Positions 1 to 64,000 of a stretch of 64,000 bases of DNA are shown here, one piece after another. The notes beneath the pieces are model-generated. The model was not told where the DNA came from. It searched no databases and worked only from the letters and a program-made list of their open reading frames with translations. Origin of the DNA: Macrostomum hystrix (Eukaryota > Animalia > Platyhelminthes). The stretch covers positions 2,790,001 through 2,854,000 of the forward strand of contig CATNEN010000025.1 in assembly GCA_950097015.1 (NCBI GenBank), written 5' to 3'. Both the position numbers and the translations under genes were made by a program. Numbering within the stretch: the first letter of the stretch is position 1; each line of letters begins with the position of its first letter.

Positions 1-2030
1 GGAGAAAATAAGATGATGGAGAGAGAGAGAGAGAATGATAAGATGAAGGAGAGAGAATAAGATGAGAGAGAGAGAATAAGATGAGAGAGAGAATAAGATG
101 TGAGAGAGAGAATAAGATGAAGGAGAGAGAATAAGATGAGAGAGAGAGAATAAGATGAGAGAGAGAGAATAAGATGAGAGAGAGAGAATAAGATGAGAGA
201 GAGAGAATAAGATGAGAGAGAGAATGATAAGATGATGGAGGGAGAAAATAAGATGATGGAGAGAGAGAGAATGATAAGATGAGGGAGGGAGAAAATAAGA
301 TGATGGAGAGAGAGAGAATGATAAGATGAGGGAGGGAGAAAATAAGATGATGGAGAGAGAGAGAGAGAATGATAAGATGAGGGAGGGAGAAAATAAGATG
401 ATGGAGAGAGAGAGAGAATGATAAGATGAAGGAGAGAGAATAAGATGAGAGAGAGAGAATAAGATGAGAGAGGGAGAATAAGATGAGAGAGAGAGAATAA
501 GATGAGAGAGAGAGAATAAGATGAGAGAGGGAGAATAAGATGAGAGAGAGAATGATAAGATGATGGAGGGAGAAAATAAGATGATGGAGAGAGAGAGAAT
601 GATAAGATGAGGGAGGGAGAAAATAAGATGATGGAGAGAGAGAGAATGATAAGATGAGGGAGGGAGAAAATAAGATGATGGAGAGAGAGAGAGAGAATGA
701 TAAGATGAGGGAGGGAGAAAATAAGATGATGGAGAGAGAGAGAGAATGATGAGATGAGGGAGGGAGAAAATAAGATGATGGAGAGAGAGAGAGAATGATA
801 AGATGAGGGAGGGAGAAAATAAGATGATGGAGAGAGAGAGAGAATGATAAGATGAGGGAGGGAGAAAATAAGATGATGGAGAGAGAGAGAGAATGATAAG
901 ATGAGGGAGGGAGAAAATAAGATGATGGAGAGAGAGAGAGAATGATAAGATGAGGGAGGGAGAAAATAAGATGATGGAGAAAGAGAGAGAATGAGATGAG
1001 AGAGAGAATAAGATGAGAGAGAGAATGATAAGATGAGGGAGGGAGAAAATAAGATGATGGAGAAAGAGAGAGAATAAGATGAGAGAGAGAATGATAAGAT
1101 GATGGAGAGAGAGAGAATGATAAAATGAGGGAGGGAGAAAATAAGATGATGGAGAGAGAGAGAATGATAAGATGAGGGAGGGAGAAAATAAGATGATGGA
1201 GAGAGAGAGAATGATAAAATGAGGGAGGGAGAAAATAAGATGATGGAGAGAGAGAGAATGATAAAATGAGGGAGGGAGAAAATAAGATGATGGAGAGAGA
1301 GAGAGAATGATAAGATGAGAGAGGGAGAAAATAAGATGATGGAGAGAGAGAGAATGATAAAATGAGGGAGGGAGAAAATAAGATGATGGAGAGAATGATA
1401 AGATGAGAGAGAGAATGATAAGATGAGAGAGGGAGAAAATAAGATGATGGAGAGAGAGAGAATGATAAGATGATGGAGAGAGAATAAGATGATGGAGAGA
1501 AAATAAGATGATGGAGAGAGAGAATGATAAGATGAGGGAGGGAGAAAATAAGATGATGGAGAGAGAGAATGATAAGATGAGGGAGGGAGAAAATAAGATT
1601 ATGGAGAGAGAGAGAATGATAAGATGAGGGAGGGAGAAAATAAGATGATGGAGAGAGAGAGAGAATGATAAGATGAGGGAGGGAGAAAATAAGATGATGG
1701 AGAGAGAGAGAGAGAATGATAAGATGAGGGAGGGAGAAAATAAGATGATGGAGAGAGAGAGAGAATGATAAGATGAGGGAGGGAGAAAATAAGATGATGG
1801 AGAGAGAGAATAAGATGATGGAGAGAGAGAGAATGATAAGATGAGGGAAGGAGAAAATAAGATGAATGAGAAAGAGAGAGAATGATAAGATGAGGGAAGG
1901 AGAAAATAAGATGATGGAGAGAGAGAATGATAAGATGAGGGAGGGAGAAAATAAGATGATGGAGAGAGAGAATGATAAGATGAGGGAGGGAGAAAATAAG
2001 ATGATGGAGAGAGAGAGAATGATAAGATGA
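1..2030. repeat. GA-rich compound minisatellite (modules GAGAGAGAATGATAAGATGA / GGGAGGGAGAAAATAAGATGATG), runs off the window start
   Basis: Tandem modules visible directly; plus strand almost free of C. Confidence 0.95.
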
Positions 2031-2899
2031 GCCTGTTTACGGAAGACTGGTTGTTTGAAAATTGACTGGAAAGCTGAAATCTTGTCACCATGCGTTTGCG
2101 CCTCGGGTCGTCCATTGGGAGAAGCATTTCAAGTGTTTGTATCGCTGTTCTTGAGCTAGCGGGTTCCAGCGAGAGAAGAGCAGGGATTTAGCAGTTCAAT
2201 TAATAATACATTAGGATCCAGGATAGGAGCAAGCGGGTGTCGGTCTTCTTTTCAAAGAGGAAGAGCACAGGAAAAGTGAGAGATGAAGATGGAAGCGAAG
2301 AGTGCAAATGAGCCGCGAGATCAGATGCAAAGGAGTTGCCGCGCTGCATCTCATTTGTTCTAGTCGGCTGCCCGGGAGAAATTTCTGACATCAATTGAAT
2401 TGAAAGTGCTTCTGCATTTTTGAAGATGTAGCGAATAAAAAGTTTGTCTTTCGAAAACATTTTCTGTCCCAGACAGTTTAATTAAAAGATCTACAAAGGG
2501 TGCTAGCTGGGATAGTGATCGTTTGGGCATTACTTTCTACAACAACATCTAAATTGCCTAAAGCAGCAGTTAGCTTAAAGAAAAACTATCAATGGTCTAC
2601 TGGAATAGATGAGTGTTGACTTTTTTTCTCTAGCACTTTTATTAGCTGAGTTATGGCCCCTTGAGTGTTGATATCCACGGACAGAAATTGCGATTTTCAC
2701 CAGCTGCTGAAAGATAAAAGTTGAAAGCCACTAAATCTTGATATCATTTGTTTAGTTGCATTTTTAGCGAACTTGCAGCCAAATTACAACTGATAGGCGT
2801 TCTTTAGCTGAGAAGCTGTGACATAAAGAGAGAGAGGGAGAAAGACAGAAATAAAAATTCAGAAACAGAGAGCCCTTTGAGGTGAGAGAAGGTGAGAAG

Positions 2900-4106
2900 A
2901 GAAAGATAAGTGAGGAGCAAGAGAGAGTCAGATAAGTGAGGAGAAAGAGAGAGTCAGATAAGTGAGGAGAAAGAGAGAGAGGGAGATAAGGGAGGAGAAA
3001 GAGAGAGAGGCGGATAAGTGAGGAGAAAGAGAGAGAGTCAGATAAGTGAGGAGAACGAGAGAGTCAGATAAGTGAGGAGAAAGAGAGAGTCAGATTAGTG
3101 AGGAGAAAGAGAGAGAGTCAGATAAGTGAGGAGAACGAGAGAGTCAGATAAGTGAGGAGAAAGAGAGAGAGTCAGATAAGTGAGGAGAAAGAGAGAGTCA
3201 GATAAGTGAGGAGAACGAGAGAGTCAGATAAGTGAGGAGAAAGAGAGAGAGGCGGATAAGTGAGGAGAAAGAGAGAGTCAGATAAGTGAGGAGAAAGAGA
3301 GAGAGTCAGATAAGTGAGGAGAACGAGAGAGAGTCAGATAAGTGAGGAGAAAGAGAGAGTCAGATAAGTGAGGAGAAAGAGAGAGTCAGATAAGTGAGGA
3401 GAAAGAGAGAGTCAGATAAGTGAGGAGAAAGAGAGAGAGGCGGATAAGTGAGGAGAAAGAGAGAGAGGGAGATAAGTGAGGAGAAAGAGAGAGAGTCAGA
3501 TAAGTGAGGAGAAAGAGAGAGAGTCAGATAAGTGAGGAGAAAGAGAGAGAGGCGGATAAGTGAGGAGAAAGAGAGAGAGGGAGATAAGTGAGGAGAAAGA
3601 GAGAGAGTCAGATAAGTGAGGAGAACGAGAGAGTCAGATAAGTGAGGAGAAAGAGAGAGTCAGATAAGTGAGGAGAAAGAGAGAGAGGGAGATAAGTGAG
3701 GAGAAAGAGAGAGAGGGAGATAAGGGAGGAGAAATAGAGAGAGGGAGATAAGGGAGGAGAAAGAGAGAGAGGCGGATAAGTGAGGAGAACGAGAGAGAGG
3801 CGGATAAGTGAGGAGAAAGAGAGAGAGGCGGATAAGTGAGGAGAAAGAGAGAGAGGGAGATAAGTGAGGAGAAAGAGAGAGAGGGAGATAAGTGAGGAGA
3901 AAGAGAGAGAGTCAGATAAGTGAGGAGAAAGAGAGAGAGTCAGATAAGTGAGGAGAACGAGAGAGTCAGATAAGTGAGGAGAAAGAGAGAGAGGGAGATA
4001 AGGGAGGAGAAAGAGAGAGAGGCGGATAAGTGAGGAGAAAGAGAGAGAGGGAGATAAGTGAGGAGAAAGAGAGAGAGGCGGATAAGTGAGGAGAAAGAGA
4101 GAGAGG
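2900..4106. repeat. ~28-30 bp minisatellite (GAGAGAGTCAGATAAGTGAGGAGAAA)
   Basis: Direct tandem copies with variable GA run length. Confidence 0.95.
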
Positions 4107-4624
4107 GAGGTGAAAGGGAGTGAGCGGGAGTTGGAGCAGGAGAAAGAGATAAAGGCAGGGTGAGTACAGGTGAAAACAGCACGGGGCAGCAACTTCCGCT
4201 GAGCAAATGTTGTTAATACGAGATCTGCGCTAAAAATAGAACACAGATGCTTTGCCACAGTTCCGCTGCAGGAATTTTATAGAAGATTGTCGTCAGTCTT
4301 CAACAGTTGTCATCGTCTGCAGTCGCATCCTGTTAGGTGCCTAATTTCTCCCCATTTCTCCCCAATTGCGAAGTCTAAAGCCTCAGAATCTGCTGTCTTA
4401 CTAAGGCCAAACTAAAAGAAGAAGGAGATAGAAAGGCAAGCAACTTATCCTCATTGATGGAACTTTGTGAGCTAAGGAGGTTTCAGCTGTTTGAGTTTAT
4501 CATAGTCTAAACTAAATTGTTTATCATCACATGCTTGCCGCCTAATGCATGAATTAACGATCATTATGTTTGATGTTGGTTCTGAGAGCAACTGAAAGTA
4601 TCTTCCTCTCTCCCTTCTTCTCTC

Positions 4625-4971
4625 ACTCTTACTGTCTCCTCTTACTGTCCCTCTTACTGTCCCTCTTACTGTCCCTCTTACTGTCTCCTCTTACTGTCCC
4701 TCTTACTGTCTCCTCTTACTGTCTCCTCTTACTGTCCCTCTTACTGTCCCTCTTACTGTCCCTCTTACTGTCTCCTCTTACTGTCCCTCTTACTGTCTCC
4801 TCTTACTGTCCCTCTTACTGTCTCCTCTTACTGTCTCCTCTTACTGTCCCTCTTACTGTCTCTCTTACTGTCCCTCTTACTGTCTCCTCTTACTGTCCCT
4901 CTTACTGTCTCCTCTTACTGTCTCCTCTTACTGTCCCTCTTACTGTCCCTCTTACTGTCCCTCTTACTGTC
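4625..4971. repeat. 12-13 bp minisatellite (CTCTTACTGTCC/CTCTTACTGTCTC)
   Basis: Direct tandem copies. Confidence 0.93.
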
Positions 4972-4984
4972 TCGCTCTTCCCTT

Positions 4985-5520
4985 CTTTGGCTTCCTTTCC
5001 CTCTCACTGCCTTTCCCCCTCTCCCTTTCCCCCCTCTCTCCCTTTCCCGCTCTCTCCCTTTCCCGCTCTCTCCCTTTCCCGCTCTCTCCCTTTCCCGCTC
5101 TCTCCCTTTCCCTTTCTCTCCCTTTCCCTCTCTCTCCCTTTCCCGCTCTCTCCCTTTCCCGCTCTCTCCCTTTCCCGCTCTCTCCCTTTCCCTCTCTCTC
5201 CCTTTCCCTCTCTCTCCCTTTCCCGCTCTCTCCCTTTCCCGCTCTCTCCCTTTCCCGCTCTCTCCCTTTCCCTCTCTCTCCCTTTCCCGCTCTCTCCCTT
5301 TCCCTCTCTCTCCCTTTCCCCCTCTTTCCCCTTCCCCCTCTCTCCCTTTCCCCCTCTCTCCCTTTCCCCCTCTCTCCCTTTCCCCCTCTCTCCCTTTCCC
5401 CCTCTCTCCCTTTCCCCCTCTCTCCCTTCCCCCCTCTCTTCCTTTCACCCTCTCTCCCTTTTCCTCTCTCTCCCTTCTTACTACCCTTTTCCTCTCTCAC
5501 TCTCCCTCTGCATCCCTCTT
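4985..5520. repeat. CT-rich ~16 bp minisatellite (CTCTCTCCCTTTCCCG)
   Basis: Direct tandem copies; accounts for ORFs 4570..5574, 4915..5448 and 4964..5500. Confidence 0.93.
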
Positions 5521-6191
5521 TCTCTCACCTTTTTTCCTCTTCTTTCTGATCCTTATTATCCATTTTCTCCTTAAAAGTATCCAGACAGCTGAATTTGAGC
5601 CTCTTCTTACCTTCAAATTGGTATTATCCACTGCTGGGAACTAGATCCCAGCTTATGTCTATATTGAGCTGTAGCTCAACAGGGATTATATCGGGGCAGA
5701 CACTGCAGGACAGTCTGAAGCCTGTGCTATTATCATCTGAACCAAGAGCTAGCCAGAATGCACTGCTTGGCAAGAATATCTGGACATGCTGAAGAATTAT
5801 TAATTTACAATGAAACTTAAGCTAAAATACATTCTTTTTTGTCCATTGGAAGGGAATTAAAACTACCGTTTAGAGCTTGACACCCTAAATAAAAATTAAG
5901 TGCAGCAAAAAACACGACAGCGTACCTACTATACCTACCCTGTCTACCCCGCCTACCTTGACCACCCAAATCCACCCTGCCTACTTTTCTACCTTGCCGA
6001 TCCTCTCTACCCTGCCTAGCCTACCCTATCTACCCTGCCTACCCTACCATATCTACCCTGCCTACTTTGTCTACCTTGCCGACCCTGCTACAATGCCTAC
6101 TCTAGCTAGCACAATTTGCACTGCCCAGCCTGCTCATCACTCACCTGTCTCACAGGTCCCCAGGCCACCCTGAAAATCTGCCATCACTCAC

Positions 6192-6584
6192 CTGTCTCAC
6201 AGGTCCCCAGGCCACCCTGCCGGCGCAGTCAGAGCAGGCAACCTGGCGGCACCTGTGGCACCGGTTGCTAGACACCGGTTGCTCGTCAGCGATTCCCACA
6301 GCCGTCGAAATCCTCCGATGACACACGTGGCAGGTGTCGGCTGTCGCTACAGACTTTACGCCGGCCAACTCGGCCGCGTTGGTTTCAGCGGGTCGTTGGT
6401 TCGAATTCTCGTCGGCAGCCGCGGCGGCCAGACTGTTGGGCTCCGTAGAGCTCTTCTGCACCCGAGTACTAATCTCATCTTGCAGGCCGCGAATCGCACT
6501 ATTAGCCTGATTGGACACCTGGTCTCCAACCTGCTTAGCCTGGGTTGACACCCAGTCCAACACTTTGCCGAAGCCGAAGTTCAT
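6192..6584 (-). CDS. First coding exon of a protein with a RIM/rabphilin/piccolo-type (FYVE-like) zinc finger
   Basis: ATG at 6584; CHVC...CHRC-x4-CSDC cysteine pattern; CAG|GTGAGT donor at 6191 (phase 0, 131 codons). Downstream exons not resolved. Confidence 0.6.
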
Positions 6585-6901
6585 GACACACAGTCTATCT
6601 TCTGCCTGTCTCTGTTTTTCTCTTTCGACTCTGTCACGCTTTTCAACTGAACTACATCCGGTCAGCTAGGACCGAGCCGAGAACTGTTTTGAGCGCTGTT
6701 TGAGCTGAACTAATAAAATACACTCCCACTTCCGTTATGCGTAGTCTAGTTGCGCATTTGAATTAAACTGAATTAAAAATCCCAGCTTGATAAAAACGCG
6801 CCTCTATAAAAACTGTAGTTTGGGAGTGGCTGCTGGGGGAAGAGGGGATTGGGGCGGCGGGTCGGAGAGAGAGAGGGAAAGTGATGCTGGCAAAGTTTTT
6901 A

Positions 6902-6939
<38 letters not shown>
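6902..6939. repeat. (GCT)n trinucleotide microsatellite
   Basis: About 12 uninterrupted GCT units. Confidence 0.95.
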
Positions 6940-6940
<1 letters not shown>

Positions 6941-7339
6941 GCCTTGTTTGGTAGAGGAAGCGGCTGGACCCAAGCTGCTCCGAGTATTTGGTTGGGAAGG
7001 ACTTTGGTTGGGCCATGTTTAGCATATAGGTCCTCCCAACCCCGAACCAACCGCCCATCGCTGAAAAGTCCCCAATATTTCTCCCTCACTCTCACTCTCT
7101 CATTGGAGACCCACCTCAGGCATCAGCATCTGTGTGTGCGTGTGTGTGTGTGTGTGGGCCAGCCCCAAGGGACAGCTGAACTCAAATAATATCTGCTGGG
7201 GAAGCAAGGGCACACACGCACACGAAATAGATAGCCGAGGACAATTTCGAAGAAAGGGGCGCTCGTTTATAGCCTTAAAGATTGGTCAGATAATTCTCAT
7301 ATTTGCCTGCTTCATGTCCGAAAAACGATAGAATAAATG

Positions 7340-8060
7340 GGAGAAATATGGGAGAAAGGGGAAGATGGGAGAATGGGGAAGATGGGAGAATGGGGAAGAT
7401 GGGAGAAAGGGGAAGATGGGAGAAAGGGGAAGATGGGAGAAAGGGGAAGATGGGAGAAAGGGCAAGATGGGGGAATGGGGAAGATGGGAGAAAGGGGAAG
7501 ATGGGAGAAAGGGGAAGATGGGAGAAAGGGCAAGATGGGAGAAAGGGGAAGATGGGAGAAAGGGGAAGATGGGAGAAAGGGCAAGATGGGAGAAAGGGCA
7601 AGATGCGAGAATGGGGAAGATGGGAGAAAGGGGAAGATGGGAGAAAGGGCAAGATGGGGGAATGGGGAAGATGCGAGAAAGGGGAAGATGGGAGAAAGGG
7701 GAAGATGGGAGAAAGGGCAAGATGCGAGAATGGGGAAGATGGGAGAAAGGGCAAGATGGGAGAATGGGGAAGATGGGAGAAAGGGGAAGATGGGAGAATG
7801 GGGAAGATGGGAGAAAGGGCAAGATGGGAGAAAGGGGGAGATGGGAGAATGGGGAAGATGGGAGAAAGGGCAAGATGGGAGAAAGGGGGAGATGGGAGAA
7901 TGGGGAAGATGGGAGAAAGGGGGAGATGGGAGAAAGGGGAAGATGGGAGAAAGGGCAAGATGGGGGAATGGGGAAGATGGGAGAAAGGGCAAGATGGGAG
8001 AAAGGGCAAGATGGGAGAATAGGGAAAGGTGGAGATGGGGAAAGGGGGAGACGGGGGAAG
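7340..8060. repeat. ~18 bp purine-rich minisatellite (GATGGGAGAAAGGGCAA and variants)
   Basis: Direct tandem copies; accounts for the overlapping ORFs in all frames. Confidence 0.95.
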
Positions 8061-8794
8061 GGGAGATGGGAGAAAGGGTGAGATCGGAGAAAGAGGATAA
8101 ATAGAAGAAAATGGCGAATGGGGAGAAAGAGAGAAATGGAAGAATGGGAAAATGGGAGAGCTGGGGATAACAGGAGTAAAATATGAAATGGGAGGAAGGG
8201 AATATATTTATCTCAAACCTAGAGGGAAAGTGGATAAAAGCGATCGAAAGAGAATGGAAGAAGATGAGTGAAGCATTCCGCCGTCAGTACCGCGGCTGTT
8301 GACTCCCCAGTCACGTGCCTAACTCGACGCATCTGACAGCTCGAGGACGGCCAGCCGTCAGTAAGAAGTGAGAATTGCGCTGAAGCAAGGGGTAGACAAA
8401 CGAGTTGTCCTACAATTATCTCGATCTGCTCAAAAATGCATCTCACAGTCCAACGTCCCAGTCCGGAGCTAGTCGGCGGAAACGCACGCAGTTGTGGAGC
8501 AGTTAACCGCAATGTTAGTCTTTGGAATGAATGAGACTGCTCAGATATTCGGCATTACTCATGCCAGAGACAAACAGTTTGCACAAGCTCAGCTTGAGAA
8601 ACCTGCTATTACAAAATTGATGGATGCCTGCGTGAATGTGGTACACACTTTCCACCTCCTATAAACTTGCCCAGTGCGCCGTTAGAGCTTTCTGATCGAG
8701 CTCTCGGTAGTTCGAGTCTCAGCCCAGAGAAAAATTTCTGTCCTATGAGCAAGACTTCTCATACCCAGTCCATGGACTGCAAAGCATTTAGAAA

Positions 8795-8982
8795 TTTGTG
8801 TCAGATATTACCCATTCTCACTAGGGTCATTTGTGTCTGTTATTACTCGTTCTCACTAGGGTCATTTGTGTCAGACATTACTCATTCTCACTAGGGTCAT
8901 TTGTGTCTGATATTACCCATTCTCACTAGGGTCATTTGTGTCAGACATTACTCATTCTCACTAGGGTCATTTGTGTCAGTTG
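8795..8982. repeat. 35 bp minisatellite, ~5 copies (CATTCTCACTAGGGTCATTTGTGTC...)
   Basis: Direct tandem copies. Confidence 0.9.
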
Positions 8983-10074
8983 TTACATTGCCTTATCCCA
9001 TAGCATTTGGAGCAATGATTACTCCCTGTTTTATCCTGTCTTTAACGCAATATTTTCCCAGTTATCTGTCTAGGATTGCAGTGAAACCGCATAGGAACAA
9101 GCATATTTAAAGGCATAATTGCAGCAATCAAGCTACTGGTATCCAATCATTTCCTCAGTCTGCAACAGTTCTAAAAAATGAAATTTACCCTCCCCCCAGA
9201 TCGGAAGCGGCCTCTGAAAAGCTGATGGCGCTCGTTTTAGTCAATAATTGCGAAAACTGCATCATCGGTTCGACGGTCGTTGCGACTTGACAGCCACCGA
9301 ACTGACACTGTGCATTCGACCAGCCCCTTGGGAGTGTTCTAAAACAACTATCTCGAATTTGGATGTGGGAAACGGGTCCACATCCACTCCCTATATCTCC
9401 CATCTCGCACCAAATCGAATCCCGATATATATTTACTGGTGCTAAAGTACTCTGCTAACAATTTCATCTTCAAAGTTAAGTTTAGGAATTCAAAAGACAA
9501 ACTGAGATACATGAATACACGAAACTAAGGTATTGCATTAAATTTTCCTCTCAGTCAGTTCGAAGACGCGCAGGCGGACTGAAACCGCAAGTTTATTTGG
9601 CAGCTATCCAGTAACTATGGCAACGCAATCTTGCTCCACTTATTCTAAGTGTCTGGTGAGATTTGGCCGGCTGTGAAGTGTTTGTTGGGGGGTTGAGGCC
9701 TTAGAAATCCTGCCCCTGGCAGCATATCTTTTTCTTCTATTTTGCCGGCCTGCAATGGCGTGCTCATCTATACCCTGGCAGGCAATAAATCACTGAGCCT
9801 AAGTCCTTGCCCAAGGGTGAGCGGTTTGAGCACAAGATAGTTAAGCGGGGGATGTGAGCACTATTTGCAGTCTCATTATTTAGAAGATATGCGCTTCGCG
9901 GAGTATAGACTTCACGGTCCACTGTCCCAGATCAAAAATGCTGAACCAGCGTGCATTGTACTTTTACTAATTGTACTTTTACTAATTGTACTTTTACTAA
10001 TTGAAAACAGACCAGCCGATTCCTGGCATATTGTCTTTCAAGACTCAAGACTGATCCTCCAGAATACTAAAGCC

Positions 10075-10270
10075 TGCTGAAGGTCTAGAATCCTCAGTCT
10101 GCTGAAGGTCTAGAATCCTCAGTCTGCTGAAGGTCTAGAATCCCCAGTCTGCTGAAGGTCTAGAGTCCTCAGTCTATTGAAGGTCTGGAATCCCCAGTCT
10201 GCTGAAGGTCTAGAATCCTCAGTCTATTGAAGGTCTAGAATCCCCAGTCTGCTGAAGGTCTAGAAGCTTC
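10075..10270. repeat. 25 bp minisatellite (GCTGAAGGTCTAGAATCCTCAGTCT)
   Basis: About 8 tandem copies. Confidence 0.92.
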
Positions 10271-10599
10271 AGCCAAGCAATAAAATAATTGGTTCGAGCC
10301 TCTCATTGTCAGTTTTATTGCCCACAGTTACTCGCAGATTTAAAGCTGAGCTTAGTGAAGCATTAACCACGCGATTATTCCAGCCGATTAGTAAAGAATT
10401 TTTTTTCCATAAAACTTAACTAGTCCTTCATTAAGTCGATATTTTCGTCAGTTAAAATTATACTAGGTTCATAAAATAAACAAAAAAATCAATAGTAATA
10501 AAATTCGCAACCCAGACTTGTTCGTACAGCGCGAACTACGGAATATATTCAAGGATAAAACATGAGTACAAATGAATAACTCTAATATTGAGAATCGAT

Positions 10600-11000
10600 A
10601 ACTGAAGGCTGAAGGCTGGTACCTGAAGGCAAGTACATGAAGGCTGTTATCTGATTGCTGCTACCTGAAGGCTGTTATCTGATTGCTGGTACCTGAAGGC
10701 TGTTATCTGATTGCTGCTACCTGAAGGCTGTTATCTGATTGCTGGTACCTGAAGGCTGTTATCTGATTGCTGGTACCTGAAGGCTGTTATCTGATTGCTG
10801 CTACCTGAAGGCTGTTATCTGATTGCTGGTAACTGAAGGCTGTTATCTGATTGCTGGTAACTAAAGGCTGTTGTCTGATTGCTGCTACCTGAAGGCTGTT
10901 ATCTGATTGCTGGTAACTGAAGGCTGTTATCTGATTGCTGGTACATGAAGGATGTTACCTGAATACTGTTATCCATTAGCTGGTACCTGAAGTTCGGCAG
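10600..11000. repeat. 28 bp minisatellite (ACCTGAAGGCTGTTATCTGATTGCTGGT)
   Basis: About 13 tandem copies. Confidence 0.92.
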
Positions 11001-11634
11001 CTGAATATCGGCACATCAAGAATCAACACCTGAAGGCCGGTAGCTGAAGATCTGAGAAGTAAAATTGAAATTGAAAATAAAACAAATGTAATGAAAATGG
11101 TATTCAACTACGTTTACGGTAGAAAATGAAATAAAGTCTGAAAATTATAATTCAAGCTGAAATGGCAGAAATGTTGATAAATATTGCGAATCAAATTTGT
11201 GTCAGAAAGGTTCCATAAATAGAAACAGAGTATATATGCACGTGGTTCGTTTAAAGCCATGATAGTCAATTATCACAAAAAGAAAGATATTTGCGAGTCA
11301 ATTTCTAAGTTGATATTTTAATCGGATAAAGTGTAATGATACAAAATGTATACCTAAATTGGGAAAGTGATTATAAGTGATAAAAATAGTTCACGATTCT
11401 GGAAAAAAATACAAAGCTAACACGCAAAAGAGTAAATAAAACTAAAAAAAAAACTAGCACAAAAATAGAGTGAAATCAATGATTGGCACAACTGTGCATT
11501 ACTTGGCCTCAATTTTGTGTAAATGGAAATCAGGAAACTTATCAAGCACTTTTAATGCCGTCGGTACTGGTTCCCGATGTAGCGAATCCTAGGGAAATCC
11601 TTGATTATCAATAATTAGTCAAGGCAAATCTACT

Positions 11635-12195
11635 TGCCAAGCTCCTCATTAGTCGATGGGAATTCCCAGTTGCTAAGCTCCTCATTAGTCCATGGGAATT
11701 CCCAGTTGCTAAGCTTCTCGTTAGTTAATGGGAATTCCCAGTTGCTAAGCTCCTCGTTAGTCGATGGGAATTCCCAGTTGCTAAGCTGCTCGTTAGTCAA
11801 TGGGAATTCCTAGTTGCTAAGATTATCGTTAGTCAATGGGAATTCCCAGTTGCTAAGCTTCTCCTTAGTCAATGGGAATTCCCAGTTGCTAAGCTTTTCG
11901 TTAGTCAATGGGAATTCCCAGTTGCTAAGCTCCTCGTTAGTCGATGGGAATTCCCAGTTGCTAAGCTCCCCATTAGTCAATGGCAATTCCCAGTTGCTAA
12001 GATTATCGTTAGTCAATGGGAATTCCCAGTTGCTAAGCTTCTCCTTAGTCAATGGGAATTCCCAGTTGCTAAGCTGCTCGTTAGTCAATGGGAATTCCCA
12101 GTTGCTCAGCTATTAGTCAATAGGAATTCCCAGCTGCTAAGCTATTAGTCAATAGGAATTCCCAGCTGCTAAGCTATTAGTCAATGGGAATTTCC
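11635..12195. repeat. 36 bp minisatellite carrying the palindrome TGGGAATTCCCA
   Basis: About 16 tandem copies; 12-aa periodicity in the ORF track. Confidence 0.93.
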
Positions 12196-12584
12196 ACTCG
12201 GTAAGTCACTCAGCAGTGGAAAGAAAAAATATTTATTTATCAATGCTACAAGGAGAATAGCAAATTGTTGTAAAAGTATTTCGATGAATTATCTTCTTTT
12301 GGACAATTACTTTACTATTCCATGAGGCATCAACCACAAACAACTGCCTCAGATATGCACAAAAATCAGTTCGGAAAACACGAATCTGCTGTTCTGCAGG
12401 AATCAAAATGATTCGGTTGCTTCGAGGGTAGTTTTTCGACATCCCGGAAGCGGAAAATTTTCGATCTGGTCGAGGATAGATCTCGTACACTGTACGTTTG
12501 TACAACACGAACTCTGTTCAAATTTAAATTAAAAATAGTTCTAATCTATGTAGACAAACAGTCTGCTCACTGCCTGTAGCACAC

Positions 12585-12705
12585 TGTCTAACACCCTGTC
12601 TAACACCCTGTCTAACACACCGTCTAACACCCTGTCTAACACCCTGTCTAACACCCTGTCTAACACCCTGTCTAACAACCTGTCTAACACCCTGTCTAGC
12701 ACACA
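12585..12705. repeat. 12 bp minisatellite (CTAACACCCTGT)
   Basis: Direct tandem copies just 3' of the acyl-CoA synthetase stop codon. Confidence 0.9.
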
Positions 12706-12710
12706 GTCTG

Positions 12711-15700
12711 TTAAGACCGCAGGGTGTCCCGCAGGAATCTGCGCAGGATTTTTCCGCTGGGATTTCTAGGAATGGACTCGGCGAACACTACGCCGCCCTC
12801 CAGCCGTTTGTGCTTGGCGACGCGATCGGCGATGAAGACCTTCACCTCGTCCGCTGACAGGCGGGCGCCCGGACGAGGCACCACGAAGGCGCAGGGCAGT
12901 TCGCCGGCCCGCTCATCCGGCCGGCCGACAATGGCGCAGTCCAGCACGGACGGATGGCCGAGCAGCAGATCCTCCAGCTCCGCAGGAGCAACCTGGCTGC
13001 CCTTCACCTTGATCAGCTCCTTCACTCGATCTACGATTCTGAAATTTCAATTCAAGTCGGTGGAAAACAGGGAGAAAAAGGAGTGGAGGAAAATGATTGG
13101 AGAAAGAGAAGGGGAGAAAACAGGGGGGATAAATAAACAGGGAAGAAAAGGGGAGAAGGATAGGAGAAAAAGGAGAGGAGAAAAGGGGAGGGGAGAAGTT
13201 AAATGGTTTTTCGAAGCGATTCTTTGTTGAATTTGAAGTCAAGCAAAAAAACACGCGCATTGCCTACTTAAAGTAGTTATTCTGGTCGTAGATCGCCACA
13301 TCTCCGGTGTGAAACCAGCCGTCGTCGCGTATGCAGTCGCGAGTGGCTTTCTCATTGTTGAGATAACCAAGCATAACGTGCGGCCCCTTCACCACCAGCT
13401 CGCCCTCCTGATTTGGCCCCACATCCAAGCCGGTGCCGACGTCAATCACTCTGGTGAGCTGGTTGCACACCGGTGCTCCAATCTGGCCCATTGTGTCTGC
13501 CGGCCTCTCGCCAAGCGGCTGTGGCGCGTGGGTGATCGGCGACGTCTCGGTGAGGCCATAGACTGCGGGGGAGGCGAGGCTGCCGATAAGGACTTTACTT
13601 CAGCATACCGGGTGCGCAAAAAGTATCCGGACATAATCTTGTTGGCTTTGCTTTCCGAGAGCTTGACATCCTGACATCTGGTAAACCAGAATTTAAACTC
13701 CCAGATCCTTTCAGCATAATCCCAAATCCTAACAGCATAATCCCAAATCCTAACAGCATAATCCCAAATCCTTCTAGCACAATCCCAAATCCTTCTAGCA
13801 CAATCCCAGATCCTTCTAGCATAATCCCAAATCCTTCTAGCACAATCCCAAATCCTTCTAGCACAATCCCAAATCCTTATAATATAATCCCAGATCCTTC
13901 TAGCACAATCCCAGATCCTTCTAGCACAATCCCAAATCCTTATAATATAATCCCGAATCCTTCTAGTAAAATCCCAAATCCTTTCAGCATAATCCCAAAT
14001 CCTTCTAGCACAATCCACAAATCCTTCTACGAGTAGTATAATCCCAAATCCTTCCAGCATAATCCCGAATCCTTCCAGAACAATCAAATAAAAAGAAAAA
14101 TAATGGCAGGAGAGTGCTGCAGACAATCCTTTGGTGACACTAGATCTGCAGCCAGCGAGAAGGCAATTCTTAATGTGTACATCTGCCGTGAGGTTGGCCC
14201 TAAAGGTCGCAAATTACACGATAAGCCCCCAAGTCTTCTCACTTCTCACTCACTCCAATCCAAAATCCACCCACTCCAATCTAAAATCCCCTCACTCCAA
14301 TCTAAAAACCACTCAATCCTATCTAAAATCCACTCACTCCAATCTAAAATCCACTCACTCCAATCTAAAATCCACTCACTCCAATCTAAAATCCACTCAC
14401 TCCTATCCAAAATCCACTCACTCCAGTCTAAAATACACCCACTCCAATCTAAAATCCACTCACGCCAATCCAAAATCCACCCACTCCAATCTAAAATCCA
14501 CCCACTCCAATCTAAAATCCACCCACTCCAATCTAAAATCCACTCACTCCAATCTAAAATCCACCCACTCCAATCTAAAATCCACTCACTCCAATCTAAA
14601 ATCCACTCACTCCTATCCAAAATCCACCCACTCCAATCTAAAATCCACCCACTCCAATCTAAAATCCACCCACTCCAATCTAAAATCCACCCACTCCAAT
14701 CTAAAATCCACTCACTCCAATCTAAAATCCACTCACTCCAATCTAAAATCCACTCACTCCTATCCAAAATCCACTCACTCCAATCTAAAATCCACCCACT
14801 CCAATCTAAAATCCACTCACTCCAATCTAAAATCCACTCACTCCTATCCAAAATCCACTCACTCCAATCTAAAATCCACTCACTCCTATCCAAAATCCAC
14901 CCACTCCAATCTAAAATCCACCCACTCCAATCTAAAATCCACTCACTCCAATCTAAAATCCACTCACTCCAATCTAAAATCCACTCACTCCAATCTAAAA
15001 TCCACTCACTCCAATCTAAAATCCACTCACTCCAATCTAAAATCCACTCACTCTAATCTAAAATCCACCCACTCCAATCCAAAATCTACTCACTCCAATC
15101 CAAAATCTACTCACTCCAATCTAAAATCTACTCACTCCAATCCAAAATCTACTCACTCCAATCTAAAATCTACTCACTCCAATCCAAAATCTACTCACTC
15201 CAATCTAAAATCCACTCACTCCAATCTAAAATCCACCCACTCCAATCTAAAATCCACTCACTCCAATCTAAAATCCACTCACTCCAATCTAAAATCCACT
15301 CACTCCAATCCAAAATCTACTCACTCCAATCTAAAATCCACTCACTCCAATCCAAAATCTACTCACTCCAATCTAAAATCCACTCACTCCAATCTAAAAT
15401 CCACTCACTCCAATCTAAAATCCACTCACTCCAATCTAAAATACACTCACTCCAATCTAAAATCCACCCACTCCAATATAAAATCCACTCACTCCAATCT
15501 AAAATCCACTCACTCCAATCTAAAATCCACTCACTCCAATCTAAAATCCACTCACTCCAATCTAAAATCCACTCACTCCTATCCAAAATCCACTCACACA
15601 AATATTTCAAACCCATTCTGAATCCAAATCCAAACTCAAATCCATATTTAAATAGCTCACGCTGCTGCAGTTCAACATCAGCTCCGTATCTGGTCTTGAA

Positions 15701-18155
15701 CATGCCCACTAGTCGATGCTGGCTCTCTGGTCCCAGTGGCGCTGCGGCGCTGTAGACCTGCCGCACCGAGGAAAGATTGAAGCGCTCGGACAGCGGATGC
15801 TGCAGCAGAAACAATATCAGAGGCGGCACCAGGTGCATCACGCTGATGCCGTGCTCCTCTATGGCTTTTAGAAAGGTCTCGGGTTCGAATTTGCGCATTA
15901 GCACAGTTGCGCAACCGTTGTACAACGCTTGGCCGGACATCGCCTGCGGTGTCGTTTTTTTAGTGGATTCGGACTTGAAGGTCGGGGGTTCGATTCCCGA
16001 CTCCAAATAAACAATTCGTGTCCTTTAGCAACCCAGAGAAAAAAAATCTGTTTTTGTCCCGTTTCGTATGGTACCAAATAAACGACAAAAAAACAGATTT
16101 TTTACCCGGGAAGACACTGAACTCTGCATTTCTTCAGTTCACCCAGCTGTTAAATGGGTACCAGCAACAGTTAAGGTAATTAAGGGTGCGTTTGGCATCC
16201 ACCTGAACAAATTGCAGCAACTCATACCTGTCCATAGATATGATAGAATGGCAACACGCCCAGATAGGGACCGGACATCACTGACGGCCTGAGGGAGCGA
16301 TTGTACTGCAGCAGGTTGACGCAGATGTTGGTGTGACTGAGCTGCACTCCCTTTGGCAGGCCGGTGGTGCCGCTGCTGTAGGGCAGGATGGCCACCCGCC
16401 CGGCCGCGTCCAGCCGCCAGTCGGCTAGGCTGCGCGGACCGTCGGAGTCGGCTAATAGTTCGTCGAAGTGACGCGCACCAGAAACTGGATGATCAACGAC
16501 GTAGATATCCTTTTGCGGGATTGAAAAGGTTTCGAGGATAGGTTTGGAATGGATGAAATCATGTGGATCGTGTAGATAGAGTTGATAGGTATTGGGTCTC
16601 AGGTGAGTGTAAATTGACGGGTAGAGATTGTGGGTGTAGGGTATGGGGTGTGTGTACATTGAGGGGTAGAGTTTGTGAGTGCTGGGTCTGAAGTGTGTGT
16701 ACATTGAGGGGTAGAGTTTGTGGGTTTAGGGTCTGAAGTGTGTGTACATTGAGGGGTAGAGTTTGTGAGTGCTGGGTCTGAAGTGTGTGTACATTGAGGG
16801 GTAGAGTTTGTGGGTTTAGGGTCTGAAGTGTGTGTACATTGAGGGGTAGAGATTGTGGGTGCTGGGTCTGAAGTGTGTGTACATTGAGGGGTAGAGATTG
16901 TGGGTGCTGGGTCTGAAGTGTGTGTACATTGAGGGGTAGAGATTGTGGGTGCTGGGTCTGAAGTGTGTGTACATTGAGGGGTAGAGATTGTGGGTGGTGG
17001 GTCTGAAGTGTGTGTACATTGAGGGGCAGAATGAGTCACCTTGACGCATCCGGCCTCTTTAGCAGCCTTGGCAGCCGTGTCAAACTTGTCAGCCTGGGTG
17101 ACAACCGCTGTGGCGCCGGAGTGCCTGAGCTGGTAGGCCAGCTCGCTGTGAGTGAAATTCGGGTTGGCCAAAGTCAGTGTGGCTCCGGCAGTCATTGCGC
17201 CGAACTGGGCGATGAGGAACTCCGGGCAGTTGTGCAGAAACAAAGCTAGCACGGCGCCGTCAGCGATGCCGTGCCGAGTCAAGCCAGCCGCGGCATTCAA
17301 CGACAAGTCGCGCAAGTCGGCAAAGGTCAGCACTCGACGGCCGGGATCGGAGGCCGTGACATCGATGAGGGCCGGTCGATTGGCGGCCTCGTCGACCCGG
17401 CCGATGCTTGCTATTTCAGCCGGTGTGAGGTCCGGAACGGGGCTGCGAATGATGCGCTGTTGCCGCTGTTGCTGCTAGTTAAGAAAGGATGTAGTAGAGG
17501 CGTTGGCTGACTAGAAGGACCACTAGTCCCACTATAATAGCTATAGCTAAATCTCATTGGCAAAAGTAGCGTGATTTTTTACTATAAGCAGCCCTACTGC
17601 TCTCTGATTGGCTATCATTTGCCCAACTGCTCGTCTCATTTACTATCAGTAGCCTCACTGCTCTCTCATTGGCTATCAGTAGCCTCACTGCTCTCTCATT
17701 GGCTATCAGTAACCTCACTGCTCTCTCATTGGCCATCAGTAGCCTCACTGCTCTCTCATTTACTATCAGTAGCCCGATTGCTCTCTCATTGGCTATCAGT
17801 AGCCTCACTGCTCTCTCATTGGCTATCAGTAGCCTCACTGCTCTCTCATTGGCTATCAGTAACCTCACTGCTCTCTCATTGGCTATCAGTAGCCTCACTG
17901 CTCTCTCATTGGCTATCAGTAGCCTCACTGCTCTCTCATTGGCTATCAGTAGCCTCACTGCTCTCTCATTGGCTATCAGTAGCCTCACTGCTCTCTCATT
18001 GGCTATAAACCCAGAGTTTGGCAGCTCGAACTAACCTCCTCCGGTCTCTGATGCTGATGATGCCTGCTGCCGCCACCGCCAGAGCATAAATACCTTCGAG
18101 ATAGTCTACGGCACAGCGAAGCCGCGCCGCCAACCAATGAGACTCGAGCGGACAT
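12711..18155 (-). CDS. 4-coumarate-CoA ligase / firefly-luciferase-like acyl-CoA synthetase (ANL superfamily), 6 exons, 580 aa
   Basis: Exons 18155-18036, 17474-17040, 16509-16228, 15943-15661, 13562-13268 and 13038-12711; all GT-AG, phases 0,0,0,1,2; 1743 nt with no internal stop. Motifs: PYSSGTTGLPKGV (AMP-binding), LPFYHIYG, LYGLTETSP, GWFHTGD, IVDRVKELIKVKG, VAPAELE, PRNPSGKILRR. Confidence 0.92.
13712..14080. repeat. 21 bp intronic minisatellite (CATAATCCCAAATCCTTCTAG)
   Basis: Tandem copies in intron 4 of the acyl-CoA synthetase gene. Confidence 0.93.
14103..14232 (-). mobile_element. SINE family 1, degraded fragment
   Basis: Shares TTTGGTGACACTAG, GTGTACATCTGCC and GAGGTTGGCCCT..AAATT.CACGA.AAGCCCCC with the full copy at 53401-53733. 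Confidence 0.75.
14248..15598. repeat. 21 bp intronic minisatellite (ACTCCAATCTAAAATCCACTC), ~64 copies
   Basis: Direct tandem copies; 7-aa periodic ORFs in the track. Confidence 0.96.
15961..16200 (+). mobile_element. SINE family 2 (tRNA-derived head plus CORE-like body)
   Basis: B-box GGTTCGATTCC; body ACTCTGCATTTCTTCAGTTCACCCAGCTGTTAAATGGGTACC shared with 32290-32528. Confidence 0.75.
16605..17025. repeat. 45 bp intronic minisatellite
   Basis: About 9 copies (15-aa periodicity TISTPQCTHTSDPAP) starting ~15 nt after the exon-2 donor. Confidence 0.93.
17590..18005. repeat. 30 bp intronic minisatellite (GGCTATCAGTAGCCTCACTGCTCTCTCATT)
   Basis: About 14 tandem copies in intron 1. Confidence 0.94.
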
Positions 18156-18224
18156 GCTTATCTCTGAATTATGCGTGTTAACATAAATAAACTGCTGATT
18201 GCGGTGAAATTAGCAAAGATTAGT

Positions 18225-18450
18225 AGCTTAGTATTTACAGCTTCGGACTCCTAACCGAAGAGGTCCAGAGTTCGAATCTGAGAGCACGGAAATAGTTTGC
18301 TACCTTAAACTAGGCACTTAACTCTCTAGCGCCAATTGCAAAATGAGTTTCCATAATTAACTATTTCCATTGGGGTTAAAATTTGCTAAGGGTGTGGTAG
18401 CTCTGCCCAGTCCATGGACAGAACAGTTGCAATAGTAGCTGCAGTTGCCT
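18225..18450 (+). mobile_element. SINE family 2, diverged copy
   Basis: tRNA-like head (GTAGCTTAGT...GAGTTCGAATC), GGCACTTAACTCT, and CCCAGTCCATGGAC 3' motif. Confidence 0.6.
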
Positions 18451-18729
18451 AATTGGGCTAGGTGTCATTTGTAACAAAAAAAACTAAGAATGAAGAACAT
18501 TACTGTGAAGTCATTAGAGAAATAGAAAAAAGTGTTCTATAAGTGTTAAACGTCTTTAACCAACTGCAGAAAAAATAGAAGTACAAGCAAAAAATACTTC
18601 TAAGGCCTGGAATAAAAACTATGTAAGATAGGAGAAAAAACATAGGATTTCAGTTGGAATCGATAAATAGCTTAGGAATATGAATACGCTAGTCATTTGG
18701 CAATTAAGAATTTTAGCAACTTGATGACA

Positions 18730-20615
18730 TTTTCAGCAATTAGGGATTTTCAGCAACTCGGGATTTTCAGCAATTAGGGATTTTCAGCAAATAGGGATTT
18801 TCAGCAACAAGGAATTTTCAGCAATTAGGGATTTTCAGCAACTAGAGATTTTCAGCAATCCGGGATTTTCAGCAACTAGAGATTTTCAGCTATCCGGGAT
18901 TTTCAGCAACTAGAGATTTTCAGCAATCCGGGATTTTCAGCAACTAGGGATTTTCAGCAATCCGGGATTTTCAGAAACTAGGGATTTTCAGCAATCCGGG
19001 ATTTTCAGCAACTAGGGATTTTCAGCAACAAGGAATTTTCAGCAACTCGGGATTTTCAGCAACTCGGGATTTTAGCAATTATGGATTTTCAGCAAATAGG
19101 GATTTTCAGCAACAAGGAATTTTCAGCAATTAGGTATTTTCAGCAACTAGGGATTTTAAGTAACTCGGGATTTTCAGCAATTAGGGATTTCCAACAATTA
19201 GAGATTTTCAGCAACAATGAATTTTCAGCAATCCGGGATTTTCAGCAACTAGGGATTTTCAGCAATCCGGGATTTTCAGCAACTAGGGATTTTAAGTAAC
19301 TCGGGATTTTCAGCAATTAGGGATTTCCAACAATTATAGATTTTCAGCAACAAGGAATTTTCAGCAATCCGGGATTTTCAGCAACTAGGGATTTTCAGCA
19401 ATCCGGGATTTTCAGAAACTAGGGATTTTCAGCAATCCAGGATTTTCAGCAACTAGAGATTTTCAGCAATTAGGGATTTTCAGCAACTCGGGATTTTCAG
19501 CAATTAGGGATTTTCAGCAAATAGGGATTTTCAGCAACAAGGAATTTTCAGCAATTAGGGATTTTCAGCAACTAGAGATTTTCAGCAATCCGGGATTTTC
19601 AGCAACTAGAGATTTTCAGCTATCCGGGATTTTCAGCAACTAGAGATTTTCAGCAATCCGGGATTTTCAGCAACTAGGGATTTTCAGCAATCCGGGATTT
19701 TCAGAAACTAGGGATTTTCAGCAATCCGGGATTTTCAGAAACTAGGGATTTTCAGCAATCCGGGATTTTCAGCAACTAGGGATTTTCAGCAAATAGGGAT
19801 TTTCAGCAACTAGGGATTTTAAGTAACTCGGGATTTTCAGCAATTAGGGATTTCCAACAATTATAGATTTTCAGCAACAAGGAATTTTCAGCAATCCGGG
19901 ATTTTCAGCAACTAGGGATTTTCAGCAATCCGGGATTTTCAGAAACTAGGGATTTTCAGCAATCCGGGATTTTCAGCAACTAGGGATTTTCAGCAATCCG
20001 GGATTTTCAGCAACTAGGGATTTTCAGCAACTAGGGATTTTCAGCAACTAGGGATTTTCAGCAACTAGAGATTTTCAGAAACTAGGAATTTTCAGAAACT
20101 AGAGATTTTCAGCAATCCGGGATTTTCAGCAACTAGGGATTTTCAGAAACTAGAGATTTTCAGCAATCCGGGATTTTCAGAAACTAGGGATTTTCAGAAA
20201 CTAGGGATTTTCAGCAACTAGAGATTTTCAGAAACTAGGGATTTTCAGAAACTAGGGATTTTCAGCAATCCGGGATTTTCAGCAACTAGGGATTTTCAGA
20301 AACTAGAGATTTTCAGTAATCCGGGATTTTCAGAAACTAGGGATTTTCAGCAATCCGGGATTTTCAGCAACTAGGGATTTTCAGCAACTAGGGATTTTCA
20401 GCAACTAGAGATTTTCAGAAACTAAGGATTTTCAGAAACTAGAGATTTTCAGAAACTAAGGATTTTCAGAAACTAGAGATTTTCAGAAACTAGAGATTTT
20501 CAGCAACTAGGGATTTTCAGAAACTAGAGATTTTCAGCAACTAGGGATTTTCAGCAACTAGAGATTTTCAGCAACTAGGGATTTTCAGTTACTCGGGATT
20601 TTCAGCAACTAGGGA
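18730..20615. repeat. 17 bp minisatellite (GGGATTTTCAGCAACTA), ~110 copies
   Basis: Direct tandem copies between the acyl-CoA synthetase and RdRP genes. Confidence 0.96.
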
Positions 20616-21419
20616 TCTTAACCAATTATTCATCTACATAAGATTTTAGCAATGAGGGATTTAGGCAAATAAATACTTATTTGAAAAATTGCATTTTTTA
20701 TTTCGATAAATTGGGATTTTGTTACTTAGTGTATTTTAAAGCTGGGACTGGGATGTAGTGCAGCATAGTGCAGGGTTACATGGAAAGCTTTGTCTTCAAT
20801 TATATACCTTAAGGTATAAGATGCACTTTAAAATTTTAAGCGGAAAAAAAACTGAAAAAATGTTTACAAGAAAGGGTTAGCTTGGCTGCATTAAAAATGC
20901 TAAAACTCTTAAAACAGAGGGGCGCTTAAAAATAGATATTTTTAATCTAAAACAGTTAATAAAAAATTATTGGAGTTGTCACTGAATAAAACAGACAAAA
21001 ACAAAAACATTATGAATAATCGTGCACAAAACGGTAAAACTTTGGCAAACAGACAAATCACCAGCTAATTACAGTGACCTTGTTACTGTGCTCGTTGTCT
21101 GCCGAAATACCGATTCTGTCATTACGAGGTGCATTCAAAAAGTTCTTTTCGGTGCTCAGCAAAAATTAACAAAAAACGTATGGAACTTCATCAAGCTCCG
21201 AACGTCTTGCTTTGAAAAAGATTCTGCCATGGCCAAGAAATAGAAGGGTAGCTTAAAAAATTGCTTGTAGCTCAGACACAGTCACCAGCTAAGGCTTAAA
21301 AACTCAGGAAGGTTTAGGCCATAAACTTAACTTGCAGCATTCGAAAAAATTTTGATCTGTGTGTCATTTACAAAACAATGCCAAAGGACCGAAAAGAACT
21401 TTTTGAATGCACCTCGTAG

Positions 21420-24400
21420 CTAGAATTGTCCACCAGCTTGTCCACCGCCTCTAGGGACATTGTGTCCACCAGCTTGTCCGCCGCCTCTAGGGACATTGTG
21501 TCCACCAGCTTGTCCGCCGCCTCTAGGGACATTGTGTCCACCAGCTTGTCCGCCGCCTCTAGGGACATTGTGTCCACCGTCTTGTCCACCGCCTCTAGGG
21601 ACATTGTGTCCACCAGCTTGTCCGCCGCCTCTAGGGACATTGTGTCCACCAGCTTGTCCGCCGCCTCTAGGGACATTGTGTCCACCAGCTTGTCCGCCGC
21701 CTCTAGGGACATTGTGTCCACCAGCTTGTCCGCCGCCTCTAGGGACATTGTGTCCACCAGCTTGTCCGCCGCCTCTAGGGACATTGTGTCCACCAGCTTT
21801 TCCACCGCCTCTAGGGACATTGTGTCCACCAGCTTGTCCACCGCCTCTAGGGACATTGTGTCCACCAGCTTGTCCACCGCCACTAGGGACATTGTGTCCA
21901 CCGTCTTGTCCACCTCCACTAGGGACATTGTGTCCACCGTCTTGTCCACTGTCTGTAGGGACATTGTGTCCACCGCATTGTCCGCCACCTCTAGGGACAT
22001 TGTGTCCTCTGTATTGTCCACTGCCTCTAGGGACGTTGTGTCCTCTGTATTGTCTGCCGCCCCTAGGGGCATTTTGTCCACCAGCTTGTCCACCGCCTCT
22101 AGAGACATTGAGTCCATCGTATTGTCCACCATCTCTGCCAGGCTGTCTGCTATGCCGATTCTGTTCTCGTGCTTGAAATTTTCTACGAAGTCCGCCGCTT
22201 TCACGCTGTGAGGCGTTGCCATAGCAACCGCTACTACGCAGAGTTGATCCTTGGCATAACCCACTGCCCTCAGTCAGCAGCGGAATTTGACTGTCAGGAA
22301 CCTCGTTAGCCTGGGCCAGCCAATCCCGCCAAATCTCAGACCCGCCAGTCAGCACTTCCCGGTCGCCAATGACAACAAGACGCTGTCGGGCTCTAGTCAG
22401 CATTACGGCTAGCTGATTGGGCAGCGCCGAGACGACTGCAGCATCAGCGGCATCAATAACAATGGACTGAGCTTCGCAGCCACGAAATTCTTCGATAGTG
22501 ACAACTTCAACGCAGTCAAATTGAGCCTCGCGAAGCCGCAACTGCAGCATTTGAGCTCGCTTTGGACATAGCATCAAGACAACAGCCAGTTCAGACTGCT
22601 GTCCACCTACCAGACAGGACAGGATTCGTACCAGTAGCTTGAAATAAAAATGGTTATCTTCGACTGCGACGCAAAGTTGTTTGCAGTTGACGAAACAAAC
22701 AGTTGGCAGGATGGCAAGGCTTCCAGCAATTGGTACAGCGACTCGGTCGGATAGTTGCGTCATCGTTTCTCGAAAAAAATGTTGATTAGGAAATCGCGCC
22801 AGTTCCCGCCGCATTCGATGCTGAACAGTCAACTGGAGTAGTCGAGGACCTGGTGCGTCTCGAAGACTATCGCCAAGCCGACGGATCAAGGAGTCGCTGG
22901 CTGAATACTGCGGATCTCCTAGGAGAACGAGGCGTTGAGAACAGTGCGCCAGAGCGCACAGAGTCACATACTCCGGGATGTTCCCCGTGTCGTCGATCAG
23001 TACGAGAGGAAACGAAAGTCCACTAGCGTCCAGTGCGTCGCTGCCAGACAGAACAACATCCGCCGATTCAAGGAGCCTCCGGCTCAGCCGATCTTCATCA
23101 ACGCCGCGTTCACTAGATTTTTCTTTGAATTCTTCGTCTTCAAGTTGACATCGGCAAAGCTGGGCGTCGAGTGTCAAATCGTCGACGTCTGCGGCGGCCG
23201 GGCGGCGGCGTCCGGCAAGGCGAAGCAGCAGAAGATGCGGAGCCGCCAGCCGCAGCCGACGGGTGAGGCTGTCCAGAGCTGCCTGGGAATCGACACAGAC
23301 GAGAATCGGCAGCAGCGATGGCTGGGCAGATGCCGCACGGACAATGCTGATGACCAGGCTTGACTTTCCCGTGCCCGGAGGTCCGTGGATTAGCGTTAGT
23401 CCAGGCGCTGGCGAGTCGCTAAGGACGGCTGTCTGAGCGGCACGCTGTTGAGCGTCCAAGAACTGCTCGTTTGCATCCGCATCGAACGATGAAGCAGAGC
23501 TGATTTTCTCCTACAATGTTTTTAATTTGTAATTTTTCAAATAAAAAAATCTGTTTTCTTTTTCCATCGGGTTTACAAGCGGAGGGAAAGCAAATTGGCC
23601 TCTCGCACCAAGGTCCCTGAGCTCGATTCCACGGCGATGCCTGGGCCGTAGTGAGAGTGTACACTGCCTGAGGATGAGAAAGTCAGGGCAGATCATGTAC
23701 ACATATGCGTGAGAGTGTGAGAGTGTGCATATATAAGAGAAAAATATATGCACAAAAAGATAAATGGCAATGACACCCAATAACCCATTTGGGCCAGATG
23801 TACTGGACTGGAAGCAAACAAAGACTTATTTCTAATAAGCCCTAAAGAAAACTCACCTTGGCTAGTTCGCCTGCTTGCGTCAGCCACTGGGTCACGTGAC
23901 CGGTGCCAGGATAACGACCTAGCGGGCTGTCTTTCTGATGGCCCTCCGGATCAGCCAGCAGATTCAGCGTCTGCTTCAGCTGGCTGTCGCCTTCGCCGTC
24001 CTCGGCTACGGCGAGGCATCGCCTTAGTGCATCGCACACTCGCCTGTAGGCCTCGACGCGGCCCGGACGCCAGCTGATGCGCCAGCTGATGCTCCGACTG
24101 TGGAAACAATTCGGCAACGTCGAGTCGACGGCTAAGCCGCGCGAATTCAAAACCCGAAGGTGAACGGCGAATCGGTTGTCCAGTCGACGACAGGCGACAA
24201 CCTGAGCCAGGAAGCCGGGAGCCGTCGACTGCAGAGTCGACATGGACACAGTCTGGCCAGATCGCGGACAGTTGAAGTCCTGCGACAACGATGCCGACTC
24301 GCACGACAACCAAAACTCGGATGCAGACGACGATGCTCTTTCATCGGCATCTCCTAGATCTTCGACGTCGCCACTGCCATCAACAATGGACAAGTCCAAG

Positions 24401-27400
24401 CAGAAGCCGGAGATGCTGACTGTCGGATAAGAACTTTTATTACGCAGAAATTCTTCGCAAGCTAACAAGCTGGCGACGCGAAGATAGCGATGGATCGGCG
24501 AATCAGTAGCCGCAGTCTCGCCCATGCCATCAATCGTCGAAGTAGCCACATCATCGCCAAGGGTGATAACGAATTCGAAATCGCGCATTAGCGGCCGCAG
24601 TTGCTGCTCGAAAAATCGTTTAGCATCACTGGCGCCGTCGCTTTCGCCGTCGCCGTCACTTTCGACTTCGCCGTCGCCGTCGCCTTCGCCATGAATGGAG
24701 CCCAACAGAATCCAGCAGTGCCAGGCGCCAGCGGCATTTAACAGTTCAACGGTGCTAGTTGACGTCGGAAAAGCCGACGGAGATGACAAATTTAATAGGC
24801 GCCGAGCGGTCCCTGCTTCGAGTCCCAGACGTCGCAGGGAGGTCAGGAGTTCGAGTCGAATAAGCGGCTGGCTGGAGACGATCGTTTCATTCACGAGGGT
24901 CAAGGCGTCTGCAATGTCAGCCAAGACGGATGCTGGCAGCGTTCTTGGCATCGAGAGCAGCAGCAGACGATCCAGCAGAGCTAGCAGGCGCTCTGTCAGT
25001 TCTGCCTTCACTGATGATGAATCATTTTCTGCCAATTGGCGCAGAACGGCGACAAAAAATCTCGGCGAAGCTACGTCGATAGCCTGATCGAGGCACTGCA
25101 GCGTCGGCTCCGGGCTTAGCATTTGCGACGAAGTCACAAGCATCGGATCCACGAATTCGCCGATTTCGTCAATAGTTGGCTGATCATTGCAGTCTTCGGA
25201 AACCTTAAGAATGAAAAGACAGTGCGTGATCTGATTTGTACTTTTATTTGCACAGTAGGCTAGCGGTCTTGGCGCAGCGCTTTACCTGAGCCAATTCTCA
25301 ATAGTGACTACTCGCTCTACCGAGAAGTGGCTCAGGCGCCAGCACCAGACCCTCTGGAGCGGCTACGACAATTACAGGCAAGCCCGATCCGCGATGCCTG
25401 GAATTAACCGGAAAGTCTCTCAAGAGAACTGACCTCAGGGAGATGTCCATCATAGGTAGTAGTAAGCCAGTAGTAAGTAATTACCTGGGGCACTTCTTCT
25501 GTCCATTTGTTGACGTCCACCACGTCGAGATAGCCGACTCCGGCAGCCTGGGCGCGGCCGGTCGAAGGCTGCAGCACAAACAGTTCCGCTTCGATGAGCG
25601 GCACTTTGCGAACCCGCGTCGATCGACTACGGCGCCGATCTCCGGGCAGATCGAATCTTTGAAGATCAACGCTGACAGAAATTAACTGAAAGGCGTCGGC
25701 AATGTCGCTGTCCTTCAGCCAGACGAATGTTCCGCGATGGCTTCCTCGATACAGCTGCAGCGAGCGCTCCGAGAGGTCCAGGCTGTAGTCCTGGCCGAGG
25801 CGATGCTGACGGCGGCAGTTGAGCTGGCCGGAGAACAGGTAGGCACGGACACTGTCCGGTGGTAGGGGCGCAGCCGTGCACAGACTGAATGGGCGAAGGA
25901 ACAGCAGCGCCAGGCAGAGCTGATCGGGCAGCCGCAGAACTAGGAGGCTGAGTGGCGATGGATGAAGGGAAAAATATTGCGCAACTTTCAAGGGTTAAAA
26001 AAATATAATCAGAATCCCAATCCATGTAGATCCAAATCCAACAGATCCCAATCCAATCAGATCCCAATCCATGTAGATCCCAATCCAATCAGATCCCAAT
26101 CCAATCAAATCCCAATCTAAACAGATTCAAAATATCCGAAAAATATAACAATCCGACCAAATCCCATCAACACACATCCCACTTTTGCCAGATCCCAAAT
26201 TCGAATCAGAATCCAATTCGAATAGCATCCCAATTCAATCCGATCCCAACGCAACGCACCATCTCGGGTGCCTGGCCAGAGCTCTCAGCAGGTGAGCCCA
26301 ATCAAAGCTGGCCTGGTCGAAGCGAAAGTACAGCTGCCAGCGGCAGTCGACCCCGGCTAGGCCGAAGGCGGTCCGGTCGTCCGACCGTATCAGCAGGCGC
26401 GACTTGTTCAAAGCATTGAGAACCAGCGGAGCGGGCAGGCCGATCTCGCGAATGGCCACTCGCTTCTGGTCGAGGCTGAAGCGGCCGAAATCTACGAAGT
26501 CCGCGTAATTGTGGCGCAGCATGATCCTGGCGTCTGGGGTAGCAGATAATGAAGTGGCTGCTCAGATTCGGAAAACGGCTAAAACTGCTGATAAACCCGT
26601 GTGATGGTCACTGAGAATTTTGCAGGCGTAGCTTGCAAAGCAGATGAATAGGGGAAGGGAAGAAGTCTAAACTTGCCAGTGCGGGGCAGAGGGAAGAGGA
26701 GGACAGGCGAAGAGGACAGGGTAAGAGGACAGGGTAAGAGGACATGGGAAGAGGACAGGGTAAGAGGACATGGGAAGAGGACAGGGTAAGAGGACAGGGT
26801 AAGAGGACATGGGAAGAGGACAGGGTAAGAGGACATGGGAAGAGGACAGGGTAAGAGGACATGGGAAGAGGACAGGGTAAGAGGACAGGGTAAGAGGACA
26901 TGGGAAGAGGACAGGGTAAGAGGACAGAATAAGAGGACAGGGTAAGAGGACAGGGTAAGAGGACAGCGTAGGAGGATAGGCGAAGAGGACAGGGTAAGAG
27001 GACAGGGTAAGAGGACAGGCGAAGAGGACAGGGTAAGAGGACAGGGTAAGAGGACAGGGTAAGAGGAGCGAGGAAAGCAAGCTCCGAGGGAAAGGCAGGG
27101 GAGAAGGGAATGGGGGTCGGTCAGGGAAAGTTAGGTATTGGAGGTCCTATTGGCCTCAGGCTAGGCAGCCCCACTCGTCCCATAGGCCACGAACAGAATC
27201 GTTGTGCCTACTGCCATAGTAGCCTACTGCCGTGAGTAGCGCAATGCGCATTAAACTCCTAGCTTTGGTAGCAGTTGTCGAGAAGTTCTAGGCTATATAT
27301 ATCTAGTCAGAGAAATGCGGAAAGCCTATAGGCAAAGCGGAAAGGATCTAAGGTAGTGCCTAGAGATGATTTCGCGACCTAGGGAGATTGTATAACTTAA

Positions 27401-30400
27401 AAAAAAATTGGCTGGCTGAAATACACAGCTAAAATAAAAATAAAGGTCGGTGACCACCGACGTTGGAGACGACGCAGGTACATTCGGGTGACATGCTGAT
27501 AAATTTTGAAGGCCTGGCAAGGCCGCACTGGGGCGCAGTGCTAATTCGTGTATAGGGGTGTGAAATACACTTGTGCTTATGGGATATCTCGACTGTCTGA
27601 AGGGTCTGAAGCGATTTGATTCTTGCTTCAGTAGATGCGCAAAAATATAGGTATTTAGGATCACAATCTATAGGACTTGGGTATTTAACATAATCATCTA
27701 TTGTACTTCAGATGAACGGAAAATGGGATTTGGGATAGAAAGTGATGGGATGGCACCCACCCTCCAGCGAGTCGCAGCGAGACCGGCAGAAATCCCAGAC
27801 GAACTGAAATTTGCTGAACTCGCCAAGGCGACCGAAATCTTCTCGACAGCTCAGCAGCTCGGCGACAAACTCGGACCTCACCGACTCCACCGTCAGCATC
27901 GAATTGTTGGCCGCTCCGTCTTGTGACTTCCCTGCTGACGATCTCCGGATGGCTTGGTAGGCCAGAGACCTGTATGGCAACAACAGAACAGGTGACTCGA
28001 AATAATTTAAGCGAATTTTAAGTATCAGGGGACAAGGAACACTGATTAATCTGAGGAACTGGATTACTGAATCCTCAAAAGATTATCCCGGATTACTGAA
28101 GCTACACATGAGGACTTGGGATTATTTTAGATTTACCTGAGGATGTGGGATTATTGTAGATTTACATGAGGATGTGGGATTATTGAAGATTTACCTGAGG
28201 ATGTGGGATTATTGTAGATTTACATGAGCATGTGGGATTATTTTAGATTTACCTGAGGATGTGGGATTATTGTAGATTTACCTGAGGATGTGGGATTATT
28301 GTAGATTTACCTGAGGATGTGGGATTATTGTAGACTTACCTGAGGATGTGGGATTATTGTAGACTTACCTGAGGATGTGGGATTATTGTAGACTTACCTG
28401 AGGATGTGGGATTATTGAATATTTACCTGAGGATGTGGGATTATTTTAGATTTACATGAGGATGTTGGATTAGTGTAGCTTAAACTAAAGATTTGGGATT
28501 ATAGTAGATTTACCTGAGGATTTAAGAGCATTGTAGCTACACTTTTTTATCTGGAAAGGTATGTTTTAACTCACCTTCGAATTTCGCGACCATTGAGCAC
28601 CATTTTTTGCCAGACAAATTTGTCAGCGCATTGTTTTGCTTCGGATTGCCCCTTCAGCAGCTCTTTTTCCAAGGCTATCAGTTTATCAGACGGAATTGCT
28701 TCGCCCGACTTTGCGGCATCAATTGCCCGCGAGAACATACACCCGAGCTGTCGGCACTGTTCAGCCTCCGGTCCGAGCAGATCTGCCCAGTCCCTGTACA
28801 GCCTGTCAATGTCTGATATGATTCTCTGATTAGCATTCTGAGCTGCAAAATAGCTCAACAAATCCAGCCTAGCTAGCTGATCGCTTCTGATTGATTTTGT
28901 TGAATTGATTGCTGCTGGATAGTCGTAGGGTTTTACCTGCTGTTTGGGTACGAGATCTGAAAGCAGCGGAGCGGAAATGTTTGCCTAGATACCAGAAAAC
29001 TAAATACCGATCCTCATATATACACCCTACAGTCTCACGGGGATCCAAATCTACCTTCCTCAATAAGATCACAATCTACCTTCCTCAATAAGATCCCAAA
29101 TCTACCTTCTTTAATAAGATCCCAATCTACCTTCCTCAATAAGATCCCAATATACCTTCCTCAAAAAGATCCCAATATACCTTCCTCAATAAGATCCCAA
29201 TCTAACTTTCCTAATAAGATCCCAATCTACCTTCCTCAATAAGATCCCAATCTAACTTTCCTAATAAGATCCCAATCCACCTTCCTCAATAAGATCCCAA
29301 TCTAACTTTACTAATAAGATCCCAATCTACCTTCCTCAATACGATCCTAATCTACCTTCCTCAATACGATCACAATCTACATTCTCACTTGGAACCCAAT
29401 CTAAATTCTCACCTGGATCCCAATCTAAATTCTCACTTGGATCCCAATCTACATTCTCACCTGGATCCCAATCTACATTCTCACCTGGATCCCAATCTAA
29501 ATTTTCACTTGGATCCCAATCTACATTCTCACCTGGATCCCAATCTAAATTTTCACTTGGATCCCAATCTACATTCTCACCTGGATCCCAATCTAAATTC
29601 TCACTTGGATCCCAATCTACATTCTCACCTGGATCCCAATCTAAATTCTCACTTGGATCCCAATCTACATTCTCACCTGGATCCCAATCTACATTCTCAC
29701 TTGGATCCCAATCTACATTCTCACCTGGATCCCAATATACATTCTCACCTGGATCCCAATATACATTCTCACCTGGATCCCAATCTACATTCTCACCTGG
29801 ATCCCAATCTACATTCTCACCTGGATCCCAGCACACAAAGTACTGATCCCCATCCAGATCGGAGCCGGCAATTTCCCCCGGATGCGGTCGCGGCCCAGTG
29901 ACAGGAAACACTATGCAATCAACCAGGTGAGACAGATTAGCTAATCCCGGATTATCCTCGTCTGTGACAGCGCGCAGCACTCGAACATCGCCGAGCAGAT
30001 AGCAGGGATTTTTCGACACCAATACTCGGCCGCGCAGGCTTACGTAGCGGCCTCTGTCGACAGTGATTCGCAGCTCGCAGCCCATCGCTGCCAGGAACTC
30101 TTCGTCGACGTCGTCGCCACTGCCAAAGGCACCATGGCAGATGCGACGCGCCAGCTCTGGACTAACGCCGCCGCAGCCGTCGGTAAAACAGTGGCGCCTA
30201 TTACTGTCATAAATGTCGTCGGCCTTGAGTAGCCATTCTGGCTCGACAGTCACACGAGTTAGTCGGACAGCGCTGAACAATAGGCCGGTTCGAGACAGAC
30301 GCTTTGAAGCACTGCTTATCTTCTAGAGAGGCGAAAATGGACAGTGAATCACTTAATGCGACTGAGAACTGAGAAGTGACTCACAGTGATTGCATACGAG

Positions 30401-33058
30401 AGTGAGTCATTTAAATTTGATCAGTGAGTGACACAATGCCGGTTGGATCAGAAATTAAATCACCGTGACTAGATCTGAGAGTGATTCAAATTTAACAGCC
30501 CAATTTATGATGACTTAAACCAGGCATCTATGAATCCATTCCAACCTGGAATTCACCCAATTTGGCCAGCGCCGCCTCGACCTCATCGGCGGTGCCGCGC
30601 CACAGGTAGCACTTGCGCTGCTTCAAACCGCCGGAGCTGCAGCCGAGAAAAGCCACCGACTGGCCGGCAACCATGAGCTGGCGTTTGTCGCCGCCTAGCA
30701 GCATAGCTCGAACACTGGATTCTGGCACTTTAGCGTCGAACTGCATCACCAGGAGCTTGTCGGCGCCTTCAGCAGCAATAAATCGATTCTCTTCGGCGCC
30801 CTGCTGACCAATCAGCTGCCAGGATTGGCCAGCGTTGTGCTCCGAGATTGTCAGCGCCGGCAAACGCAGTCGGCGATGCCGCCCGAATCGTCCGGGTTGT
30901 AAAAGCAACGCTTGTTCCGTTTCCTGCGAATAATTTATGGGGTTACTAGATTAATAGGTAGTAATTAGAATAGGAATTATTGTATACACAGATTTTACCT
31001 GCACGCAGGCACACACTCACACAGGGTGTGTACATCTGCCCGTGTCCGTCTCATCGTCAGGCAGTGTACACTCTCACTGTGCCTTGGAGGTTGGCCCTCA
31101 AGGGCGTTAAATTGCACCACATGCTCCCCAAGCATTTTCTCCGCGGCTGCACACTCATATAAAATTTTTCAATAAATGTCCTAATAAGTGTCAGTGTAAG
31201 TTAAGTATTAATGTACAGCTGTTCAGTCCATGGACTAGGGGGACACCGCCGACTAAATTTAAACCCTGATGCTGGTACCCAATTTATATTTGGGGAGACT
31301 TAAGCACTGTGGGAAATAATTTGCTTTAGGTGTTCTGTAAGAAAGGTCAGCAGTTCGAACCTTCAGTAAGACACTTAATTATCTGGTACTGCAGATCACC
31401 CAGATGTAAAATGGGTACGAGCATCAGCTAATGTGGCGGCCACCCCAGTCCATGGACTGAGCAGTTGTACACAGCGTTTGGAAACGCAGCGCAATAGTTG
31501 CGGCTGTGGCATTGGCTGTAAATCAGAGCCAATTAGAGGGGCTAGTGAGAGTGAGTAGGTTGTATATATAAGACAAAAATATATGATTTATCACCTGAGG
31601 CGGATCCACATAGAATGCCAAGTTGACAATGTCACTCAATGTTGATTCTGAATTTTTACATTTTCTCTGCTTTCCTTTGCTGTCGGCGTAGTGGTTCAAT
31701 GTGGAAGTCGGCAATGGAAATTCGCCGTCAATCGCGCGCCGCAATGACCTGCGATATAATTTATGAAGGCAATGTGAAAACATGCGCACCGGACATTGAG
31801 GAAGATGACAGATGGATTGATATAGCTGAAGGGGTAGAATTGGCGCTGACACTACAGGCTGGGGGTAGAATTGGCGCTGACACTACAGGCTGGGGGTAGA
31901 ATTGGCGCTGACACTACAGGTCGGGGGGTAGAATTGGCGCTGACACTACAGGCTGGGGGTAGAATTGGCGCTGGCACTACAGGTCGGGGGGGTAGAATTG
32001 GCGCTGACACTACAGGTCGGGGGGTAGAATTGGCGCTGACACTACAGGTCGGGGGGTAGAATTGGCGCTGACACTACAGGCTGGGGGTAGAATTGGCGCT
32101 GACACTACAGGTCGGGGGGGTAGAATTGGCGCTGACACTACAGGTCGGGGGGTAGAATTGGCGCTGACACTACAGGCCGGGGGGTAGAATTGGCACTGAC
32201 AGTACAGGTCGTGGGTAGAATTGGCACTGACAGTACAGGTCGGGGGTAGAATTGGCACTGACAGTACAGGTCGGGGGTAGAATTGGCGCTGACATTGGGC
32301 TGTGAACAGCTTTTCAGTCCATGGACTGGGGAGACGCCACAGCCAGCCCCAATTATTTATTACCCCAGTTAATGCTGGTGCCCATTTACATATGTAAGAG
32401 CTGGGTGAACTGAAGAAATGCAGAGTTAAGTGTCTTGCTAAAGGACCCAAAATGCTCGAATGGAGTCGGGAATCGAACCCCCGACTTTCAAGTCGCTAGT
32501 CGCTAGATCTAACAACTAGGCTACAGCCTTCTACGAGGTAGGGGTGGGGTCAAGAACTCACTCAACAGCAGCGGCCAGCCCGCTGTCCGTCAGTTCGTCC
32601 ACAGTCAGCGTCATGTACGGCACATTAAACTGGCGACATGCCAGGTGGAATCTATCGCCGTAATTAGCATCAGCCTGGGCGTCTGTGGATGGGGAGAATG
32701 GGGAGAAAATCAGGACTACTAGAGAGGAGCGATAGAGTGTGACACTCTCGACTAGGCTGGGACAGTCCCCAGCCAAGGCCGCCGAGAGCCGCCTCTTGAA
32801 GCTGTAATCATCGAGACCAGCCAGGTGCAGCAGCAGCAGGTCGATAGCCGAGTGCAGGCTGGCAAAGTCTGGTACCAGATTGTCCTCTTGTCGGCGAATA
32901 TCGGCTAAAGTCGACTGGAAATCAATTGGCGACGAAGTTGGCGAGGGTCGACTAATGACTCGCCGACGACAGCGACGAAAAATGTCTGCCTCGCGAAAGG
33001 CGGTCAGCAGAGTCCGCTGCTGCTGATCTAATCGTCGGCCGCAGACGATGAGACGCAT
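21420..33058 (-). CDS. RNA-dependent RNA polymerase fused to a C-terminal Upf1/DNA2-NAM7-type SF1 helicase and an RGG-repeat tail; 10 exons, ~2106 aa
   Basis: Exons 33058-32562, 31748-31595, 30923-30546, 30322-29821, 28956-28575, 27969-27761, 26557-26260, 25947-25485, 25203-23857 and 23510-21420; all GT-AG, phases 2,0,0,1,2,1,2,0,0 match; 6321 nt open. RdRP motifs: [73 protein letters not shown]. Helicase motifs: [24 protein letters not shown]. Start codon uncertain; the fusion rests on predicted splicing. Confidence 0.82.
21425..22110 (-). repeat. 39 bp coding repeat giving ~17 copies of [13 protein letters not shown] at the C-terminus of the RdRP-helicase
   Basis: In frame with the helicase in ORF 21420..23459; ends at the stop codon. 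Confidence 0.85.
22300..23460 (-). other. SF1B (Upf1/Hrr1/ZNFX1/senataxin-like) helicase domain
   Basis: Ordered motifs [54 protein letters not shown]. Confidence 0.88.
23597..23725 (+). mobile_element. SINE family 1, internally deleted copy
   Basis: GCCTCTCGCACCAAGGTCCCTGAGCTCGATTCC head joined to AGTGAGAGTGTACACTGCCTGA..AAAGTCAGGGCAGAT. Confidence 0.8.
26690..27065. repeat. 13 bp intronic minisatellite (GAGGACAGGGTAA/GAGGACATGGGAA)
   Basis: Direct tandem copies. Confidence 0.93.
28105..28525. repeat. 29 bp intronic minisatellite (GATGTGGGATTATTGTAGATTTACCTGAG)
   Basis: Direct tandem copies. Confidence 0.93.
29040..29383. repeat. 25 bp intronic minisatellite (AAGATCCCAATCTACCTTCCTCAAT), related to the adjacent 24-mer
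   Basis: Direct tandem copies sharing GATCCCAATCTA with the neighbouring array. Confidence 0.9.
29384..29830 (-). repeat. 24 bp repeat spanning the RdRP exon-4 donor (TGGGATCCAG|GTGAGAATGTAGAT), 19 donor copies
   Basis: First unit overlaps the exon end at 29821; donor copies at 24-bp intervals down to 29388. Confidence 0.93.
31000..31150 (-). mobile_element. SINE family 1 fragment
   Basis: GTGTGTACATCTGCCC..CAGGCAGTGTACACTCTCACTGTGCCTTGGAGGTTGGCCCT matches 53401-53733. Confidence 0.8.
31212..31310 (-). mobile_element. SINE family 2, 3' fragment
   Basis: Reverse complement reads TGGGTACCAGCATCAG...AGTCCATGGACTGAACAGCTGTACA. Confidence 0.7.
31345..31480 (+). mobile_element. SINE family 2 copy
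   Basis: AGTTCGAACC B-box remnant, AAGACACTTAA, CACCCAGATGTAAAATGGGTAC, CCCCAGTCCATGGACTG. Confidence 0.75.
31830..32290. repeat. ~31-32 bp intronic minisatellite (GGGGTAGAATTGGCGCTGACACTACAGGTC)
   Basis: Direct tandem copies. Confidence 0.93.
32291..32528 (-). mobile_element. SINE family 2, near full length
   Basis: tRNA-like head GGCTGTAGCCTAGTTG...GGGGGTTCGATTCCCGACTCCA, followed by AAGACACTTAACTCTGCATTTCTTCAGTTCACCCAGC and CAGTCCATGGACTG. Confidence 0.8.
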
Positions 33059-33429
33059 TTGGTTAGAGCCGGCTGCAACGGTTTTTTCAAGATCAGCAAC
33101 CGGACTCGGACAGTCGATCAAGAAAAATCGAATCAATTTATCGATCCATATTTTAATCTCTAATCGAAAAATTTTCGAGTAGGGCCTAACTAAATCTCTA
33201 TTTATAGCAAAATCGATCCGCAAAAAAACTAATATAATTATTGATCGATCGATCAATAAAAAATCATTCGTCAAGTTACTTTCGAATCTCAAAGTAGACT
33301 ATCAAATTATCGATCGATTTTCTTTATTACCAATCAAAATATCGATTGCTTTTTTAATTCACCCATCAAATTATCGATCGGCTTTAAAAATCATTTTTCT
33401 ATTTAAATCGATCAATTTTTTAAACCATC

Positions 33430-34100
33430 AATCAACTTATAAATAGATTATCGAAATCACCAATCAACTTATAAATAGATTATCGAAATCACCAAGCAAG
33501 TTATAAATATATTATCGAAATCACCAAGCAAGTTATAAATAGATTATGGAAATCAACAATCAACTTATAAATAGTTTCTCGAAATCAACAATCAACTTAT
33601 AAATAGATTATGGAAATCACCAATCAATTTATAAATAGATTATGGAAATCACCAATCAATTTATAAATAGATTATGGAAATCACCAATCAACTTATAAAT
33701 AGATTATGGAAATCACCAATCAACTTATAAATAGATTATGGAAATCAACAATCAACTTATAAATAGTTTCTCGAAATCAACAATCAACTTATAAATAGAT
33801 TATGGAAATCACCAATCAATTTATAAATAGATTATGGAAATCACCAATCAATTTATAAATAGATTATGGAAATCACCAATCAACTTATAAATAGATTATG
33901 GAAATCACCAATCAACTTATAAATAGATTATGGAAATCACCAATCAATTTATAAATAGATTCTCGAAATCACCAATCAATTTATAAATAGATTCTCGAAA
34001 TCACCAATCAAGTTACTGATAGATTTTCAAAATCACTTATCAAGTTACTGATAGATTTTCAAAATCACCAATCAAGTTACTGATAGATTTTCAAAATCAC
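33430..34100. repeat. 32 bp AT-rich minisatellite (CAATCAACTTATAAATAGATTATGGAAATCAC)
   Basis: Direct tandem copies upstream of the RdRP gene. Confidence 0.93.
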
Positions 34101-34959
34101 AATCTACGAGTAATTATCAATCAAATTTTCAAATCACTAATTGATCAATCGATCGATTTTCAAAACCACTAATCAAAAGAATCAAACAATTATAGATTCT
34201 CGAGTAACTCAACAAATGGTTCATCGATTATAGATTAGCAAAATATAAAATCTAAATATAACCGATGTAATCGAGAACTAAAATGCTGAAATACAGCGTT
34301 CTTAAAATAGAAATCTAGTTCAAGCCTACCATTAAATATTGTGTAAATTGTTAGAAACGCAAAGTTCATTGATAGATTAAAAGAGGAACAAGTTTCTTAT
34401 AAATATAATTGTTAGACCTCAATCGGACCTAAATGTAGGTAGATATACTCGTTTTAAGTTGTGTTGTGATATTATAATTTTAACATCTGTATCCCTTTTA
34501 AATACTCTACAATAAAAACAGTAAGATCAAACAAATAATAATTTAAATACAGGGCAATTTCGCTTCAATTAATATAGCTTGCCAATGTCTATTTAGTACA
34601 CTAGAATTAACGCACTCTTAAAGTAGAGCGTCAATTAAAAGGTACAGGTGTGTTTGCGCCAATGATTAAAACGGTAAATAATTTGCGTCAAACCCAACGC
34701 CTCTAGACAAAAACTAGCAGAGAAAAAAACAAAAACAAATAATTTCAGAACAAAACAAGTGGAAGTGCAACCAAGATAAACCGATAGCGTTCTCTGTGGC
34801 AAGTGCAACCTAAGAATCTAACAAAAGGTAACAAGCATCAGCAGAATTAATAGTGCATGATTACTGGAATGCATATGTAAACTTACTTAGGAAAACTGAC
34901 ACCACTATATTTCCGTCTGATAAGTTAACTACTTCAGCAAAGCGATGGAAAAATAATAG

Positions 34960-35445
34960 GGCTGTGGGATTTGAAGGGTTTAGGAGTGAGATATTGCTGT
35001 GGGATTTGAAGGGTTTGGGAGTGAGATGTTGCTGTGGGATTTGAAGGGTTTGGGAGTGAGATGTTGCTGTGGGATTTGAAGGGTTTGGGAGTGAGATGTT
35101 GCTGTGGGATTTGAAGGGTTTAGGAGTGAGATGTTGCTGTGGGATTTGAAGGGCTTAGCAGTGAGATATTGCTGTGGGATTTGAAGGGTTTAGCAGTAAG
35201 ATGTTGCTGTGGGATTTGAAGGGTTTAGCAGTAAGATGTTGCTGTGGGATTTGAAGGGTTTAGGAGTGAGATGTTGCTGTGGGATTTGAAGGGCTTAGCA
35301 GTGAGATGTTGCTGTGGGATTTGAAGGGTTTAGCAGTAAGATGTTGCTGTGGGATTTGAAGGGTTTAGGAGTGAGATGTTGCTGTGGGATTTGAAGGGTT
35401 TGGCAGTGAGATGTTGCTGTGGGATTTGAAGGGCTTGGCAGTGAG
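34960..35445. repeat. 35 bp minisatellite (GTGAGATGTTGCTGTGGGATTTGAAGGGTTTAGGA), left block
   Basis: Direct tandem copies. Confidence 0.93.
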
Positions 35446-35469
35446 TATTTCCGTCTGATAAGTTAACTA

Positions 35470-36752
35470 CGAGGGTTGTGTCATAAATTCGCTGACAAAC
35501 TTACAGAGCGTCTGTTTCTTTTGTACTTTAGGCACCATCGATCTTATTGTCTATGGAAAATCTTCCCTCTGGCTTTTGAGACAAGGCAGAAATCTCGATT
35601 TGCCTTGTTCTGCCTTGGGATTCAAACCACCCTTTTATCCAGTATGGAGAAAAGTGAAGCTACCAAGGGCACTGCCTTTTGGTCTTTGTGGAAGAAGCAG
35701 AAGAAGCAGGCTGATATTTACCGTGAGCTGCTGCAAATATTGAGCGAGGATGCACCTTCGAAACAAACTGTCAAAGTGGGTGCAGCGGATGATGCAATGA
35801 ATGCTCTTTATTGGTATCTCCAACAAGTCCTCTAACTGCCTCAGGGTTGCTCCACGATCATCGTCCAGGGCATGCTGCACACACTGGATGTTGTCACTGG
35901 AAGTGGATGACCGCGGTGCACCTGGGCGGGGAGCATCATCAACTGTTTCCCAGCCGTCCTCAAAGCCCGACCATCTGCATATGACACGAGTTGTTGCACG
36001 ATGGGTCCCTAAACTGCTGACTCCTGTCCAACTGCAAGAGAGGGTCCAGATGTGCCGCCACCTACTCAACGCCTATCAAAACGAGCCCGATTTTCTTAGC
36101 CGCCTGGTGACTAGTGATGAAACGTGGTTTCACTTCTACGAACCAGAAACAAAACGGCAAAGCAGCGTCTGGAAGGCTACTCACGAACCCCCACCGGTCA
36201 AGGCCAAGGCGGTGCAGTCAGCAGGTAAGCGCATGGCCACCGTGTTCTGGGACAGAGAAGGCATCTTGCTGATTGAGTGGCTACCTGAAGGCAGAACCAT
36301 CAATGCCCAGTACTACTGTGAAATATTGGAACGGCTGCGTGAGAAGTTCAAGAGTGAGCGCCGGGGAAGGATCACCAGGGGCATTGTGCTGCAGCAGGAC
36401 AACGCCAGGGCGCATGCCTGCAATGCAACTATGGATGTCATCAGGAGACTAGGCTTCGAGTTGCTGCCTCACCCTGCCTATTCTCCTGACCTGGCCCCCA
36501 GTGACTACTGGTTGTTCCCTAAAATGAAAGAGCCTCTTCGTGGCCATCGCTATGGAAGCCTTTCTGCACTCAGCTCGGCCATCAGCCAGTGGGTACGAGG
36601 GACCCCCACCGAATTCTTCGCCCAGGGCATCTGCAAGCTGCCAGAGGGATGGCACAAATGTGTGCAGCTTGGGGGTGACTATGTCGAGAAGTGCAATGTT
36701 GACAATTGCAATCGTATCTGCAGTTGTCAGCGAATTTATGACACAACCCTCG
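35470..36752 (+). mobile_element. Full-length mariner (DD34D) transposon, 1283 bp, inactivated by an internal inversion and a small deletion
   Basis: Perfect 29-bp TIR CGAGGGTTGTGTCATAAATTCGCTGACAA; TA at 35468-69 and 36753-54; motifs ARWVPK, VTSDETW, QDNARAH, HPAYSPDLAPSDYWLF with 34 residues between the last two Asp. Confidence 0.96.
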
Positions 36753-36779
36753 TATTTTAGCAAAGCGATTTAAAAACAA

Positions 36780-37065
36780 TAGGGCTGTGGTATTTGAAGG
36801 GCTTGGCAGTGAGATGTTGCTGTGGGATTTGAAGGGTTTAGGGGTGAGATGTTGCTGTGGGATTTGAAGGGCTTGGCAGTGAGATGTTGCTGTGGGATTT
36901 GAAGGGCTTGGCAGTGAGATGTTGCTGTGGGATTTGAAGGGCTTGGCAGTGAGATGTTGCTGTGGGATTTGAAGGGCTTGGCAGTGAGATGTTGCTGTGG
37001 GATTTGAAGGGCTTGGCAGTGAGATGTTGCTGTGGGATTTGAAGGCTTGGGAGTGGGGTGTTGCT
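36780..37065. repeat. 35 bp minisatellite, right block (same unit as 34960-35445)
   Basis: Direct tandem copies. Confidence 0.92.
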
Positions 37066-38257
37066 GTGGGATAGGTTTGGTAGCAGAGACTAGATACAAG
37101 ACCATTTCAGACAGCAGAACATTAAGTACACAAGGACACCTAAAATTTAACCCTAACTTAAAATGGAACAAAAATTGAACGACAGGAAAATGCAAATAAA
37201 AATCAAGTATAACAAAATGGGAAAAACTCTTCAAACAAAAATTTAATTTATATAGTTCTTCAAAAAAGTTGTATCTTAGAGATTCATAAAGTTGAGAGAG
37301 AGATTACAAAAGCAAAACAATAAAGGAAAACATTTAAATAGATTTTAATTGTTGAAATCATCAACCTGTCAGCCATAACAAATACTAACCAAAATGTAAA
37401 TAAAAACGGTTATAACAAAACTGAAATACAAACAGAGATTATTTATCTGGAAGGCCGCTGCTACGGTAGGTCAAATGTAGAAAATATAATAACTGTAAAT
37501 TAAGCACACGGTAATATTCAGTTAAACAACTGGAATGATAGCAAATAGCTGGTGTAAATAACTGATAGCCGATATCTAATAATAACAGCTAGGTTTATGT
37601 TTGAGTATGCAAATTGAGATAGCCAAAAACGACTCATAAAGAGTAGCGGCTAATTAAAGTTACCTTCCCATATCGAATTAAAATAATAAACTACTCATAG
37701 TAGACAACTAGAAAGAAAAGCAGAGCTTTGAAGCAGAGACATACAGACAGACAAAGAGACAGACAGATAGACAGGGACTCAGGGGCAGAAATACAGACGG
37801 ACAGACGGAGAGAGAGACTGGTCATAATTCACTAGCCTTAGCTATAAAAGTACAAAAGTAAGAGTGGAGTGGAGTTGGGGGTAAAGATTGGCAGCAGTAG
37901 ATTGTAAAATTAATAAAATCAAACAACACAACTGGAAAAAATAAATACAAAATTGGACCGATTTTGACAAATGTAACACTCATTAATAACAGCAGTATTC
38001 CTATATATAAATATAGATTTTAAACTGCCTCTAAGTGTACCCTCCTAAATACGTAGAAGGAACTAAGAGCAAGCAAACCGAATTACCGAATGTACGCTCG
38101 TAGAGATTGGCAAAAAAGGCAAAAATGAACAACAAGTCTAAACACCCTTATATGTGACGACAGGATTCAGTAAGTTTGAAAAAAAATATGCGAATATAAG
38201 TTCGCCATTTAAAAAAATCTAGGATCAAAATTTGGACGTCATACTTTCGTGTCATGT

Positions 38258-38485
38258 TAAGCCCAAGGTCAAAGTTGGCACGCGATAAACGCGTGTTAAG
38301 TTAAGCCCAAGGTCAAAGTTGGCACGCGATAAACGCGTGTCAAGTTAAGCCCAAGGTCAAAGTTGGCACGCGATACACGCGTGTCAGGTTAAGCCCAAGG
38401 TCAAAGTTTGCACGCGATACACGCGTGTCAAGTTAAGCCCAAGGTCAAAGTTGGCACGCGATACACGCGTGTCAGGTTAACCCTA
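38258..38485. repeat. ~44 bp minisatellite, 5 copies (GTTAAGCCCAAGGTCAAAGTTGGCACGCGATACACGCGTGTCA)
   Basis: Direct tandem copies. Confidence 0.92.
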
Positions 38486-39282
38486 AGGTCACATTTTGGA
38501 TGTGATAAACATAATTGTTTAAGAGCTTTCAAAAAAAGAAATCTATAATCTTCCATTTTCTGTACGATAACACGCAACATCGCTACATTTATTAGATTTT
38601 TTAACTCGGAATAGACAGACATACCAACACCACATATACCTTAACTTATATAAAGAAAAACTAAGAAGAAAACTGATTCGAAAGTAATCATCTAGCAGCG
38701 AAAAAAATAAAATGAAAGCAATCCAAGAGGTTTTGTGAATGTTTTGTTGATGAGTGTGCGTGTGGCCAGGTAACAGAGTAGAGAGGGCACGGGGGCAAAC
38801 AAAAATAGCGTAACTGTCAATGATTTCCACTTGAGTTTACAATCAACCGGACTAGATAGAAACGCTCTTAAATCAAAAGCATAAACGCGCACTCATCTGC
38901 CAATTGCGCTATCGAAATATCGAAATGAGTATGAACGAACGAGAAGCAAACGAAAAAATGAAAAAAAAGAAACATATTATTCTTTTAAGACGGTTACAAA
39001 TTTTACAATTTGTTTTCAGACACTTGATTGTTCCGAAATAAAACTCTGACATGGATATTCAACAAAAGGAATATATATCAAGCTTTTTTCCGCCAGGTTT
39101 AGCTCCACCTAAGATGAGGCCCGAGACACCAAAGGCTGAGATGATGCAGCCAAACATAGTTGATAAGCTTATGAAATTTAAACGCTAGATAAAGCCACAC
39201 TGACATAATCTTTGACAACCTTGACGTTCTGGAGAAGTGTCGACTTAAGACGCACAACAAAGAGTTCTAGTAAAAATAATTC

Positions 39283-42200
39283 TCAAATGTGCAGCTTCTC
39301 CAGGTCCAGAAGAAGGATGACATTGCGCCGAGGATCGCAAGCGGCTGCCAGGGTGTCGGTGACGCGGCACAGATCGGCCAGGAGGCCGGACTGAGTCTTG
39401 AATAGGCAGACGGCGCTGTTGGCCGCATCTACAGCGGCGGCGGCGGCAGCTGCTGAACCGCCTGACGATAAATCGAGCGACATTAGGCAACCGGCGGACG
39501 CATCGGTCTCAGACGATTTGGCGCACACCAGTCGGTCGCCCATGGCAACCAGAGCCGGTTGAGCGGCTGACACCAAACTGACGGAGTTTTCAGTTGAAGT
39601 TTTCGAAGCCGAAGTGTCGGCAGTCATTGGCAGTAGGACAGGATGCTTGCCGTTTGGGTTGGTGACCTCCATCACTAGGAATTCGTAGCGATTGGATTTG
39701 CAGCGCAGGGTGGCTACAAGGAGCCGAGGTCCGGGACACCAGGTCAGGCGCACCGGGCAGCCCGGATCTGTCTGCGGCAGGGTGGCGCGAACGGAGTCGT
39801 CTGTGCACGAGAAGATGAACACGCCTATGCGAGGGCAGCAGACGAAGATCAGCTCTCCGTCTGTGGCCGCGTCCTCGGGCCTGGAATTGGGATTGCGGGA
39901 TGCAAGGGTCTGTAGATGCTACAACTGGTGCTGGTATGGGTGCTGCAACTGGTGCTGTTATGGGTGCTGCAACTGGTGCTGTTATGGGTGCTGTAACTGG
40001 TGCTTTTATGGGTGCTGTAACTGGTGCTGTTATGGGTGCTGCAACTGGTGCTTTTATGGGTGCTGCAACTGGTGCTGTTATGGGTGCTGCAACTGGTGCT
40101 GTTATGGGTGCTGTAACCGGTGCTGTTATGGGTGCTGCAACTGGTGCTTTTATGGGTGCTGTAACTGGAGCTGTTATGGGTGCTGCAACTGGTGCTTTTA
40201 TGGGTGCTGCAACTGGTTCTGCTATGGGTGCTGTAACTGGTGCTTTTATGGGTGCTGTAACTGGTGCTGCAACTGGTGCTGCAACTGGTGCTGTTATGGG
40301 TGCTGCAACTGGTGCTGTTATGGGTGCTGTAACTGGTGCTGTTATGGGTGCTGTAACTGGTGCTTCTATGGGTGCTTCTACTGGTGCTGTTATGGGTGCT
40401 GTAAGTGGTGCTGTTATGGGTGCTGCAACTGGTGCTGTTATGGGTGCTGTAACTGGTGCTGTTATGGGTGCTGCAACTGGTGCTGTTATGGGTGCTGTAA
40501 CTGGTGCTGTTATGGGTGCTGTAACTGGTGCTTCTATGGGTGCTTCTACTGGTGCTGTTATGGGTGCTGTAAGTGGTGCTGTTATGGGTGCTGCAACTGG
40601 TGCTGCAACTGGTGCTGCAACTGGTGCTTTTATGGGTGCTGCAACTGGTGCTGTTATGGGTGCTGTAACTGGTGCTGTTATGGGTGCTGTAACTGGTGCT
40701 TTTATGGGTGCTTCTACTGGTGCTGTTATGGGTGCTGTAAGTGGTGCTGTTATGGGTGCTGCAACTGGTGCTGCAACTGGTGCTGCAACTGGTGCTGTTA
40801 TGGGTGCTGCAACTGGTGCTGTTATGGGTGCTGTAACTGGTGCTGTTATGGGTGCTGTAACTGGTGCTGTTATGGCTTCTGTAACTGGTGCTGTTATGGG
40901 TGCTGCAACTGGTGCTGTTATGGGTGCTGTAAGTGGTGCTGTTATGGGTGCTGCAACTGGTGCTGCAACTGGTGCTGCAACTGGTGCTTTTATGGGTGCT
41001 GCAACTGGTGCTGTTATGGGTGCTGTAACTGGTGCTGTTATGGGTGCTGTAACTGGTGCTGTTATGGGTGCTGCAACTGGTGCTGCAACTGGTGCTGCAA
41101 CTGGTGCTTTTATGGGTGCTGCAACTGGTGCTGTTATGGGTGCTGTAACTGGTGCTGTTATGGGTGCTGTAACTGGTTCTGTTATGGGTGCTGTAACTGG
41201 TGCTGTAACTGGTACTGTTATCGGTGCTGTAACTGGTACTGTTATCGGTGCTGTAACTGGTACTGTTATGGGTGCTGTAACTGGTTCGGTTATGGGTGCT
41301 GTAACTGGTTCTGTTATGGATGCTGCTACAGCGACTGGAATTAGCAGAGGCTAAACAACAAGTGGAGCATCCCTTACCTGCAAAGTGAATATTTTCCGGA
41401 CACAGCCGGTCCAATCCGTCGCTCAGCGTAGCCGCTGGGCCACGCAGTCAGCACGCAGCCATTGCGATTGTCAACAACCAACAGCCACTCTCGCACAGGG
41501 CAGGCCACCACCCTGTAGGGATCGATCCTGGGACCTTTGTCCACAACTTCGCCTTTAAACTGCAATTGGTGCGTAAAATTGCCGCGCTGATTATAGACCC
41601 GAATGCATTTAGCTGGCTGAGTCTCAACTGCGTAGAAATTGCCCAACAGGTGGGCCAGCGCCACCGGCCGACCCTCGGCTTTGAAGGTCTGGCAGCTGGA
41701 GTCCGCTTCGACCCGACCGCGTCGCTTCTTCTTTCGCGGCCGAAGGCGCGACTCCATGGCGACGGCGTCTGTTTCCCAGAATTCTAGCAGATTGCGGTGC
41801 TGAATGTCGCCAACGATCGGAACAGCGGAGGCGGCGGCTGCGGCGGCTGCGGCGGCAGCTTCCGGATCCAGCAGATCGAAGTCATCAACTAGTGAGGAGC
41901 CGCATCCGCTGCCAGTCAGAGGCCGATTCGTCGACACTAGCAGCATCGGCGAGGGCGAGGGCGAAGACGACGTCTCGCCGCCACAGTGGCCGACTGTCAC
42001 GTCGATGTCCAGTCCGGGACTAGGGCCGCCGCTGGCAAAACCGAAGCCGCCATCAGCGTCCGCCACTTGAACAGCATAGTCGATAGCGTCGAGAAGGTCG
42101 CACAGTCTAGCGCGGGCCTCCTCCAGGCAGCAGACGGGACCTTCTGGGCCGGCCAGCCGACCAGATAAGGGGGCCAGTAGGCGAACTAGACCGACCAGCT

Positions 42201-42667
42201 CCTCCATGTGCTCGGCTGTCTCCTCTTCGTTGCCGTTTGCGACATCAGCAGCGGCAAGTTCGGAGTCAGCGCAGAGCAATGCCCGGCCGCATTCGTCCAG
42301 CAATTCGTCGAGTTCGCCGTGTCCAGAAAGGCGATCCAGGACTCGTCGACGCCGAGCTTCCAGTTCAGCGGCGGCTTCGTCGAAGAAGGCCTCAGCTGCG
42401 GCGCGTTCAAGACTGCGCGCTTCGCCGGCGGCCAATTCAGCGAGGCGGCCGACGGCGGCAGCGTGAAGATCCAAAGCCTGCAGATTTAGGCGGGCCTCGA
42501 TTGACAAACTGACTGACCAGTTAATCTCACGCTTTTTATCTCACCTGTTGTCGTAGCTCACGCCCGTGACCGGCTAGACAGGCGCCGCAGAGCCGGCGTG
42601 AACAATGCAGACAGTCTGTTAGACGGCCAATCGAACTGGCGCAATTGCAGTCGGCGCACTCGTTCAT
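39283..42667 (-). CDS. B-box / coiled-coil / beta-propeller (TRIM-NHL-like, no RING seen) protein, 3 exons, 606 aa
   Basis: Exons 42667-42545, 42477-41378 and 39880-39283; GT-AG, phases 0 and 2; 1821 nt open. N-terminal C-x2-C-x11-C-x2-C-x4-C-x2-C-x3-H; Ala/Glu/Arg helical region; C-terminal repeats such as PVALA..GNFYAVE, PYRVVA..EWLLVVDNRNGCV, PEDAATDGELIFV. The NHL assignment is inferred. Confidence 0.72.
39918..41330. repeat. 24/12 bp intronic minisatellite (ACTGGTGCTGTTATGGGTGCTGTA) filling almost all of TRIM intron 2
   Basis: Direct tandem copies lying between donor 41377 and acceptor 39881. Confidence 0.95.
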
Positions 42668-44356
42668 TCTGCGTGCTACTAATAGTAGAGTCCGGGCAAG
42701 CGCTAGGAAAGAAATCAAAAGCTAGTTCTGATCCTGAGAGAACACTCAGTTGAGTTTTTTGCTTTGTTGTTGCCTTGTGTTCTGGAAAATTATAAAATAA
42801 AATGATTCGAAAGTAATCGTCTAGCAGCGAAAAAATAGTATGAAAGCAATGCAAGAGGTTTTGAATGCAATGAAAGCAATGACTTCATAAAATTTACTAT
42901 AGAAGCGAGCAGATAAAATTAACATAAAAATGATTCTGAACAGCCTTTTTGACATTTTTAAATGGGAATAGCCGCCTTTCGTATTTAGTTGCGTTCATTA
43001 CAGGTTACAGTTAAGATACTTTTTGCGTCTCTTAGCCATAGTCGAACTGCCGATTCTACTGATTTACTTTTAGGATTAATATAAGCGAAAAGGAAAGCAT
43101 GCAGGCACACACTCATACATATAAGTCTTGACTTTCTTATCATGGACTTTTACTTGTCCTTGTGCAATTCTTAAGCACGACCTAAAGACATACTTTGTAG
43201 CTGATGCAAAATGAAGTGCATTTTGATTGTGCTAAGTTCTATGCTTTAGTCGCTAAAATTTTTATGATTGTAAGTCGTTACTTCTCTATTTGTAAATCAT
43301 TATATCAGCAATTTATTACTGATAAAACTTTTTGTTGCATATAGTAATAACTAGTATAGTAATAACTAGCAAGTTTTGCTTTCCGTTCGGGGGTAATAAT
43401 AGCTTTATCATTTATTTTTTTAATAATTCCTTCTTGTATCTATAAGTTTGTTGTGAATTTTTCTGCCACAACATACATTGTCACAGCAAAACACCTTTAA
43501 CGGTCACAGCAAACCGCTCGATTTTGTGTAGCTCTAATTAGGGCCGTTTAAAGAAATGGTATTAAATCAGCCTAAATTTATAGCCTCTGCAAGTTGTGAC
43601 ACATTTTCGCACTGTCTGCACGAGTTATGAAACAAGACTACGCTCGTACGCCTCAAATGTGTGTCCATTTAAATTGCCTTTAAATTGTTACTTGGCTACC
43701 TCTTTAAAAATTACTTATATATGAGCGTACCAGTTTACATGAGTTTACATGAGTTTAAAAAGTTTACATGAAAGTTTTCCACAGACAACAAGCAATGTTA
43801 CCGATTGCGATGTAATTCGCGTCTAGATAGCTTACTTAGATTTATTTGAATCTTCATAACTTTTTCGTAGCAATGTAGCAACAAAAAGGATACTAAAGAA
43901 TGTTAGGGCCTAAACATACAAGCAATGTGTGCATGTGAGCGAAACAACTACCATCTGACCATAAAAAGAGCTAAATCTAAAATCAGGTCAAAGAAAGCCT
44001 AATGAAAACAAGCTTCGCGAAAGGAAGTGAAAGAATACTTTAAGAAGAACCAAACGAAACAGATTTTTGTTTGAAAATATTTTTAGGGCCATTAAGTTAC
44101 TTATTTAACTGTACTGTAACTTTTTATTGTAAGTTTTGTTTTGTAATTTTAGAAAGTTTTCCAATAAAAATTTACCAAAACTTGAAGCTCATTCGCTGTT
44201 ACATCCGAGCAATTCGCCTTTGAAGCTGACCTGGGACTTGCAACTAGGATTCTTTATTACTAAATATCAACACATCGCACAACATACTGAGAAAGCATGT
44301 TTGACTGTCCTCAGACATTCCAGTAAGGTTTTTGATATTGAGGATCACCCAATCAA

Positions 44357-47079
44357 CCCCGAAAAGTCGGATGGTATGCACGGCTTACCACGTGGGAATC
44401 TAAATTCTAGTCTAACCTAAAGCTAACCTAAATTTGTGTCTATGGCAATATACGCTCGTATTACGAGTATTCCGTTCTGGTCGGACTGCTTACCGGTTGG
44501 CATTTAGAATATTATAAATGACTCGTACAAAGTTCCTAATATTATTTTATATTTCACAGACAGGTTGAATACGCTATAAGCTTTTCACCAACAGTGAATT
44601 TTCCAAGCTAACGGAAACTGGAAATATGCTAGAAACGAGTGAATTTAATGATAGAGTGTAAAGCAGATATATTCATTTAGGTTTGAATGTTTAGACACAT
44701 TTTGAGGGCCTAGTTAGCGAGTGCCAAAAAAATAAAAAAACAATCGAAACATGAAAAATTCAAATGGGGGGAGTAAACAACCTGTTTTATCTGAAGATGG
44801 ATCATTTCTAATAGAGGATTTAAAATAGGGCAAAAGTTTGCCAAACTGCATCCATCAATTCCAACTGAAGGTTTTTAGTTAAGCTACAAACAGTCACATT
44901 TTTCATATGCAAATTAAGCACAAAAGCATATCTGCATAATTTCTAGTCTGCCAAAAGCTTAATAAGAAAGGTGGTTAATTAATCGGAAAGTTAGGAAGGA
45001 AACAATAAGGAAGGTTAATCAATCGAACAGCAACTAGGCGTGACATTGTTAAAATCAGATTTTCAGGCACAGACCAGGTGCACCTGGGTACTCTGGGAAG
45101 CAGTAAATCTTGCGCTTGCTGCTGCCAGCTCGATAGCAGAAGCGGCATCTCGGTTGACTCTCGCGAACCATGATTTTTGTTGCAAAACGCGGACCGACTG
45201 GGCCGAATGCCTGGACTGCCAGAGCCAGAGCTGCTGGTCGCTTTCTACTCCCTCCAGTGCGCTAAACCATTTCGCGAATGCTGGCCTCCAGAAACTTGAA
45301 AAAACATTTTGCCCACCTCACCGACGGTACACAATCCAAGCATTCCGAACAATTAGCAGACCAAGCTTCAAAAACCACTTCGTGGTTTTCCTCCCCGGTT
45401 GATGTGACCGTCCATTTTGTCGACACAACCCTGCATGCATCGATTGTAGGTCTGCACTTCTACACGATGATTTCTGCTGGCGATGATGCGTCTGACTTGC
45501 ACTCTGGAAGCCGCCTCCATCCTATCCATTAGGTACAGAGTCTTCAGGCCGTTCTTTTTTCTCTCTACTATTTTAGCTAAAAGCACAACGCCGTTGCGCA
45601 TGAATCCGACATCGTTCGGCGGCACATTAAACTGCCTGAGTTTAATAGGCACACCACGATCGGACCGGATAGTGCAGGTCAGATGAGTTCCTCGAGTCAG
45701 CAGGTACTCAGCGAGCCGATTGGAACCAAACCACTTGTCAATAAATACACGATAGTCTTGATGCAAGAGGTCAGCTCCACGTCAGCTCGGAGGTGACTCA
45801 GAGGTCAGCTCGGCACAGCTCCACGTCAATCTTCTCACTGAAAGACAATTGCTTGCCTTGTAGATCTTCGTGGAACCTGCGATTCTTCTCCGGGGTGGAG
45901 TGGACGCGAAAGTTGTAAATGTACCCCGTCTCGGCTTCACAGGCGCAGTACAGCTTGATGCTGTACTTGGCGCGCTTCGTCAGGATGTACTGCTTGAAGT
46001 GCAGGCGGCCGTTCAACAGCACCAGTGACTCGTCGATGCTCACATCCTCCTCCGGTCTTCAGACATTCATTCACAGCTGTCTTAAGGTGTGCAGCAAAGG
46101 GCGAATCTTAAACAACGAATCGCCAGGAGCCGGATCGTCGGTGCAATCGTAAAAGCAAAGCAGACCGAGCAGCTGCTTGAATCGATCCCTGCAGAGCGCT
46201 TCAGGGATTAGAAAGAATGATGTTGAATAGTAGCTGTCCATACACCAGTACTGGTGCATCTCTACTTTTTTGTTGTTGCCCATGAAGAGGTAAATCCCAA
46301 TTACCGTCTTTCACTTCATTCGCGCTACAATCGGTCCATTTCGAAACTCACAGCTAGGTCATCAGCAGGCGTTGCATGGATTAGGGCCCAGGCTTTTGGA
46401 TTAGTCCATTTAGCTAAGTCATCAAACAAAGAGTCGGGTGGATAGAGACCAAGAAAAAAAATGGACTGCTCAACATCACCGGGAACTTCGATTCCAGGAT
46501 TAAGTCCTGGTGTGCCGAGAAATTTAGTTTCATTTTCGGAAACGTCAATCTTAACGATTGCAGGAATCTATGGCATCTCCTCCATCGCTTCTTCATCGCC
46601 AGTGTCCATGAAATCAGACGCCTCCTCCAAGATGATTAAGTCCTCATCATCTGACGTCATTAGCTCGTCCATTCGCTTATTTTCTTTGCCATGTTACTAA
46701 AAATTTCGCTACTGTCTAACTAGCTATGGCTTAAGTTAGCTTGTTTACACTTAGCAACTATGGTACGAGAATGTTATCGGAAGAACATACTGGTAACAAG
46801 AATGTTGCGAGAGAGTGAAAATCTCATGAACTGCTTTATGCTACTATAGCTAGCTACTCTATGGTCAAGACCCAAGAACCCCTCAGTATTTTACAGTGAC
46901 ATACATGACGTCTTGCTTTACATTGGCTAGTATGAAGCGTACACAGCTAAAGCCCTAGATTTTCCTGTTGTCTTTCAAACACTAATTCCGAAATTGAAGC
47001 CGACTGGAATGTCTATGCTTCCGGAAAAAAGCAAGAGTTGTCTATGGTAAGCACTGCTTACCATTCCGACAAGAAAGGA
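44357..47079 (-). mobile_element. piggyBac fossil: fragmented transposase at ~45050-46680, degenerate termini
   Basis: Split ORFs carry piggyBac motifs (QYW..D, RDRFKQLL, KIRPLL, SIDESLV, KQYI.TKRAKY.IK, VFIDKWF, GTHLTCTIRSDRG, YNR.M.G.VDKMD). Imperfect inverted repeats at 44366-44389 and 47046-47070, each 9 bp from a TTAA-like site (TCAA / TTAT). Boundaries less certain than the transposase call. Confidence 0.75.
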
Positions 47080-48742
47080 TTATGTTGCACAAACTAAATC
47101 AGCTTGGAAGAGATTTTAAGACCTCCTGAATGTGTACACCCACAAGGACAAAACTTGTTTTCCTTGGAATGAGATTCAAACACCCTTATCTCTTGGTCAG
47201 AACTCAAAAGTTTTAGCTACTCAGTCTAATGTGTGCACTATACATGCAAGCAAGGAATATGAAGGCTCAAGCTGTAATAGTTAATGTACTAATCACAAAA
47301 AACTAATTACAAATACTTCCTATTTAAGGGTCCATTTCATACATGAGCAACCTCCCAAATCTTAGCCGGCTGTGCGACTTAGTTTTTGCTCTCATTTGTG
47401 ACTTAGTTCGTTTCATTGCTCTATTTATGACTTAGTTTGCTCTCAATTGCTCTCTTTTTCTCTCCCCTTTTTCCTTTTCTTCACGCCTTCCTTTTTTGTC
47501 CCTTGGTCCCCCCTTAGATTTTTTTGCGCTTGGTTGATTGGTTTTTGCGACTTACCTTGCTTGGCACTCGTTTCACCTGGCCAGTTTGGCCAGGTGTTGC
47601 GCATGTATGGTCCATTTTGTCCAGACAATTTATATTTTTCTAGATTCTTCATCAATTAACCAAAGAAGCTCATTGTAGTTCAACAAAAAGCTATTTTTAA
47701 CCAAGGAACTAATTTTTAAACTACATTATTTACACCAACAAGCACAAGCTTAGAACATTTAAAATGATAAACTTTTGAAACTCCCTATAATCTAGAGTTT
47801 AAAAAGTATGTGAAAAATGTTTTTGATCAGATGGATAAATATACACTACAGCTTTATGTTCTCTTATATTTTACCATGTCCAGGGTAAGGCTTTACACAT
47901 TACTAGCTGCCATGACTTTTATGAATGTTGACTAATGATATTCTTATTGCAATATATTAGGGATATAGCAATAATGGACTAGGATATTTTATTCTATATG
48001 AGGTTGACAAAGATCATTTTGCACTTAATGTTTTTCTTGCACACTTACCTGTATATTTATGATTACACTTACATTTTGTAGCTTTACCCTCTTAGAGTTC
48101 TTTTCTCTTTACCTGTTCTACACATGTTTTTAGACCTAAAAGTACTGACACATTGCTTATTTATGCAATTGTGTATAAGAGCCAATGAGCTAATGTTGAC
48201 CTAAGAAAGCTGTGCAGGATAGCTGCTAATGTGGAAAAGGTAACAAAATATATGAAACAAATTGATAACAACCACCTTGACTTGTTGCATTTAGTCTTCA
48301 TTAAGAACTCTGTTTAAGTATTAAATCATGGTGAAAATAATTATGGGTTAAATAATTAGAGCTACTAAATTAACAAAATAAATTACATATCTAAGTCAAT
48401 ATCAATAGCATTGCATTTATCTATATAGTTATTTGCTTATATATACATACATAAATCCTTGATAAATGGATTCAATACTATTCATAATTAAATTCATACA
48501 TAAACAATAGTCAACTATCTAAAAATGAATGTTTATATAAACTAGTCAATTAGGAAATTATTTTTAAGCTTCAAGGTAATATGCCCTTTATAAAATAAAA
48601 ACCAAGTGACAAATTGCTACAATAGCTAATACAATAACTATCTACATCATTTACAATATGCCAATGGCATGATGGTTAAAAATGCAAAATTTATGGTTTA
48701 ATAATATTATAGGATAGTAATGAAATAATTAAAATTAAGGCA

Positions 48743-49138
48743 GTTATTTGTCCGGTTAACCGAGGTATAACTTATAACTAAGTTATAAGGGGTTGTACGA
48801 CGAGAACCTCTATCATTTGTAAGATAATATAATTAACAAGCTGCAAAAGGACAGTCATTCAGATTTGAAGTTTGTGTCTCAAATTATTTTTGCTTATCAG
48901 CAAATTAAAAAAATTAAAACCTTTTCCACAAATTCGGTTGTTTCAGGGACTAACTTAGTTCAAGGGTATAGTTTGGTCTTTGTGAGGTCAAGACTCAAGA
49001 TGGCTCTCAGCAGGGCAAGAGTGGTCTTTGGGAGGATTGTTGCTCCTGCTCATTGTAAGGGAGAAATTAAGTCCTTGGGTGGTTAACCAGTTAATGAATA
49101 ATCAAATGGCTATTTGTCCAGTTAACAGGACAAATAAC
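48743..49138. mobile_element. Possible ~400 bp MITE-like element with 18-bp inverted ends
   Basis: GTTATTTGTCCGGTTAAC (48743-48760) vs GTTAACAGGACAAATAAC (49121-49138), 1 mismatch; no TSD established. Confidence 0.3.
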
Positions 49139-50924
49139 AACTACCTAAAAATAAATTGAAAAAAACATTGATATACTTATATAGCTAGACTTTCATAGCA
49201 AGAGCAAACAACAAAGGACTGCTCCTACTAGCCATGAAGTGTCCAGAAAGTATGGGGAACAGGGAACAATAAGTCAAAGAGTGTGTCTCTAGGCCAATGA
49301 CCTCAAAGTCACACCTGCTAGCTTGTCTAGGGCATCTGCATCACTCAGAAACCACTCAGGAAATCTTGCCATTTGCCCTTTGCCTTGCCTCGTTGCCTGC
49401 ACTGTCCCTTCAGCTTGAGCAGTAGCGTATTGTGTAGTGGCTCAGTGCAGCAGGCCTCTTACCTCTCACAATAAGAATTAACCATTCCAATAGCAATAAT
49501 GGCTGAAAAATATATGCATCTTTCAGTATACTTAAGCATTATTTTTAACAATATAATAATTTTATTGCTATATATTTTAGGTGATATATAAGGTAAACAA
49601 TGAAACCTTCATTATTTATATTAAACAATTTAGCATGACAGTAGACAGGCAGCCAAAGTCATCTCTGATGTCATGCATAATTTCATAACATTACCAGAAG
49701 TGACAGTAATAGCAGCACATGTACATAAGTTAGGCCCTAGTTACCAACTTTATCAACGGTGAGTTGATAAATAGATAATAAATAGATCAATAAATAGATA
49801 AACTTTCCACGAAAAAGTCGGTCTGTCAAAAGTACTGTGAAAGCAAGCATGCTAGTCTACACATTTGTCTACCTCGGTCGGTCGCCCCATGTTAAATATT
49901 ATTTAATGTAACATTCACTCTTTCACTCTTTGTAACATTTCTATAGATTTTTACGCACAATTTCAAATAAATTAGCGCGAAAATAAACGAACTGCAGTAA
50001 ACGCAGTATAACAAAAACATAAGTATAAAAGCTGTAGCAGTAAAAATTGTATACTCAAGACAGTTCCAAATGAAAAGAAATTGGTTTGTACTAAATTCAA
50101 ATTGTATTCACAAAATTACTAAATAACAAACTTATCCTAAAAGATACGGAATCATTATTCAATGCAGTAATGAAATTAGTTTGGTGAGGTCATTTGGAAT
50201 GAAATGAAAAGTTATACCTCAGAAGCGAAAAAAAGGAAAAAAAGTCGCTGCACTGAAAATTAATAGATTTATTGTTAGTTTAGGATTTTATTTAGCAAGT
50301 TGGTAGGCAAAGTTTGGCTGCTTGATAGTCGAGCGACAATAATACATGTATATATATTTTTTTATGCACGTGAAGTTTTATAATACGAAACCGTTTCATA
50401 TATAAATTTTATTACTTTTAACTTCTGTAAATATGTATGTATATAATAGTTGAAGCTGAAGCTGAGAATTTCGCTAAAAACTATTAGATTGTTTACAAAG
50501 AAACCAGTGGCACTATATAATATATATATACGGTACCCGTGCTGCTAAGTTAATTGTCGATATGCATATTAATTTTTCGATTTCGTTGTCAGACAGTTTT
50601 TTTCAGTGATATTTTTATTCAAGTACACTTTCGTATACAAAGACATGATAGTTCAGTTGCACTCAATTGCAAGGGATTTGAAAATATAAGTCTTCCTATT
50701 GGTAATGGGTAAAACAGGAATTTGTCTGAGAGCTCCTACAAGTGTATCGAAATTTTCCCACTGAACGGCAAAGGTGCGAAGCAGACGTTTATACAGTGTG
50801 TTTGGTCGCACTCTAAAGGACAGTTTATACTTGTCAATATTAGGTTTCCTGCCTTGTACTGTTATGACAATTGTAATCCACATAATAAAGCACTGATTAT
50901 ATTTTTTAGAAATTTTATTTGGGT

Positions 50925-52300
50925 CGATTCTGTTTGTGGAGACTCTGTGTGAAAATATTCTATCTTGGTCGACTCTGCTTGAGAAGATTCTAGTTTGGTA
51001 GATTCTGCCTGGGAGGATTCTGTTTTGGTCGATTCTGCTTGGGAAGATTCTGTTTGGAGCGATTCTATCTAGGTTGATTCTGTTTCGGGCGGTTCTGCTT
51101 TGAGCAATTATTTTTGGGTCGATTCTGCTTGGGACAACTCTGTTTGGGTCGATTCCGTTTGAGGCGATTCTTTTTGAAGCGATTATATTTTTCTCGACTC
51201 TGCTTGGGTGATTCTGTTTGCAGCGATTCTGTTTGGGTCGATTCTGCTTGGGACGGTTCTATTTCGGTCGATTCTGCTTGGGAAGATTCTGTTTGGAGCG
51301 ATTATATTTTGTCGATTCTGCTTGGGGTGATTCTGTTTGCAGCGATTCTGTTTGGGTCGATTCTGCTTGGGAAGATTCTGTTTCGGTCGATTCTGCTTGG
51401 GAAGATTCTGTTTGGAGCGATTCTATTTGGATCGATTCTGTTTGAGTGATTCTGTTTGCAGCGATTCTGTTTTGGTCGATTCTGCTTGGGACGGTTCTAT
51501 TTCGGTCGATTCTGCTTGGGACGATTCTGTTTGGAGCGATTCTATTTTTGTCGATTCTGCTTTGGGTGATTCTGTTTGCAGCGATTCTGTTTGGGTCGAT
51601 TCTGCTTGGGACGGTTCTATTTCGGTCGATTCTGCTTGAGAAGATTCTGTTTAGAGCGATTATATTTTTGTCGATTCTGCTTGGGGTGATTCTGTTTGCA
51701 GCGATTCTGTTTGGGTCGATTCTGCTTGGAACGGTTCTATTTTGGTCGATTCTGCTTGGGAAGATTCTGTTTGGAGCTATTATATTTTTGTCGATTCTGC
51801 TTTGGGTTGATTCTGTTTGCAGCGATTCTGTTTGGGTCGATTCTGCTTGGGACGGTTCTATTTCGGTCGATTCTGCTTGGGAAGATTCTGTTTGGAGCGA
51901 TTATATTTTTGTCGATTCTGCTTGGGGTGATTCTGTTTGCAGCGATTCTGTTTGGGTCGATTCTGCTTTGGACGGTTCTATTTCGGTCGATTCTGCTTGG
52001 GAAGATTCTGTTTAGAGCGATTATATTTTTGTCGGTTCTGCTTGGGGTGATTCTGTTTGCAGCAATTCTGTTTGGGTCGATTCTGCTTGGGACGGTTCTA
52101 TTTCGGTCGATTCTGCTTGGGACGATTCTGTTTGGAGCGATTCTATTTTTGTCGATTCTGCTTTGGGTGATTCTGTTTGCAGCGATTCTGTTTTGGTCGA
52201 TTCTGCTTGGGACGGTTCTATTTCGGTCGATTCTGCTTGGGACGATTCTGTTTGGAGCGATTCTATTTGGATCGATTCTGTTTGGATCGATTCTGTTTAG
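50925..52300. repeat. Satellite of 15-bp GATTCTG-type monomers organised in ~120-bp higher-order units
   Basis: Eight distinct 15-mers recur in fixed order (same phase at 51901, 52021, 52141). Confidence 0.9.
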
Positions 52301-53400
52301 GACATTTGGGCGACTATTTGTGGGGGGGAATATTTAGGGCGATTCTCATTTCGGCGCTTTCGACATGTTTTAATTTACCTTCCTCTAAAGTGACGTGTAC
52401 GAGTGTAGGAATGTGCCGAACATCTCCGTCGTATGTCGCTATTCCAGACGTCATGCCTAAAATTGAACCAAGCAACGGAAATAATAAAGTCCCGATTCGA
52501 GAAGCGTTTCCGGATCCCGATCGGATAATTCAATCTGAGCTCCTCAGCTTAAATAATTTTCTAAGCCTCAAAGAGGAGCGAAAACCCAGCGCGTAATCCG
52601 GCTATGCGAACCCAAGCTTATCAGCAACACTATTAAAACAATTTTATCATGAATGATAACATGGGCGTGGCTTGATGACCCGTGTTTCTATGAGCAATGA
52701 GCACAGGCAGATTGGTACAGAAAATCGAGAAGTGGAACCGATGTGAGAGACAAGGATATGCGCGATTCGGCATGGGATAAAAATGCTTGTTAGCCTCTCA
52801 TTGGCTGAGTCATAAGCCATCATTCTGTCAGACATTATTTAACTCAGATATCTGTTGCCTGCGTGATAGGGGAGGTCAGGAAGCGATCCTGTGCATCGAA
52901 TACAAGAGGAATAAGATATCATATTGGTTCGCCAGATCTTTTAGAAGCGGGCCGGGCCAAGGAAAACAAGCACCTGATTAGGCGCCGCGTTGGATGGAGG
53001 CACAAGGCTTATAAATAATGTAAGTGCAATTATAGTCCATTGCTCTTTTTTTCATTTTCTTGTATCGTTTTAGTGAGAAAATTTCTGCTGTGTAGACCAT
53101 ATTAGAGTAATGAAAAATAAACTGTCTGGTTGCAGCTCAGACTGACAGACTCAATACTTGCAGTAATACGGACTTGTTGGTCGCGTGTTTCTTTATAGGA
53201 AGCCACAATTATGCTCTTGTTGTGAAATTTCCAGAATTCGCACTGGTTCCCACAAGTTCCTCCGCCGAATTTTGGTCTCTATTATCGTGCGGACTGTGTC
53301 AACTTTTAAATTATTCGTAATTATTACCGTATTTCTTGAGGTTGCACTGTTCGCGATTTCTCAAATCTGTTCGAACAGCTAAAAACAATAGTTTTTCTAT

Positions 53401-53733
53401 GGTTGCAGGAGGGCTGTGCGCAATGGCACATCATTTGGTGACAGTAGACACGCAGCCAGCAAGGAGCCGATTGTGCCCGTTCCGCTGACTCCTGAGCACA
53501 CACAAGAACACTCACACAGGTGTGTACATCTGCCCTGACTTTTTCCTTGTCAGGCAGTGTGCACTCTCACTGTGCCTTGGAGGTTGGCCCTGAAGGGCGT
53601 AAATTGCACGACAAGCCCCCAAGCCTTCTCTCCGCGACTGGCATCACAAATGAATTTGGCCTCACCACGGAATCGAGCTCAGGGACCTTGGTGCGAGAGG
53701 CAAACGCGTTAGACCGCTCTGCCACCGACCCCG
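53401..53733 (-). mobile_element. SINE family 1, full-length tRNA-derived copy
   Basis: Head GGGGTCGGTGGCAGAGCGGTCTAACGCG...GAGCTCGATTCC with A-box and B-box-like motifs, followed by a ~250-bp body found five more times in the window. Confidence 0.85.
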
Positions 53734-54492
53734 CGTAACAAACAGATACAAACGGTCTATTTGTTCTATGTTTTTTCTTTAAAGCGATTTGTTATTTTTT
53801 GTTAAAGCAGGAAATTAAAAGAAAACTCAGAATAAATAGAAATACCAAATTCTATTCAAATTCAGTGGCCAAAGTGGAAAAAATTCTTTTTCATACGGTC
53901 ATGCCTCTAAAAAAGCAAGTGAATTCGGAAGAATAAGTAGCTAAGATAACATTTTCTACTAGCTGGAAAGCATCGAAGAAGATTCATTGTCGTTATTCCA
54001 ATTCGACTGATAAAAATGTAACGAAGAAAAAAGCTTAATTTGATTGAAAAATTGACTGACCCACAGCTAAAAAAAGACTGTTTTTATCAACCGAGGAAAG
54101 ACATTTCGCCACATAACCTAAGGATACCTTAATTATGTTTTGTTCGGGATTGAGTAAAAATAGACTAAAGGAGACAGAATTTTCTGACAGAAGCACCCGT
54201 TGATATTTCTTTTAGCAAATTCCATTGTCTATTCAACGAATGATCCGCTGTATTTTCAGTGTGGCTTAGTCAATAGCTAACAGTGATTGAAAGTGGATTG
54301 GGAAACAATCAATAGGCGTCAATACTTGAAAATTGCCAATACGAAAATTCAAGCCAGATGCAGGTCCAGCTGGAGCCTATAGAGCCACTTCAATTACTTT
54401 AAACTATCACCAGTAGCTGCTAAGATAAATAATTTGGCTCACAAACTCGGGTTAATTAATCTGGCAGGCAAAACGACAATGCCAGCGCCGAA

Positions 54493-57400
54493 ATGCAGCC
54501 CAAGTGCCAGATGTCAAAGCCGGTGCTTCATTCCTTCATCCGAGACTGTCGCTGGTCACTGAACTTCAGCCTGCCGCCGCCGCCTCCGCTGATGTCGCAC
54601 CAGATCTCGCTCTACCTCAGCCTAGCCGTTGGTGGGTTCAACGTTCTTGGCATCGGCATCGCTGTGGCCGTTTATGCCACCCTAGTACGTCGCCGATGCT
54701 ATCCAACCTACAGCTTGATGCTGCTGCTGCTGTGCGCTCTGGATCTGTTGCACCAGGTGAGAGTCTGAGCTGCTGTGTGCTCTGGATCTGTCGCACCAGG
54801 TGAGAGTCTGAGCTGCTGTGTGCTCTGGATCTGTTGCACCAGGTGAGAGTCTGAGCTGCTGTGTGCTCTGGATCTGTTGCACCAGGTGAGAGTCTGAGCT
54901 GCTGTGCGCTCTGGATCTGTCGCACCAGGTGAGAGTCTGAGCTGCTGTGTGCTCTAGATCTGTCGCACCAGGTGAGAGTCTGAGCTGCTGTGTGCTCTGG
55001 ATCTGTCGCACCAGGTGAGAGTCTGAGCTGCTGTGTGCTCTGGATCTGTTGCACCAGGTGAGAGTCTGAGCTGCTGTGCGCTCTGGATCTGTCGCACCAG
55101 GTGAGAGTCTGAGCTGCTGTGTGCTCTGGATCTGTTGCACCAGGTGAGAGTCTGAGCTGCTGTGTGCTCTGGATCTGTTGCACCAGGTGAGAGTCTGAGC
55201 TGCTGTGTGCTCTGGATCTGTTGCACCAGGTGAGAGTCTGAGCTGCTGTGCGCTCTGGATCTGTCGCACCAGGTGAGAGTCTGAGCTGCTGTGCGCTCTG
55301 GATCTGTTGCACCAGGTGAGAGTCTGAGCTGCTGTGAGCTCTGGATCTGTTGCACCAGGTGAGAGTCTGAGCTGCTGTGAGCTCTGGATCTGTTGCACCA
55401 GGTGAGAGTCTGAGCTGCTGTGAGCTCTGGATCTGTTGCACCAGGTGAGAGTCTGAGCTGCTGTGAGCTCTGGATCTGTTGCACCAGGTGAGAGTCTGAG
55501 CTGCTGTGCGCTCTGGATCTGTTGCACCAGGTGAGAGTCTGAGCTGCTGTGCGCTCTGGATCTGTTGCACCAGGTGAGAGTCTGAGCTGCTGTGCGCTCT
55601 GGATCTGTTGCACCAGGTGAGAGTCTGAGCTGCTGTGCGCTCTGGATCTGCTGCACCAGGTGAGAGTCTGAGCTGCTGTGCGCTCTGGATCTGTTGCACC
55701 AGGTGAGAGTCTGAGCTGCTGTGCGCTCACGCCAATAATACATCATCTAGCGCTTAATGTTTGTGAAAGAGCTTTACGAGCTCACTTTCTCTTCCAATGG
55801 GAAGAGTGAAGTGGAGCCACGGGTCAACAACCTCCGGGCCACATGCAGCCCTCGAACCCCCCCAACCCGACCCCCTGGCCCCTTCCAACACATATCTCGT
55901 CTCCCCGTGTCTCATCTCCCCCGTGTCTCATCTCTCCTACGTCTCATCTCTCTCGTGTCTCATCTCTCCCGTGTCTCATCTCTCCCGTGTCTCATCTCTC
56001 CCGTGTCTCATCTCTCCCGTGTCTCATCCCTCTCGTGTCTCATCCCTCTCGTGTCTCATCTCTCCCGTGTCTCATCTCTCCCGTGTCTCATCTCTCCCGT
56101 GTCTCATCTCTCCCGTGTCTCATCTCTCCCGTGTCTCATCCCTCTCGTGTCTCATCCCTCTCGTGTCTCATCTCTCCCGTGTCTCATCTCTCCCGTGTCT
56201 CATCTCTCCTACGTCTCATCTCTCTCGTGTCTCATCTCTCCCGTGTCTCATCTCTCCCGTGTCTCATCTCTCCCGTGTCTCATCTCTCCCGTGTCTCATC
56301 CCTCTCGTGTCTCATCCCTCTCGTGTCTCATCTCTCCCGTGTCTCATCTCTCCCGTGTCTCATCTCTCCCGTGTCTCATCTCTCCCGTGAATAGAAGCGA
56401 AGACTATAAACATTGAGTAGTGGCTAACATCAAATGAGAAATTATGCAGCATCGGAAGCGAATTAAAATAAATAATTAATTTTATTTAATCTAGCTAGCT
56501 CGTATAAATATATTTTTTAAGCTAGATGCACTTTTTAAAGGCATTCTATCATCGCGCGACCTCTATTCATCTCTGCAGAAATAAACCATTTTATTTTTTT
56601 TCCCGCTTATCCATTTTTCAATAATGCTCAGGTTTATTAAATGCTGAGCAGACGTGAGGGGAGCTCAAAAGGCTCAAATGCGTGCGTGGTTTAAATTAAA
56701 AATTAATTTCTATTTTTTATATATTCTTATCGTCTATGAGGAATGACGTCGTTTCAAGCTTCCTATTTAAAACATTTCCTACTCGTAACGTCTTCTAAAC
56801 TCCTTTATCGATCTGACACTAGATCTTGCCTTCCTCTTGAGCTCGAGCTCAAAATCTTCAGACGGCTAATTTCCTCACAAACAGTTGGCCGTCCCCAAAC
56901 TGTTAAAAATTACACCTTGCAAAGACCTGGACAAGAATTTTCTAAAGAAATTCATAGAATTGCTTTCCTTTCCTAAGTTCCGCTATTGGCAGCCCGATTT
57001 CGCAGACATCGCTAATTAATGGACGAAATTTACAGTAAAGGTGCAGCCCGCGATGCGTGCGCAATCGCAACCGGTTTCCATGGAAACCTGATCAAGATCT
57101 CTCCAAAACAGACAGTAAAAGAGGGTGTCTAATATCTCTTACCAATAGCATGCCGACTGGATTTGAATTTCATCGTGTAACCATGGAGATACGCTCGTAG
57201 TATTAGCAAAAACATATTTGCAGCAAGGCTGTTGGCACAGTAAGTACTTTTTGCCACAGTCGACCCACCCAAGCAATTCTGCCCATTTCACTGACTCCTG
57301 AGTACGCACACATTCTCATTGTCATGCAGTGTATGCTATCTCATGCCTCGGAATGGCCATTGGGGTATATTTCCAAATGGGCCAACCTCCAAGGGACACT

Positions 57401-58201
57401 GAAAGTGTACACTGCATGACAATGAGAAAGTCAGGGCAGATGTACACACCTGTACAGACCGAAATGGGCAGAATTGCCTCCTCGCTGGCTGCGGGTCTAG
57501 TGTCACCAAATGATGTGCCATTGCCCGCAGCCCTCCAACAATTATTTTCTTATTATATATTCCGTGGGTTCTTCTTTCGTTTCCATAGCAACTAGACAAG
57601 AATGTTGACAAAATTTATTAGATCTTTTTGATTATCCTTGAAGGTGACGAGCCTGGCCCAGAAGCTGCTGGAACGTTTCAACCAGCTGGACGAAATCGTC
57701 ACTGGCGATGGTCGCTGGCTTCCGTTGTACAGCCAGACGCCGATCTGGTGGTTCCGGACAGAGTATCGCATGCGCCTCGGCTGCGCCACCGGCGAGCTGC
57801 TGCGCCTGGTCTGCTTCGCCGCCTATCCGTGCCGCAACTACTGGGTGGCCTATATCTGCACCTTCCGCTGCCGGCTCATCTGGCGGCCAACAACGGCGGC
57901 GCCGCAGTCCGCCGGAGCCGCCGATGTCGACAACTCCGTGGACATCAAGCGACAGTTGCGCCTCCTCTGCGGCAGAGCCGGCGGCATGCTGCTGCTGGCC
58001 TGCGGCCTCATGTCGCTGTGGCAGTCGGCAGCCGGTGGTGCCGGCACTGTCTTTCACTGCGCCGGGTCTCTGCTGGAGTTTCAGGAGGCCATTGACAACG
58101 AGAATAGCCGATTGAACAGCTCCGGTGTCTATGTGAGAATGCCTCTGAAATTTATGTTTCGAAATAGTCAGCAACTAACTCAACCATGCCAAGCCGAATG
58201 A
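54493..58201 (+). CDS. Class A (rhodopsin-like, peptide-receptor type) GPCR-like gene; exons 54493-54756 and 57644-58201 (or a donor at 58133)
   Basis: TM1-TM2 pattern GGFNVLGIGIAVAVY..RRRCYPTYSLMLLLLCALDLL; CAG|GTGAGA donor and TTGAAG|GTG acceptor in phase 0; TM3-like YWVAYICTFRCRLIWRP; TM4-like segment. TM5-7 not found. Confidence 0.6.
54726..55728 (+). repeat. 43 bp repeat spanning the GPCR exon-1 donor (31 nt exon + 12 nt intron), 23 full copies
   Basis: Unit GCTGCTGTGCGCTCTGGATCTGTTGCACCAG|GTGAGAGTCTGA; 54726-55714 = 23 x 43 bp. Confidence 0.96.
55890..56390. repeat. 16 bp CT-rich intronic minisatellite (CTCATCTCTCCCGTGT)
   Basis: Direct tandem copies. Confidence 0.94.
57380..57540 (+). 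mobile_element. SINE family 1, 3' fragment
   Basis: GGCCAACCTCCAAGG..AAAGTCAGGGCAGATGTACACACCTG..GTCACCAAATGATGTGCCATTG. Confidence 0.8.
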
Positions 58202-58739
58202 CCGATTTCTATGAAAGTCCATCTTATGGATCAGAATTTTCCGCCCTTTCAAAGCCGTCCGACGTCAGCATCATCGAGATATTCACCGATTCTTGTCGGA
58301 GATCCTGGTGACAAGGACAACTAGAGGTTCTGGTATAAGCATCTATGGCGAATCCATATCTATTCACAAGTATGAAAATTTACAATATAATTAACATAAT
58401 ATATAAAAAATAATAGCCCACCTGGTTGCATGATTAAATTTTGTGGGCAAAAAATGATGCCTATATTGGTGGTTTTTGCCACCAGACACCCCGACGAATA
58501 TCTCGACGATTGAATATCTCGACGATGGCAATGTTTTGTGATTCTGGAAGTTGTCTCATCGGATAAAGCGGAAAATTTTAGCCTTGGATTTTAAAGACGA
58601 TTGGTTGAATATTTTAGGCGATACAGAAAAAAAGAAAAAAATAATATTCATAATAATAATAATAATTATTATTATTATTATAATGTGGCTATCTGAAATA
58701 CCCCGTGGCCTACTACTAATATATAAAAATAATTGAGTG

Positions 58740-58850
58740 GCACAGCCGCAGCTATTGCGTGGCGCATCTAAAGCCCCAGCTATAATGCCAGTACCAATTT
58801 GATAGCTGGGTGAACTGAAGCACTCGGGAATTCAGTGTATCCCTAAGGGA
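58740..58850 (-). mobile_element. SINE family 2 fragment
   Basis: Reverse complement contains CTTCAGTTCACCCAGCTATCAAATTGGTAC. Confidence 0.6.
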
Positions 58851-58919
58851 CACAAATCTTTCGCTAAACCAGGCACTTGCTCATACGTAGCTCGCAGCAG
58901 TCTAAGGCGATTGTCTCAA

Positions 58920-59155
58920 GCATCAAGGTCAAGAGCTCGATTCCGCCGTGAGGCCAATTAGAGAAGGCTTGAGGGCTTGTCGTGCAATTTACGCCCTTGA
59001 GGGCCAACCTCCAAGGCACAGTGAGAGTGTACACTTCCTGAAGATGAGAAATTCAGGGCATATGTACACACCTGTGTGAGTGTGTGCTCAGGATTCAGCG
59101 GGAATGGCAGAATTGCCCCCTAGCTGGCTACGTGTCTGCTGTCACCAAATGACGT
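58920..59155 (+). mobile_element. SINE family 1 copy
   Basis: GAGCTCGATTCC...GGGCTTGTCGTGCAATTTACGCCCTT...CTGTCACCAAATGA. Confidence 0.82.
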
Positions 59156-61492
59156 AATGAATGTGATTAAGCTTTTAAAGTGATTAGAGGGCTTAAAGTA
59201 CATTCCATTTTTCAGACTACTTCGCAGTTAAAACAAGAATACTTTAAACCAAATTTAACTAATTTAAAATTTCTTGCTTTTTTACGGAAAATATTACGAG
59301 CTCGCAAGAAATAAACGTGTTTATTAATTTCTAAATCATGCAAGACTAATAAACTTTTACTACAATGAGAATTTCTAATTTCAGTTTGCTAACTAATTCT
59401 GATTCAGGCATGGCTTGTGCCTGACACACTAATCTGACCTTGAGGGATTGTCAACAATTTTATGACTGTCCTTATGGAAATAAATGTGCGAGGAAAAGAG
59501 CAGAAAAAATCAACTGGCATACAGGAGGAATTCTTTGAGGCCATCAAAAATCACCCCGTAAGGAACCGGAAACGCGTTATCCCACGTATGTGCTATATCC
59601 GCTTCAGCTATCACTGTGGTCCAGATTATTATAGGCGATTTTCAATGCTTAAAAGGTGTGTTATCTGAACTGCTGAATGCATTTTAAAACTGTACTTTAG
59701 CGAATTTTTATGCATCCACTAAAGCTATTTCTAAAAAATAGATTTATTGAAGTGCAAAAATGTTTCATCTCCACAAAAAGCAGGAAAATTTGAAATTTAA
59801 ATTAGAATCTGAAAATTTACAGATTTCCATTTTGCGCCTCACCAAATTAAAAAAACTAAAAATTCTTTAATTTTTCAGAGAGATTTCAGAAATGCGTTAA
59901 AAAAAGAAACATTTATTGTTGCTGCTGTGACGAAAATTAATTAGCTTAAGAATATTCAAAGCGGCTTTGAATTTAAAGCATATCAGCGGTCCTAGCAAAG
60001 TCAAAGATGTAGGAAAATAGAATTCCCATTGTCATATTCAAAGAAAAAGGACTTTCCACAAGAGAACTTCTGAGAAGAGAGGGTTTCTGAGAAAACAGTA
60101 ATCAAGAAAGTTATCTTCTGTAAAAATTGAATTTCAAATGAGAATGAAGCGTTATGAAAAATTATTAGAAAAATTTCTTAGAACACTCCGTTTCTAAGAA
60201 AATATGCCTCAGTAAGGCGAAAAGCCTTTTTGTTTTAGAGATGGAATGGAATTTTCGCCAAAACCCCCGCCATTAAATGCGGTTTCTAAGAAAATGAGCT
60301 TTCTAGCAAAGCTTAATTCGTGCTAAAATTTAGTTTATGAGAAAATAAAGTTCCTGAGAAAGCAGTGTTTCTGAGGAAAAAAATAGACTTCAGATAAAAT
60401 ATGAATTAAAAAATCTAATTTGAGGGAAAATTATGTCCAACCATAGGATCTGCTAAATTTGCATGCGTATTATTGATAATTTGCAAGTACAAAACATTTT
60501 TTGACGTCTTGCCGAAACAAAGAAATTCTACTAAATTTCGCCTCGCCTCGCTAATGAGAATCAAACGGTGCTATTTTTCTGTACGAGAAGTTCTGAGGAT
60601 CTTCTAAAATTAACCGCCCAATTATCTGTGAGCCCGTGATGAACCGAAATAAAAGGTGCTGCTACACAAGGTGAGACAAAAATAGAAGCCGGATGTCGTA
60701 TGACCGATCACGTACGAATCGATCATTGCGAATTCAATAAAGGAAACACAAAATTCTGAGGTAAAATTTCGCGAAAATGGGAGACGCCAAAATGTAGGAG
60801 AAAAGCTGAGCCCTATAAATAAAGACCTCGACATTGTCTCAGCCTCTGAGATGAAGGCTGAACAATGAAGGTCTTCGTGCTCTTATTTTTGCTGCCTTGA
60901 CTGTTGCCTTCTTCATTGTCTTTCGGAAGATCACAATTATTTGATTATTGAGTTCACATCAAAGTCAAAGCCTTACACGCCCATTGGCTAATGGCTTGCT
61001 GTAAGGGGATCTATGGGATAAAACTAGCTCCCTATAATCTGTGCTGTACGTTTAATAGACAGCCAAGTCTATTTTATTGCTATGCTGCAAATGAAAAGCT
61101 TCCTTTGGTCTAAATGTATTAATTTAATCTCATGGCTTAGATGGCACTAAACAACCATACCCCCAGGCACGAAAGCAGACAGAAATTGCGATACGGCAGA
61201 CAACGAGCACGAAATCGGGACTGTCTTTGGCCCAGACAGGATATATATAGTATTATGGGTAAGCTGGCTGTGTTACAACGCGGTTGAAACGCCATACATT
61301 TGTCCGCCGTCACTGTCTATAGTTGAAGCATATTTGAATTATATTCAATTCATCACTTATAGCCACTGTATATTTCACTGCCAACAAACACAAGACCAAA
61401 CACAACAGGAATGAAACACGAAGTAAACGAAATAATTCAGTAAATAACGCTTGGAAGCTCAAAATGATATTTGGCTGGAGAGATCATCAATA

Positions 61493-62802
61493 TAGCATTT
61501 TGCGGTCTAGTTGGGACAGCGGGCTTTTAAATTGGACACAGAGTTGTCTGCTGCTCCAAGCAGCGACTGCTGTCTATGGCCTACTCTCAAAGACACACAC
61601 GGGCTTTTAAATTAGACAGCGGGAACACATTTAGACACTAAGGCGTAGATTTAAATAGTCATGTATTTCAGTGCAATTCGTTGATACGCTCGGAATAAAA
61701 TGGAGTACATTTTTCGTGCATTCTCAAGAAGTTCACGCCAACAGAAACGTCTTTACAAATCATGAAGCAACCTAACACAACGATTATTTAGAATTTTGTT
61801 TACAGTCATCCACTCATCCTGATAATGTTCACATTGGCCAGGCACTGAGGGATGTAGCGCAGGGTGTGCTGAACATTTGTACGCGCTCGCGGTTCACATT
61901 GCCGATCTCCAGGCTGTAATCCACCAGGCCAGTTGATGGCGACGTAGCTAGAATGAGGTTGACAGATGGGCTCTTATGGGTGTGAACGTTCCTTCGAACT
62001 CGTGTTCCACGAACACTTCTGCCGAAGCCGCGTCGAGTCCAGACTCCGTAGCCTGATTTATCGAGGTGCACCAGCTCGACGAACGGTGGTAGGTTGACCA
62101 ACCATTCAGCGAAATCCTGCCTCTTTGCTTTGTTCTCTTCTGTGTTTCATGCCTCGGGAACGTCACCTTCCCTCGAAGGACACTTCATGGTGAAAAGATG
62201 TCCATCCAATGATCGTGATATCGTTGAAAGGTCGACACTCTCCAGGGTACCATGAAACTCAGCCAGCAGGGCAGTGCACAGCTGCTGCAACGTGAGAAAC
62301 GGGTTGTCCTCCACCGCAGCTAGCAGAAAGTCATTCATAGGCTCGGTGAGCTTTCGATTCTTGGTTCCACCCCTGGGCAGTGCATGGCGTCTCCCTTCCA
62401 AATCAAAGGCGTGGCAGATGTTGTACACGGAGGTTCGCTTGATGTCCAGCATTCGAGAAATTTCGCTCACTGGCTCACCTCTTTGCCAGGCTTGAATAAC
62501 GAGGTCTCTTTTTTCTCGAGTTATTTTAGCGTACGCAGGATTCTCCATTCTGAGTCTCTTGATTACGAACAGTAAAATGGTGTCAACATGTTTGCGCAGC
62601 CAAATTTAAAAGCCTGTTTGTGTTTCTTGGATATAGCCATAGACAAGTGTTTGAATGTCTAAATTGAAAGCCCGCTTGTCTAATTAAAAAACCCGGGTGT
62701 GTCTTTCAGAGTTGGCCATAGACAACAGTCGCTGGTTGGAGCAGCAGACAACTCAGTGTCCAATTTAAAAGCCTGCTGTCCCAACTAGACCGCAAAATGC
62801 TA
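61493..62802 (-). mobile_element. Tc1/IS630-type DNA transposon, ~1.31 kb, defective
   Basis: ~150-bp imperfect TIRs starting TAGCATTTTGCGGTCTAGTTGGGACAGC, flanked by TA. Transposase from 62548 to 61829 has paired HTH regions and an LVHLDKSG first-Asp motif, an in-frame TGA at 62149-62147 and a lost C-terminus. Confidence 0.88.
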
Positions 62803-62830
62803 TAGTTACCTCAATAGTTACATCTGTCAG

Positions 62831-64000
62831 TTAGCGTGGTGTAATGTTGAATGTGCAATTCTCAAATTTGCAGTTCTCAAAAACGCTCGCCTGGTTGGCA
62901 CCAATCGATACGCCCTGGTTAGCTACAATTGACCCAGGCATGCCCAACGCAGTCGTATTTTGTTGCAGTACGATGCATCCAGCAGTCGAACTTGTTCCCG
63001 CGTTGCTGGCGCTCTGACCAGCCGATTCCAGGGTTTGTTCCGCAGTGCCAGAGAGTCGCCCACTGATTGCTCGGGATAGGTTGACTTTTTTGGAGAACTT
63101 CAATCTCTTGTTGTAATGTTCAACGCTCTCCGTTCGTTTGTGACCGGTCACGGCTTGAATCTCGGAAACGCTGACGCCATCCTCCATCAAGTTGGTTACA
63201 ACGGAGGCGCGTATGCAATGATTGGTGTGCGCACGATTGCTCAGTCCCGCCAGCTCACACAATTTCTTCATGAACTCATTAAGCCAGTGTTTGCCGAGTA
63301 CAAAGCTCTTTTGATACCAGAAACCTTCCATGGAAAACCCTCGTTCCAGCGGTTTAGGCCACAGACAACCGACGTCATCAGGTATTTTTGCCAGGTACAT
63401 CTCCATCGCACGAACCGGATACGTATTCGGATCAGTCGGCGTTTCGGCCAAAATGGTCGACTTTCGTGTGGTTGGGTCGTCCGCCGTTACTGTCTTCTCC
63501 ACGGCATCCTTCACCAAGTCGATATATCGAACTCCATCGCATTCGTCAATGCTCACGTTGGCCTTCGTCAATCCCCTCAGCCACTCACAGCCCCTGAAGC
63601 CGAATCCATACACGATTTTAAACAGAACCTCGAATTGTAGACGCGTCGGTGTCGTACGGTCGAAATACACACGCAGCCGATGGAAGTCAGAGTCATCAAT
63701 TGGACAGTACGTAGACGCATTGGCAATAGACGTTTTCTCCCTCAGAGCCGTCATCAGGCATGCCTTGTACGTCCATTCAAACGAAAAAAATTCGGTGTTA
63801 CCTAATTCGCACGTTCCTTGTCTCCAGCACGTACGGATGAACAGACGCCCTGAAGCACACCAGACTTCGGACAGCGTATGGCACGCCTTCCTGAGTCCTC
63901 AGTGACACAAACCACAGCCGCATAGGCACAAAGATAGCGGATCGGCATTGTTTCGATGTTGTCCGGCAGTTTCTGGTCCACCAGATATTTTTTGAAGCGC
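62831..64000 (-). mobile_element. Crypton-type tyrosine recombinase (DUF3504-like), 5' part frameshifted and cut by the window end
   Basis: ORF 62831..63754 has catalytic GFRG, NHCIR, TGH and EHY residues and an FENCTFN tail; the upstream homologous sequence (FKKYL..., LRTQEGVPY..SL) lies in other frames. Confidence 0.85.

What the first reader, a model, noticed from the sequence alone, without database searches (positions are those of the whole stretch)
21420..33058. Single-gene fusion of an RdRP with a Upf1/Hrr1/ZNFX1-type helicase and an RGG tail
Seen: ten GT-AG exons join with matching phases into one 6321-nt ORF carrying an RdRP core (SDLDGD), ~800 aa of unassigned sequence, an SF1B helicase and a Gly/Arg repeat tail. 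Established: RdRPs work with separately encoded Upf1-like helicases (S. pombe Rdp1-Hrr1 in RDRC, C. elegans EGO-1 with ZNFX-1, Arabidopsis RDR6 with SDE3), and RdRPs are patchily retained in animals. Inference: this may be a one-polypeptide small-RNA amplification module. I cannot tell whether this architecture has been described before.
Basis: partly seen in the sequence, partly recalled or inferred. Interest (0 to 1): 0.85.

Follow-up and report, generated by a model that had tools for sequence, protein, structure and literature searches.

The report
Degenerate RdRP–helicase fusion gene, flatworm
This animal gene really does encode one long protein joining an RNA-copying enzyme to an RNA helicase, but that design is an old, widespread and little-studied family, and this copy has lost key catalytic parts, so it is unlikely to copy RNA as a canonical polymerase.

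Summary
The fusion is real. Spliced contigs from four runs of one study confirm five minus-strand GT-AG introns that link the last RdRP exons, the middle exons and the helicase exon. A nine-exon model gives an open 6,165-nt ORF of 2,054 aa.

The architecture is not new. The closest helicase relatives are 1.7-2.4 kaa proteins with RdRP (PF05183) plus AAA_11/AAA_12, found in bivalves, a sea anemone, a diatom, Chromera and fungi. Two papers record it: amphioxus BL02069 and Fusarium Fgrdrp5. A family profile matches the window protein colinearly (E 4.5e-223).

This copy is degenerate. 173 profile positions holding the first catalytic barrel (DPBB1) and neck helices are missing. The N-terminal P-loop is lost. 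Helicase motif II is DD, not DE, and only 47 of 87 conserved helicase columns survive, a pattern shared with a Macrostomum lignano protein. The DLDGD loop and Walker A are intact.

The family's "unassigned" middle folds as a TLDc-like domain, a helical repeat and a Upf1-type barrel. A 59-nt repeat-derived exon gives a helicase-less isoform.

The scan earlier noted a different RdRP fusion elsewhere in this genome.

The parts
32562..33058 (-). Exon 1 (ATG at 33058-33056). It is a remnant of the family's N-terminal P-loop NTPase (AAA_28-like) domain. The Walker A GxxxxGK[TS] is replaced by [10 protein letters not shown].
   Evidence: Alignment with family N-termini. hhalign to the family N-terminal profile is weak: E 3.4e-4, probability 38%. 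No Pfam hit. The splice to exon 2 was not tested with reads.
30546..30945 (-). Exon 2, the start of the RdRP region ([19 protein letters not shown] block). An alternative acceptor at 30923 would require an extra upstream exon.
   Evidence: tblastn with family proteins hits 30884-30546. Splice candidates. Colinearity. Junctions not tested with reads.
29821..30322 (-). Exon 3, the end of the slab, then the DPBB1/neck deletion junction (about 30079-30107), then DPBB2 with the Asp triad DLDGD at 29860-29846.
   Evidence: Pfam RdRP 2.2e-36. The family HMM aligns positions 78-375 and 549-1877 but skips 376-548. The QIRYxGxKGV block is absent. Of 38 conserved columns in the deleted block, 37 are missing. 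No match to the missing block anywhere in the window.
29042..29830 (-). The 5' part of intron 3, a 24/48-nt minisatellite. Each unit repeats the last exon bases plus the GTGAGA donor.
   Evidence: TRF. There are many equally scoring in-phase donors. Homology picks the first one, at 29821.
28575..28956 (-). Exon 4, RdRP after the Asp triad (bridge-helix region, [11 protein letters not shown] block).
   Evidence: Pfam RdRP profile positions 484-539. The contig joint 28573/28575 to 27967/27969 is present in all four runs.
27761..27969 (-). Exon 5, the C-terminal part of the RdRP region.
   Evidence: Joints on both sides are seen in the contigs. 52% identity to M. lignano A0A1I8IQ63 across exons 3b-5.
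26260..26533 (-). Exon 6, a conserved family segment after the Pfam RdRP domain.
   Evidence: Joints 26533/27761 and 25947/26260. tblastn to family residues about 834-923.
25485..25947 (-). Exon 7, the TLDc-like beta domain of the family.
   Evidence: hhalign to the family central profile gives E 1.4e-27, probability 99.8%. The family model matches TLDc domains of NCOA7, mEAK7 and TBC1D24 at Z 10-11, rmsd 2.5-2.7 A over about 120 residues.
23857..25203 (-). Exon 8, a helical repeat region plus the beta barrel and stalk that precede the helicase core (Upf1-type 1B).
   Evidence: hhalign to the family central profile gives E 3.7e-10, probability 96.7%. The family model's residues 391-553 match IGHMBP2 residues 3-159 at Z 10.4. 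Joints on both sides are seen in the contigs.
23609..23667 (-). An alternative 59-nt cassette exon inside a dispersed repeat. Including it shifts the frame and stops translation before Walker A, giving a helicase-less or NMD-prone isoform.
   Evidence: Joints 23509/23608 (run X4) and 23666/23856 (run X3), compared with the direct joint in X1 and X2. AG and GT sites and the premature stop. Repeat copies elsewhere in the window.
22221..23510 (-). Exon 9, first part: the Upf1-like SF1B helicase core. Walker A GPPGTGKS lies at 23384-23361. Motif II reads LIDD (DD at 22994-22989) instead of DE.
   Evidence: Pfam AAA_11 and AAA_12. AF2 model with pLDDT 82, matching SETX (Z 30.9), Upf1 (Z 29.9, rmsd 3.1 A over 383 residues) and IGHMBP2 (Z 27.1). 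Motif comparison.
21420..22220 (-). Exon 9, second part: a Gly/Arg-rich tail with about 20 copies of [12 protein letters not shown] (36-nt repeat at 21427-22130), followed by the stop codon.
   Evidence: TRF and composition. Contig X1 record 1 extends about 1,380 nt below 23300, that is, into the repeat.

Best explanation
The locus is one expressed gene of nine or ten exons on the minus strand. It encodes a protein of about 2,054 residues. The protein is a fast-evolving flatworm member of an ancient eukaryotic family. That family joins, in one chain, a P-loop NTPase (AAA_28-like), a cellular two-barrel RdRP, a TLDc-like beta domain, a helical repeat, a Upf1-like SF1B helicase and often a basic tail. 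In intact members the likely logic is that the helicase loads or clears RNA templates for the polymerase on the same chain, much as separate RdRP and helicase partners do in RDRC-type complexes. That logic is inferred, except that the Fusarium member contributes to exonic siRNA accumulation. In this copy three catalytic modules are eroded. The N-terminal P-loop is gone. The DPBB1 barrel and neck helices of the polymerase are deleted. The helicase has DD for DE in motif II plus changes in motifs III, V and VI. The copy keeps the Asp-triad barrel, Walker A, the Upf1 fold and the middle domains, and it has gained a 20-repeat RGG tail. It therefore most likely does not synthesise RNA as a canonical two-barrel polymerase. 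Instead it probably acts as an ATP- and RNA-binding scaffold or clamp, with the RGG tail adding RNA binding or condensate targeting. A repeat-derived poison exon sets how much full-length protein is made relative to a helicase-less form. Shown here: the gene structure from exon 4 to exon 9, expression, family membership and the motif and domain losses. Inferred: loss of catalysis, and the scaffold and condensate role.
For: Five introns and a chain of exons from the RdRP to the helicase are seen in spliced contigs of four runs. The 6,165-nt ORF is open. The top helicase relatives are fused proteins of 1.7-2.4 kaa, and five of five scanned carry RdRP plus AAA_11/AAA_12. Named members come from molluscs, a cnidarian, a diatom, Chromera and fungi. 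The family HMM aligns colinearly, with scores of 729 and 191 bits, and skips positions 376-548. The conserved DPBB1 motifs are absent. That block maps between the slab and DPBB2 of plant RDRs, whose domain order is slab-DPBB1-neck-DPBB2 (PMC8713982). The helicase motif changes are shared with M. lignano A0A1I8FRJ5. The Upf1-like fold is kept. The middle domains are kept. Differences between RNA contigs and the genome are 6 synonymous to 3 non-synonymous. The window protein has the longest branch in the family tree. The poison exon is shown.
Against: Outside the deletion the RdRP keeps 87 of 92 family-conserved columns, including DLDGD. A long-dead polymerase would not be expected to do this. 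The deletion may therefore be recent, allelic or an assembly fault, and it was not checked against reads. An E-to-D change in motif II may reduce ATPase activity rather than abolish it. No assay, localisation or small-RNA data exist for this gene. The runs are not recorded as RNA; that they are RNA is inferred from the spliced contigs and the empty introns. No single contig spans the whole transcript.
Confidence: 0.65

Rival explanations
1. One reading: the protein is a working one-chain small-RNA amplification module, in which the polymerase copies target RNA and the fused helicase feeds or releases templates.
For: The Asp-triad loop and 87 of 92 conserved RdRP columns outside the deletion are kept. 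Walker A and the Upf1 fold are kept. The Fusarium family member Fgrdrp5 contributes to ex-siRNA accumulation (PMC11237814). The ORF is intact and expressed.
Against: The DPBB1 barrel and neck are absent. A single DPBB1 substitution in Arabidopsis RDR6 already disrupts silencing (PMC8713982). Helicase motifs II, III, V and VI are altered. Amphioxus, which has a family member, shows no secondary siRNAs (PMC6396948).
Confidence: 0.1
2. The DPBB1 loss is not the normal state of the gene. It is an assembly fault or a rare in-frame deletion allele in the sequenced individual, and the usual protein has a complete RdRP joined to a divergent helicase.
For: The flanking RdRP sequence is almost perfectly conserved, which fits a polymerase that was working until recently.
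Against: The junction keeps the frame and carries 11 residues that cannot be aligned, rather than a clean join. No trace of the missing block is found elsewhere in the 64-kb window. The rest of the protein is independently eroded, in the P-loop and the helicase.
Confidence: 0.15
3. The gene is a transcribed relic on its way to becoming a pseudogene and has no function.
For: Hallmark elements are lost in three enzymatic modules, the branch is the longest in the family, and there is a frame-shifting alternative exon.
Against: All 2,054 codons are open across nine correctly spliced exons. Differences between contigs and genome are 6 synonymous to 3 non-synonymous. The remaining RdRP and middle domains are strongly conserved. 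The altered helicase motifs are shared with M. lignano, so they have been maintained for a long time.
Confidence: 0.07
4. Two neighbouring genes, an RdRP and a helicase, have been wrongly merged into one model.
For: No single contig spans the whole transcript, and one isoform stops before the helicase.
Against: Spliced joints link every exon from 28956 to 23300 in overlapping contigs. The reading frame is continuous. About 80 relatives carry the same fusion in one protein.
Confidence: 0.02

Closest known systems
Fusarium graminearum Fgrdrp5, with the related fungal proteins found here (Aspergillus wentii, Trichoderma ceciliae, Podospora, Phanerochaete)
   Same: One chain carries PF05183 RdRP followed, about 700 residues later, by a DEXDc/AAA_11 plus AAA_12 (PF13087) helicase (PMC11237814; fungal members). 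The window protein is colinear with the family profile built from these and the animal members.
   Different: The fungal members lack the N-terminal AAA_28 domain and the basic tail. They have an intact DPBB1 and DE motif II. Fgrdrp5 has knockout phenotypes and an effect on ex-siRNA. Nothing is known for the flatworm copy.
Animal members: amphioxus BL02069 (RdRP + AAA_12) and bivalve or cnidarian 'uncharacterized proteins' such as Mya arenaria XP_052769817
   Same: The order of modules is the same: AAA_28-like, RdRP, middle region, Upf1-like helicase, often with a basic tail. The DPBB2 region is up to 65% identical.
   Different: Those proteins keep the P-loop, DPBB1, DEAxQ and the other helicase motifs. 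The window copy has lost them and has a regular 12-residue RGG repeat tail. In amphioxus no secondary siRNAs were detected (PMC6396948).
RdRP with separately encoded Upf1-like helicase partners (S. pombe Rdp1-Hrr1 in RDRC, Arabidopsis RDR6 with SDE3, C. elegans RdRPs with ZNFX-1)
   Same: The pairing is the same: a PF05183 polymerase with an SF1B Upf1-like helicase. SDE3, HELZ2 and ZNFX1 appear as weaker helicase relatives of the family.
   Different: In those systems the two activities sit on separate proteins. Here they are fused, and in this copy both look catalytically eroded. The partner relationships themselves are from general knowledge and were not tested here.
Dictyostelium and oomycete RdRPs with an N-terminal Dicer-type SF2 helicase, and the RLR-helicase/RdRP/nucleotidyltransferase fusion noted elsewhere in this genome (s1-408095)
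   Same: These are also single-chain helicase-RdRP fusions.
   Different: Their helicase belongs to a different superfamily (SF2) and lies N-terminal to the polymerase. They form a separate family. This is from general knowledge and an unchecked scan note.

Membership tests
Cellular two-barrel RdRP (Pfam PF05183) | Pfam RdRP match above the gathering score | tested here: met
   126.2 bits against a cutoff of 23.8 for the exon-3 ORF. Exon 4 scores 15.2 bits on its own.
Cellular two-barrel RdRP (Pfam PF05183) | Asp-triad loop DbDGD in DPBB2 | tested here: met
   [18 protein letters not shown] matches the family consensus. Of the conserved columns from DPBB2 to the domain end, 57 of 61 are kept.
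Cellular two-barrel RdRP (Pfam PF05183) | First barrel DPBB1 (QIRYxGxKGV block) and neck helices between the slab and DPBB2 | tested here: not met
   Family HMM positions 376-548 have no counterpart. Of 38 conserved columns there, 37 are absent. No tblastn match elsewhere in the window. Not verified in reads.
Cellular two-barrel RdRP (Pfam PF05183) | RNA-templated RNA synthesis | not testable with these tools
   This needs a biochemical assay.
Upf1-like SF1B helicases | AAA_11 and AAA_12 matches, and a two-RecA fold like Upf1, IGHMBP2 or SETX | tested here: met
   67.1 and 48.8 bits against a cutoff of 27. AF2 model at pLDDT 82 matches SETX (Z 30.9), Upf1 (Z 29.9, rmsd 3.1 A over 383 residues) and IGHMBP2 (Z 27.1).
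Upf1-like SF1B helicases | Walker A (motif I) GxxGxGK[TS] | tested here: met
   GPPGTGKS is present.
Upf1-like SF1B helicases | Motif II DE(A/S)xQ with the catalytic glutamate | tested here: not met
   LIDDTGN, where 43 of 44 family members have DEA. M. lignano A0A1I8FRJ5 also has DD.
Upf1-like SF1B helicases | Motifs III, V and VI (GDxxQL, FQGRE, RxNVxxTRA) | tested here: inconclusive
   The window has GDPQYS, FRGCE and [15 protein letters not shown] and the motif V glutamate are kept. The motif III Q-L, the motif V Q and the first motif VI arginine are changed. Overall 41 of 73 columns conserved at 90% or more are kept.
Upf1-like SF1B helicases | 1B beta barrel and stalk ahead of RecA1 | tested here: met
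   Exon 8 aligns to the family profile over the barrel (E 3.7e-10). The family model's barrel matches IGHMBP2 residues 3-159 at Z 10.4 and the Dna2 barrel at Z 9. The fold was predicted for a relative, not for the window sequence itself.
RdRP-Upf1-like helicase fusion family (Fgrdrp5 / BL02069 / LOC128209691 type) | Colinear match over the RdRP, the middle region and the helicase in one protein | tested here: met
   The family HMM matches in two stretches, E 1.2e-60 and 4.5e-223, covering residues 64-1764. tblastn hits are colinear over exons 2-9.
RdRP-Upf1-like helicase fusion family (Fgrdrp5 / BL02069 / LOC128209691 type) | Both parts lie on one mRNA | tested here: met
   Overlapping spliced contigs link exon 4 (and upstream sequence) through exon 9.
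RdRP-Upf1-like helicase fusion family (Fgrdrp5 / BL02069 / LOC128209691 type) | N-terminal AAA_28-type P-loop domain (animal and protist members) | tested here: not met
   The Walker A site is replaced by [10 protein letters not shown]. Only weak profile similarity remains in residues 62-156 (hhalign E 3.4e-4, probability 38%). No Pfam hit.
TLDc domain (PF07534) | Sequence match to Pfam TLD, or a TLDc fold | tested here: inconclusive
   None of the 63 family middle regions hits Pfam TLD. The predicted fold of a relative matches TLDc structures at Z 10-11, rmsd about 2.6 A over about 120 of 165 residues. The window's exon 7 aligns to that part of the family profile. This is a fold resemblance only.

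The most novel reading that the evidence does not exclude
The one-barrel RdRP remnant is kept under selection: 87 of 92 conserved columns and an intact Asp triad, despite the loss of DPBB1. This could be because it still takes part in catalysis or its control with a DPBB1 supplied in trans by a paralogue. That would be a split two-barrel polymerase, like the beta and beta-prime subunits of cellular RNA polymerases. Alternatively it may act as a dominant regulator of such paralogues, tethered to RNA granules by its pseudo-helicase and RGG tail.
Probability: 0.07. Interest if true: 0.8.

Novelty: new member of a known kind. Interest (0 to 1): 0.48.

Why it matters
RdRPs are patchily kept in animals, and outside nematodes their role is unclear. 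This work shows that the RdRP-helicase fusion seen here is not a one-off. It belongs to an ancient five-module family present in molluscs, cnidarians, flatworms, amphioxus, diatoms, alveolates and fungi. Only one functional study exists, and the family's middle part (TLDc-like domain, helical repeat, Upf1-type barrel) appears not to have been described. The flatworm copy is a natural variant in which three enzymatic modules are eroded while the protein stays expressed and constrained. That makes it useful for asking which activities the family really needs. Macrostomid flatworms are amenable to RNAi, which makes such tests practical.

Tried and rejected
1. A homologue search with exon 8 (449 aa) gave no hit at E <= 0.001 among proteins of 247-786 aa, so no close relatives could be recovered for the middle region.
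2. The look-up of encoding contigs had no record for the two Macrostomum lignano proteins P0214 and P0007. I therefore could not test whether the M. lignano gene also lacks DPBB1 or is fused.
3. A profile of the family middle region matched only designed helical proteins among PDB sequences. Pfam scans of the 63 middle regions gave nothing consistent and no TLD hit.
4. Rfam found nothing in 20000-35000, and ARAGORN found no tRNA. I read the intron-1 element at about 32440-32520 as tRNA-like. That reading is unsupported, so I call it only a dispersed repeat.
5. treekit timed out on 70 full-length proteins. I replaced it with an hmmalign plus FastTree tree. The window's placement next to diatom sequences in that tree is probably long-branch attraction, and I draw no conclusion from it.
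6. I enumerated candidate tenth exons in intron 1. Exons of 178 nt (32409-32232) and 154 nt (31748-31595) keep the frame, but neither has homology support.
7. A paper search on RdRP, SF1 helicase and 'fused to' found no further description of the family.
Full report
**Observation**

The gene lies on the minus strand. Open frames between 33058 and 21420 carry two Pfam-recognisable parts. One is a cellular RdRP (PF05183, 126 bits, with SDLDGD). The other, in a single large last exon, is AAA_11/AAA_12, the pair that marks Upf1-like SF1 helicases. That exon ends in a 36-nt unit repeated 19.6 times. The repeat encodes [12 protein letters not shown] units with 15 RGG motifs, 35% Gly and 10% Arg.

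**RNA evidence**

Four runs of one study hold the locus. They are coded as organism A and their kind is not on record. Their Logan contigs, laid on 23300-29000, skip five segments exactly: 28574-27970, 27760-26534, 26259-25948, 25484-25204 and 23856-23511. All have GT..AG ends on the minus strand, and the introns have no depth apart from repeats. The runs therefore behave as RNA.

- Contig X1-1 (2,913 nt) joins the helicase exon to exon 8.
- X1-2 (1,458 nt) and X3-12 (1,386 nt) join sequence upstream of exon 4 through exons 4-6 into exon 7.
- X2-7, X3-11 and X4-16 join exon 7 to exon 8.

No single contig spans everything, but the overlapping chain links the RdRP exons to the helicase exon.

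**Gene model**

Nine exons give a 6,165-nt ORF of 2,054 aa with no internal stop:
- 33058-32562
- 30945-30546
- 30322-29821
- 28956-28575
- 27969-27761
- 26533-26260
- 25947-25485
- 25203-23857
- 23510-21420

That exon sits in repeat and minisatellite DNA and has a weak donor. The nine-exon protein already aligns with relatives without a gap at that point. I treat the tenth exon as unproven.

**The fusion is a family**

I searched 1.84 billion representative proteins with the helicase core. The best hits were not lone helicases but proteins of 1.7-2.4 kaa with the match at their C-terminal end. All five that I scanned carry PF05183 at about residues 50-760 and AAA_11/AAA_12 at about 1290-1930. 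Three of the five also carry an N-terminal AAA_28 P-loop domain.

A search with the Mya arenaria member listed fused proteins from the following groups:
- bivalves (Mya, Dreissena, Mercenaria, Mytilus)
- a sea anemone (Actinostola)
- a diatom (Amphora)
- Chromera
- fungi (Aspergillus wentii, Trichoderma, Diplodia, Podospora, Phanerochaete)

Most are named only 'uncharacterized protein'. Among the proteins fetched, 81 are at least 1,600 aa long and carry both a DxDGD motif and a GPxGTGK motif. Family proteins match window exons 2-9 colinearly by tblastn. A family HMM of 1,901 positions matches the window protein in two stretches, E 1.2e-60 and 4.5e-223.

**Literature**

- Pinzon et al. 2019 (PMC6396948) drew amphioxus BL02069 as RdRP plus AAA_12 with an intact active site. 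They found no secondary siRNAs in that animal and proposed a role unrelated to RNAi.
- Zeng et al. 2024 (PMC11237814) describe Fusarium Fgrdrp5 as RdRP plus DEXDc plus AAA (PF13087). It sits on a separate branch, has knockout defects in ascospore discharge and contributes to ex-siRNA accumulation.
- A 2026 preprint reports multiple PF05183 proteins in Macrostomum lignano and none in planarians.
- I found no paper that treats the fused family as such.

**Which organism**

Other agents' notes call this genome a flatworm. That fits the closest named hits, which are M. lignano fragments. A0A1I8IQ63 is 52% identical to window residues 381-663. A0A1I8FRJ5 is the helicase relative that shares the window's odd motifs. 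The window's own protein is not in the searched libraries.

**This copy is eroded**

- *N-terminus.* Relatives have M..I.LCG...GKTT. The window has [16 protein letters not shown], so there is no Walker A. The rest of exon 1 resembles the domain only weakly (hhalign E 3.4e-4, probability 38%).
- *RdRP.* Family HMM positions 376-548 have no counterpart. Eleven residues that cannot be aligned bridge the gap inside exon 3, near 30079-30107. The missing block holds PSVFQIRYQGxKGV, LNRQxIxLLSxLG and SRxxFGVCD.
  - Against solved plant RDRs the family aligns at E about 1e-57. The block falls between the slab and DPBB2. From the RDR2 domain order slab-DPBB1-neck-DPBB2 (PMC8713982), I infer that it covers DPBB1 and the neck helices.
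  - The missing block is found nowhere else in the window.
- *Helicase.* Walker A is intact, but several motifs are changed:
  - Motif II is DDTGN where the family has DEAxQ.
  - Motif III is GDPQYS where the family has GDPxQL.
  - Motif V is FRGCE where the family has FQGRE.
  - Motif VI has NQLAV where the family has RxNV, with TRAR kept.
  
  Of 73 columns conserved at 90% or more in 44 relatives, the window keeps 41. M. lignano A0A1I8FRJ5 keeps 38, and 23 columns differ in both, including the E-to-D change in motif II and the Q-to-R change in motif V. The fold is still clearly Upf1-like: AF2 pLDDT 82, with SETX at Z 30.9, Upf1 at Z 29.9 and IGHMBP2 at Z 27.1.

**Signs of constraint**

- Outside the deletion the RdRP keeps 30 of 31 and 57 of 61 family-conserved columns.
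- The middle region keeps 28 of 35, but the helicase keeps only 47 of 87.
- Differences between the RNA contigs and the genome are 6 synonymous to 3 non-synonymous.
- The window protein has the longest root-to-tip path in a family tree, 3.86 against a median of 3.06.

The near-perfect RdRP remnant is hard to square with an old loss of one catalytic barrel. Either the deletion is recent, allelic or an assembly fault, or the remnant still works in some way. I could not test this.

**The 'unassigned' middle**

A 63-sequence alignment of the family's middle region (A1) gave a confident model: P0001 residues 900-1512, pLDDT 83.
- Model residues 1-134 match TLDc domains (NCOA7, mEAK7, TBC1D24, OXR2) at Z 10-11, rmsd about 2.6 A over about 120 residues.
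- Residues 174-415 are a helical repeat with no specific match.
- Residues 391-553 match the N-terminal stalk and 1B barrel of IGHMBP2 (Z 10.4) and the barrels of Dna2, Upf1 and Sen1.

The window keeps these parts. Exon 7 aligns to the TLDc-like part at E 1.4e-27, and exon 8 aligns to the helical and barrel parts at E 3.7e-10. No family member hits Pfam TLD, so this is a fold resemblance only. No paper in the searchable library links TLDc domains with cellular RdRPs.

**Tail**

Basic or Gly/Arg-rich tails recur in several animal members. P0170, for example, has 37% Gly, 22% Arg and 7 RGG motifs. Fungal and diatom members lack a tail. The regular 12-residue repeat is specific to this locus.

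**Alternative isoform**

In runs X3 and X4 the contigs join exon 8 and exon 9 to a 59-nt exon at 23609-23667. Runs X1 and X2 carry the direct joint.
- The cassette has AG and GT sites.
- It lies in a dispersed repeat with at least five more partial copies in the window.
- It shifts the frame and stops translation 37 codons into exon 9, before Walker A.

The locus therefore also makes a helicase-less or NMD-prone transcript. This does not refute the fusion, but it means that not every transcript encodes it.

**Mechanism**

For intact family members, a polymerase and a Upf1-like helicase on one chain suggest coupled template handling. This resembles the separately encoded RdRP-helicase pairs, a comparison I draw from general knowledge. 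The Fusarium data tie one member to siRNA accumulation, while the amphioxus data argue against classic amplification in an animal.

For this copy the losses point to a protein that binds ATP and RNA but probably neither polymerises as a two-barrel enzyme nor unwinds efficiently. The most likely role is a scaffold or clamp with an RGG tail. All of this is inference.

**Verdict**

- It is a new and unusually degenerate member of a known but barely studied family.

Noticed in passing
window 23609-23667 (-): A 59-nt alternative exon made from a dispersed repeat. It is present in contigs of two runs and absent in two others. It frame-shifts and stops translation before the helicase Walker A.
   Followed up: partly
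window 29042-29830: Intron 3 opens with about 21 tandem 24-nt units. Each unit repeats the last seven exon bases and the GTGAGA donor, so more than 20 identical in-phase donors follow the one that homology supports.
   Followed up: partly
window 23598-23693, 27466-27561, 31010-31078; also 53508-53704, 57400-57448, 59020-59086: A dispersed repeat with very high depth in the RNA contigs (hundreds to thousands, against 5-10 for the exons). Many contigs end inside it.
   Followed up: partly
P0001:900-1033 and the equivalent part of about 60 relatives; window exon 7 (25485-25947): The RdRP-helicase family carries a domain with a TLDc-like predicted fold (Z about 11 to NCOA7, mEAK7 and TBC1D24). Pfam does not see it, and I found no paper mentioning it.
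   Followed up: partly
window 26699-27067, 28109-28521, 31831-32294, 26007-26249: Several introns of this gene are largely minisatellites, with units of 13, 29, 31 and 16-48 nt.
   Followed up: no
P0007 (M. lignano A0A1I8FRJ5), residues about 560-996: This UniProt model joins the divergent helicase to what looks by eye like an AMP-binding (acyl-CoA synthetase-like) enzyme. I ran no domain scan on it. It is probably a merged gene model.
   Followed up: no
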